A DNA stretch of 63,703 nt, the filler included, from Lenisia limosa (lineage: Eukaryota > Protista > Breviatea): NCBI GenBank assembly GCA_001655205.1. It is 9 parts of 9 records of this genome, joined end to end, with 100 filler letters (N's around TTAATTAATTAA, not from the genome) between each part and the next. Parts side by side here need not be neighbours in the genome. Positions count along the whole stretch, not along the records: positions 21,750 to 52,134 come from LPNZ01007841.1; 8 more parts are not named here. The stretch is one strand, 5' to 3'. Both the position numbers and the translations under genes were made by a program. Below are positions 1 to 63,703 of the stretch, piece by piece (the stretch's first letter is position 1; each line of letters begins with the position of its first letter). Under the pieces are notes generated by a model. That model had not been told where the DNA came from and did not search any database. It saw nothing but the letters and a program-made list of their open reading frames with translations.

Positions 1-225
1 GTTGCGATTAATTTGTGTGCACTTCTTCAATTTGTTGTGTTCGGCGTACCCCCATCAAGTAAAAAATGATATACCTTGGCCCTCCCTTGGTTACCCCCCC
101 TCCCCATTCCCCAACTTATAAAGCCATTGCACCATTCAACCGAGGGGATTGCAACCCCAAAAAGCCCCAGAAACACCACCTTCCCTTTGCCATGACAAAA
201 ACACACCTATAACTCTTGTGTACCA

Positions 226-3190
226 TTAAAAAATGAATTGGGAAATAAAAATACAGAACCCAAAAAGGATAAGGGTCCAGTTTCTGATGAGTACGAAAGC
301 AGTCAACTCTCCACGAGCCTTAAGCGCCTGAAAAAAATCAAAAGTGGATATGTATACGCCGATGAGGCGCCAAGTTCAAAAAGCAAAAAAAATAACAACT
401 TACCGTACCTACCTGGATATTGACACCAAGTGGTAAAATGAAACAGTAAGACAATCCGCTGAAAGCTCCAACGTATCTGAAAGGTGATGAATGTGACAGG
501 TGTAAAAACTATCCAAACAGTCAAAGAATCGGGAGTTTTTTTTTTTTTTTTTTTTNNNNNNNNNNNNNNNNNNNNNNNNNNNNNNNNNNNNNNNNNNNNN
601 NNNNNNNNNNNNNNNNNNNNNNNNNNNNNNNNNNNNNNNNNNNNNTCAACACCATCTACCTGAGGAGAGTGCCGATATCTGGGAAGAAAATAGAAGAAAG
701 AGTGCATAAAATCATGACAACAACAGCAAGTGCGAACACCTTGAAACGGGAAGGGAACGCTTTCTGTGAAAAGTGAAGAGAATCAACTTGTAGAACGAAT
801 TACGGGGGAGGGTAAAATGTGATGACCTTGAGAAACATACACTATAAAGGACACCGAAGATCTGAGATCTCATAATGAATGCGACAATGGGGAACACCAG
901 GCACAACTAAGTATGGTCAAATGGGGTGCATTGGAAAACTGACACGATTCAACATACCTGAAAGAAAAGGAGAATTCTGGCCACTACCGCCATAGAGTCA
1001 TCAATTGGGAAGGTGTTAAGAATATTCTGTGCAATGTTGGAATCGTCCTTTTGACCAAGGTAGCTAATGTAAAGATAAGTCAGTAGGAATTTTTATTTTG
1101 TAATAATAGTTTGTGGTGAATTAGTGGAAGAACAATGACCCCACTCACCCAATGAAGCCAACAGCACCATATGATACTCCCACAAGAAGGAAAGCGATTC
1201 GAAGATCTCGAGTATTGTTCTAAAGCAAATAAGATTATTGCCCTAGTTTTTGATGATCAAAAAAAGAGGGGGGGGGGGGGGCATGNNNNNNNNNNNNNNN
1301 NNNNNNNNNNNNNNNNNNNNNNNNNNNNNNNNNNNNNNNNNNNNNNNNNNNNNNNNNNNNNNNNNNNNNNNNNNTGGGGATGAGCAAATTATGGACGAAA
1401 AATGACACCAATAGCACGCCACTAAGGAAGACAGCCGTTGAATTGAACGGTTTACATGAATCATCCTTGAGTGGGTTGCGGAGACCTGTGAAATTAATTT
1501 CGACCAAATAAAAAAAATACAATCTTCAAAGTCCACCCCCTCGCTCACCTCCATCAATAGAAGAATAGAAAATGAAGAACAATAGATAGAATAGAGACAC
1601 CACCCCCAAGCTGTTCAGCTTAACAAGAATCTGGAATGTGAGTAGTGGTACGTATGGGAATACTACAATCAACACATAAAAAATAAGCCATTTTCTTGAT
1701 TGATGTGTTCGATCTATCAAGTCTTTTTTGCTTACCTGCATGCTTTTGATGTTGAGGAGGGGGAACAAGAGAGGGATGATGAAGAAAGGGGTAGTGTTCG
1801 AAGTCCACCACGACGCCTCTAAAAGGATGGTAAATATTGGGCAGTTTTAACAATTGATTTTATATATACTATGATCATAGAGTATATATAATAGTCTTGG
1901 CCGATTTGCTCTATGATTTCCCAAGGAAAATCGGTCAAGACTTATCCCGGTCAGTTATACTATACTAATATAATATCGATGTGTACTCCATCACCACCCC
2001 CTCGTACCAGCATTATCAGCGAATTCAAAAGCATACCACCTTCCGAGGGAGAACAATGCCGAAGAAATAATACTGTCAAGCACCAAGACAGCACCTAAGT
2101 TGTTAGTTAACAGCCTCAAAAACAATCTTTTGTATCTTCCACATCATCTGATATTGTTATCCTCATACCAACAAGAACAGTCACCGAGGAGATTGCTGCC
2201 AAAACATAGCCTGACTTTCCAAGATACTTCTTGCATACCTCGTTGAAATCATCATAGTCCTCACTGAAGAAATAAACTTTTGGAAGAAAAGAAAGCTGGA
2301 AAGAAAAACTGAATTGCTACAAATGTGGAAAGGCAAAGTACTACTTCACAGAACTAAGCGCTGCAGCGCTTACGCATGTTTCAAGATGAGCGAGCATGTA
2401 AAGTAACATATGAGGCCCATAACGAAAACCAGGCCAAGTCCTGCCACCCAGCCTGCAACGCTGAAGCCCCACGGCATAGCCAGCAGTGATGTACCCATCA
2501 TTGTTGTCCTGGAAAGTCAACTACATGTTACTGAAAAAAACATCAAGGAGTCAAAAGCCACAAATTAATTAGACTTTCATCATTTGACATGATCATCATA
2601 TTGCTTAAAAAAACAACAACAAAAAAAGTACTCTGATAAAAATATTCCACTGTTATGCGTGAAACTGATTGGAAAAGGACCAAGCACAATTGAAACAATT
2701 TCATTGACAAATGTATACAACCAAGATTTTCCACAAAAAACCAACCAGATAGAGAAAATGGTTTGTATTGAAGACGACTTCTTTTCTTTGGAGGCAAACG
2801 GAAGGAAGAGATGGGCAGGAAGAATGTGCTCAGGCATAATAAGGCCGCTAGAAAACGTGAACATGATAGCTTCTCGCAATGAACTGAAACCCTCCCAATG
2901 CGCAAATTCCCAGCTCATTTCATGATAATATCAGTAATTCCTCTTACACTTGAGGGAACTGCTGCGTGAGCTTGTTGAAGTAGTTTACCCTGTTGTAGGG
3001 ATCGTCTCCCCTTCGCGGTTTAAACGGCTTCCTCGGCGCATCTATGAATAGGTTATATTTTTACTTTAAAACACCAACCGGAACCAGGCGAAGAGGCACG
3101 AGGCGGTGCAGCAACATCATTTGTAGACTCACTCAGGAGTGGCGTTTTCTCATTGTCAAGAGGAGGGCTAGGTGTCTCTGATCGTACCAT
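226..3190 (-). CDS. SLC38A9: SLC38A9-like lysosomal amino-acid transporter/sensor, multi-exon, apparently complete
   Basis: Spliced minus-strand exons read MVRSETPSPPLDNEKTPLL..., RKPFKPRRGDDPYNRVNYFNKLTQ, IMPEHILPAH...SIQTIFSIW, TMMGTSLLAMPWGFSVAGW, DFNEVCKKYLG, GVLLVSFFVHNLLIP, NNTRDLRIAFLLV, AQNILNTFPIDDSMAVVARILLFFQ, FPDIGTLLRYVGAFSGLSYCFILP, ...FISQFIF*. They are collinear with remembered SLC38A9 motifs (IFMIWNTMMGTS, LAFFIHN, NNVRDL, YPNIGGIIRYSGA). ATG at 3188-3190, TAA at 226-228. Confidence 0.9.
1893..1956. mobile_element. Family B MITE, partial copy (in SLC38A9 intron)
   Basis: gtcttggccgattt...aaatcggtcaagacttatcccggtca matches the TIRs of the intact copy at 55416. Confidence 0.75.
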
Positions 3191-3562
3191 ATTGCTTCCA
3201 GTTAAGCAATTTGGTTCATCAGACGAGATAAATCTGTTTGTTTCGTGTCAGAAACCCAATAAATGCAAAATGGTTCAATTCAATAAAACAAATATCAAAA
3301 TGTTAGCTGCAGTTCAGTCATATATTTATGATGAGGGGCAAAAGAATTTCAGAGTTTCGCATTCAATGATCCTGATGATCAACTTCAATATAAAATTTAG
3401 GTGGTTGGATACAAATTGTACGAATACTTACTGTATTAATAAGTATTTACAATATTATTATAAATAAAGCCATAGAATCAAGAAAAACCCTTTTGGAATT
3501 GTACTTTGACACACAACTTTCCGACTGCATTGCGGCTGAAGCTGTAAGCTTCTAAATGAGAT

Positions 3563-6500
3563 ATGGCTAGGCAGAATACAGCATTTAAGCGAGCAGCCAA
3601 TGCTGCTGTTGCCTCCAGATCAGGAACTGCAGCATCTCGAACATCTACGGCACCAGAGAGGGTAACCACTGCTGATAGCAATGTAGATCTTGAAAATGAA
3701 CGACTTGGAACGGGAAGTCGTCCTTCTACCAAGGCCAATCGATTAGGTAAACTTTTCGCCACTTGAAGTTGAAACCCATTTGTCCATCTCGCCACCCTCT
3801 ACCCACCAATCTGAGAATAATTTTACATAATTATGATTATTATGAATCAATAGAAGACTCTGTGGTATCTCCTTCGATGTATCTTGATTGCTACTGTCAT
3901 TGTGCAATCGACAATGTCCATGCATGTGACAGGTTATAGCTGTCAATTTATAACTGTTCTACAATATTTTCATTTAATGTTTGGATTTATCCCAGAGTAT
4001 ATTGTTTTCCTTGGTTAATTGGGATGAAACGACCCATCTTGACGCCCAACTCACTCTCTTCAGCCACTGGTCGATCTCGAGGCAGAACAGCCAGTGTGAG
4101 AAACGCAGAAGCAACTCCAACTCCAGTGAGTGAGTGTTTTTCGGAGAATGGGTTTTTTTATAATGGGCCTCATACTGATTACCTGGTGGTTCGTCTCACA
4201 TAACAGGGTGCTCCTGATGAAAATGGGCTGTATGCGGAGCAAAACAACTCTCCAAACCAAGTTTTGAAGGTATCTTATACCAAGCTTTGTTAGTATATAT
4301 AACCCAAGTATAGCAGTCAGTAATTAACCATTTTAGAAGCCAAGGCGCCATTTGGTTTGTGTGACCTTTATCTGGTGCTGGCTGCTGTGCATTCTCGGTA
4401 AGATTTGAATATTATTTTGTATTTACCTCTCTTTCTCTGATTTTTTTATGACGTTCATACAACCCTACATTCCATTTGGTTATATCCAATTGACACTATT
4501 CAGCTGCAGTGCTCTACATTCAGCTTGTTTTGAGTGTTGTGATGACCACTCGTGTACATAGAGGCGTTCTTCTGATCACAGACTCGGCATCATCTGTTGC
4601 GGAAAAGGTTTGTGTTTCAGTGTGACATCAGCCTTCTCCATACCCATTTCTCATACTCCGCAGTACCTCGTCGACAATGACATGACATATACTCTTTGCA
4701 ACCCTTTCAAAACAGACTGTCAGGAGTACCTCCTGACTCTCGCTACTTATGATATTGAAAATGAAAGCGGAGAAGTGATCTCAGGAGGTATCAGTTTTTT
4801 TTAGTAGCCCAACTGATAATATTGTTTTTCAATCATAAAACACCTTATCCTTTTAGAATCTTCACTGACTGGTGTTTACGACTCGATTCTTCAGAATGAC
4901 CAGATTACACCTGGTACCTACAAACCGCTTTACCCACTCTCAGTTGAACATGATGTATGCTTCTTGAGTGTGTCTCTCACATACCGTTTATAACTATTAA
5001 AATGCTCTGCGTAACCTCCACTTATTCTACAGACCTTTATTGTGAGTATTACGACGGACCCCTTTTCTGGTGATGTTGGAGAGGCACCTGAATCCTTCCG
5101 AACAGCCATAGGATCAATAAGGCAACTAATGAAACCAGTCCTAAATGAACAACTTACATGTCTGATGGTGATTCACTTTTTTGAACAACTGCTAAAGTCA
5201 TTGATCATTTTACTCTTTTTAGACCAACTCAAGCTGATTGTCATTGGAGATAATCCTAACTTCTCAACCGATATGAATACCAATTACGAACCCCCCTTTG
5301 TATGTTATGATTTTAGAGTTGCTGCTGATTAAGGTAAAACACATAATTATCAGTTTTCTTTTGGAAATGAGGGTTTATTGACTCGTTAGGATGGAGGAAC
5401 GCAGATAGGAAAATATGGCCTTGTCCAACTGATGACACAGCCATTTGCAGCTCTCACTTACTCTGCCTCCGTTTTGGGTAAGTGTGGGCTATTTTTACTT
5501 AACATTCTGGAGAGAGCTGTAATACTGGGCTACAACATTGAGGGTTTCTCATGTCATTATTGAAATGTTTTCGTGGGAAAGTGCTAACTCATTTAGCTTA
5601 CAACCTTCCTTACCGATGGAACCTTGACAATTCATTGTTTCCGATGTATTACAGGTATGACTTCTTGTTCAAATAATAGAGATGCGTATAACTTTCCTTA
5701 TCGTATTGTTATTTAACCATAATAATATATCACATTATATCTTATGCTGTGTGCACAGAGTTGTAAGGAAGATTATTTGGTGAATAAATACTACAATTCA
5801 ACATCTCTTATAAGCGTGATTGTGTTGTTGGCTTCGGCTAGCTACAACCTTTTTTTTTATTTGTCATCTCGATAACTATCTGATAGATAGTAATATTATA
5901 TTATGTAGTAGCTATTGTATGATAAAAGTAGACTTATCATTTGTTTATTATTTCATCAACAACAGGTTAATTGATACGAGAAATGAAGCAATGTTTCCGG
6001 ATCAACTTGCAATAGGGCTGACAATTGAAGAACCCATTATGACTAATGGTATTTGGAAGGTTCCAGTTCATTTTCAGCTTGTTTTCTAGTCCTCTAATGT
6101 GAACAGGTGATGGAATGCCACTATTCAGTTACGGTACTAACGGCATGGGAATCGAAGCCTTCCATATTAACATTTATGGAGACTATAGCATTTGGAATGG
6201 CCATGTATGATGGATGAGTTAATGTTCTACCCCTTTTTGATATTTATTTTTGATATTTATTTGTTTACATTTACCTTTTGCCGTTCCCCATTTTATGGCA
6301 CAGGTGGCTGACTACTCCCTGGTTACTCGCTTCCTTGACAACGCTTTGTCCTACCCTGCCAAGTCCAAGGTTTGTTTCGAAAGAGGGGGGGGGGGTATTT
6401 TAATTATAATTCCCCCAGACGCTACCCAACATTTTTGAGGTTGCTGCGCGCAGAGATACTAGCCAAAGACGTTCAATCTACTCGGAGTTGGCACATGTTT

Positions 6501-7752
6501 GTGGGTTTCTGAGTATATGTCGAAGTTGTAGGTATATCACGTTTTTAGGAAATGGAAGTGTCACGAGCAACGCGGGCGTCCACTTGCTCCTATTGCAATC
6601 TTAATCACGCCACATGTGTCAGTGGTGTCTGTGTCTGTAATCCTGGTAGGAAAGGGAATATATGCATTGTATTATCAATATTTACAATCTACCCCTTTGT
6701 TGGTATTTTGTTTATTTCTGAAACTTGTTCCAAACATCATTTATAAGGCTACCGTGGAGAGGACTGTTCGCTGGCTAACGTGGCAATTGCGTTTCTCATC
6801 CATCACTCCCCAGTAACTTCAGCCTTGGGTATGTGGGAGAGGAGAGTTTGGCGTAATGGCTTTATAATCGCGTTGCTTTCTTATACGCCATTGTACCACT
6901 CCCAAGTAACGTTGCAGACGATGCTGGTATTCCATATGACCTCTTTGACTGCCGTGGCCGAATGGGGTTCATCCCAGGCACCCTGGATAACCTACCGCTT
7001 GATGGCTATAAGACGATGATATTTATTCTGGGTAGGAGACAGTCATTTTATTCATTCATTTTCATGATAAATACACGTGTTACATTTGCAGAAAAGGATA
7101 CAGGCTCCAATATCGAGCAGGATCAGACATTTGTGCACGACATCAATAGCTTCGTTTCGTCAGGAGATCGGACAGTCAAAGTGATCACATTCTCAATGAG
7201 CAGTGGGTGGCAAAACTGTTTTTTGTTTTGTTTTGTTTTTTTTCTTTCTTTTTTTTTTTTTTTTGNNNNNNNNNNNNNNNNNNNNNNNNNNNNNNNNNNN
7301 NNNNNNNNNNNNNNNNNNNNNNNNNNNNNNNNNNNNNNNNNNNNNNNNNNNNNNNNNNNNNNNNNNNNNNNNNNNNNNNNNNNNNNNNNNNNNNNNNNNN
7401 GTCCTAGTCTCCAATTGAATTCTTCTCTTTGAAAAACATTCTTAGACTCATTGTGTATTAACCAATAATACTCCAGTTTGCTTCAAGTCGCATGGTCCTG
7501 GATGACCATCCCCTAAGTAGTGGTATTGTGACCGACTGGACCTTCATTGAAGGGCTTGAAGAGTTTTGCCACCCCTCATGGGATAGAATGTACCCTGCAT
7601 TTTCCGATACTAATGGGCCTGTTCTAGCTGGTGTTTCGTACTCTTTTAATGCGAATGGGGTAGGTTCAAAACATCATATCTTTGGTTCTATGTGAATCAC
7701 GTCATATTACTTTTTGTTTTCACTAGCTATACCCCCCACACACACACACTCG

Positions 7753-7795
<43 letters not shown>

Positions 7796-10700
7796 GGAGT
7801 AATTGAATGCGGATAATATTGGGGTGTTTGTTGTTGATTGTCCTTACAGATGTAACTCCCCACAGACAGGTCCACCATGGCTGTTCTTCTCGCTGTATCC
7901 CACAGAAGCTACGATTTACTCTGATTCCCATATGGTGTCTACAATTACGCAGTTCACTACTAACGCTATGCTGTTCTGCCCTAAAGGTGGGTGGTAGGTA
8001 AGACCCGTATCCCCTCCCCCAAAAAAGTCTTTCATATCATACTAAATATTTCTGTATGTATGTATGTGGGGAGGGGGGGTAGAGATATTCCCGTTTTACT
8101 GGAATGGTTTGTTTTTTAAAAAAACACCATATTTTTACCCCCCCCCCCCCNNNNNNNNNNNNNNNNNNNNNNNNNNNNNNNNNNNNNNNNNNNNNNNNNN
8201 NNNNNNNNNNNNNNNNNNNNNNNNNNNNNNNNNNNNNNAGCCTGTGAACCTGGCACGGAGTTTGTTGCTGGTGGACCAGAATACGATGGATGTGAGGAGG
8301 GGTGATAGTTAATGGAGTTATTTTGTTGATGAAAGAACCAACTGTCCAGTTTTCAATACGGGGAGTTGCCAACCTTGTATTGCCGGGACGTATTCACCCG
8401 GCACTGTTGGCGGCGTTGTCGGTACTTGTACTAATTGCCAAGCGAATGAGTAGGTTACTGTACAGATTTCTATTTATGCTATCTTATTTGATCCAATCTG
8501 TTACTAAACTTATCTCACCCCCCCTTTTTATAATAGAAAAGAAGTATTTTACTCCCCCTCCCCACCAGGTACTCTCCTGATGCGGCGCCGTCATGTCTGA
8601 AATGCACTGAGGGACGCACCCCGGGTGTGGGCTCGGCCGTCTGTGCGGCCTCCATCTGCGGACAGGGTGCCGAATGGTCGGGCACGCAGTGCAACATCTG
8701 TCAAGCTGGTAGGTCATATCCATTTTGTCCAAATCCGGTGTCTAGCATATACAGCCAGAGGTCTAATACAAACTTTTTGTTTTTGTATATCATTTACATA
8801 GTATACTATATCCCGTGTTACTCTACAGGAACCTTTGCCACCGGGCTCTCTGGAGGCCTGACATGCGAAGCCTGTGCGGAGGGACTTGCTTCCGATGTTG
8901 GAGCTAATGAATGTCTGCCGTGTGCGGCAGGACAAGAGCTCTACCTTGCTGGTGGGGAGGGGGACAGGACAGTCTTTTTCTGCTCTCTGTACTTTGTTAG
9001 ATACAGCTTCTGAAGTTCAGTCTCAAATTTTCCCGCATTACTCCCCCCGCAGCAACGTGTCGAGACTGCAGCATCGGATATTATAGTCCTAGTGCGGGTT
9101 CTGCATGTGTGGAGTGTCCTGTTGGGCAGATATGCCCGGAGGCTCGCACAGAGACACCAAGCAGCTGTCCCGCTGGACAATACGCCAAAACTGGAGGTTT
9201 CTGTAGGTCCTGTTCTAATTTGCTTAATGTTATGCTTCTTCGACAAATGATGTGAACTGTTTGATTGCTACCTGTGTAACCAGTTATCAACACACAATTC
9301 ATTAACACGCAGCTTGCGCGGTATGCGGCCTTGGTACGTATTCCGAAGTAGATTCGTCATCGTGTTCGCAATGCCCTTCAGGTATGAGGGACGAATGGGT
9401 GTGTTCGGTATCAATTTTGTTTTGCCAAATAGATAAGTAGAAACATTATTAGTATTGCTCATGAATTGCATCGGTATTGTTGACGGCTTATCTAGATCAT
9501 CTTATTGTCAGAACTGGCCATTGATCGAATTAGGTAGTTACTCAAGCACAGAAGAAAGCTCTCAGTGCATCGAATGCCCAGCTGGGCAGTATAGCAGTTC
9601 TGTTGGTGCGACAGAGTGTTCGGACTGCCCTTACCCTGAGAACTGCCTTGGTGGCATGGAGTGCGGTGATGGCTACACTGGACGTGGGGGGGGGGGTNNN
9701 NNNNNNNNNNNNNNNNNNNNNNNNNNNNNNNNNNNNNNNNNNNNNNNNNNNNNNNNNNNNNNNNNNNNNNNNNNNNNNNNTTAGTTCCTTTAAAACTTAT
9801 TTCTAGCCCTTTGTGGAAAATGTGACACTGGATACTACAAACTGAGCAGTAGCTGCAACAAGTGTCCGGATATCCCCTGGAACATTATCATTCTTGGTAG
9901 GGACTTTTTTTGACAGTTGACTCGTTATTTCCTTCTAACAATGTAGTTATCCTGGCAATTTTGGTCCTCATCATCGTAATGAAACTTGGCCTCTCACCCA
10001 CGACCCTCACGAGAATCAAACTCCTTGTTGATCACTTCCAAACTCTGGCAATCACAATTAGTATTGCTGTCGAATGGTGGGGTTTTGCAAGACTCATCTC
10101 CTTAGGCCCTCAATGTTTACCAAGTTCCTAAGTTATCTTCAACTCTTTGTCCTCGACTCTTCTATAGCATCCCCCGAATGTTTTGTATCGGATTTCAGCT
10201 GGTTGGTTTCTCTTGAATACGATTTACTTTGATGTAACCTGTTCTTAACCACCAAGGTATAAGTCATTGGCGATGAACCTTCTCCTCCCATTTGTTGTTG
10301 TCTTAATAGCCTACACCCTGGCTAAAATTCTGAAGATCTCCTCTTGGTTTGCCCTTTCTCGCTTCTGCTTCCTTTTACAATTTTCACTTAGTACTAATTG
10401 TATTTATCTTGCATGTCTAACTTCTTTCTTTGGTGTTCACGATTCAGGTGTATTATGCGGAAAGTCAAACCCGGAATCGAAAAAGAGGTACGATGCTTGA
10501 TCCATCCATATCCTCCATTACTGAGGAACCCGACAAGCATTGTTGTATCTAAGGTCTGACAAAATAGCAAGTTGAGATTCTTCGAGACAAAAGCAAGGCC
10601 AATGAGTTCCGCCGTGCCAATGTTCGGCGTATCACGCTTTTCCTTCTCACTACTCTCTACATCCCTATTGCTACGAAGGTAGGAGACAAGAGTGTAGCTG

Positions 10701-13116
10701 CCTGTATAACCTGTTCCCTCTCGTGTCTTAAATATTAAACCGATATTTCATATGTTTAAATCAACCCGCACCCCCCTGACACATCAGCTCTTTGAAGCCT
10801 TCGACTGTACTCGGAAAGCTGATGGTGAACTTTCTCTCAGAACGGACACCACAGTGGACTGCTCCAGCCGAACACACCAAGCTCTTCTTCTTGTTCTTGC
10901 CAACTTACTGGGCATTCTCGTTATTGGAGGGCCGTTCTACCTAATCTCAGTAGGACTATTGCTGTCTTGTTGTCTAAAACCTTGATTCCCTCTCATACAA
11001 CTGCAGTTTTTAGCTACTCTCAAAAGAAAGGGGCTTCTCCTTTCCGAATACGCTCTCTCGAGATTTGGAGTTCTCTATGAAACTTACAACTCTCGTTTCA
11101 TACATATGGAGGCCTTTATAATGCTGAGGAAAGTCGCTCAGGTTAGCAATTGTTGTCTATTGACCCCATGGAATTCCTCTTCTTCATCGTAATGACCCTT
11201 AGATTCTTGTTGTCATTATCATGTCAAGCAACACGCTGCTCCAAATTATCGGTTGCCTTGTTATTGTGTTCTTCTACACCATTCTCCTGAGTATGTCAGT
11301 GTAATCATTCCTTCCCCCCGGGAAATCGGACATCTCAATGCTACATTTTCCTGCTGGTTTCATATTTTTAGTTTGGCGAAGGCCCTACGCTGCTGTGGCT
11401 GGCAAGCTCTTTTGCTGCCAGATTGATTTGTTTAACTTCTTGGCATCGCTCTCAGCTTTCATTAATTTGCTAAATCTTCTCTTTGCCTTGCGTAAGTGGA
11501 GGGTGTGATGTTTCCAAGTTAAGTGTTTGTAATCTATATAGTTACGTACACGGGGGAGCGCGATATGTCACAATACGGTCCTGTACTTGTGTTCCTCAAC
11601 GCCATCGTAATTTTGGCCATTGTCTTTATCACCACTAAGAAGTTCTCAATTCTAAAGAGAAAGGTGAGAACAGAACATAGTATATCTAAGTTTCCCATTT
11701 ATGGTATTTCCTTACAGTAAAATAACATATGATAGCATTCATCATTTCCTATCAGCATGACACTGGACCCGAAACGGAGAAGACGGTACCGGCCGGAGTG
11801 GGCGTAATGGGTGCTGCTGTCGCTTCATCGAAGTTCAAAAAGAAGAGTAAAAGTGGGGGGGGGGGGGNNNNNNNNNNNNNNNNNNNNNNNNNNNNNNNNN
11901 NNNNNNNNNNNNNNNNNNNNNNNNNNNNNNNNNNNNNNNNNNNCTTCCCGTTGAATAGATTCATTGCTTTGAAGCGGTTTAATTGCAATGGTGTTGCTAG
12001 ACTTATTGACCATTTTAGAATACGAGGATGATGACTCAGAATATGAAGAAGACATTGTGAGGGGGGTGTTGCCTTTGGGGGATTTATTTATTCTTTTTTA
12101 TTATTTACAAACCTTGTTCAATCACATTGTACTGCAACTGGTAACTCGTTTCCTCTATAGGAAGAAGGAAGTGACTCAGATGGCGAAGTCATCCGAAAAA
12201 GGAGACGACGCAGAAAGAAGAGGGTCCAACCCATTAATGACGTGAGAGAACATTCCACCCCTTCCCTCTCGCGCTTTTTTTTTTCTCCTTGAGTTGATTT
12301 TGATTTTCTAGACGGAGTTGAGGGAAATTGACATAGAAACCCCCATAAATGAGGAAGAGAATGATAGTGATGTTGTACCCCTTACAAAAGTAGGTTCAAC
12401 ACTTATGTTGTTCCGGTTATATTCATAGTCTGGTTCTGGTTCTTCTCTGATCATATTTAATATGGGTTTCACCGCCTTATTCTCCAGGCTCAGAAGAAGC
12501 GAGAAGCAGTTATGGCCAAAGAGCTGGCTAAACAGGAACATTTAGAAGCCAAAGCCGCTGCCAAGAAGGCAGCAGAAGAGGCAAAGCTTGCGAAAAAGAA
12601 CCAGAAGAAAGAATTGAAAGTGAGGGGGGCTGATGCAACAAGCGATCTCTGTCGTCGTGTTTTTACATTTCTTAGGTGACCGTTCGTCAACGTGAGAGAA
12701 TTCACAAATTCGATGAACTACAAGAGCTCATTTGGCAACAGGTGTGCGGTTATTCATTTGGCTTTACTGGCGATGATGACTTGTAACTTGGACAGGTGCA
12801 AAACGGAGATGGTGTCGCAGTCAGAGAGTCAGAAATCGGACTTCACAAGGTGAGTGATATTGATAACGATGGTATTTCTCATCGCTTAGGCTCGAGGCGC
12901 TATTTTAGCCGACATCAATGACAAAAGACTATTTGCTTCAAAAGCTCAAAATGCGTATGAATAGGGGAGTGCATTTGAGGACACTGACAAATCCATCGTC
13001 AACACTAACATTGTATACAGGGATCTTCTCTCGGAAGTTTCAAAAGACATCCTTGAGTTCCAGGCGCCCACCGCATTACTCGACCACAGAGAAGCTGTTC
13101 AGCAGATCATGCTTGA
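3563..13116 (+). CDS. Very large membrane protein: N-terminal low-complexity region and hydrophobic anchor, ectodomain with EGF-like and GCC2/GCC3 (ephrin-receptor-like) Cys repeats, ~7-TM block, charged C-terminal tail; 3' end runs into a gap
   Basis: GT-AG exons join in frame: KPRRHLVCVTFIWCWLLCIL/AAVLYIQLVLSVV; EGF CSYCNLNHATCVSGVCVCNP/GYRGEDC (6580-6770); repeats SCQPCIAGTYSPG, CEACAEGLASDVGANECLPCAAGQ, CIECPAGQYSSSVGATECSDCP (8240-9680); CGKCDTGYY; TM block LLVDHFQTLAI...W/PSMF...PECF, LFEAFDC...LRTDTTVDCS, RFGVLYETYNSRFIHMEAFIMLRK (9940-11660); tail EYEDDDSEYEED, EAKAAAKKAAEEAKLAKK. The start codon is tentative. Confidence 0.8.
5749..5849 (+). repeat. Family C interspersed repeat (intronic)
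   Basis: gtgcacagagttgtaagg...tctcttataagcgtgat...ggcttcggctag aligns by eye with the copies at 16477 and 36626. Confidence 0.7.
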
Positions 13117-13160
13117 NNNNNNNNNNNNNNNNNNNNNNNNNNNNNNNNNNNNNNNNNNNN

Positions 13161-13172
13161 TTAATTAATTAA
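13161..13172. other. Artificial contig linker TTAATTAATTAA inside N runs (also 19927, 21694, 52179, 54515, 59289, 60508, 62337)
   Basis: Identical palindromic 12-mer giving stops in all six frames, always centred between N blocks, eight times. Confidence 0.97.
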
Positions 13173-13939
13173 NNNNNNNNNNNNNNNNNNNNNNNNNNNN
13201 NNNNNNNNNNNNNNNNTGGGTTCAATCTCCTCCGATCGTATTACCGTTCCTATATTATCATCATGGAACATTTCATATGGTGTCATACATACACAAATAA
13301 AAATATGTACATTTTTCTAAAGATTCTAAATCCTCAGGCCTAATAGTCATGTGTTATTTACTATCCTTTGAAAATTCAAGTAATCAACCTAATGATATTG
13401 TTGTGGGGACTTTTTTTTAGCGGACAACAACGTGCGTGACTTAGTTATATTCAAGTACTCCTGTTTCCCTTTGGGTCATTACACTAGATGCCATATTCAC
13501 AACTTTGGACTGGTTTGCTGAGTGTCGTTTTCTTTAGTTTATTTGTAGAGAAATGGCTTATTTTCACAGCCGCGCCGACCAGGGACACTAACTACTGACC
13601 CCACCCGGAACGATTTGAAGAGGGATGCTTGAGCACTTTTAAGCACGATTATTGGAGTATTAAAATTATACTGCGCGATTGGGCTCTCGCGGAGCACCAG
13701 TAAGCAGGATAAAACTCAAAAAGTTCTCCCGGTTGCGACTCCCCACCACCACTCTCCGCAGATAATTAATTACATTCACGTCAATATTGAGCGAGAGAGC
13801 GGTTTGGAAAAAGTATGAGATTATTTTCAAATTCATTTTCGGAAATTTGAATCAGAAACCTGCAAACTGTCTAAAAAAGAAAAGAAAAAATGAAGAAAGA
13901 AAAAGAACAAAGAGAATAACAAAAACAAAGTCAAAAAGA

Positions 13940-15417
13940 AAAGCAAAGCCTCGTACTCTGTTCTTCAGTACAAAGATGCTCATCCTCAGTAAACGGTTCG
14001 CCAAGGGGATCAGCAGAGAACTGAGGCGGGACAGCAGGGTACTCTTTAATTGGGAAGGGGAAGGTTCGGAGAGTTGATGATGGTACCATTCCTTTTCGTC
14101 TAGGAAGTGACAAGGATTGGGGAGGCAATAGAGTCAGCTATTATGGGGGGGCAATTTATGAAAGCCATAATCAACCGTGTGGGCTAAGCAGTAAAAATGG
14201 AAAATTTAGAGGGTTCTTTTGAATTGAGAAGATGCAGAAGGTGGAGGCCTGCTCCATTATATCATATGATATAAAGATGAAAGAAAAACAAGGTTGTATC
14301 TGGCCGAAGTATAATCCAACATCGCTTACATGCGTGATTGTGTGGACGGCTTCGGCCAGATACTATAATCGAATATCTCTAATAAGCGTGATGGTGTGGA
14401 CAGATAATATAAATATTAACAATATTTCTCATTTCTACATATCATATATCGATATAATACATATTACGCCACACACAGAACACGATGGCTATTGGAACAC
14501 CCACCTTTTTCTAGGTTTGGCGGGGAGGAGAAAAGAGTCCTCATCATCGTCGGGTTCGTCCGTTGATGTCTTGGGAAATAAATCTCAATACACTAATTCT
14601 TCTTTATGTTCGCTTCATCCCCATTCAAGTGACTAATTCTTCTTTATGCTCGCTTCATCCCCATTCAAGTGACTAATCTGGTAATGAAACAACCTCCCCT
14701 ATTTAATTTATTGTTAAATTCTATTTGATCCCCCCCTTCTTTATTTCCCCTAGAGTTGCCATTTTGAAGTAAAGTCTCACTAGGATCATAAAGAACTTGC
14801 GGTTGACCACCGATGCCGCCCCCCTCCATACACTTAAGTGTTACTCTCAATTTCCCTTTGCAACTACTTACAACACAGCCCGCAGTAAACTCCAACACAG
14901 CCCGCAGTAAACTCCAACACAGCCCGCAGTAAACTCCAACACAACCCACAGTAAACTCCCAGAAGCTTCGGTCCCCGGAGTGAGAAGAGTCTTTTTTGTC
15001 ATAGTACCCATCGTTCTTCTAGAACCGTCAAGTGTGGTCAAATATGAGAGAGAGAGAGAGAGAGAGNNNNNNNNNNNNNNNNNNNNNNNNNNNNNNNNNN
15101 NNNNNNNNNNNNNNNNNNNNNNNNNNNNNNNNNNNNNNNNNNNNNNNNNNNNNNNNNNNNNNNNNNNNNNNNNNNNNNNAGCGAGGGAGCCACATTGACA
15201 ATTTTTTTGAAGAGTAATAATTTAACCCGAAAACACTTTCGTTTATCACCTACTTCATTAACCCAAAAAGAGGTGGGACGTTCTTTGACAAGCTTAGCCA
15301 GGTCGCGTGCCTCAACTTCCTGAAGACGCGCTTTGAACTCTGCATCCAAGCTTGCCACCTCTGGAGGCTGGTTAGTTCGGTGTGAGAAATTTTCCGCTCC
15401 ATCACCACCATCATCTC

Positions 15418-15478
<61 letters not shown>

Positions 15479-18400
15479 NNNNNNNNNNNNNNNNNNNNNN
15501 NNNNNNNNNNNNNNNNNNNNNNNNNNNNNNNNNNNNNNNNNNNNNNNNNNNNNNNNNNNNNNNNNNNNNNNNNNNNNNNNNNNNNNNNNNNNNNNNNNNN
15601 NNNNNNNNNNNNNNNNNNNNNNNNNNNNNNNNNNNNNNNGGGATGGGGCGGAACGGGGTCAGCGGCGGCGTAAGAATTGCAAACTCGTCTGGGGCTACTT
15701 GGGACTTTTGGTATATAACCTGGGGAGTATTTAATCAAGGAGTAAAATGTCGGTGTTTATTTATCTTCCCATATACATACAATAATGATACTCCACGTTA
15801 GCCCCCCCCCCACTCCAACATGAACACAACTGTATCTNNNNNNNNNNNNNNNNNNNNNNNNNNNNNNNNNNNNNNNNNNNNNNNNNNNNNNNNNNNNNNN
15901 NNNNNNNNNNNNNNNNGCTGTATCTTCGAGCTTGTCTTCGAAAGGAGTCGATAAAAAGGCAGGTTTTCGGTTTCTCATCGATGGTCAAAAAGTCCACAAT
16001 TTGAGATACTAAAATGATTTAACGTACTTCGTGCAATTATTTGTATATGAATTATAAATTGTAAAGTGAAACATATTATAACGAAAACATATTATAACGA
16101 AAACATATTATAACGAGAACATATTATAACGAGAACATATTATAACGAGAATGCCATTTCGGTCATTATCATTTCAAAACTACCAAGTCTTGACCGATGC
16201 TATGCTATTTCCCAAGAAAAAACGATCAAAACTTATCGACGTCACTGTATATGATATGATATGATATATATAATCAGTGTATTGTATTGATATCATATGG
16301 AAATCATTTTATGTTGTATTAAATAAGTTCAAACAGAGATGTTGTATTTGAGACAATACAATGGTTAAAAAACAAGCAGCAATTACTTGGGAACATAAAC
16401 ATAAATCTGAAAGTATAAGTTTTTGTTTCTCATTAATGGTCAAAAAGTCCACAATTTGAGACACTAACTATACTTAAGAGTTGTAAGGCAAATGATTGGG
16501 TGAATTATACTATAATCCAATATCTCTTATAAGCGAGATGATGTGGACGGCTTCGGCCAGATATGCTATATATAGTGTAAGACATGACTGTGTGAATTGC
16601 TTTCTACATCTCAAGCCCCATGTATCCCAAAAGAAAATAGCCCCAGACAATATCGTTTTCTGGGATGTTTTCTTTTGTTTAGTCAACCGCCGGATCTCAA
16701 TGAACCTGGTACTTAACCCCTCCAACAAACCAAGATTTCGACAGCCTGCAAGCGTCAAAAATCCCAGGAAAGTCGGGTAGATCTGCCTGGCTCCCGCCTC
16801 AACGTCTGGTACATCTTCCAAAGTAAACTGTTAGAGAGGTCAACACTTCAAATATTTTGAAAATAATATAGTGTATCTTGGGCAGTCACACTCCCTCACA
16901 CCCTATGATTATTGCGGTACTTCGTGCAGACGGAGGCAATAGAAAACGGCCCGGCCACAATAGCAAATAGTCGCTCGTACTCCGGGGCGGGATACTCCAG
17001 GCGGTACCTGGGGGGGGGAGTAAAATTGGAAAATTAATGGTATCTGGGAGAGTGAACTTGAAAATTTTTATTGTGGGGAGAGATAAAAGTGACAATTTAA
17101 GAAACACAGTGGAGAGGGAGTCGGGATGGTATTAGGCCATAACAGCAAATAGTCGTAGGGGAGCCCTACTTATACCCCCCCCCCCCCATACCAAGCAACA
17201 GGTGTTTCCACCCATACACAGGGGGACTCTGAGGAAAGCTCTAACTGGAAGGATCGTATAGGCTGGCTTGTGACGGTCTAAGAGACGGAGGAGTAAGACG
17301 ATGGAATTTTCGATGAAGAATATTGGCGTAAAGGTACTTAAAAAAAAGGTCAGGAAAATTATCAAACAAAAACAAGAAATAAACNNNNNNNNNNNNNNNN
17401 NNNNNNNNNNNNNNNNNNNNNNNNNNNNNNNNNNNNNNNNNNNNNNNNNNNNNNNNNNNNNNNNNNNNNNNNNNNNNNNNNNNNNNNNNNNNNNNNNNNN
17501 NNNNNNNNNNNNNNNNNNNNNNNNNNNNNNNNNNNNNNNNNNNNNNNNNNNNNNNNNNNNNNNNNNNNNNGGTAGGGAGATGAATTGGAGACCGTATGAA
17601 CTGACTTGTCAGAAGGGCTTCACTTCGGTTCAAAAAACATCGGTAAAGTATTGATAGTTTCAAAGACTTATCGAGATATTTAGTCTATTTTCGAACTGAA
17701 GTGCCCCACTTATCACAAATCCCCCACCACAGATCTTGTGGTATCTTCATCATCGATAATCCGGCCATGGAGTAGGAGGTCCACACTACTCGACCGAATT
17801 TCGGTTAATGGCGCAAATTGGAAACTCTGGAGGGATAATTAGAATAAACAAGGGGGAGAGAAATCTTGGTGTTGTGTGAAATTGGAATTTTTGATGTGAT
17901 GGAGTAAAATGGAATCATTTATGAAAAAAAAAGCCCATAATCAACAAAAAAAAAAAAAAAAAAANNNNNNNNNNNNNNNNNNNNNNNNNNNNNNNNNNNN
18001 NNNNNNNNNNNNNNNNNNNNNNNNNNNNNNNNNNNNNNNNNNNNNNNNNNNNNNNNNNNNNNNNNNNNNNNNNNNNNNNNNNGAATTATCTGCCCCTTTC
18101 ACACAAAAGAATTTCTTTTTTTTCAATAAATATTTTTTAGAGCAATGAGAAATAAAAAAAACAAGGTTGTATCTCGGGCTTCACTACTGTTCGAAAAAAG
18201 ACTGAATTTCTCGATAAATCCTCGACATTTAACAGGTATTTTTCCATCCAAAGTGGTTGTATCTGAACAGAATTGCAAGGAATCGTGTGATCTGAACAGA
18301 AAACAAGAGACCTTACATACGGAGCCTTATTTATTTACCGCACAAGATTGTTTTTTTTTTATAAATCTGCCCTATATAATTCACATTTCCCCCAGCATAC

Positions 18401-19310
18401 ATCTGCTTTATAGATCAGGAAGTTGGATATACTGAAGTAGGGATGGCTGTCGTCAGGATCGATGTCGAATGCCCAGCTATAAAAGTGTAAAAACCGAGAG
18501 GCTTTGTTTTTGGGGACAAAACACATTAAAAGGTATGTGTTCGTTGTGTTGTAGGTTGGGCTTCACTTCGTTCGAAAAAATACTGAATTTCTCGATAAAT
18601 CCTAGAAAACTATCGATATTTTACTGGTCGTTTCGGACCGAAGTGAAGCCCTAGTCATACATAGGTGTTGTTAATATTACAGTATACGAGGGAGTCATTA
18701 CTAAATGTCGAATGCCAACTGAAAATAATGTCACAATCAGAAAAACCCAAACAGGTAACAACATATCCCCATTAGTTAACATTCATCGACGATTTATCGA
18801 GAAATTCAGTTCCTTTTTCGCATCTTCGGGAAGCCCTTGTCCCAACAGCAATATTCCTCCCCAAGATTCCCCCTTAGTTACCACCATACCCCAATAATTC
18901 ACCATCAATGACATACCCTCCCTGAAAAGCTTAGAACCCGGGTTGTTTGATACTAAAATCAACTGCTCACGAAGATAGATCAGTCTCACCCTCCTTCTCC
19001 GAAGGATGCTTTGAGGGGTCGAAGGAGTTTCTTAGGCCGTCTGGAGGGATCGCTTTGAGGTCTCTAAAGTCCCCCCCTAGGGTGTAGAGGGGGATTGGGG
19101 GCGGCATTAGGCCTGATCAAGGTGATGAGGGGGGGTGTTCTGTTGATGTTTGTTGATCTCTCTTATATCATTATACACTAAAAAAAAAAANNNNNNNNNN
19201 NNNNNNNNNNNNNNNNNNNNNNNNNNNNNNNNNNNNNNNNNNNNNNNNNNNNNNNNNNNNNAGAGACTGTAAGGACTGGGTAAGGAGGAGGAGCAGACCC
19301 AAGAACACCT
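13940..19310 (-). CDS. Uncharacterised multi-exon gene, possibly secreted; exon chain not fully resolved
   Basis: Minus-strand AG/GT-bounded open exons: VFLGLLLLLTQSLQS (19262-19310), DFRDLKAIPPDGLRNSFDPSKHP, WAFDIDPDDSHPYFSISNFLIYK, ITRFLAILFRYNHFG, FTLEDVPDVEAGARQIYPTFLGFLTLAG, EVASLDAEFKARLQEVEARDLAKLVKERPTSFW, TSTDEPDDDEDSFLLPAKPRK. No family recognised; may be more than one gene. Confidence 0.4.
14292..14406. repeat. Family C repeat ends, inverted plus tandem arrangement
   Basis: ggttgtatctggccgaag (14292) is inverted relative to cttcggccagatac (~14349), followed by a second partial unit. Confidence 0.6.
14868..14957. repeat. 22-bp tandem repeat (acacagcccgcagtaaactcca) x4
   Basis: Directly visible; begins at a minus-strand splice donor. 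Confidence 0.9.
15418..15478. repeat. (CAT)n microsatellite ending in a gap
   Basis: Direct read; the poly-His, poly-Met and poly-Ser ORFs here are by-products. Confidence 0.95.
16068..16150. repeat. 15-bp tandem repeat (aacatattataacga)
   Basis: About five adjacent copies visible. Confidence 0.85.
16184..16247. mobile_element. Family B MITE, degenerate copy
   Basis: caagtcttgaccgat...aaaacttatcgacgtcactgta. Confidence 0.65.
16477..16564 (+). repeat. Family C interspersed repeat
   Basis: agagttgtaaggcaaatgattggg...tctcttataagcgagatgatgtggacggcttcggccagata. Confidence 0.75.
17614..17707. mobile_element. Family A hAT-type MITE
   Basis: agggcttcacttcggtt...tcgaactgaagtgcccc TIR pair, ~95 bp. 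Confidence 0.75.
18175..18838. mobile_element. Cluster of family A MITE copies (18175-18255 degenerate, 18556-18653 full, 18780-18838 partial)
   Basis: gggcttcacttcg...cgaagtgaagcccta TIRs and shared core aatttctcgataaatcc. Confidence 0.8.
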
Positions 19311-19770
19311 ACTTTAAAATAAAAATTCGGGGGGTACGATATGATTGGCTTCTTGACAAAGGCACAAAGTGATTTAGACTCTGTTGTTGCTCTTTTTGTT
19401 TAGTAGCAGCAGCAGCAGCAGAGAGCAGCCACCACAGGCGCCACAGGTAAACAGATGAAATCGAATTGAAACCGAGCCGATAACCGAATAACCGATATAA
19501 AACCGACATTTTGGCCGGCGTGATTTTATCAAATCAAGAAAACAATAAAATGCCATAAAATATTACACCTCTTGAGTTGAATTTTCTTCGTCAAATCAAA
19601 GTTTTCGGACAAGATGAGCACTGGTGTTCATCAGGTTTTCATGTCCCAAACCAGCCAACATACCAGGGATATAAATTGCCTTTCCACAAATATTGAAAAT
19701 AATTCATGCCCATCATCACGTTGTTGAAATCAGAGTGAAACCATAAATCAACAAGCCCCATGCTAGGTCC

Positions 19771-19882
19771 CTAGTTCTTCTTGATGTGTGCCAATTCACG
19801 GCGGATTTCCGGGCCGATCTGGTGGTGGAAGTGGGTCCGCACAACAGCCAAAATGCCTTCTCTTTGCTCGGGCGTAATCTCA
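19771..19882 (-). CDS. BYSL: Bystin/Enp1 C-terminal exon fragment at contig edge
   Basis: EITPEQREGILAVVRTHFHHQIGPEIRRELAHIKKN* matches the remembered bystin/Enp1 terminus (IT.DQ...LLE.VR...H..IGPEIRREL). TAG at 19771-19773; the rest is beyond the linker. Confidence 0.8.
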
Positions 19883-20009
19883 NNNNNNNNNNNNNNNNNN
19901 NNNNNNNNNNNNNNNNNNNNNNNNNNTTAATTAATTAANNNNNNNNNNNNNNNNNNNNNNNNNNNNNNNNNNNNNNNNNNNNAACCTGAGACTCAACGTC
20001 ATTTCGCCC

Positions 20010-20610
20010 GCAGGCCCCGCTAGAGGTGTACGAATGTTGACCGTTTTAGTCTCCACCCAGGCCCCGTGCAAGAACGCGTTTGTTGGAAGGACGGCCGAAA
20101 GCTCTAGAATAGCGTGACCTATGCTCATTGACCCGCAGAAGTTCTCGTTGTGGATGACTTCGATGACAATCTGGGGGGGGGGGGGAANNNNNNNNNNNNN
20201 NNNNNNNNNNNNNNNNNNNNNNNNNNNNNNNNNNNNNNNNNNNNNNNNNNNNNNNNNNNNNNNNNNNNNNNNNNNNNNNNNNNNNNNNNNNNNNNNNNNN
20301 NNNNNNNNNNNNNNNNNNNNNNNNNNNNNNNNNNNNNNNNNNTCTATCAGGTACCTCTCCCCCTACTCCCGTACTCACACACTCAGATGCACAATCTATT
20401 ACCTTCTCCCCAACCTCCTTCCCCCTTTTGTGTGGGCGCGAAGGATGGTAATTATTTCTCTTGTTAAAAACAACAATTAATTAATTCCCCCGTACGGCCA
20501 GTCTCAGAACGTCTCTCGCCGTGACGGGGAGGGACAGTGACGATGGAATTGACCACATTGGTGACCCTGCCATTTCGCAGACGGGAGACTCCGCCGCCAC
20601 GCTGCAATGT
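20010..20610 (+). CDS. Probable exons of an unidentified gene on a short contig
   Basis: AG/GT-bounded open segments (APCKNAFVGRTAESSRIA, EVLVVDDFDDNL, DSDDGIDHIGDPAISQTGD); no recognisable family. Confidence 0.25.
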
Positions 20611-20658
20611 GAGGCGTGTTTCAAAATACTGGTATTTAAATATGATACTGTATATGTA

Positions 20659-20735
20659 AAGTGACCGTAATAGGTCTTGACCGATTTGCTATGTAATTTT
20701 CCAAGGAAATAGGTCAAGAATTATCCCAGTCATAC
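20659..20735. mobile_element. Family B MITE
   Basis: gtgaccgtaataggtcttgaccgattt...aaataggtcaagaattatcccagtca. Confidence 0.75.
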
Positions 20736-21761
20736 ATGTAAGATAGTACTATCTAGATAGCAGAAGGTGCACTCACCAAACCACCAAAACATTTATTTAT
20801 TCACTTCGGTTCGGTAAAATATCGTGGATATCGATTTACCCCCCCCCCCCCCNNNNNNNNNNGTCGTACCACCACTCCAGGTTTACCTGAATAGATAAGT
20901 TTTGATGAAGGTAAAGTCAAAATGCGTATTTTGATATTTTTCGGAAATATCTCTATTTGAAAGGTTTATCTAACAATACAAGGTCTCTCTCTCTCTCTCT
21001 ATGTGAGGGGGGGGGGGGNNNNNNNNNNNNNNNNNNNNNNNNNNNNNNNNNNNNNNNNNNNNNNNNNNNNNNNNNNNNNNNNNNNNNNNNNNNNNNNNNN
21101 NNNNNNNNNNNNNNNNNNNNNNNNNNNNNNNNNNNNNNNNNNNNNNNNNNNNNNNNNNNNNNNNNNNNNNNNNNNNNNNNNNNNNNNNNNNNNNNNNNNN
21201 NNNAGGAGCGTATGCGCGAGGGCATGGTGATTTGCTTTATGGCATCCCAATGTATTTTTTCACCTTCCCAAGATTTCTAATGTATATTGCTTTTTCAAAA
21301 CAAAAAAAACATACTCGGAGAAGGGTTTGGAGGGGCGGCTTTGACTGGTGTTTGAGGCGGCGTTTTAGGGGAAATGGAGAGGTTTTCCATAATCGGTGCA
21401 GCTGAAAGGTGAGGGTCATTGTTGTACAATTGCTTACATAGCTTTAACGATATAGTATCTCATATAGCTGCTATACGTACTAAAAAAATCTACTTTGTAT
21501 ATGTAAATGTAGTTCATATCATATGTATCTAATACACCATGTTTCGTCATTTAGTGGAAACAACTGAAAGAATGCAATCCATCCCCCCTCCCCCACCACC
21601 ACAAAAAGCACAATAAAACCCTACCCTTACCATCAGGGGCGGCCGAAGGNNNNNNNNNNNNNNNNNNNNNNNNNNNNNNNNNNNNNNNNNNNNTTAATTA
21701 ATTAANNNNNNNNNNNNNNNNNNNNNNNNNNNNNNNNNNNNNNNNNNNNCGGGAAGTGAAG

Positions 21762-24700
21762 AGTGAGAGTGAAGAGACGAGAATTGGCATTGGACGAGAA
21801 GAAGAAGAAAGTATATTTTTTATTTATTATTATTAGACCAAGGCATATTGATTTTACAGCCTCAGATCATGACATGACTGTTTGTTCCGCTGTTCCGCTT
21901 ATTCCCCTCTGTTCTGTTTGTGCTTCTGTAGTAAAATGGAATTAACTTTTTTTTTTTAGATATTTAAAAGGAAGGTATTTCACACAAGGCATTTCACAGA
22001 TCTGAAGAATGACAAACACAGTCAAATTGAAGCTGCCTACCTCCCTGCATGGTGATTGCAAGTCTGTGAGTTCAGTGTATAAAAACACATGCGTGTCAGT
22101 CATATTTTATTTTCCTCGGGCTATCTGCATCTTCTGTGCTTTTCACAACCATTGTTCTAGTCAAAATGTCGTGTTATGTTGTTATGTTGGTTCTGCACTG
22201 GAGTATCCACCAGCCATTTTTATTGTGTAACACGTTAGGAGGAGTGCCACTCTACTCAAGCGCCTCACAAGCCGATATGAGGACAAATACAGGAAGAAAG
22301 ACGTCTTGTGTAGCGACTGCTTAGACAAGAGCGTTTTTTGTGACAGCTTCATTGGTGGAGTAGTGAGGGGGATAGCGACTGCTTAGACAAGAGCGTTTTT
22401 TGTGACATCTTCATTGGTGGAGTAGTACGGGGTGTGGGGGTTGTAAGTTTGACATTTCCGCTACCATTTCAGTGTCAAAACTGCAGTGGAGAAAAGCACG
22501 TCACCATTAATAGATCGGAAGATAGTGCTGCTACTTGGTTGGAGATGTGGAGGTAATATATGTTAATTAATTGTTTAATCTCGTGTTTTATTTTTTATTG
22601 TGAACTTTGGGGAATAGCTTGTTATTTAAAACGCTGCCCATAGTAGTTCATCTTTTACATTTGTAGGGAACTCGCTGTTTTAAAAAAATCCAAGAACAAG
22701 AAGTAAGCAATAATGAGTCTTTTGTGGATTAGCAAGTCATTTAAGATGATATTGATAAGGATGCGATGTGATATGTAATATTATTTATTTTGTCTTTTAT
22801 TGCTTCATAGATTTGCATCATTGATTTTGCAGGCAATCTGAAGTAAAGAAGGAAACCAAAAAGGAGAAGGAAACCCATCAAGCAATGAAGGAAGGGAAAG
22901 ATGAGTAAGCGTGTTCATTGGATAATTGTATGACAAGTGGAGCCCTGTTTCTTATTTCAGTGTAGACCAGATACCTCTCCCCCCAAGAAGCGTAAACCCA
23001 AAAAGTTCTCAAAGGCCAATGTTGTTCTCCGCGCTCGGAGCGACTCTGATGTCAGTGTCATCAAACACAAGCGCAAACAGACCTCCAAGGGTCTTCTACC
23101 TACTCCCACAGGGGACATTCGCACTGTTCGACAATCCAAGAACCCCTTAAAAGTCAACACCACTCTTCCAAGCCAGCAGAATGAAAGGTTTGAATGGTTT
23201 CAGTCTTTAGACCAATTGCGGATTTTTTACCGGTTTTTTATTTCGTTTATCCACATTGCGTGGTGACTTACTATTTTCATTCATTTTGATGCTCTTTGTG
23301 TGTTTTTAGTAAGCGCAATGGGTGTCCAGATATCCTCATCAGATAATGTATCTTTTGCGTAGTTACCACCTTAGTCCTCCTATTTCCGATTTCACGGAAG
23401 GCCCCTGTGAAGTGCCAATTCGTTCGTTTCCGAAGACTCGACGCTACATTTCCCCTTCAGGTCGGATGTTATGTCATTTGTGGACTGCTGCTCTTTTGTT
23501 TCCAATGGCCTACGAATCTGATTATTACAGGCTTCAAGCTGTGTCACAAGAAAATGCACCATTCAGGTTGGAAAAGGTGCTCCTTTACACACACACTCAC
23601 CGAAATGAAGGTGAGAGTAAAGTTCGGGCTACTTTGCCACTTACTCCATAATGATTAGTGATTTGCCACTACTATAACTATTAATACTGTGCTTGTATTC
23701 TGATAACAACAGGCCTGGAACAAGGAAGGTGTACGCCTGGGGATCTTGGAGCATTCCAAATGCGCAATACAAGAAAAGAAGCAGGAGGACCTTCTCAAGT
23801 CTGGAAAGCTGGTGATGACGTCATGGTTGGTGGGGCAATGGTAATCTCATATTACGCTTTCGTCAATGCTTGTTAAGTAATACGTTTAGGGATTTTCAGA
23901 AGAGTAAACAAACAAAACCCAATCATTGCAACAAGGTATCGCAGAACCAACGGGTCCATGATTTCGCTCATTTAGCTGTGTATGACCCTCTAGAACACAA
24001 CACCAGCCAAGCCAATCAACGTTGTTCCAAGCCCCCCAGAACCCCTGCCCGTTGATGTAGGTTCAGTCTTGTACATGTTTTCCATAGGCCTTTGAGTGCA
24101 CGATTCGCGAAATTACATGTGTGTGTGTGTGTTTACATCACCTGCGCCATCTGCTACTTTCGAATATTGTTAATCCCTACATTACTGAGTCATTTCAAAA
24201 TATTATTCTCCATGAACATCTGAACATTTAGCTTCTGTTACTCTTCATGAACATTTAGCTTCTGTTACTCTTCATGAACATTTAGCTTCTGTTACTCTCC
24301 ATGAACATCCCATGAACATTTAGCTTCTGTTACTCTCCTCCCGCAATGCTGACACGACCATCAGCAAAAAGAAAAAGAAGCTGCGTAAAACTTGTGGGTT
24401 TTCAATAATACATGGGTTTAGTTACATATTCGTATAAGTTGCTAAAATCCCTTATCTCTGCGTGATGGTATGGACGGCTTCGGCCAGATACACCATCAGT
24501 TGCATTCCATTCTTCTTGGTACTATAAATTTGATCAAAAAGTACATTTGCCAATATTATCTCTTGTAACGCGCTTTCTAGCGGCCACTGGTCAATACGAT
24601 AACATCTGCAAAACGTGGGAGTATAGGCTGATGGCCAATATTGAAGAAGCCATTGAAGAGGCAGACTGGGACTATGAGCTCCAAACGGTTGGGTGTGGCT

Positions 24701-27700
24701 GACACTTCTTGAATGCCCCGTTTTGTTAGACTCATTTAACAATTTCTCATATCAAAGGGACTAACCAAGGAGAATTACATTAGAAAAACGCAGAACGCTT
24801 CATTCCATGAAGAGAGCAAACTTGTTGGGGGGTTATTTTGGTCCAAGAAGGGTTGCTCTGTATGGGTTTTCCTTTTTGTTGTCATTAATACCCTAGAATG
24901 AACTGATAAAAAGCGAATTCTCTTACACTAATGTGACTCTGCGCGCTGACGCAACAAAGGGCTACAATAGAGTTCTCTTTGAGGTGGATGGATTTATAAT
25001 GCCAAGCAAATGATTATTTTCACCTCTTTCCGGCGTCACGGTATAGCTTGCAGAAGACGATGTGATGCCTTACAGCTGCCGGCCCTCAATCCTCCATGGG
25101 GATAGAGTTGAAATCACTACCGAAGGTTCCTCAATGGTGGGTGGACTTTCCCTATTTCAAAAGATGAGATAATTCAAGAGTCTGTATTATCCATACATTC
25201 TACAGCCTAAAGAGTTGAGCTTCTTAGGTTTTTATATCTACTCAAAAATGATTTCACGTGTTTTTACTGACTCAAAAGACGGTACCTGGCTGCATAGACT
25301 TCATCTTCAAACGAAACGTCTTCATCAAACCATTCAGAAGCCTGTTTCCTGAAGGTGGGTGGTTTGTGCTCAAAAGTCTCGAAATTCTATTGGTGTTATT
25401 ATTTGGCATTTCTAGAAGATGGAAATTCACAACAGATTGTATTTGATACTGTAGACGACACCAGCTATTCGATCAAAATAAAGTGTGATGACAAACATTT
25501 CAAAGTGAGTAGGTTTATCTTGATATGATGAATGGGGTTGTAGTTTGAATTTTGTTTTGGAGCCGCTATTTCTTCAATTAATTATTATTAAACACCATCG
25601 TCTGTCCTCTCAATGCTATAAGGCCAACCGTAGTGCTCTGAACAACTGCGCTCCTTATGTCTTGTTCCCCTCTCCGCAGTCCCAATCCAAGGTTAAACCC
25701 GTCAAGGAACTCACAAACAATGACTGGGTGGGTGGTTCCAAGCAGAGTAATAAATATTTATGATTAGCAAACATATGTTTTGTTTCCTGACGATCCAGTT
25801 TTTCCACGGTCTCAACCAAGAGCAAAGAAACAGTGTCCACACCTTGTTGATGTCTGGGCAAAATGGTCTGATGGTAGCATATTAATGCACCCAATCATTT
25901 AAAACTTTGTGTTCACAGTGAGGACGGCTTCGGCCAGAGACAGTCCCATTCACCGAAGTACGAATATAACACATTAGGCAACCCACTTGCACCTGTGGTG
26001 GTTACAGGGTCTTTTGGAACCGGAAAGACGCTGATCGGCATGGAAGCTGTTAAAATGGTGGGGTGGACAAGATATATATTATATATATCATATATATAAC
26101 CTTTTAAAATTTGATGATTTACGTTGATTGAGACCAAAGTGGATCCCTGCTCATTGCTTCCAACAAAGGCTCACAATTCAGAGTTTGAATCACATCCGAA
26201 ACCCTCGTGTACTTGTTTGCACTTACAATAATTCCACCGCTGACAAGTGAGTGTTGTTATTTAGCCAAATTTTCTTCTTTGTTTGACCTTACATTCTGGA
26301 CATGCATTGGTCATCTCTTAGGTATGTAAACGAGCTGAATTTAGAAGAGAAGCAGTTATTACGTCTCTATTCTAAGAGGTGAGAACGTTTTGTCTTTAAA
26401 TATTGACAACCTTAATGTCATGGTACCAACAGCTTTGGCAACTGCAAAAACCTTTATCAAATACATAAATCAACTTCCTCTTATTTTTCCTCACCAGCTG
26501 TTCTCACTATAATTCAGCAAAGTGAGGCTCGTTGACGAGAAGTATTGCTACTTTGACGCTCAGGGCGCCTGTGCTATTCCGCCTAAAATCGTGGGGTGGT
26601 GGTAAACGTGTTAGTCACTACTACATAATAAAATATCATTTCCGAATCATTTGCCTTGTAATCATATTGGTTACCTCATTGCTCATATTACAGCTGTTGG
26701 TTGATGTTCCTGTTGTTGTCTGTACCTTGAGCGTTTGTCACGACCTTTCACAGAATGGTGACTGGGGGTAGACCTTTCATGTTTAAATCTTTTTTTGTTC
26801 AAGCAATATTTGAACAAGATACATGTATATTTCTGGATATAATTGATATGTATGATATCTACCTATTCATATTATGGTGTATGAGGGGGTAAACTTATCA
26901 AGCGTTCAGCATTATTCACTTCCTCCAGACCTGGGCGGCCATTATGACGTAATTATTGTTGACGAGGCTGCATAATGTCTCGAAGCTGATGTTCACCATG
27001 CTCTCCAGTAGGAGGTCATGAGCACATGTTGCCCTAATAGATTCAATCGTATAGTATGACATAGTATTATGTCCAGAGTAAGACTCTTCAGTATGACCTA
27101 GTATTATGTTCAGAGTAAGACTCTAGGTTTGCCAGCCCTAGTTCTCGTATTCTGCTTCTTGGGGACCACAAACAGACGGTCCCAACACTCCAGTCAGGTG
27201 TGTCTTCGCTTCTTAACTCAAACTGTTACCGTTGTTTTCACACGCCCATCACCCTCGTAGAAGTGGCTGAAGGACTAGGGTATGGCAAGCCCATCATCTG
27301 TCGAATGGCGGACTTACCGTTCTACAGCAACTTCCCAAAATACTTCATTCATTTGGTTGGTTTATCCCGCATCCTGGTGGATTGACTTTCTTTGCATTTT
27401 CTGACTATTGAGGTTCGGAACTATCGAAGTGTTCCTGAGATTGTCTCCATGCAGTCCAAGCTGTTCTACTCCAACACTTTGGTGCCTCTTGTGGAGTCAA
27501 CCTACCTCAAAACTGTGGGGGGAGGTGACTTGACGTCTATTAAGCTAGACCTGAACCTCAAAGCAGAATTTCTGGACCCCCATATTTTGGTCTATTTTCA
27601 ACATAATGGGGGCTTGATAGTTGCCATCTTGTTTAGTTTTCTTTTTTGAAGTTCGGAATGTTTGAGAGCCCCAGATAGATTCACCTCATCTCAATTTAGA

Positions 27701-30700
27701 ACGTACAAGGATTCAAGAAGGACGTTTCATTTGCTGTTATTGCAACATATGTATGTGGGGCATTTTCATCCACCATTGCTTCCCATCTTTGATTGAAGGG
27801 TTATCTCAATATTTCACCATTGCTTCCCATCTTTGATTGAAGGGTTATTTCACATAATCATTGGGTTGGATGCTTTACTTTTCTTATCTTTGAATTGACC
27901 GGCTTAGGGAACAGATGTATGCCAAGGAACAGGATTTGCAAACTATCAAGAAGCCAGTGTTATGGCAGTGGGGATGCAAAGCAGGCAGTTGATAATGTCA
28001 TATTTTGCTTGATAATATATCTTAACTGTTCCAGAAATATGCCAAATCCTTGAGGGAGTGCATTGAAACTGATGACCCCGCTACCACCCCTCTCATGGTA
28101 TGTAGTTTTTTGTTTGACGAACGTATGTGATATCTCCGAAGCAATGAAAATTGCTGACGTATTATTTACACACTTCTCTGAGAGTATTATTCCGCAATAA
28201 GTGTCTTTTACCCTAACATATAAATACATAAAATAGAAAGGTAACTTCATCGAATGTGACCTATTCCCTTCACAACATAGTTTTAATATCTTGCATTGAT
28301 TTAATTCCCTCAGATCATTGCCCCCAACTTCCGTCAAGTGTCAGTCATCAAGGCCCAGCTTGAACTCATAGATCCGAACCATGATGTGAGCTTTAATGCG
28401 GTCCGTCCGTTCAACTGACATGGTCTCATGATGCTAAGTATCACTTTTTAGATTATGGTGGCCACTGTGAATGGAGTTCAAGGCCTTCAATCTCAGGTAT
28501 TTCAGGTCGTCCTCCATTGACTCTTTAGGTCGTAATGATCGCTACTACGAGATCTGGCAAAATGGCAAAGGAGCGAATTGAAAGAGACAAAACGTTGAAA
28601 ACTGGATTCCTCTCTAATGTCGGTTCTTGGGTTGTTCCTCTCAAATGTCGGTTCTTGGGTTGTTGACTTACATTGGTCCACAGATTCTATCACCTGTTAA
28701 CACCCTTCACACCCAGGCCAACAACTTCAACACTGCAGTGAGTCGAGCCAGGACCAGCGTTGTCGTTTTTGTTGAACAACAAGCTGCAAACGTTGCCGAT
28801 AGTTATTTCAAGGTGGGCTTGTGAGACTATCAAAAAAGTGGATATGACGTAGCATATGACTGAAAAATTAGGAGGGTTGAAAGTGGAGTCTGGGTATTTT
28901 TGCCTGACCGTACAGATATTTGTCGCTACCTGCTGTAAATCCCAGTTCTCTTCTGTGAAGCGAGTCCCTCGAATCACTCCCTTAATTCTTGGTACAAGGC
29001 CATCAATCCCTGATCTGAGACTCTTTTATCTCTTGAGCTCTTTTGCGTTGTATTCTTCTTTTTCTGTTTTCATTGTATTTTGTACCTCATGATTTTGAGT
29101 GATTTGAGAGTCTAACAGTTTTGTAGATACAGAACCCCTTTTGATTAAGCCTGAAACCACTCCCGAAATCCAATGCAATATCATTGCTGGCTACAGTGAA
29201 AAGCAGAGGGCAATCAAGGTATATATCTCTGTGAAATTAGTGAGTTCAGCGCAATAGTGACATTTTTCTGTGGAGACAAACTGTTTGCAGTTTCCCCTTT
29301 GCGTATTGTTATGGAGTCATATTAACATGCCAGGCGGATCCCTTGGAGCAAGTTACGCACAATCTGTCCAGTGTCTCCCTCAACAGCGTTCCTGAACGTT
29401 GGTGGTTTCTCATATCACTTTATTTCTATGATACAATCAGTTTTTTGAATAGTTGAGGCTTGAAATCGTAAACACAGGTATCTGATATTGCTACTTGTCA
29501 GTTATTGCGTAGGGAAGCCCTCGCCCGACATTGAGACTTTGGTCCGGTCCGAAGTACCGACTGAGAACAATGACAACAGAGAACTGGCTCTCGTTTGGGG
29601 GTTTTATGCCATTGTTCAGTTTGCAACCTTCAAGCCTCGTCTCTTATGAATAGGCAGCATTCACCCAAATGACCCTTGTAGCACTTAGGAGATATCAAAG
29701 ACAAGGGGCTGCACCTTGTCAAGGACGAAAATGCCTACGTGTCCACTTTGGCCAATTTCAAGCGTTTTGTTCCTTCGACCCCAGCGTTAGCTAAATTCTC
29801 TTGGTAGACAAAAATGCTCTTGATTGACAAAAATGCTCTTGATATACAAAATGCTCTTGATAGACAAAAATGCTCTTGATATAAAAGGGGATAACTTTAT
29901 AGGAACAAAATCTACCTCAGCGAAATTGACCTTGAGAAGACGTCGCTACAAATTGGGACGTACTCGCGAAAGAAAGACACACCAAAGAAGGTGTTTGTGA
30001 GTGGGCATATTTTGATATACGACTTTGACCCCCCCCCCCCNNNNNNNNNNNNNNNNNNNNNNNNNNNNNNNNNNNNNNNNNNNNNNNNNNNNNNNNNNNN
30101 NNNNNNNNNNNNNNNNNNNNNNNNNNNNNNNNNNGCTCTTTGGAAAGAAGGTGCAATGGACGGCTCGGTTGTGCTCTTCCATGTGACTGACGAGAACGTT
30201 TGCAGGTTGCTGATGGTCACGTTGTTGGGCCTCTTGTGACGCTGGTGGTCATGTTGTTGGGCCTCTTATGATGCTGATGGTCACGTTGTTGGGCCTTGTT
30301 GTGACGCTTACAGAAGGCTGTTATTGACTATCGTGTGCAATTTGAGGAGGCGTTGAGACCTGCTGGAGATTGCGCCGGAAGATCATACATTTCCCGCTGG
30401 ACCAACAACAAATTGTTCGCCCCTATCAACCCAAGGGTACGGGCGGTCAATTTAAGGGTACGGGCGGTCAATTTAAGGGTATGTGGGCGGTCAATTTAAG
30501 GGTATGTGGGCGGTCAATTTAAGGGTGTGTGGGCGGTCAATTTAAGGGTACGGGCGGTCATTTTACCTTTTGTGATATGCTCTTGTCTGATCCCCAAAGG
30601 CGCCCTTGCTTGCTCTGGACTATGGCCAGCGTTTGAACGCGGGAGTGCTGAGTGTGCTACGTGTCACTAAGTGGAACTCCGGTCACAACCACCCGGCTGC

Positions 30701-33700
30701 GTTGGTTTGAGGGCTTCATAGTGTAAAGGGCATAACCCCTGAAGCTGCCATGGCTACCATGAGATACCCCTTTATTGCCCCTTAGATATCTGAGACTGTG
30801 AACGAGCCAGAGAAGATCCCTTGGGGCGACTGGGTGAACATGGACATTGCTTCCACCGGCGCTACGGAGGCTTCAGTCAAAGTGGGCTTGGAGGCGATCT
30901 TTTTATCACGGTTCATTGCGGTTGTGGATCTCTTCACAACCCTGCTCTCCATTTGACCCTCTAGTTGCAATCTGAGGCGGAGAGCTTGGTCAGTCTTCTT
31001 GAGTTCGACGCGGATTCATCCATTTCCCATGTACGCGTCTCGTGTTCTTACTACCTGAATGGCGCATTTTAGCATGATTGAGCCCTCACCCCTTAGCTGC
31101 ACCCTGACGTGACTTACTATGCAATTGACCCGGAGAATTGCACCGATCGCGACGACGCAATTGCATACGTAGGATAGGACCAGACCAGAATCCTAAGATC
31201 CTAAGTCAGATTTTGGGGTCTGAACGGGAAGAATGTTTTTCCAATTTTGCATCTTTCGGCTTGCTTAAGGTGCTAAAAGGTTAGAAGAGTTATTTAGATA
31301 CGGGTTAGGTGATTGACAACATTTAAATGCAGAGAGAAAAGAAAAAGAAGGGTGATCACTAAAGAAAAAGAGAAGTATTATTCTTTTTTTAAAAGCCACT
31401 CCGAGGCTCGATCCCTCGACCTCTAGTTCAAAAACCAACAAAAGTCCATCTGGTGTTCATTTGACCACTAAAAAAAATGGCGCGCAAAAAATCTGCTTTT
31501 GGCCCGCTTTGTCGGAGTTCGGGGTTTTTTAAATGGAATTCCGGGGTCCTTAAGTTAGATTCTTGTCTGTTCCTAACGTTGGACTGAACAACATTTCCAT
31601 GCCACATGGAGGGCATGCTCTGATTGTGTAGTTCAGGGACTCGAAGGGAGAGGAGTATGTTTCCGTGGCTGTAACGGACGTGGCTGGAGCCCTGGTGGAG
31701 TGGTCGGATATAGACATTTTCGTGGGGCGGAAACACATTCATCAAAGGCTTTTGGACGGATGGAAATCACTTTATGAAGAATCATCTAACCAATTCTAGG
31801 CCATGAAGCAACAAGCCTCGCTGTACCCCCCTTGCGCTGATAAGATCCAAATGCTGCCTGCCGCCTTGACTGACTACTTGTCTATTAGCAGTAGCACGCC
31901 ATGTATTGTGGTATGCTCCACTATCTAATAACATGGTATTGTCAGTGTGTATGGACAGCTTCAGCGAGATGCAAGACACCTCTTTTCCATTTCCTGAAAA
32001 TATGACCAGACATGTCTATCACACTACAGATGGTACTTAATTTGAGAACCGGCAAGGTGTCATTCAGTTCAGCGAAGGTGACCGTCTCTCAAATTTCCTA
32101 TCAAAAGGTATGTAGTTGGTGAAGTATCTTTCGATGTTCTCTTCGGGTGTTTTGTGCTCGGATTTTGCATCCCAAAATCCCATAAATCCCTTTCACCCGT
32201 TCAGCTTCATGATGACCTTCAAAGCTGCGAGCAATATGCTGAGGATCTCCACAGAGCGGCCAAGATCCTGCTGCAGAAAAGGCGGCAATCACCCAACCCT
32301 GGAATGCCGACCCCTAATACCAAATTCGAGTGTTCTTTACTGGTACGGTAGAGGTAGTTGATGTTTTTCTTTGCAGTCCTCCCCTTGATCCCATCAGAAC
32401 AATACCCTTAACAACGACCATGCCTGGGACTTCCCCGTTTGTCACGCCATTGTGGAGCACTTTATGATTGCTGCCAACCTTGCTGCAGGAGAGGTCTTCG
32501 ATGACAGTGATGTTGAGGCTATCTACAGGGTCCAAAACAAACCACAATCGGTTGGTGCATCGTCGTGTCATATAATGTCCTTGCTCCTGGATCTGTTTCA
32601 CACCCGCAGGAAAGTCAAGAGATTCTTGCGAAGTACGAAGAGCTGATACACAGAGACGACCTAAACACGTCCACTCTCGAACATCTGCGGTTCAATAAAG
32701 AAATGGCAAAAGTGAGTGCTTGTCTTATCTTTTTCGACAGCAGATATATTATTACCAGTGTTCCCTAGCTATGCCGCCACAATCATTTTCATGGCTTTAG
32801 TTCGGCTTTTATCATTATCTTTAGTTCAGCTTTTATCATTATCAAAAATTCACTTCCTTTATAACCTTTCAGTACCAAACACAGTCATTCTTCACGGTCA
32901 CTCCCGGCTTTCATTTCTCTATTGGAGGTCAGTCGCCCTATGCTACGTGGACGTCTCCCCTCAGACGCTACACCGACATCGTCAATATGCGCATTCTGAA
33001 GTGCTTCACTGATGTGAGCGTGGTCTACCCATGTCGCCTCCATGTAGCCTGATTTCACCCCCATTTAGCCTGATTTGACCTCCATGTAGCTTGAAAGTCC
33101 CCTGTTATATGAGGGCGGAGCACCAATGCTTGTCGCCTTAGCCAACTGCACTCTAGCCGGTCTTACAGCTGTGACGAGGGGGGTTACTCCTATTAACATT
33201 TTGCTGACAATTGTAGTGCGAAACAGACCTCAGAGGGGACCTGTGCGGACGAATTATGTCGAAAATGACGGACCTTGTCGTCCTTCCCTCGACCGTTGTA
33301 GGCATCAGCGGCAGCTCAATGGATGTTAGTGGGGTTTGAGTAGCCATCTCACTAGCACTCCAAGCTCATCTATTATGCGACTGGCGTTACCTCTCAGATG
33401 ATTTCTGAATCACGGCCCGGCTTCACAAACGCTCTCAGTAACATTGCGTTCCGTGACCTTCGAAGTGACGGGTTCGGACAGGAGGAGGTGTGGCGATTTA
33501 ATTGACCGTGAATGTGTTCCTTTTTACCCCCGGACTCGTTAGACGTTATGCTTGTCTCACGTAAACAGGTTGATATTGGCAACTCTGTGATGTTCCGTGT
33601 AAATAGCGACAAAATTATCCAAGGCACCAGAATGCTGCACAATCCGATACCAGTCTCAAAGCGAACACTCGAAATCGGAAGCACGGCTGTTGTTCAAATG

Positions 33701-36700
33701 AATGCAATGGTTGGTAATTCTGTCATATGCATATTCATTAATAGGATGTACCTGTTTCCATTTGACCCCTTCGCCAGCGCAACAAGATCCGACAGCAAAC
33801 AGAGGCGTCTGTTCAGCTTCTGGAGGTCACCCCGGGGGCTGTATTCTGTCTTGATCACTGCAAAGTGGGGGGCTGTATTCTGTCTTGATCACTGCAATGT
33901 GGGGGGCTGTATTCTGTCTTGATCACTGCAAAGTGGGGGGCTGTATTTGATCAACCTATCAGTACTTTGGTATCGACATACTGGTTTCATTTTTAGCTTC
34001 CCAGCTTGTTTCTGATTTTGGTATTTCTGGTTTCTTCCACTCTTTTTGTGTTATAATATCAAGGATCCTGTATCAGCCTTCCTGCAAGCACCATTTCCCA
34101 AAGAGCGCCCAGTGTATGACTCGGTTGAGGCCTGGGCGGCTCCGTGCAGAGCCGTTGTGACCGTTGGGGGGGGGGGTCAGCGTGATAACGACAATACAGG
34201 AACTGATCAAAGGGAATCCTAAGGTGAGCATCACGACCAGGATTTGAGAGGTTATACTCTTGTTTGACTGACATCCTCAGGCAGTTGCTGCGTATGAAGC
34301 TGTTCAGACCAACCTGTGCTACTCTTTTCGGGTCAAAGCTTTAGTCAAGATGCAAAGCTTCACGCCAAACGAGATTGACTTCAAATTGAAGGTAAAAGAG
34401 GATGTACTAGTGAAACTTTCATGGAAAGGCATTTTTAATATTCATTTTAGAATGGACTGGGCCGTGACGCCTTTGTGTGTGTCAGAATTCCGAGAGACAA
34501 AGTTGATATCAGCGAAGTTGGTCATCATGCTCCTTCTTTATTTCACCATTGAATCCTGTTAGTTGTATCGTTATCTCTCAAATACCCTTTACACACTTAC
34601 CCATGCTTTCAGTAACATACTCTATGTTCACGCATTAGGACGTTGGGCTTGGGGATTCGGGTATGGATGTGTACCATGGCATGATGGATGGCACCACAAT
34701 CACTTGTGTCACCTCATTGTCGCACCCAATGGACTTCTTGGCAAATGCCAAATTCAAACAATACAAAACAGCCGTAGTGGAGGTATTCCCCAGAAGCGTG
34801 GGAGCTGAGCGCATGTTCAATTTGATTGACGCTCTGACTGTATGTTGGATTAGGATCTATACATAGTATAATATGATATGAAACATGTTGATTATTTAGA
34901 GTGGATCTGTCCAAAACAAGTTTATTGTCAATAGTCTGGCTCTTGGCAAGGATACTCTCGAAACACCGCATTCGGGTTGTGATATCAAATGTTTGCCAGC
35001 TGGCTTGGAGCCTCTATTCAAGTGTATCAAATCTGACACACCCAGACAGCAAACTTGACCAGTACCAACAGAAAGCCGTGTCTGCATGCCTCATGAACCC
35101 TGTTACAATGATCTGGGGTCCTCCCGGTATGTTCACTCTCTTCTGTTCCTTTCCACTTTCCATCTCAAATAATCTGTTTCCATAGATGTCTTCGATCATT
35201 TCCAACTTATTTGGTCTTTTCACGTCTTAGGCACAGGTAAAACCACAACTGGAGTAGACGCAGCGTTCAAATTACTGCAAACCTTCCCCTCTGTCAATGA
35301 TGAGAGTGGCAACAGAGTCACAAGGTCTGACGGTTGTCTTCTTCGGACATTTTGTTGTGAAAGACCTCTTTTTTTTTTGTTTCTCTGGCTCCATAACAGA
35401 TATTTTATTTCATACTCTGATGTATTTTTCTTCACAGCCTTCTTTGTTTCTTTATGATGGTGTGCAGATAATGTTCAAACAGGTAAAACTAGGGGGACAA
35501 TTTTATTTCTCCCATGGGTCAATCCTGTAATGATGGGAAAAATAATGAAAAAGGGACACTTTACTTGTTTTGTGAAGTTCATGTAAATTACGCTTACAGT
35601 GTTCTTTACGCCGCTACAAGCAACAAAGCTGTTGATGTTGTTGCAGAACGAATCAAAAAGCGCTTTCCAAATGTGTCTGTGGGGCTTGTAATACAAGGGT
35701 TGCTCAGTTGAAAGGCTCTTTTCTGACTTTTTTAGTTTGGCAGTTCGCATGTATAGTACCAGAATCGAGCGAAACGATTTACCGCAAATGGATTTACACT
35801 TTGAAAAACATGCTGGACGAGACTTTGTATGTGGCTGTTGCCAAGTAATATATTTTTGATATGAAAACTATGTGAAACTACATGGCCTTATACATCTAGG
35901 ATAATGAAACACCTCCAACTGTACCTGAAAACTTTGACGAAATAGCCCTTCACAAATTGATCCGCGATCCATGTAGATGCCCTCAATATGCAACCAAAAT
36001 CAAAAAGTACGAAGTTTCTTTTCTGAAAAAGTCACATTTTCAGCTTTGAAGATATGGAAGAGATGAACAAAGCGACTTTCCTTGAATACAAAACGGTGAT
36101 TTACGAAGCCGAACAGGAAAGTAGGCTTTGAAGGGGAGCTGTATGTGGTTAGTATACCGAGAATACACTTGAAGCTGAGGGCTTCACTTCGGTATGTTAA
36201 AAGACCGGTAATATATCGATAATTTTCGAGGATTCATGGAGAAATTCAGTCTTTTTTGAAACGAAGTGAAGCCCTACTTGAAGTTGAGGCGAATGGATAC
36301 CTGTCAACTTTAGCCATCTATGTCTGACATTTCTGCTTTAGCCGTCTTTGACGCAGTTGATGTCTGATATTTCAGTCTTGGGCAGTTACGACCTTGTTCT
36401 AGTTACATGTAATTTGAGTGCCAGCAAGAAAATGCCCTCCACATTCAATTGCGTAATTGTTGATGAGGCTGGTAATAGGTTAGTGATAGGGCTGTCTTTT
36501 TGCCATATTTAAAGACTTCCAATAACTGATGTAGTATTGACGCTGATATAATGATGCNNNNNNNNNNNNNNNNNNNNNNNNNNNNNNNNNNNNNNNNNNN
36601 NNNNNNNNNNNGCAATTAAAAATAAGGTTGTATCTCTCCAAAGCCGTCCACAACATCACACTGATATACCCAATCATTTGCCTTACAACTCTGTGCACAC

Positions 36701-38553
36701 AGCTTTCTACGTATGTGCCTCAGTTAGTAATATAGTAATAGTACCTAGAGATGTGTATTGTGATTTGACCAGATTCGACCTATGATTGTTTCGACATATT
36801 GTGACCTTCAAGGCTGTTCTCATTGGTGATCCGAAGCAGCTGCCCCCAGTAATTCTGTTCGAAACCCCAGAGGTTGGTACACGGATCCTGAACTTGTTAT
36901 TTAGAGGAATCCGCTGAATTCGGTATTGGTCCCAATGCATTATTCTTACTGATAATCATCAGGTTAAGAAAGCAGGAGAATGCACCTTGTTTGAGCGCCA
37001 CCTTGGCAACAATCACGTTGTCATGCTTCAGATGCAGGTTGGCTGGCAATCAAAACAAAGTGGTCCTTAAGTTATCGATTGTAGTACCGCATGCATCCTG
37101 AAATATGTGAATTTCCTTCGAGAACATTCTACGACAACAAACTTCTCTCGCATCGGTGTACCAAACAAAACAACAGGTGAATGAAATGCATTTAAGTGGC
37201 TTGGAGATATCGATAAATCCTTGCTGTGTTATTTTTGCCACCTTTTGGTTTAATGTATATATAGCAAGCCTTTGGGTTTATTTGGTCCCCACGCATGTCT
37301 GAAATAGAGTTTGTACATGCAAAGTAGCTCTGCATCTTTCTGCCACAATTGCGCGCTGTGCTCGTATTGTCGTAACCCCCCCCCCCAGAGCCCTTGCAGT
37401 TGAAGGGATGAGCAAGTGTCGTCGTTTGTTTGTGGACTGCACTGGACAGGCTGTACACAAGTCGGTAGGCATAATGTGGAATTCCCATTGCTTCTGAGAC
37501 TAAGATTGTAGGACAAGATTGGAGATGCTAAGGCTAATTTGATGCTAGAGTCCTGAATATCATATCTAACATATCATATCGTATAATATATTATATCGTT
37601 ATCTTCATATTTGACATATAAATGAAGCTGCTATTTTGACTCAGCAAACTTACAATGCAGTCAGCTCAGAATCCGCTTGAAATCCTCGCTATCCAAAAAG
37701 AAATAACCTCAGTCTGCAACCTTGCCGAGGCAGAACTGGCTGAAAAAGTGGGGGCTTGTTTCCTCACGGAAAACTCTGACCACCCTCCATTGAAGATCCA
37801 CCACAGGGTTCTGTGATAACTCGGCATTTATGTTTACCGATGTAGTATCTCAGTGAAATTCTGAAGAGCGGTGTTCGAGGAGAGGACATCTTCATCATCA
37901 CACCTTATAGAGCCCAGGTTTGCTCGTATCGGAATGTTTGAAAATTACTGCCGATTGTGATATATGCTCATAGAATAGAAGGATAGAATCACTCCCTTTG
38001 CAGGTTGAACTCCTGAAGCTTGTGACTCAGGGAGTGTGTGACGCCTACAAAACTTCGGTTGGCTCTCTGGATCCAATCCACTCTTTTTGTTAGTTTCTGC
38101 AACCCAAGGTTTTAATCCAAGATAGGTCCACATTGGCACAGTCCATACGGCACAGGGCAGCGAAGCGGCCTTCGTGATAATGTCCCTTGTCCGGAGCGAG
38201 AAAGGCAACCTCGGCTTTATTGAGAACGGTTGGGTGGATAGCAAGAGAAATGAATAATGGTTGCTTTGTTGATCTGATCATTTAGATCACATGACGAATG
38301 TTGCATTGACCCGTTCCAAGGATGGCCTTATTGTGGTAGGGCTAGGGGGCGAGTAATAGTATACCATACCATATCTGATAGCATATGCTATAATATGACT
38401 TCACCCCACAAAGATACATGTACTTAGGCCATCTTGAGGATCGTAATGTGTCACACACTGACAACATAGATCGGTCGAAGAGACGCAGTGGTTCATTACA
38501 CCACATGGAAGAAGTTCATAGGGGACTGTCACGACAAGGGGCACTACCGCTAA
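21762..38553 (+). CDS. HELZ2 (PRIC285)-like protein: CCCH-like Zn finger, SF1 (UPF1-like) helicase 1, RNB (RNase II/R) domain, SF1 helicase 2; 5' end at contig edge; one in-frame TAA
   Basis: Many short GT-AG exons. ZF-like FKLCHKKMHHSGWKRCSFTHTLTEMK/AW (23531-23610). Helicase 1: LNQEQRNSV, VVTGSFGTGKT (26007-26030), VLVCTYNNSTAD, IIVDEAA*CLE, RILLLGDHKQ, NYRSVPEIV, ATVNGVQG, GFLSN/ANNFNTAVSRAR. RNB: AIDPENCTDRDDAI (31097-31168), VSVAVTDVA, SLYPPCADKIQMLP, IVEHFMIAAN, FHFSIGGQSPYATWTSPLRRYTDIVNMRIL. Helicase 2: LDQYQQKAV, MIWGPPG/TGKT, LYAATSNKAVD, VIVDEA, LIGDPKQLPP, YRMHPEICEFPSRTFY, IITPYRAQ, GTVHTAQGSE, NVALTRSK, ...WKKFIGDCHDKGHYR* (TAA 38551-38553). Confidence 0.88.
24225..24336. repeat. 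~27-bp intronic tandem repeat (catgaacatttagcttctgttactct)
   Basis: 4-5 adjacent copies visible. Confidence 0.85.
24445..24495 (+). repeat. Family C repeat 3' end
   Basis: gcgtgatggtatggacggcttcggccagatacacc. Confidence 0.7.
30432..30566. repeat. 21-23 bp tandem repeat (aagggtacgggcggtcaattt) starting at a splice donor
   Basis: About six copies; the first overlaps the end of the ...FAPINPR exon. Confidence 0.9.
31395..31481 (-). pseudogene. Degenerate tRNA-like sequence in HELZ2-like intron
   Basis: Minus strand: 7-bp acceptor GCCATTT/GAGTGGC directly after a 5-bp T-arm CGAGG-GATCGAG-CCTCG, then a T run. D and anticodon arms are irregular, so no isotype is assigned. Confidence 0.35.
33835..33945. 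repeat. 33-bp tandem repeat including exon end and donor (ggggctgtattctgtcttgatcactgcaaagt)
   Basis: Three full copies plus a partial one. Confidence 0.9.
36177..36276. mobile_element. Family A hAT-type MITE
   Basis: TIRs agggcttcacttcg / cgaagtgaagcccta; flanks cttgaagc / cttgaagt. Confidence 0.85.
36626..36700 (-). repeat. Family C interspersed repeat (reverse)
   Basis: ggttgtatctctccaaagccgtccac...cccaatcatttgccttacaactctgtgcac is the reverse complement of the 16477 and 5749 copies. Confidence 0.75.
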
Positions 38554-39076
38554 AGCAACTCACGTGGAATGGTAGATGTTTTTTGGTGTTTTATTATTGT
38601 TTCTATTATTTTGAGTGTAAGATTGTTAGGTTTAGATTATCGGTTTTGGGTAATATTCGGGATTCCCATAATGTAAATATGGTAATTCCAACGCTTTCAC
38701 AAGAAACCCGAGTCGATGTGCTGTAGTGTTATAAGTCAATTTATCAGCTTGGTACTGGTTTGGTATGATTTCTTGAGGTTTCGCGAACTCCATGCCTTCG
38801 AAACTCGGCGGAGGAATTATGCCCGGTGCGTACTGGGAGAACGTTTGAAGCCGAGTCCAAAGTCTTGCCAAAGTCCAAAGGTCCAAAGCACCCAAACACC
38901 CCGCTAAAATTGAAATAAATACGTTGTAAATATTTAATTACAATCATCTCACAGCAATCTCATAATATCTCAGGAAGGAGAGCTTGCGGTTCGGTAATCA
39001 GTGGGCTTCCGATTTAAGCCCTGAGTTTGTATTCCGACCCTTATTTATTCAAAACCAAAGATAGCTTGAGTTTGCA

Positions 39077-42000
39077 GGGCTGACGGTATCCTTTTGCGAC
39101 ATGCCAGGGGCTCTGGAGTCCCTAGGGGGCATTGAAAACCTCTCTGCGTTCCCTGTTGCCTCTCTTCTTGGTTTCGATCCTCTGAAGACTGCCTTACAGG
39201 CCATATTTGAAGCCCTCGCCCTTCAGGTATGTTTCTTACATTACCATATTTTTTTACATTACAAGCCCGTTTTGCATGCTGAGTGGCATTAACAAGAAAA
39301 AAACATCCTTTAATCAGCATGAATGTGTTTAATCACGTCTGGCTGACTTATCACAACCCCTAAAATATCAAGCCTTATGATCTGCTTTATCATTTCTATT
39401 CCCTCATTCTACCCATACTCCAGTTTCTGCTGTCATAGTAACTATTACCTCACAATAACCTAGTTTATGCTCCCCCATACCCTCGTGTGTCTTACCTTTG
39501 CTGTTGTTTTGATGGATGTTGTTACGAGTTTATCATTACAAACCTTCTCGTTAATTCTGGTCAAGTCTTTACATGTGGGCTCAATAGAGTTGATTTGTTA
39601 CCGGTTTATCGTTTGTTTCATACCTTTTCCTTTTTTTTATCTCGCTCTCTCTTCACTCCCCCCCTCCAGAACAAGAAGAACACAGTGCTGCAGAATGAGC
39701 TGAACGAGCTGCGCGACCGGCCCTCTGAATCCGCCGCTCTTAGAGAAAAGGTGCGTAATTGGGGGTGATGTACCTAGCGCGCGGACCCCTGCGTCTGAGG
39801 GGATAGTCAGTAGTTGTTTTGTTTTTGTACGTACATGGTAATGGTGATATTTACTGATGTAGGTGGTGGCATTGGAGGCCTTACAGGACCAGTTGAGTGA
39901 TAGAGTGACGCATATGAACACTGTGGGAGGGATGTCCCTCTTCCTGCTCCCATTCTACTAATCCACTCCGTTTGTCTATTAAAAGAATGAATAATTAAAA
40001 GAATGAATGTTACAATCCGTATTAATGGCGTTGACGATTCTGTAGGCGTTAACAAGCCGTATTCAGGGCTTAGAGAACCGAGCAGGCCAGTTGGCGGATG
40101 AATCAGCCCAGATCAAGTGGGTCATCTTTGTAGACTTGTTTGAATGAGTTGACTGGAATAGGCGAGCCACAGACTCGTGTGAAGAGCGAATATCCAAGTG
40201 AGTGTACTCGCATAACCATTTTCACTTCCAACCAAACTTGACTTGTTGTCACCTTGGCTCTACCTCCTTACCCCTCCTGCAGGTTGGAGTCAGCTCTTCA
40301 CGCCATCCCTTCTGCAGAGACAATCAGAGAAGAAAGTGGGTCCTGGGGTGGGGGGGGGGGGGACCTGNNNNNNNNNNNNNNNNNNNNNNNNNNNNNNNNN
40401 NNNNNNNNNNNNNNNNNNNNNNNNNNNNNNNNNNNNNNNNNNNNNNNNNNNNNNNNNTTGCCGTGTTGCCGTGTTGCCATTGTGATTGGAGGCGTTAAGG
40501 ACTGTTCTGTTTTAGTCGACCATCATGAGAGTTGTCACTGACAGTGGCAGTGGAGAGCATCGCTTCAACCGCGGGCCGGGCCTTGCAGCAGTCGCGCCAA
40601 GCCAAAGATGGCGTTGATGGGCTAGCAAGGGAAATGGCTGACATGCGTATTGAGCTAAGGTGGGTTCACCCACCATGTGGACAATTAAGTTGTTATATCG
40701 TGGATGTATTGAGTGTTGTTATATCGTGTATGTTCCATTCATTGCATTCAGACAGTCAGACGAAGCTGCCATTCATGCAAACACTGCCGTTGAGGAAGTG
40801 AAGGGGGGGGGGACATGTCAGGAGGAAAGAGCTGGCATGACGATACGTTAACGTCTTTAGGTCAGACAGTCGCTTTCGCAACTCTCCAACAAGCATAATG
40901 GGCCGACTGACAGATCACACGAAAGACAACCTGACAGGATACCTATTGCGCCCCCTGTTCCAAGGTACATTTCGATACATTTTGAATTTTAAAAAATAAT
41001 CACTGTCATACATTCTGGGTCTTTCAATGCGAACAGTATCCATGAATGCTAGATTTTCTGTTTACCCTCTTAGACCGCCTCCTACATCAGGAAGTGGCCG
41101 TGTGGTCAACGTATTGGTATGACTCATTTACGCATTTCTTGATAAGTGCTTTTGTGTCATTTTGGACTCAATGTTATAATAGTCATCATCGCTACTTTGG
41201 GTGGGCGCTGTGCTAACATTTCCAGACTGGGCCTTCTTCTGAGGCTATTGATGCGCTCAAATTGGCGCATTCCACACATGAGGAGCTGTCGGTTTGTTTG
41301 GGTTCAGTCTTCTCAGCAAATGACTCATTATTGACAGGACTTGTCAGAGAGGGTACTGGTCAACGAAACTTCTGTAGCACGACAGCAGCTTGCTATTGAT
41401 AGCTTGGCCACCCAGGTTTGGAGTCACAAAATCCGATTCACCAATAAGTACTGCCTCTAGTCCAGGCATCTCTATCCCTTCCATGTCCGTTTTGACATCT
41501 CCATCCTGCAGGTTCAAGATATGCGCATGATGCAGCAACTAGCCCCGGCCGCCCAGCAGAACGTCACATTCCGACCCACGTCCGCGTCTCGCGCAAGATC
41601 GTCCACGCCACCACCACCAACTTCGCGTGGGTAAAATGGGGGACACCACCAACTTTGCGTGGGTAAAATGGGGGACACCACCAACTTTGCGTGGGCAAAA
41701 TGGGGGACACCAACTTTGCGTGGGTAAAATGGGGGGATATGATGGTGACTATGGGCAATAATCCTTTTTCTTCATTGGCTCTTTTTGGGCTTGCTCACTG
41801 CCCAGACCTCCCACCACCATCACCCCGGAAAGATGGGGCTCCTGACGAGGCTCTCACGACAGCGCGCAACGCCAATGAAATGTCCCGCGCCCTATTGTCC
41901 AGAATCCAGCGTCTGGAGGCTCGGAGTGATGCTGTCGTGGGGGGGCCATATTGAGGGGGAGTTGATANNNNNNNNNNNNNNNNNNNNNNNNNNNNNNNNN

Positions 42001-43672
42001 NNNNNNNNNNNNNNTTGGACTTATCACTTTGTTGAGCTTCCTTCCTTCTTGTTTTGTTTGACTCGTGGGCCTGAGATGAGTCAATTCATCCCCCCCCCCC
42101 CTCAGGTACCTGGTCTTGCCAAGACCTACTCTGGCGGCAGTGACGAAGAGGGTGTCGCCAAGTTGCGGAAGGACCTCGATACCGTGATGCGGAAATCGAC
42201 AACTCTGTCGGAAATGCTCCAGGTGTGGGGGGGCAACATCGTGTCGTCTCCGAGCCGTCGGCAGGTTTTACAGCTTTTATTGTTGAAAGTCGGCAGCTTT
42301 CACAGTTATTGTTGAAAGTCACGTTTCAGGACCATTCAGTGACCATTGATTCTGTTAATGATAAAATGAGCGAACTAAAGGGCCAAGTTCAAGATGTGGG
42401 GGGGAGAGGTTCAAGCTGTGGGGACTACTCTCCATTGTGGGTGTGTCACGACCCGCTTTTGTCCCCCTTCACCCCGTAGATGGAAAATCAGAAGCCAAAC
42501 CACTCTGTCACGGATCACCTCAGAGAACAGCTCGAAAACATCAGTACGCTCACCGAGTGAATATTCGATGTGTTCTTTTGCTTTTGACAACCTCCTATGC
42601 ATGTTTATCCCGCAGGCCTAGATATGGATGACGTTGAAAGAGCAGTCACACAGTTACAGGTAATGGGCTATTAGGTCACACAGTGGGGCTATTCAACGTA
42701 TTAGGAATTTCTCTCCTATTCCACAATTTCTCTTCTGAATAGAGGCTCTCCTATTCCACAATTTCTCTTTTCATGGAGGCAATACATAACTCACCCAGAA
42801 ACGGATGACAGCCGCAGCGTCAAAGAAGTCTGTTCAGAGGGTAGAAGAGTACCTATTGAGCACTAAAGAAGGCCCCTTAGCTGCTACTAAGAGGTTAGGT
42901 GCATCTTAACGATGATGTGGTTCACAACCCCCAGGTACCGCTGTATTTCATGTGGAAATGAGTCAAACATCGCGGGACAAAAGCCCTCATTCTACTCGCC
43001 ACAGTAGGCTGGGAACTTGGCTTGTTCTGTTTCATTAGTAATAACTTACAGCAGTACAATGGTTTGAAATTGCGTATAGTTTGATCACCCCCAGGGTGCC
43101 ACCATCCAACCCGCTGCCGCAGGTCTTCGATGCCTTGACAGGCAGCACTGCGGGAGGCGCAGACGTGCAGCTTGTTGGCCTTGACGGCAGGTCTTATCGC
43201 GGCCAAACGCCAAGTAGACGGTGCAGGGGCAAACGCCAAGTAGACAGTGCAGGGGCAAACGCCAAGTAGACGGTGTAGTGGCAAACGCCAAGTAGACGGT
43301 GCAGGGGCAAACGCCAAGTAGATGGTGTAGTGGGGTGAAGGGGGGGGGGGGGCNNNNNNNNNNNNNNNNNNNNNNNNNNNNNNNNNNNNNNNNNNNNNNN
43401 NNNNNNNNNNNNNNNNNNNNNNNNNNNNNNNNNNNNNNNNNNNNNNNNNNNNNNNNNNNNNNNNNNNNNTACTATACTTCCGCGTGATTTAGTTCATTTT
43501 CAGCTCAGATCAGCAAATATCATAATCCTCTAATCTGCAGCCTGCAATGATGGTCAAGCCTTTGACGTTTTAGGCCTCGAACGGCAGGTTCACATATGGG
43601 CGATATGTCGTTTGCTGGCGAGTCAGTGTACCAAACCCCTAGGAGGTTAGCAAGGAATGGCATTATGATCTA
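39077..43672 (+). CDS. QRICH2/DUF4795-like coiled-coil protein (cilium-associated family); start and stop approximate
   Basis: Coiled-coil exons (NTVLQNELNELRD, ALTSRIQGLENRAGQLADE, KLRKDLDTVMRK, DMDDVERAVTQLQ), then YRCISCGNE (~42935) and DVQLVGLDGRSYRG (~43165), matching the remembered C-x-S-C and GLDGxxYxG motifs of QRICH2-type C-termini. Confidence 0.65.
41625..41735. repeat. ~30-bp tandem repeat copying exon end and donor (caccaccaactttgcgtgggtaaaatggggga)
   Basis: Four copies visible. Confidence 0.9.
43200..43332. repeat. 26-bp tandem repeat copying exon end and donor (ggcaaacgccaagtagacggtgcagg)
   Basis: Five copies; the long ORFs here derive from the repeat. Confidence 0.9.
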
Positions 43673-43677
43673 ACTAG

Positions 43678-43732
43678 TTCTCGATAAATATCGATATTTA
43701 AACGGTCTTTTTCAGACCACAGGGAAGCCCTT
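43678..43732. mobile_element. Family A MITE, partial
   Basis: ttctcgataaatatcgat...accacagggaagccctt. Confidence 0.7.
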
Positions 43733-43886
43733 GATATAACCCAATAGACCGCCGACCGTGCCCAATGCCCCGGAGGTAGGGGCCGTTTCAATGACCCCCA
43801 TTCAGCAGTAGGTGTAGTGTGATGTTTTGATAGTTTTCGGTAGTTTTGATTCAGCTTTCTAGACCTTTTTTGGACCGAGTGTTGTA

Positions 43887-43963
43887 CACTGACCGGGTAA
43901 GTCCTGACCGATTAGCTATGTGATTTCCTATTGAAAATCGGTCAAGACTTATCCCAGTATCTA
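43887..43963. mobile_element. Family B MITE
   Basis: ta-cactgaccgggtaagtcctgaccgatt...aaatcggtcaagacttatcccagt. Confidence 0.8.
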
Positions 43964-44038
43964 TATCCTTAAATTGATGGTTGGTGATAAGACAGATTAA
44001 ATATGCTACTATACAAAACCTAGACCATGGAATTCTAA

Positions 44039-47000
44039 TTACTCCTCGGTGAGAAGACACAACGATTGAAGCGTCCAGGTAAATCCTGAGGTGTCAGAGC
44101 TGGTAATTGCGGTAATTGTGGTAAGGACTAGCATACCTGGTGAAAGGGACGGGAGAAGAACAATTGCTATCCGGTTGCTGTGAAAGCCTGACGTTGCAGT
44201 CATCTAAAGGATAAGCTCATATCGATCTGATGGGCCTCCAAACTCAAGTCCGCATGCCCGACATTTTATCAGTACCCCCCCCCCCCCNNNNNNNNNNNNN
44301 NNNNNNNNNNNNNNNNNNNNNNNNNNNNNNNNNNNNNNNNNNNNNNNNNNNNNNNNNNNNNNNNNNNNNNNNNNNNNNNNNNNNNNNNNNNNNNNNNNNN
44401 NNNNNNNNNNNNNNNNNNNNNNNNCAGGCCTGGGAGGGGGGTGAGAAGTGCCGATAATGAGAAACAGAACGTCAAAATATAAAGAATCAAAATATAAAGA
44501 ACCAAAATATAAAGGACGGTTAGGAACAACAAAATAATAGGACGCTGTTAGGTACCCAATGCTGTGTGCCACTCGAAATACAAAGTCCAAGACACCCACA
44601 GTTGAGGTTCTGAGGAATGGGCACGGGTTTGAAGAGTAAAACGGGCATGGCAGCTGACGCACAGGCACCGCCAACTACAAGGGTTAGCAGGGGGACTTCT
44701 CTGGTGATCCTAAACCCCCGATTTTTGACCCATTCCCACCAGGAGCCAAGCAGCCGCGGCCAGAGTCCCATAGGCCTCCCTCCAGGGTCAGGCCCGATAC
44801 GTACACTCCCTGGGGTGTAAGGTGCTATGCGACTCTTTGCATTAGTTACACTAGTAGCATCAAAAGGCTTACCTCGGGAGGCGGGGCTGGGATGTGGGAG
44901 GCCTCAGCAAATGAGGTGACTTCACAGGTGAGCACCACTTTCTCAACCTAAATTGTGATCAGCCTTCACCTTTGAAATCGTGATGAGGAGTGAATAACCC
45001 ACGCAGTCACTACCCTAATCCCGAGACCATATAGAACCCCAATTACCCAAGACCAGAGAGAACCCCGAGTACATTATCCCAAGACCATAGAGAACCCGGG
45101 TACATTATAATCATGAAGTCGACTGTAGTGCTGGCGTAAAGCTGTGAGGACACCCTAAAACCGTGGTAAGATAAGCTGGGGTCGAACAAACAGAAAACAC
45201 AACTAAAATGTATGAAACATGCCAAGCTCAGAACCTGGTTCATAACACCGTTGTTTCGAAAGAGACCCATATGGTGTGCGATGTTTGACCCTTGACTAGC
45301 TCCCACCTGTGGGAAGAACAAAGCGGACAAGAGCAAGGAGTTAGGCGGCGTGGAGCTGAGCCACTTCTCAATGTGACTTATGGATCTTACGATCTTGGTC
45401 ATCCATTCGCTGAGTGAAAGGTTGGACTGGGGGGCTGCTTTTCGCCACAATGGTGGAACCTGCGTGTTAGTCCCCATATGGCAAAAAAGGAATTAACCTG
45501 CGTGTAAGTCCCCTTATGGCAGGAAAGGAATTCCTATGCCACACTCACCTTGTTAAACCTGAGCGCTTGGATGATATCGAAGGCCGCAGGGGAAAAGGCT
45601 TGCTTCCCTGCCAACACCTGTACAACATGGCTGATGTCCCTTCGCAACAATTCTACAAGGTAAGGGACGAGAATTCAGGGAGCAAAAGAGCGATAGTGTC
45701 GCGAATAGCACTCCCTCCCACGCAAGAGGTTATTGAAGAGGGCTGCTTCGTTCCGAATGACCGAGGTGAAGGCACGTGCGGCAAGGTCGCAACCGCTCGC
45801 AGTGTCTCCTGGGGGGGGGGGTGATGCATCGTTTCAGGATTACGTAACATTGTTACTTACTGCTCCTGATTATCACCACCACTGTAGTAGGTGTCAGATT
45901 ATTCGGTTCGTGATTAGTACCTTTACGCCAATATTCTTTACGAGATTTCCTTCGTCCCACCCACTATAGACAGGCGGGATCGACACAGCATTTGGAGTTC
46001 TACTCAGAAGATCGTCACACGTGTTTTGCACCTGACGGACCTGTTAAGTCAGGAAGGCAATCGTACCCATTGTGCTGCATAGTCCCCCGCCCCACATAGT
46101 CAGCCTCCACATTTCCTGCTGCTCTGTCGGCGGCCGCTTGGAGGTCCGCTGTCACGAGGTCGTCAATAAGCCTACTCGATATGTCCCTATTTGGTCAGAT
46201 ATCCCTATGACGCAAGAGCGTACCTTGCAGCAAGAGCGAGAGATGGTTTGCCCAGGCCGGCTGCGGCGATATCGTCCAAGTCCATGAGATTGGCTACGTA
46301 CGTCCTGAATTGTCACGTGTTAACTTAATGAAGCAGACCCTGGGATCCCCTAATATCCCTAATCACCTTAGATCATCAAGATCGCAGTCAGCCGGCGGCG
46401 GGGGTGGCATACCAGCAACTTGAGTCTGGACCAATGAGACTATATGTTATGATTACATGTACTATGTAGGAAAGCCCAAAGATGGTTAATCACTTATAGA
46501 TCTCTGATCACAATCTTACTCACCGGCCAAGGAGCGTGACCAAATAGGCCCTCATTGAAGATGTTGTTGACAAGGGCTCGGAGCACTCGTTTGTCCATTT
46601 GGTCCCTCACCCGACCGCCATAGATGACCTATTCTGTCAGCTTCATGCAGAGCAGCATTCATCATAGAGAAAAATTCAATACAGTACTAAGAGGAAACAT
46701 ATCGTAAACACATCACCCAACCTCGGAAAGCATGAACCGTGTACCCTCAAGAGAGAGTTCACCAGACTCCTCCATCAGACTGTGGAGGGAGCTGCAGAGT
46801 CTGATTAAGACACAACAAGGCATCAAAGAACACAATTACAGGCTTAAAGGCTTGGTGTGATATTTGTGAAGGTAAGCAATACTTCCCCTCGCACCCAAGG
46901 GCTATATGAAGGTCCACAGTGCTCCACATAAGAGGCTCAACCCACCCTCGCGGAGGGAATTCTATATGTTAAAAAGGCCATTGAAGAATACTGCCCATAT

Positions 47001-50000
47001 AGGGCAAGTCAATAACCATACCAGTCCGAATAAGGCAAGTCGAGTGTAGCAGGGCAAGGCCCAGAGTCAAACGCCGCATTTCAGAGGGGAACGTTGCAAA
47101 TTCCTCTCTTCTGCAAAGGTAAATTAAGGGGATCATAGATGGACAATACCTCAGGTCACTGAACACGCGCGTTAGATGTGCCTTTAGTCCCTTTGGCGGT
47201 TCAACCGTGATTCGGACAGAGATCTAGGAAGTGAGTTTCTACGCACGAAGCTGTGACTAACCTCTGCCAATTTCTGGGGGAAAGCGTCGCAGGGCTTGGT
47301 GGTCAGCCATAATCTGGGGGGTAAAACGAAGATAGCACGGCATCAGCCAATGCAGGAGGCAGATTATGACGTACCTGAAGTCTTGATGCACAACACCCGG
47401 GGGTGGCAGGGTACTCGCAGCCACTCTATCTCTAGGAACTGCCCCGGCCTGGAGTTGCTCAATCTAGGGCCGGGTGATGTTTAACGCATAGCCTTGTTCA
47501 TAGGGTATGATGTTCTTCATATAAGACCCATCATATTGTGAGTGCATAAAGACCACGCACCCAGGGCAGCAGGGTGGCCTTGAGCCAAGCGGGGGCAAGG
47601 TCCACCGTCTGCAACACCAGCCACGATCCAGCTTTGGCCGCCTCCGATATTGCCTTTCCAACAGCCTGGTCTAGAGGGTTAGGCATATTACAGAAAAGCA
47701 CGCAGTAGGATTGGGTACATCCCTTGGCCAAGTCCCATGGACACATCAACATACCTTGGCCGAGTCCCATGGAGAGGATCCGCAGCCTGCCGAGCGTAGC
47801 CTTTTGTCTTGCAAGGCTGGAGATGTAGGGGACGGGATCACTGCCATGGCCAAGGATCACAGCGATCGGTTTTGTACTGCTCGACTCTCTCCTAAAACGT
47901 TACACCGTCACACAGCTGGTCTAAAAGCAGCCCCCCACAGAGTTCGTGCAATGTCCATGGGAGATTCCGAGGTAAATTCAGAGCCCAGAGTGTCCGTAAC
48001 CAGCGCTGTGGCTGCTATATGCAATTGGACGGGGGATACAGCCTGGGGAGGGGGGGTCAAGAGAGGTTAATGGGTAAATATTTGAAGTGAAACGCAATTG
48101 GCCAAACCTGGATGAAGAGCAGGGCGACGAATGGGGTGAAGACAGAAGCGTCATGTGCAGGAAGATGGTCAAATCTGAGAGGTCAGCAATTCCTAGAGCA
48201 TGATTGCGACCAACACCCACGCGGAAAGGATGGAAGAGGGTTGGTGCGGGTTGCGGATGTCAGCCAACACACGTGGCCATAAGTGCGGGGCTGACTGCAG
48301 GGCTCTAAAGCGTAAACCAAAACGGGAGCAGCGTTCATCTATTAGCCCACAAAGATTCCTAGTACCCCCTTTCCCCCACTGTGCCACTTCAGCGCATCCT
48401 GGAAGGGTACAGAGGCCCTGAATTGCCGGCCAAGCTTTTTCGGGGATGAACGAGGGACACGCTGTATTGGCAAGGCTGGACTCCTGCGGTACTGTTAGCA
48501 TTCAACATGGTAACGTCCTTATACAGTAGGGGCAAAAGTCCCATACCATTTTCTTGACTTCGGTTCCGGAGAGGAGGGCATGCCAAAGTTCCTTGCTTAG
48601 TCGGCCGTCAGACATCAGAACATTTCCTGTTAATTGCATGGCAAATACAAGCTGAAAGTGTAAGAGACCATAAGGACTGTTTAAGTGATGTGTTCACAGC
48701 CCACCTTGGTTTTCAGTTCGAGGCCCTGGTTGACCTCGGTAAAGACTTTAAACATCACGGCCAAGGCAAGGGTTTTGGGCGACTCTTCTCCAATCACCCC
48801 TGTTGTAAGGGCCTGGGGGNNNNNNNNNNNNNNNNNNNNNNNNNNNNNNNNNNNNNNNNNNNNNNNNNNNNNNNNNNNNNNNNNNNNNNNNNNNNNNNNN
48901 NNNNNNNNNNNNNNNNNNNNNNNNNNNNNNNNNNNNNNNNNNNNNNNNNNNNGACGAAGTTGTTCAGAGACATGCGAGCGAGCGGCGACACCTAAACCGT
49001 AACGGATATCGAAGTGTGTCTCCACGCACCCTGGATATACTGACAGTGGCCATGTATAGTGCCACGCCTCTTCGAGCAACAGGACGGTACACTGCCCGGA
49101 CCGCCAGGAGAGACTGCTCCGACTTCCGAGAATCCGAGATCCTAGTGGGTGACTATGGTTTATATTATGAGTGTACAATACGCTGTAGAGTTGTCCAATG
49201 TGGGAATAAGGCTTCTCCAAAGACAACACAGCAGAATACATACCTGGTGACAATATCCCGGGAAACTTGTTTACTCGCAGCTAAAGTCTCGAGGAGTGCT
49301 GGGGGGGGGGGTGAACAGATGACGAAGCGTCATGTNNNNNNNNNNNNNNNNNNNNNNNNNNNNNNNNNNNNNNNNNNNNNNNNNNNNNNNNNNNNNNNNN
49401 NNNNNNNNNNNNNNNNNNNNNNNNNNNNNNNNNNNNATCGATAGCTTTCGACGATTTATCGAGAAATTCAGTCTTTTTTCGAATTGAAGTGAAGCCCTAC
49501 TCGTGACATAGCTTGGAAGCCTGATAGCCCAGCCCACAAATGTCATCAACTAGGTTCTCAAGCTCAGCCTGGGCTAAAAGCTTCAGAATCTGCGCCCGTG
49601 TCTTCTGCAGCTTTGTGTCATCTTCACCTTGCTGGAAGGGGGTGACTACGACTGTCTGAATTCAAACCCAATAAACTGCCATTATCAGTTCTCCTGCCAA
49701 CGACAGATATGATGGGCATGGCCAACGACAGATATGAGAGGCATGGGCATACCTGTGTGATCAATTTGAGTCTGAGCTGGTGGAGGTCCGGCCGCTGCTG
49801 CTGAACAGTCGAGTCCAGAAGCCTCTCCTCCACAGAGGTCCATGAGGGCCTGCGGAGTGAGGGGTGTGGTGTTAGTAAAGAAGGATACTAATAGCATTGC
49901 AAGCCGCCTACGTGAAAACAATAACCGAAACTCTGGTGTAGACAGCTGGTGATATCTGTGGAACCTGGTTCTGAAGCATGACCAATGTTATTAATGGGTA

Positions 50001-52134
50001 CATTAACAGCAGTGCTATCCTCTCAATTACTGCAAGCATTCCGTCTACATGCCACATTCATAAAAGGACTAAACCGTCCATGTACTAAGGACTAAACTGT
50101 CCATGAACTAAGGACTAACCAGATGACGGTGTGTTTAGATTTGCCCAAAGCGAGAAAAGTCCAAAGACGCACCTGTGACAGCAGCACCAGCCGGAAGTCC
50201 GCGGAATACTCCACCTCTACGTCTCCGACCAGAACGGTTTTCGGTTGTCTGCGGGTGAGAATGGCGTAGAATTCATCTCAACCCGTTAGACCCACTTATT
50301 ATGAGCAATCGAGTGACTCGGACGGCTCATTTCAAGAAGTGGCAGCAGAATCTGAGGGAGGGTAAAGGAAAAACGATATCAGACACACCTCTTGACTCTG
50401 CCTTTCCTAGCAAAAAGCTCAAAGAAAAAGAAGAGCGTTATCAATAATACAACTATCACCAATTAATATCAGCATAATTACAGCGTACTCCATGATAAAA
50501 TAACTTTAGGGCGATATTCTTCATCCATGATGAAAAAACTTTAGGCCTACATACCTGGGGCATGGCCTCTATTTTGTCCACAATGACAGTGACCCCTGCG
50601 GTGGCCGCGTTGGTCAGTGTTCGGCCTAGTTTAGGCGAGCTCGCCTGGGGGGTGGGGGTGATATCTCAATTCTAAGGCTTCCAATGGCAAGCCTACTTCA
50701 CCACTTCCACATACGGCAAGCCTACTTCACCTTCCATATACGGCAAGCCTACCTTGACCCATTCAGCATTGGGGAAGGTGTCCTTGAGCCATGAGCGGGA
50801 CTGATCTTCGGGATCCACAATTAATGGCCACCTGGGGGGTAAGGTTACGCCCATTGGATTGGTCCAACCTGAGGGAGGCCAGCACCATGGCTGCACCATC
50901 GCGAGTGAAGTTGTCACTGGCGAGGTCGGCTCGGTTCCATGACCTGGGGGGGGGGGGNNNNNNNNNNNNNNNNNNNNNNNNNNNNNNNNNNNNNNNNNNN
51001 NNNNNNNNNNNNNNNNNNNNNNNNNNNNNNNNNNNNNNNNNNNNNNNNNNNNNTGTTGACTGATAACATACAAAGATTGATAACAACAAAACAAACAAGG
51101 CCCAGGCCAGTCGCTTCTGCAACACCGCATCCCATCGTCATTTACGTCTCAATTTGCCTCGGAACACCTGCCCACTTCATTTCCAAGGGGGAGTGCAGGA
51201 AGGAAGATACGCTGTACACGTCACTGGCCACGGGTATGCGATATAACTGACAATTGGACTGCCACCGCTTCTGAAGGTCCCTAAAAGGTCACAACAGCCG
51301 AAGCCCAGTCCTCCTACTTGCGCAAGTCTACAGGGAAAACGCCAAGGTAGGTAACGGATAGAGCAGCCAGCAGCGCATCTCCAATCTAAGACGGCGTAAG
51401 CACTGCAATTTTGCGGCCAGAAGTCATATCAATACACCTCAATAATAGCACCATCACCCACAATTGAGCCAACAGCCGCCTCAAGATCCTCGGCCTCCTT
51501 CGCCCACCGCGACCGCTCGTCAGCAAGGTCAGAGAGCAGGGAGGCTGGCGGTCAAAAGGGGGTACTTCGTAGCAGAACGTTTATCAAGGGTATTACCAAG
51601 AGTACAACCAGGCCTACCAGCTCTCTCCAGTCTCAGCCTTGTTTTGGCCATTTTTGCCTCCAACTGCTGTTGTGCGGCTACAGATGACTCGTGCCGTAAT
51701 CTGCGGCATCAGAAGGATGACTGTTTGGGCTTCACTGCGGTTTGAAAAATACCGGTAAAATACCAATATTTTTCGAGGATCTATCGAGAAATTCAGTCTT
51801 TTTTTGAACCGAAAAGCCCTAGTGACTGAAACTAGCCCCCACTTGAGTGCCATGACGTTCCTTTCGACACTATGAAGCTCGTCGCGCTTATCCTTCAGGG
51901 CAGCCTAATGGTGAGGGGTGAGTACTGTCAACATGGAATAAAAGTAAGGGGTTTGACTAGTCATAAAAGTGTATCAATTCATGATCGTAGATATCACGGA
52001 TGAACTACTGTTATACAGTATGAGAAGCCCCCCAACTCTCGAGATGCCAAGTTTGTCCTCGGCAGTGGCCACCTTCTCTCTCTTCGGCACCACGGATCTG
52101 ATGACGACGGCATAACGATGCACTGCTCTCACCC
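44039..52134 (-). CDS. Dynein heavy chain, C-terminal half (stalk CC2, AAA5, AAA6, C-terminal domain), divergent, probably axonemal inner-arm type; 5' part lost at contig edge
   Basis: Exons WVRAVHRYAVVIRSVVPKREK, LLSDLADERSRWAKEA, IGDALLAALSVTYLGVFP, RWPLIVDPEDQSRSWLK, VLVGDVEVEYSADFRLVL, VEERLLDSTVQQQRPDL, DPVPYISSLA...LRILSMGLGQG, GSWLVLQTVDLAPAWL, WLSSTPPNSLLLSALFFPQ/GVLTALRQ, GVYVSGLTLEGGLWD, MPVLLFKPV, TSGFHSNRIAIVLLPS, WTLQSLCLLTEE* (TAA 44039-44041). All are collinear with dynein HC consensus. Confidence 0.9.
49436..49499. mobile_element. Family A MITE, right half (left in gap)
   Basis: atttatcgagaaattcagtcttttttcgaattgaagtgaagcccta. Confidence 0.75.
51725..51821. mobile_element. Family A hAT-type MITE in dynein intron
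   Basis: TIRs present; 8-bp flanks atgactgt / gtgactga. Confidence 0.8.
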
Positions 52135-52261
52135 NNNNNNNNNNNNNNNNNNNNNNNNNNNNNNNNNNNNNNNNNNNNTTAATTAATTAANNNNNNNNNN
52201 NNNNNNNNNNNNNNNNNNNNNNNNNNNNNNNNNNTGACAGGTAAATATGGGTAAAGCAGGT

Positions 52262-54360
52262 GCAAAACAAACCTCCTTGGCATTTGCAATCACGTAATTG
52301 GCCCTCAATGAAGATTGGCTCACAGAACACGGGGTCATTTTGGGTTGCTAGGAAATTAATCTGATTACATTGTGAAGTAACACCAACAAAGAGGACATCG
52401 GCCGACACAGAACTTTTGGCCGTTGTCTGCCTCAGTCATTTTGCACTCAGAATCAGAGCATTCGCATCCGTTGAAGAAGTTAATTGCCTATAAGTGTTAG
52501 GTTACAGTAAATGGTTTAGGTTAGGGATTACATTGAATATTGGAGGATATAATACAAACCTGTCCATTTGCATCATCATATTGTCCAAAAGTAGGGACGC
52601 AGTCCAAAGCGATGCTGTCGCAGTCACCTTGACACAGCCAACCCTTTCTGGGGCTCCAGGCAGGGTAGCAATCCACACCCTGAATCAATTAATTTAACAT
52701 TGTGTTTCAGTAATACAATAATTATGTATAAAAAGATCCAATATACTCTAGAACGATTACGCATTTGCAGATGAAATGATAAATGGATAAATGGGAATGG
52801 GACTAATAGCCTAACCGGATCAGCACATCTGCACGCTTTCAGATCTCCAACACTGTCAAAGGTAGGAAGACATTTGTGAGTTTTGTTAACAGGGCAAGTA
52901 CCTACACCAATAAGCTCATAAAAATGCAAAATGGCAAATTACCTTGACACGACTTGACCCCATTTTCATTGACAAGTCTACATTGGGCTGAATGGTAATG
53001 TCGGACAATCAGAGACTAAACCAAACTTACAGAATACTGCTGGAACGATAAACAACAGTAATACCCAAAATTGGGAAAGTGTCATTGTTAAATTAACAGA
53101 GAACTTTACTTGGAAGAGCTGAGAAAGAATAGGAAGAAGAAAGAGGAAATTTCAAAAGGAAACTTCAATCGAGGAACGATGTTGCCGGTGAATTATCACT
53201 AGAATATTATCACTGTTGTATTACACAATATAAAAAGAATGTACCGTAAGATAATTCGATAATTCGATTATTCAATCTGTTATGGTCACAACATTAAAAT
53301 GGGCAACTTTCCTCGTATGGCAAGTAAACGATGGAAAAGATTTTGCGGGCCACCACACACTGCATGTGTTACAAATTAGTCGAACGGAAGCGTAATTGAT
53401 TGAACTTTCTGAGGAGAGGTGTACAAGGTCTCTTCGTGATACATTTGCGTCTACATTAGATTTCATTGTTGGGTTCCTTGATTAAAAGAAGTTAGCTATC
53501 AGATGGCCAAATGACTGAGGCTCGGTTCGGTTACTATAAAACTTGATAACGGTTCACTTTCTATCTTATTACATGGCAATTTTAACTTGTTGGTTCCATT
53601 GACCAAGCTCTGATGGTTGTAAACCTAGTCCACCACCTAGGTTACATTGAAAGGACAGGATAATTGCATACATAGATCAATATGAACAATAATAGACTGA
53701 AATAATAAAAGAAGAGTTAACGAGTATGGTGTCAAGCTGGTAATTGTACTTTGGTCAGACTTAGCAGTTACTCAGGGTTTAGCCAATTGCTGTGAGGAGT
53801 TAGGGGTACCAATTTGACAACCTATCCCAATTAGAACTCAGGCCTACGTGTGCAGGAACAGTATGGAGAGGTTCCAGCGTCTCCCCGGAACATTTTGCAT
53901 TCCTCAGTACGTGGACATACTCCAACACATAATGGAATATTCTCGTAGAACTCAAGATGGCATACTGGACAATAAGAGACTATGGAACCACTTGGTATCC
54001 AAAGTTACAATTGCTCCATCCAAAACTAACCACTGCAAGGATCTTCGGGTGGTTCACAATCGCAGCAAGTACAATGCATTAACTTGTTGTCTACAAAATG
54101 TCCGACACAATGCTAGATGTCATAAATCAGTAATCCCAAAAAGAGGTCAGCTCATGCTTGAATAAGAAATAATTTGTCATCCCTTCTCACATCTTTAGCA
54201 TTGGGGCAAGTTCCTACACAGACGTTCTTTTCTTTGCGACATGCTAATAGCGGTAAATAAACTTGAAATGCCAACTTACGATTTGGTTTGTCGAGACAAT
54301 CACATCCATTGAAGACCTTTCTACCCTCCTTAGCGTAATACAATGCTCTACATTCCTGTT
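52262..54360 (-). CDS. Protein fragment of tandem six-cysteine modules; both ends lost at contig edges
   Basis: Spliced exons: EQECRALYYAKEGRKVFNGCDC; ACRKEKNVCVGTCPNAKD/HCVGHFVDNKLMHCTC; CHLEFYENIPLCVGVCPRTEECKMFRGDAGTSPYCSC; GTCPVNKTHKCLPTFDSVGDLKACRC; CYPAWSPRKGWLCQGDCDSIALDCVPTFGQYDDANGQ/AINFFNGCEC; CKMTEADNGQKFCVGRC/ATQNDPVFCEPIFIEGQLRDCKC. Confidence 0.75.
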
Positions 54361-54944
54361 CCTACAATATAATAACAAAATAAGTTGATGGTAATCGTGG
54401 CTATTTGAGAGAAATCCGCAAACGTCATCAGGGCAGTCAGGTAAGTCACAATGCCATCCGAAAGGTTGTGNNNNNNNNNNNNNNNNNNNNNNNNNNNNNN
54501 NNNNNNNNNNNNNNTTAATTAATTAANNNNNNNNNNNNNNNNNNNNNNNNNNNNNNNNNNNNNNNNNNNNCTAGGTTACTCGAAAGGAGGGGCTGACCAA
54601 AAGAAAAAGAGAGAGAAAAAAAAACCCAGGGCTGAGGACCCCCCCTCTACCAGTAGTCTCCATAACCTGCGGAGATTGAGCCTGGGACTTGGGAGTAACC
54701 TTGAAGTAGAAGGAACCAAGAGGGAAAGAGGGAACCCCTGAATTTCGGGGAACCTATTTTCCCATTTTGGGGTCGACATCGAGACAGCAGCCGAACCTCG
54801 TAATCCCATCTCGCCGGGTGCCGGGTGTCGCGGCTGCTTCATGGTTTTTCTTGTTTCTTGCTTCGCAGTTTTCAAGTTCTCTTTCTTTCAATAATATTTT
54901 CAAAATTTCAATACTGAGAGGGACGTCGGAGGGTATCCTACAAA

Positions 54945-57900
54945 ATGGCCACAATGGCTCAGTTCTTCCTTTTATTTTTCGGGTTCATCCTCTTCATTAA
55001 TGCATCTCCTTTGTGAGTTTTTTAAATGATTTATTATTATTATATTGTAATATTGTATCCTTGTTTGTTGAATTTTCGAATCACAACTTCAGTAAGCAAT
55101 CTTCAGATGGAAATGCTGTCATTGATAATGTCGATGTAACCGGTTTGTCAGGCCATTAGTCCTGTTAACTCTTCCAGATCTTTCAGTGCAGACCATCAAC
55201 TCTATTCCGGCTGTAAATTACATTAGCAAGGATTTGGTATGACAATAACACACAACTTCACTGCTGCAATTAAACTCTAATTTGTAACTTTCAGAGAATC
55301 AATTCAGCTTATGTTGACTCCAATCAAACTGTTGCACTCACAGGTGAGATGATTGTTTCCATATATAACCTTATTTTTTTATTTCTATACTAATATGATA
55401 TAATATACAAATATACAGTGACCGGGTTAAGTCTTGACCGATTTGCTATCTAATTTCCAAAGGAAAATCGGTCAAGACTTATCCCGGTCACTGTATAATA
55501 TATGATATAATAGTATGTAGAAGTAAGCCCACATGCGAACTGAACTAATCAGGCCGGGAGAGGGGTAGCAATTATCCATGAGCTTATCTTTTAGACAATT
55601 GGCAGACCATGATCCGAGCTTCAATCTATGTATGTTTCGATAAGGCTCTCTTCGGTACCTGTTATATTTGAGAAAGAAAATTAACCAATTTACGAATTTA
55701 GTCCTCTGTTTCAGGATATGTAGTTGGGCGTGCCCACGTTTGTTTTGCGATGGAAGCCTCGACTGAAATCCTGTGTCGCTTCATTGGAAGAGATAGTGGG
55801 CAATTCGAAGAATTTATGATAGGGCTTCCCTTTTGTCCGAAAAAGACCGTCAAAATATCGATATTTATCTTGGACTTATCGGGAAATTCAGTCGTTTTAG
55901 GACCGTGGGAAGCCATAAAATGATGCTCCCGTACTGTGGTTTTACTTTGTAGCTGCCATCGCTTATCTTCGGATCAATGCAGCCACAAGCTCAGCGGTAC
56001 TTTCAGTCGATTTTATTGCTTTTCTTGATTCGATACATTCATTTGACACTTCAGGGTCGCTGTGTCCACTTGAGCCATAGTGCCTACGCGGCCTCAACAA
56101 CTTTTTCGGTTCGGTTCACAATATCCATACTAATCGAGTAGGTTGAATGTAAGGCGACAAGTGGCAGTGCAGTTCATGGAGGAACAGTAGATGGATTTCC
56201 AATTACTTCTTCACTCACACTAAGTTGGAAACAATTCTCTTGAATGTTAGCATAACATTCTAGTTCAAAGCCCTGGTGCTCAACTTTCTTCTAAAGCCAG
56301 TTTTGGTGCGTACTCCTGTTCCTCTCTTATTGATGACTCAGGTTCTACCTGTGGGTCTTTATTGCTCTTATCTTTCCTCTTACCATTCAGTGAACACGGT
56401 ACCGATGTCACACACTCGTCTGGAGGTGGTGACTGACATCAACTCTGTTGCCTTGGCGTTTTATGACTACTATATTGATCAAACTTCAACATGGGTTTCT
56501 CCAAAAGCAAAAATCAACAGCTTTGGTAAGGTCTCCATCTTCCAAATTTTTGAATTGGTGATTTAATCGCCTTGAACTACTGGTAAACTATAACCAAGCT
56601 TAGATGTGGATTCCATGCTAATTCACACGCAATACACTCCCAGAAGTACTGTTTCAAGCTTTTATGTTGCTGATGTTGCAAGTGGTAAGATTTGAGGTTG
56701 TTATTATTTTTTTTTGAGCAAGAGAAATAATATACTATGTTAGAAATCTTGGGAAACAAATAAATACATAGGGATACCATAAACACATTATCATACTTCC
56801 GCGCCCACGCTCTCCGCAATATTATTTGATTTTTGTACTCTTACAACAAAAGGAGAACTTGCCTCTGCTGCTCTGATGTTTGGTGTTGGGTTGGTGGGAT
56901 CTTTGTGAGGAAAGTATGTAACTCTTTCACCTATCCATTGTTAAAGTGTTTGTGATGACAGCACATATTATTTGTTTTTTTCTTCCTTAATTAATTGATA
57001 CATTTACATTCATGTTCTCAACAAAGCAGCATTACATACTTTTCAGAACATACATTTTTTTATGAAAAGATGTACAGTGACCGTGATAAATTTTGACCGA
57101 TTTGCGAATATGATTTTCAAAATAAAATCGGTCAAGACTTATCCCGGTCACTGTATATGATATATTATTATGACTTTCACAGAAAACCTACTCCCTCAGT
57201 GACCGTTCAAAACTCAATTCTCATGTCTCTTCCTGCTGAATCTTGTCGTATTGTATTCAAGTAGGTCAATGGTGAAGTTAGGGCTTCGCTACGGTCCCAA
57301 AATAGACCGAATCTCTCGATAAATCCTCGATAAATATCGATCTTTAAACGGTCTTTTTCGGACCGCAGGGATCCCCTTGGTGAAGTTGAAAGTAAACACT
57401 TGATTAACCAAAAAGAAACGAGAACCGAGACTTCGTTACAAGTACTGTTGGCTCGTAAGGGGGAGGATGTATGATACGTGATTGAACTGCTACGAAATGT
57501 TGTTCAGTGGAGAAAAACTGTTATTGGCTCCCGTTGCAGGTTAAAAATGCAAACTATGAGGTTGCAATTTCATTAATCACCTTTGTTTTCATCCCTGCCT
57601 CAATTACCTTTTTGGTATATTACTATTATAATTTACGTCTTGAACTGTTTATATCTCCTTTCACCTCCTAACCCTTCAGTGAAACCGAAATTTTCTCAAC
57701 TGGCTTGACCCTCACCACTCCTACTAAGTTCCTTATTTTGGTGAGCATTTGTTATTAAATGATCAAACAATTGGCTTTATGATGATGGTATCTGTCCGAT
57801 ACCATTTTGGTTTCACTGTTTTTTTTTTGATTGGTTATACTTTCAGCCAATCCTAACTCAAATTACGTCAACTTTTTTCCTCTTACCCCAATTGAAAATA

Positions 57901-58656
57901 TCCTGTCAGTAAATGTTCAGGCAAATGTTGGGTTTCGGAGTAGTGCTTTATGGGTACCTGTTACTCTTAGAATCAAGGTTTGTTGTATATCGAGGATTTA
58001 TCGAGAAATGCAGTTATTTTTGGGACCGTTGGGAAGCCTTTATTTTTGGAGTTGGAGGTGTTGAGGACTCAAGCTCTTATTTCGTAGTTTGACGGATCAG
58101 TCTTGTATGAGACAACTCAAGGCTCAGGCACAACCAGTGAAGATTCCCAGTTCTTTGCCTCCTGGTTTGCCTCTTTTGGGTGGACTTGAGGCCTTTTGTG
58201 CAGCTTTGTTGTGCTTGTGTGGGGATTCTGTGGCTTGTCATCTCGATTTCTCTCTCCTATTTCCCAGGGTTGGAGAACTTCCAGCAAGTGGGCAACTCTC
58301 TGTTACAGTCGAAGGAGATGCGGTAAGCTTTCATTAGGGCTTCACTTCGGTACGAAAAGTACCGGTTAAATATCGATAGTTTTCAAGGATTATCGAGAAA
58401 ATTTGTCTCTTTTCGAACCGAAATGAAGCCCTAGTTTTCATAGCTTCAGTTGAACTGTGTATTGTCCAACCCATAGGGCTTCACTTCAGTTCACAATAAG
58501 ACTGAATTTCTTGGTACTCGAAAACTATTGATATTTTACCGTTATTTTTCGAGCCGAAGTGAAGCCCGAATTGTCCAGCCCCTCACCACGTAGTTGTTCG
58601 GGTCGAATGGCTCAGAAACGCTGTGGTCTCGTGCTCTCGCCATTGTTGAGTTGTAG
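54945..58656 (+). CDS. Uncharacterised secreted beta-strand-rich protein, multi-exon
   Basis: ATG 54945 with signal-peptide-like MATMAQFFLLFFGFILFINASP; exons GNAVIDNVDVT/DLSVQTINSIPA, GYVVGRAHVCFAM, VECKATSGSAVHGG, ETEIFSTGLTLTTPTKFLIL, VGELPASGQLSVTVEGDA, LFGSNGSETLWSRALAIVEL* (TAG 58654-58656). Not every junction was verified. Confidence 0.6.
55416..55493. mobile_element. Family B Tc1/mariner-type MITE, intact (78 bp)
   Basis: TA flanks; ~28-bp TIRs cagtgaccggg(t/a)taagtcttgaccgattt with one mismatch. Confidence 0.92.
55820..55916. mobile_element. Family A MITE
   Basis: tagggcttccc...gggaagccat with the family core. Confidence 0.75.
57075..57153. mobile_element. Family B Tc1/mariner-type MITE
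   Basis: ta-cagtgaccg...cccggtcactg-ta. Confidence 0.88.
57279..57378. mobile_element. Family A hAT-type MITE with perfect 8-bp TSD
   Basis: ggtgaagt on both sides of tagggc...ccctt. Confidence 0.9.
57985..58567. mobile_element. Three more family A MITE copies (57985-58040 partial, 58335-58433, 58474-58569)
   Basis: tagggcttcacttc / gaagtgaagccc TIRs; the 58335 copy has flanks gctttcat / gttttcat. Confidence 0.85.
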
Positions 58657-59644
58657 TGTCTGATGTTCTTGTCATTGACATTTCTCTAATATCTTTTATT
58701 TTAGATCTAATAGTAGATAAGAAATAAAACAATATGTTTAGGTACCATCCTATTTAGTACAAATACTGTGATATACATATATTAAGGTGGTTCTTTTTGA
58801 TTTTGGAAAATAATAGAAGTGTGGAAAGTAATAAAATCTTCTGGATAATTCCGCAGGGTAGTTTTTCGTAAATAATTTTGGTTAAAAAATCACCAAAATC
58901 TGATCCAAGAGAAATCCTAACACTTCAAGGTTGTTCTTTCTCTCTCTGTTTAGGCTATATATCTCAGTAATGTGATGGTGAAAGATATTACCTTAACGGG
59001 AACGCAAATGAACCAACCATAGATATATCACCATACTATAAACAGAAAAAAAAAAACATGGATAAAAATATGAAACAAAACATAAACTGGGAATACCTTA
59101 GACTTCCTTATTGGGGGTTTCTTCCTAAAATTGTGAGACCTGTTGTACAGTCTGTTAGGATAACACTTCTACCCCCCACACACAAACAGAGTAACCCGTA
59201 TAGATATAATCCTCCCCCCCCCCTGATTATACAATATATGTATANNNNNNNNNNNNNNNNNNNNNNNNNNNNNNNNNNNNNNNNNNNNTTAATTAATTAA
59301 NNNNNNNNNNNNNNNNNNNNNNNNNNNNNNNNNNNNNNNNNNNNCAGGTAGGTATCATAATAGACAAAGTTAAGGAGATGCGTCTACTGAGGCAGAAGAT
59401 GACTTCTACAAGATTGAAAATAACATCGAATCCTGGAGTGGCGGAATTATACCTCCCGCCAGTTTATTGTTTTAGAGAAGGTGCGCCCCTATGACCCTTC
59501 CTTAATACAAGAGAATACGCTTTTCAAATTCCTTCATAGAATTTTGAAATGCAGCATCTTATTATCTCACGAGGTGTTTAGGGTGTTGCTATTTTAATAT
59601 TTTATTGTTTTTTGTTTAGCTTTTAATTTAAGGACACGTGGAAA

Positions 59645-60025
59645 ATTCCAATGTCAACGTATTATTTGATGCACTGAAGGAAGAATGGGAGGCTATTCCC
59701 CAGTCTGATTCAAAATTTAATTTCGTCAATGCCAAGAAGATGCCAAGCTGTAATTGACAATGGCTGTCTATTTACTAAGTATTAATGCATTTTATTCAAT
59801 TACAAGTAAAAACATAGAAAACACGAACAATTACCCATAAACCGTTTTGGGGGTTTTCACTTTTTTTCAGTAATTTTGACTGTTAACCACATATTTTTGA
59901 AAAACACCGGACATCATTCTGAGACTCATAAGTTTCATGCAAAAAAATAAATAAAAAAACGACCAAAATGTCGAAAAGTTAGGGCCAAAACACTTTGTCT
60001 TTATACTTTTGCCCGCCAATGCATG
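59645..60025 (+). mobile_element. Tc1-like transposon 3' remnant (frameshifted transposase C-terminus)
   Basis: NVNVLFDALKEEWEAIPQS-(frameshift ~59707)-IQNLISSMPRRCQAVIDNGCLFTKY* (TAA 59783-59785) matches the Tc1 terminus L..EW..IP.....LI.SMPRRC.AVI...G..TKY. A possible TIR-like end lies near 60000-60020. Confidence 0.8.
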
Positions 60026-60899
60026 GATGACCACCCCACGCCAAGTATTTTTTTTATGTGTACAAGTGACAAGTGATATGGAGTTAAATGTGAATTTGGA
60101 AGTGCTGACAGATTTACCAGATCTGATATTCAGTTTGAACTCGATGGTCATTCACTAGTAGATTAATAATCACTGAAACGTAACTTAAAATTAAAGACAC
60201 GGGTCTGTGAAATTCGGTGGTCACCGGAATTTCTCCGAAAACTTGTTAAATTTTAAGTTAATTTTTAGTATCCCACTTCCTGTGTAATTTCATGTCCACA
60301 CGTGAACGTGTTATATCCGCGCTTCAACGATAACTCACTTTTGTAATAATACACCAAAACTTTAGGTTTTGTAACCAGTAGTTTTTTTCTCATAGTCTAT
60401 GACAGGATCTTCAAGTTCAAGGTCACGAAATAGAAGGAATTCAGCCACAGTGCCTGCTGTTTTNNNNNNNNNNNNNNNNNNNNNNNNNNNNNNNNNNNNN
60501 NNNNNNNTTAATTAATTAANNNNNNNNNNNNNNNNNNNNNNNNNNNNNNNNNNNNNNNNNNNNTTTTTTTTTTTTTTTGACTGATATCAACATTTTGTAC
60601 TGTTTTAAATATTGACTTATTCCTAATGAATATTCCTATTCACAAGACAGATCAATCAATAAATGAGAAGGGAACAAATGCTTGCTTCCATGACTTCATC
60701 TCCATCTCAAACGCGAATACATTTTTATCCTGTAATTGTCTCCCAGTTCCTTTTTCAGAATTTATATATTATCAGGAAAGAGTTACGCTTCAATGAAATT
60801 ATTCTTGTCTAAAAAATGCAGGTCAGAAAAAAAAACAATACTAACCTCCCTACACTGGAAAGGCAAATACCAAGCAATAGAAAATAATAAAAATCTAAA

Positions 60900-61570
60900 G
60901 ACCAATTAAAACGGAGTTTCCCTACAATGGAAATTGTTCGCTCAATCTCAAATTCATGAAGCACAGCACCATGTTTTTGAATCAATTGGCTTATCACAAA
61001 ATTGAAACTGTGAAGAGATAATGACAGCCTAGAAAATGATTTACAGTAAGCGAACATACGGGGTCCAGACTTCATGCATATTATACACTGGAAGAGATAC
61101 TAAAGCACCCGCCTCAATAAGAAAACGTGTCGACTCAATGTGCCCATTACCAGCTGCCTCGTGAAGTGCTGAAACGTTCCAGATCCGATTTGTGGGCTAT
61201 AAAGTCAGTCTCAAACTATCAGCTTGCCCCCCCCCCAGCAAACAATAAGGTGGGTATCTGCACCAAGAGATAAAAGAGTTTTCAGAGCCTAAGTTATAAA
61301 AAGACAAAAAAAACCAACAAGAGTTTTGCCAGTATTTGCTGATATGGATAATGCTGTACTCCCTTCAAGGTTACTATGTGAAATATATGCTCCATGAAGT
61401 ACCAGCGTTCTTAAAAATAAGTGAGAGTAACATTGACTAACTCAATAATAGCTATTTGATCATTTTGGGACGCCACAGCAAGCACAGACCATCCATTATT
61501 TCGGTAGCTTTCAGTATCTGCACCATGCTCTAATAAGATCTTCACCACTGCCAAGTGTCCTGACAACATA
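60900..61570 (-). CDS. Ankyrin-repeat protein exons (fragment)
   Basis: GHLAVVKILLEHGADTESYRNNGWSVLAVASQNDQIAIIE; LVLHGAYISHSNLEGSTALSISANTG; SALHEAAGNGHIESTRFLIEAGA. Confidence 0.8.
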
Positions 61571-62869
61571 TCACATGTTAAGATCATAAACATATTTTAG
61601 TATGTGTATCATATCAATATAGCTAAATAACTCAATATTCCCGAGGAAACAGCGTTGAAGGAATATGCCAATCATAACTTTGTTATATTTTATTTACTGA
61701 AATTATCAAATATACTACGAGCCTGGAAATTTAACACAATTTCCCATTTCATCAATACTTAGTACTCCTTTCAGTTTTATTTGATAAATTCAATGGGTTT
61801 TCACATTTTTAGAGGGCTGTTCTAACAAGAACAACGAAAAATCTGATTAAATCGGAATAAAGGCTCTTTGAATTCGAACCTGAAGTCCATTTCTGGAGAC
61901 TTTTTTTTGCAGTTTTAATATGAACACGGTCTAAAATAAGGTTTTTAATTGTTTAATAAAAAATCGCCAACTGATTGTAGGAATTTTCCTTTGTTTTTCC
62001 GTCTAAGGCCTATTCGGAACAGTAATTTTTATCAAGCATTGATTTTTTCTGAAACCTGCGCGTAAAAGAAAGATTGTTATCAAATCTCGAATTTTCGATA
62101 CCCGCATCCTCGCATACCCTTGCCGCTCTTGAGCCCCTTAATGGCCGCCTGGGCACTCTTGCCAATTGACCTGGCGCCTTGGAGGAAACAGAGACCTTAT
62201 GCACCAGTGTATATCATCTATACATATATATATATATCATATACATATAGTATATCATGTACATATAGTATATCATATACATATAGTATATCNNNNNNNN
62301 NNNNNNNNNNNNNNNNNNNNNNNNNNNNNNNNNNNNTTAATTAATTAANNNNNNNNNNNNNNNNNNNNNNNNNNNNNNNNNNNNNNNNNNNNAAGCCTAT
62401 CAAACGAACACGCGATCAATTCACATATGGTAGCCACAATAAATGAAAATGTCTCGACTATCTCTTCCACTGTCAGGGGGGAGGACTAGAAGTGTCAAGA
62501 GAAAGAGGATCCCTGATATCAGAATGATCTCTATGATCCTAGTTTCAAGACTTTTTAAAAAGATTATGACGAAATTCTGATTAACGTGAATATCACTATA
62601 CCAAGATTATGTTGATCAAATGGTTTAGATGTACGGATTGTACTTTGATAGCCAAAATAAAAGCAGATCAAAAAAGAAGTATCTTGGTGAAATCGTCTTC
62701 CCAAATGCAACTTTTAATTAACCAAGATAAGAACTTCTTCATGTAGTAATACAAAAATATGACACGTGGAGAATAAAAGAGGTAAAACAAAAAAACGGGT
62801 TGAATTATAAACGTCACCAAGAGAATCCAAAACCATCACATTGAAATGCAAGTAGCAAATAAACTGAGG

Positions 62870-63400
62870 ATAATGTGCCTCTATAACGCTCTAATAAGGG
62901 ATTCTTTTGCCAGTATACCGAGACGTCAAGGTAGAACGACGGGGTAGAAGGTGATACGTTCCAACGCTGGGGAATTATCGGGGAAGGTGCCTTGTTTTGA
63001 CACTTACATGTTCATTGCAGACGAATGGCGGATAAGAAGGAGCATCAGGCTGAGTTGATGACGGCATGACTCCTCTCCAATTCGTTCGTCCCTTCTTATG
63101 CTGCCTGCTGCTGATTTCAGGATTTCAGGCTGATTTATATATATATACAATTAATTATTTTTGATTTACCATGTAAACTAAGACAAAAAAAGATTTTTAT
63201 TTCTTTCTTGGGGGGTTGATCCGGTGTCATTTTTGGCATTGGGTTATGGTCATGGGTTTGGGTCACACGTCACTCGGGTCACTCTGTCAGTTTGCTGTCC
63301 AGAGTCGTAATAAATGGTTGGTTGTGGCGAATGAGCAGTGGATGATTAGAATTTCTTGCAACCTTGCAATCAATCTGAATTGTGAACAACTTAACTGTTT
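62870..63400 (-). CDS. Possible exons of an unidentified gene
   Basis: AG/GT-bounded open segments on minus (63015-63115, 62885-62990); frame and identity unresolved. Confidence 0.2.
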
Positions 63401-63703
63401 TCTGTCACTTGGGTTGCTTGTTAGTTTTTGTCGAAATCAATCAACCAAAAGGACACTAAATGTCACTTTGATTCGAAGTTCCAACGTTTATGACTACACG
63501 AGTAATATATGTCAGAAGTGCTATTGAACAATTGAAGTCAACCGCCGGATCTCTATATTCTAAGTTTGAATAAAGACACTTAATTACAACAAAATGTCCA
63601 CACTATCTGTGGGTGATACGGATTATTTTGAGGGAATAGCCGAGTAGACATGACTTTTTGTTGTTCCAAGTGCCACTTCAGGCTAGCTAGTGTGGTCAGG
63701 GGA

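Follow-up and report, generated by a model that had tools for sequence, protein, structure and literature searches.

A HELZ2-like arrangement of two UPF1-like helicases and an RNB exoribonuclease domain in an intron-dense, probably non-animal eukaryote

The window considered here (the whole stretch of DNA that was analysed, 63,703 nucleotides with filler) carries, within 13 kb on the + strand of one piece (positions 21,762 to 38,553), a UPF1-like SF1 helicase (Hel1), an RNB domain and a second UPF1-like helicase (Hel2), in that order (Table 1). SF1 motifs I to VI are present twice along the + strand exon chain, and a complete RNB lies between the two sets; the helicase-RNB-helicase order on one strand that had been proposed in an initial annotation of this DNA is real, as borne out by the motifs, by an RNase II HMM and by matches to Pfam AAA_11 and AAA_12. 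The predicted gene comprises approximately 79 tiny exons with a model product of 2327 aa, the gene model being a DP chain with this gene alone as its training set. Two assembly gaps fall within the predicted gene; both are collinear and continuous in an ungapped ENA contig from another assembly (NODE_553), with flanks that are 100% identical. The true sequence of gap 1 is 42 nt long and includes a run of 13 C followed by an AG that represents a predicted acceptor, and an X1 contig, which also crosses this gap, likewise has 42 letters between the flanks. Within gap 2, the true sequence (56 nt) completes a Hel2 exon beginning at 36535, providing its final codons (..PVIKAKER) and its GTAAGC donor, and the reading frame is kept.

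Table 1. Positions, strand and basis of the features described at the locus
Feature	Position	Strand	Basis
Predicted N-terminal exons	22049..25727	+	own gene-model DP; low confidence; candidate 5' end
Hel1, UPF1-like SF1 domain, about 16 exons	25799..28812	+	motifs read directly; blastp vs Hel2
In-frame TAA, Hel1 motif II	26973..26975	+	sequence and gene model
Intron, 32 nt, GT..AG, inside Hel1 motif V	28497..28528	+	inferred from homology
Hel1-to-RNB interval, predicted exons	28813..30785	+	DP chain; no RNA support
CSD-like predicted exons	29682-29785; 30041-30197 (acceptor inside gap 1)	+	gene model
Assembly gap 1	30041..30134		ungapped ENA contig NODE_553; X1 contig
Further predicted interval exons	30314-30436; 30600-30704	+	gene model
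RNA-supported chain, 18 exons	30786..34516	+	13 GT..AG joints; spliced contigs 8, 9, 10, 11
RNB catalytic domain	31097..33013	+	RNase II HMM; Pfam RNB; PDB match
Hel2, intact UPF1-like SF1 domain	35046..38356	+	gene model; Pfam AAA_11 and AAA_12
Assembly gap 2	36558..36611		ungapped ENA contig NODE_553

The RNase II/R catalytic domain named in the initial annotation is indeed a full RNB (PF00773), with both the DxxxxxDxDD motif and the TSPxRRY arginine present; motif I (IDPENCTDRDDA) is located at 31124-31159 and retains all four catalytic Asp, and TSPLRRY is located at 32951-32971. Against an RNase II HMM for which 11 bacterial RNase II sequences had served as input, the spliced model scored 110.7 bits (E 3e-36; HMM positions 196-516 of 645). 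Two exons gave matches to Pfam RNB, and E. coli RNase II was the best PDB match of one RNB exon. Judged from its sequence, the RNB is catalytically complete and predicted to be active. An open frame of 588 codons runs through the first 17 exons of the RNA-supported chain (30786 to 34391) and is continued by the 18th exon (34451-34516). Besides the RNB domain, the chain encodes a CSD-like segment in its first exon (30786-30881) and roughly 260 aa past RNB. The likeness to the CSDs of RNase II is at the level of motifs (GDWV and MDGSVV strands), with no Pfam match. Spliced poly(A) RNA contigs define 13 GT..AG introns and link the RNB exons to exons leading into Hel2; two of these contigs (10 and 11) overlap and together stretch from the exon with TSPLRRY to a point 520 nt beyond 34451, and the X2 word share over 31500-36500 is 0.23, a value that requires about 400 words beyond 34516. 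RNB and Hel2 share a single spliced poly(A) mRNA.

While two full SF1 helicases had been claimed for this locus, only Hel2 is intact, as Hel1 carries an in-frame TAA in motif II. Hel2 shows motif I (GPPG/TGKT, split at 35126/35231), Ia (35601), II (VIVDEAG, 36444), III (LIGDPKQLPPV, 36813), IV (YRMHPEI, 37085), V (37888 and 38138) and VI (NVALTRSK, 38297), and its exons are collinear on both Pfam AAA_11 (profile positions 1-26, 55-74, 188-223, and 241-255) and AAA_12 (24-52, 99-121, and 139-172), with summed per-exon scores of about 72 and 79 bits. In Hel1, direct reading identified motifs I (GSFGTGKT, from about 25995), Ia (26206), II (VIIVDEAA, 26940-26972), III (LLLGDHKQ, 27149), IV (27413), V (28314 and 28452-28496) and VI (NTAVSRAR, 28726); removal of the short intron inside motif V joins TVNGVQGLQSQ to VVMIATTRS. 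The blastp alignment of Hel1 with Hel2 spans 273 aa at 24% identity (E 9e-13) and keeps motifs II to VI collinear; by this similarity Hel1 is paralogous to Hel2. Per-exon Pfam and PDB searches with Hel1 were uninformative, apart from a weak AAA_12 match from one exon, Hel1 being too divergent for them. The TAA occupies the position of a conserved Gln after DEAA, in an exon (26910-27007) that is otherwise phase-compatible with its neighbours.

The N-terminal exons are predicted to be Lys-rich and of low complexity. What had been described as a CCCH-like finger corresponds here to a Cys-rich stretch (22239-22537), and no zinc-finger or other Pfam family was found in 10 N-terminal pieces; the 5' end possibly lies outside the piece. 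Both ends of the predicted gene are provisional; it may begin near 22049 or before the piece starts, and may end at 38356, as the TAA at 38354-38356 closes the Hel2 frame unless the last donor is used, or further downstream.

The exon chain had initially been read as continuous throughout. From RNB to Hel2 this agrees with the spliced RNA, and the overlapping poly(A) contigs place RNB and Hel2 on a single transcript; the join from Hel1 to RNB, by contrast, is based on splice signals and gene-model score, with the end of Hel1 and the interval lacking RNA. In the RNA data, which come from one low-depth run, no contigs were found over 28400-30791, Hel1 likewise had no RNA, and X2 showed a depth of 0 and a word share of 0.00 over the interval. 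Based on splice signals and gene-model score, Hel1, as the immediate upstream neighbour on this strand, most likely belongs to the RNB-Hel2 gene. The main alternative, which we consider unlikely, is that a HELZ-like helicase gene ends just after 28812 and is followed by a separate CSD-RNB-helicase gene, such that the apparent fusion represents adjacency of two genes. An X2 RNA depth of 3-12 over RNB-Hel2 and of zero on the last exons of Hel1 and the interval would fit two genes, as would the stop codon that interrupts Hel1; comparable RNA holes, however, occur within the proven transcript (e.g., 31632-32460). Similarly, the Hel1 frame stops three codons past 28812 if the donor there is not used, but this donor has the top score (7.3) among all donors of the gene model, and no AATAAA or ATTAAA was found between 28812 and 29700. 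While the interval exons, including the CSD-like pieces, have no Pfam matches and hence no family support, the frame-compatible exon chain outscores all shuffles, with DP chain scores of 51.8 for the interval (versus 11.9 +/- 5.3 in shuffles) and of 15.6 for the sub-interval 28812-29682 (versus 4.1 +/- 2.0, with 0/100 shuffles as high). A separate start for the RNB gene is also disfavored by the reading frames of the CSD-like exons and of the two exons upstream of them, which are devoid of Met; exon 30786 has a good acceptor at its start, and its Met is inside the GDWV cold-shock-like strand. If there were two genes, the Hel1 gene may be a decaying pseudogene, and the RNB-Hel2 promoter would be placed in 28.8-29.7 kb.

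With regard to the host, the initial annotation had assumed a non-animal eukaryote, and both intron architecture and a dynein comparison lean that way, although they do not prove it. Exons and introns have median lengths of 87 and 94 nt, respectively; introns span 32-200 nt, with some of 32-46 nt, donors follow GTNNG, and a branch-like element lies 9-14 nt from the AG, an architecture unlike that of typical animals. Three dynein heavy-chain pieces scored 27-32 bits with Chlamydomonas and 20-25 bits with human, bovine and mouse sequences, all of which are low scores; animal dyneins match the pieces slightly less well than does either Chlamydomonas or a chain annotated as "putative dynein heavy chain" (organism of origin unstated). 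These sequence features suggest that the host is likely not an animal. Intron density and the short distance of the branch point from the 3' splice site also brought a Kipferlia or Carpediemonas-like host into consideration, which is speculative. An animal host (e.g., a fast-evolving or early-branching invertebrate) with an ordinary HELZ2 orthologue such as those already reported from corals and molluscs appears improbable; the architecture has so far been described in Metazoa only (PMC10516660), but animal dynein orthologues should have much higher scores than those observed, the RNB and dynein pieces had too few 5-residue words in common with any protein or fragment in word-index searches, and the short exons and introns, GTNNG donors and close branch-like element also speak against it.

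The genetic code of this organism looks standard, as Gln is encoded by CAA or CAG in 25/25 cases in the RNA-confirmed CDS and none of its 588 codons is an in-frame stop; the TAA in Hel1 would hence reflect a nonsense allele, the onset of decay or an error. Decoding of this TAA as glutamine under a ciliate- or hexamitid-type code, which would leave Hel1 intact, is very improbable since, despite the exact coincidence of the TAA with the Gln of HELZ-type helicases (DEAAQ) and the use of CAA as the main Gln codon, neither TAA nor TAG was found at any of the 25 Gln positions or elsewhere among the RNA-confirmed codons, and a single-step mutation of CAA to TAA is a frequent source of nonsense codons. 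TGA reassignment was also rejected, as the ORFs reading through TGA arise from the ENA gene caller and are artefactual. Exact look-ups of the upstream part of NODE_553, aimed at the Hel1 TAA, retrieved a single ORF; the other called products read through TGA.

HELZ2 (PRIC285) is an interferon-induced enzyme in which RNA unwinding is coupled to 3'-5' decay, and it acts to restrict RNA viruses and LINE-1. Its helicase-RNB-helicase order in animals (PMC10516660) is the order found here, and Hel1, a cold-shock-like region, RNB, a post-RNB tail and Hel2 follow one another in both; further likenesses include an RNB predicted to be active, an intact helicase 2 and a similar total size (model product of 2327 aa versus 2649-2896 aa for human HELZ2; PMC10516660). 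By contrast, HELZ2 has N-terminal zinc fingers, none of which were detected here, and human HELZ2 has Asn at the second of the four catalytic Asp positions retained here (PMC10516660). In addition, Hel1 is interrupted here, RNB motif IV (YATWTSPLRRY) is closest to bacterial RNase II, the host is probably not an animal, and the two cold-shock domains that precede the HELZ2 RNB correspond here to a motif-level CSD likeness, with no family match for these parts or for the part that would equal the S1-like fold after the HELZ2 RNB. No relative of this architecture was retrieved, and kinship with HELZ2 is suggested by architecture only. Compared to E. coli Rnb, the motif IV exon is about 50% identical to its best matches and the whole catalytic domain aligns with the bacterial RNase II HMM, while similarity beyond motif IV is low and the RNB here is flanked by a helicase on either side and belongs to a eukaryotic gene with spliced exons. 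Hel2 fits AAA_11/AAA_12 exon by exon and Hel1 keeps the motif order of UPF1, MOV10 and HELZ, but these helicases have no RNB domain; DIS3 and DIS3L2, on the other hand, share an RNB catalytic domain and upstream cold-shock-like exons but have no helicase domains, and with a cutoff of E below 0.01 the PDB matches to the motif IV exon included RNase II and RNase R but neither of these two.

Our literature search found no report of HELZ2 outside animals. When the 47-aa motif IV exon was used as a library query, no long helicase-RNB protein was retrieved, the matches being limited to bacterial RNase II and, spuriously, to proteins with beta-propeller repeats; atlas searches gave information at the level of families only, word-index searches with exon pieces retrieved only the window's own ORF, a JGI metagenome scan yielded a single contig with a bacterial RNase R (67% GC), an Rfam search of the piece gave no matches, and per-exon Pfam and PDB searches with the CSD-like exons and the N-terminus were uninformative.

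Overall, we consider it reasonably probable that this locus encodes an RNA-degrading machine of HELZ2-like design, in a eukaryote that is very rich in introns and probably not an animal. The encoded layout would consist of a divergent UPF1-like helicase, cold-shock-like exons, an RNB 3'-5' exonuclease, a tail of ~260 aa and an intact UPF1-like helicase. By analogy with human HELZ2 (PMC10516660), the helicase may unwind structured RNA and hand it to the exonuclease, and the outcome could be ATP-dependent decay of structured RNAs (e.g., viral or transposon RNA). Given the premature TAA in Hel1, the sequenced allele would produce a truncated N-terminal product as well as an RNB-Hel2 protein from a downstream start; alternatively, the TAA could be a polymorphism or an error. 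More tentatively, and with a chance that we place somewhat below even, the locus may encode a single-chain helicase-RNB-helicase enzyme of a deep-branching non-animal, with Hel1 newly knocked out and the RNB-helicase half still expressed. Such a single-chain enzyme, if true, would mean that the HELZ2 design is older than animals or was put together on two occasions. A protist gene with the HELZ2 layout would be relevant to the question of an ancient or a convergent origin of this coupled design, and would provide a second, independent system for the cooperation of two 5'-3' helicases with a 3'-5' exonuclease. Finally, the locus gives a small-scale view of an unusual genome (exons of about 90 nt, introns of 32-200 nt), in which 17 phase-0 introns occur in a run and splice-site sequence is repeated as tandem copies inside introns.

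The order helicase-RNB-helicase described in the initial annotation as HELZ2-type is present on the plus strand of a eukaryotic, intron-rich scaffold piece (21750-52134; GC 39-52%), and it is continuous across the assembly gaps. Human HELZ2 starts with zinc fingers and a Upf1-like helicase, continues with two cold-shock domains, an RNase II-type catalytic domain (RNB) and an S1-like fold, and ends in another Upf1-like helicase; its helicases and RNB cooperate in degrading structured RNA. HELZ2 is found in vertebrates and in some corals and molluscs, but not in insects (PMC10516660). Full-text literature searches found no report of HELZ2 outside animals. The locus shares the HELZ2 layout except for the zinc fingers, and the likeness is one of architecture; the second RNB Asp is canonical here, whereas it is replaced in human HELZ2, and RNB motif IV (YATWTSP) resembles bacterial RNase II rather than the DIS3 type. 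We consider the observation largely real and not an assembly artefact, while its interpretation as a HELZ2-type fusion is plausible and only half demonstrated: the part joining RNB to the second helicase (Hel2) is solid, whereas the adjacent first helicase (Hel1), which carries a stop codon, only probably belongs to the same gene.

Features of the helicase-RNB-helicase locus and its surroundings
Feature	Coordinates (strand)	Detail
Hel1	25799-28812 (+)	UPF1-like SF1 helicase
RNB	31097-33013 (+)	model residues 1208-1497
Hel2	35046-38356 (+)	UPF1-like SF1 helicase
Hel2 on Pfam AAA_11		profile 1-26, 55-74, 188-223, 241-255; exons collinear
Hel2 on Pfam AAA_12		profile 24-52, 99-121, 139-172; exons collinear
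Gap 1	30041-30134	true content 42 nt, including a C13 run (NODE_553)
Gap 2	36558-36611	true content 56 nt (NODE_553)
Dynein heavy chain gene	45000-52134 (-)	L004 1-11500 (+)
Intronic short tandem repeats	33834-33947, 33040-33094, 32795-32852, 27053-27124, 30441-30565, 24221-24308	17-37 nt units

The gaps were closed with NODE_553, an ungapped contig of 21,588 nt from sample ERZ3820729 that was retrieved via an exact match to a 98-aa ORF. Window positions 27142-41679 align to it at 100% identity, and all three gaps within that range are bridged. Since this contig runs across both gap 1 (also spanned by a DNA contig from run X1) and gap 2, their flanks are collinear, and the second half of Hel1, RNB and Hel2 are neighbours in the second assembly too. 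Because it probably derives from the sample behind the scaffold, the second assembly excludes a scaffolding error but leaves room for an error in the reads. Scaffold gaps at 30041, 40368, 43354, 44288, 48820, 49336 and 50958 have G or C homopolymer runs at their flanks; among the gaps checked, the second assembly closed five with 29-58 nt, and the N run exceeded the true gap in four of these, the exception being gap 2 (54 N vs. 56 nt). Public ENA gene calls of 80-274 aa on NODE_553 and on L004, another contig of the same assembly, are exon/intron mixtures that read through TGA as a Mycoplasma-type code would, and were rejected as a caller artefact on eukaryotic DNA.

The annotated RNase II/R domain is complete: RNB matches an HMM made from 11 bacterial RNase II sequences with 110.7 bits (E 3e-36) over HMM positions 196-516, i.e., the whole catalytic domain, with all four Asp kept in motif I (IDPENCTDRDDA) and TSPLRRY also present. 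Hel2 is likewise the full SF1 helicase that had been proposed, with seven of seven motifs intact; gap 2 conceals the end of an exon whose residues lie between motifs II and III, without loss of frame. Hel1 is more divergent, and per-exon family and PDB searches with it yielded almost no matches. Its motifs I-VI are present and ordered, and from motif II to VI it is 24% identical to Hel2 over 273 aa (E 9e-13), but an in-frame TAA in motif II qualifies the claim of a first full helicase. The reported CCCH-like finger was reduced to a Cys-rich stretch without a family match.

That RNB and Hel2 lie on one mRNA is well supported. Two runs of one study contain the sequence: X1 is DNA-like, with a word share of 0.98-1.00, and X2 consists of poly(A) RNA labelled "metatranscriptomic", with a share of 0.23 over 31500-36500. 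Their contigs, placed on 28500-34499, gave 13 joints, every one GT..AG and on the plus strand. Contig 8 splices 30792-30881, 30965-31030 and 31097-31168, and its 15 loose letters belong to the start of exon 31632. In contig 10, the TSPLRRY exon (32873-33013) is spliced via six more exons up to 34064, and contig 11, which overlaps contig 10, passes 34281-34391 into 34451 and continues 520 nt past the stretch. This overhang extends beyond Hel2 motif I (GPPGTGKT) under either exon model, and contig 11 would be expected to reach that motif. The single mRNA is supported by this overlap, from the roughly 400 words beyond 34516 that the X2 word share demands, and from the 17 exons of 30786-34391, which form 588 open codons (four introns being homology-inferred).

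Whether the continuous exon chain of the initial annotation extends from Hel1 depends on splice signals and model scores, whereas the RNB-Hel2 part is carried by spliced RNA; that all three domains form a single gene appears fairly likely. The depth of X2 RNA is 0 throughout 28500-30791, and its word share in 28400-30040 is 0.00, but holes just as large occur inside the proven transcript (31632-32460), so this silence says little either way. In favor of a single gene, the donor 3' of the last Hel1 exon scores highest in the gene, the acceptor of exon 30786 is good and coincides with an upstream stop, a candidate cold-shock exon at 29682 and two preceding candidate exons have Met-less frames, a strong exon (score 23.6) begins at a C13-AG acceptor within gap 1, and no AATAAA or ATTAAA was found in 28812-29700. 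The sole Met of exon 30786 falls within a GDWV strand, which in alignment corresponds to the HGD-V strand of the RNase II cold-shock domain, and coding must thus begin further upstream. The best frame-compatible Hel1-RNB chain scores 51.8 vs. 11.9 +/- 5.3 in dinucleotide shuffles; for the most doubtful part, 28812-29682, the values are 15.6 and 4.1 +/- 2.0, with none of 100 shuffles equal to it. Against a single gene, family searches gave no support for exons in the interval, and this one gene supplied all the training data for the gene model.

This model came from our own dynamic-programming exon finder, which was anchored by motif peptides and used RNA-confirmed exons to train its codon log-odds and splice matrices; it recovered the RNA-confirmed region. 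Version 2 has 79 exons and 2327 aa (median exon 87 nt, median intron 93.5 nt) and is uncertain at the N-terminus, at 35.8-36.3 kb, at the 3' end and in the Hel1-RNB interval. Exons at 39670-42500 (+) with good splice scores encode coiled coil; they may belong to a gene of their own or extend the helicase gene at its C-terminal end.

The Hel1 stop (26973-26975) occupies the Gln position of DEAAQ in HELZ-type helicases, within exon 26910-27007 (...HYDVIIVDEAA-TAA-CLEADVHHAL), whose phase agrees with both neighboring exons. It is likely a recent nonsense mutation, a polymorphic allele or a base error, since CAA is the main Gln codon and one C-to-T change suffices, no further defect was seen in Hel1, and TAA is unlikely to encode glutamine: in the RNA-confirmed CDS, glutamine is encoded 25 times, always by CAA or CAG, and none of 588 codons is an in-frame stop.

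Convergent with the helicase gene lies a downstream gene for an axonemal inner-arm-type dynein heavy chain. Three of its pieces score 26-32 bits against either Chlamydomonas dyneins (8glv) or the chain 9y6s, annotated as a "putative dynein heavy chain". Against human or other animal DNAH1, DNAH6 and DNAH10 they score 20-25 bits, far below what would be expected of an animal orthologue. This dynein is unusually divergent (LQTVDLAPAW vs. the usual LQNCHLA-SW; P-loop GDEGCGRS). A library of 5.8 billion sequences contained no protein or fragment with enough words in common with the RNB or dynein pieces. The non-animal host of the initial annotation is favored by the low animal dynein scores and by the splice architecture, and we regard it as probable. 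More speculatively, the sample type would suit a metamonad-like or another deep-branching flagellate cultured with bacteria.

Introns span 32-463 nt. Their donors are GTNNG, their pyrimidine tracts are weak, and in most of them a YT[ACG]AY branch-like element lies only 9-14 nt 5' of AG; the shortest intron is at 28497-28528. This unusual architecture could aid in placing the host. Over 30881-34451, 17 of 17 consecutive introns are phase 0 (13 with RNA joints), which is far from the usual mix of phases; all exons between them are multiples of 3 nt, as are the lengths of only 3 of the 17 introns. The intronic tandem repeats often duplicate sequence adjacent to splice sites, as at 33834-33947, where an exon end and its donor are repeated 3.4 times, and hint at intron growth or gain through local duplication.
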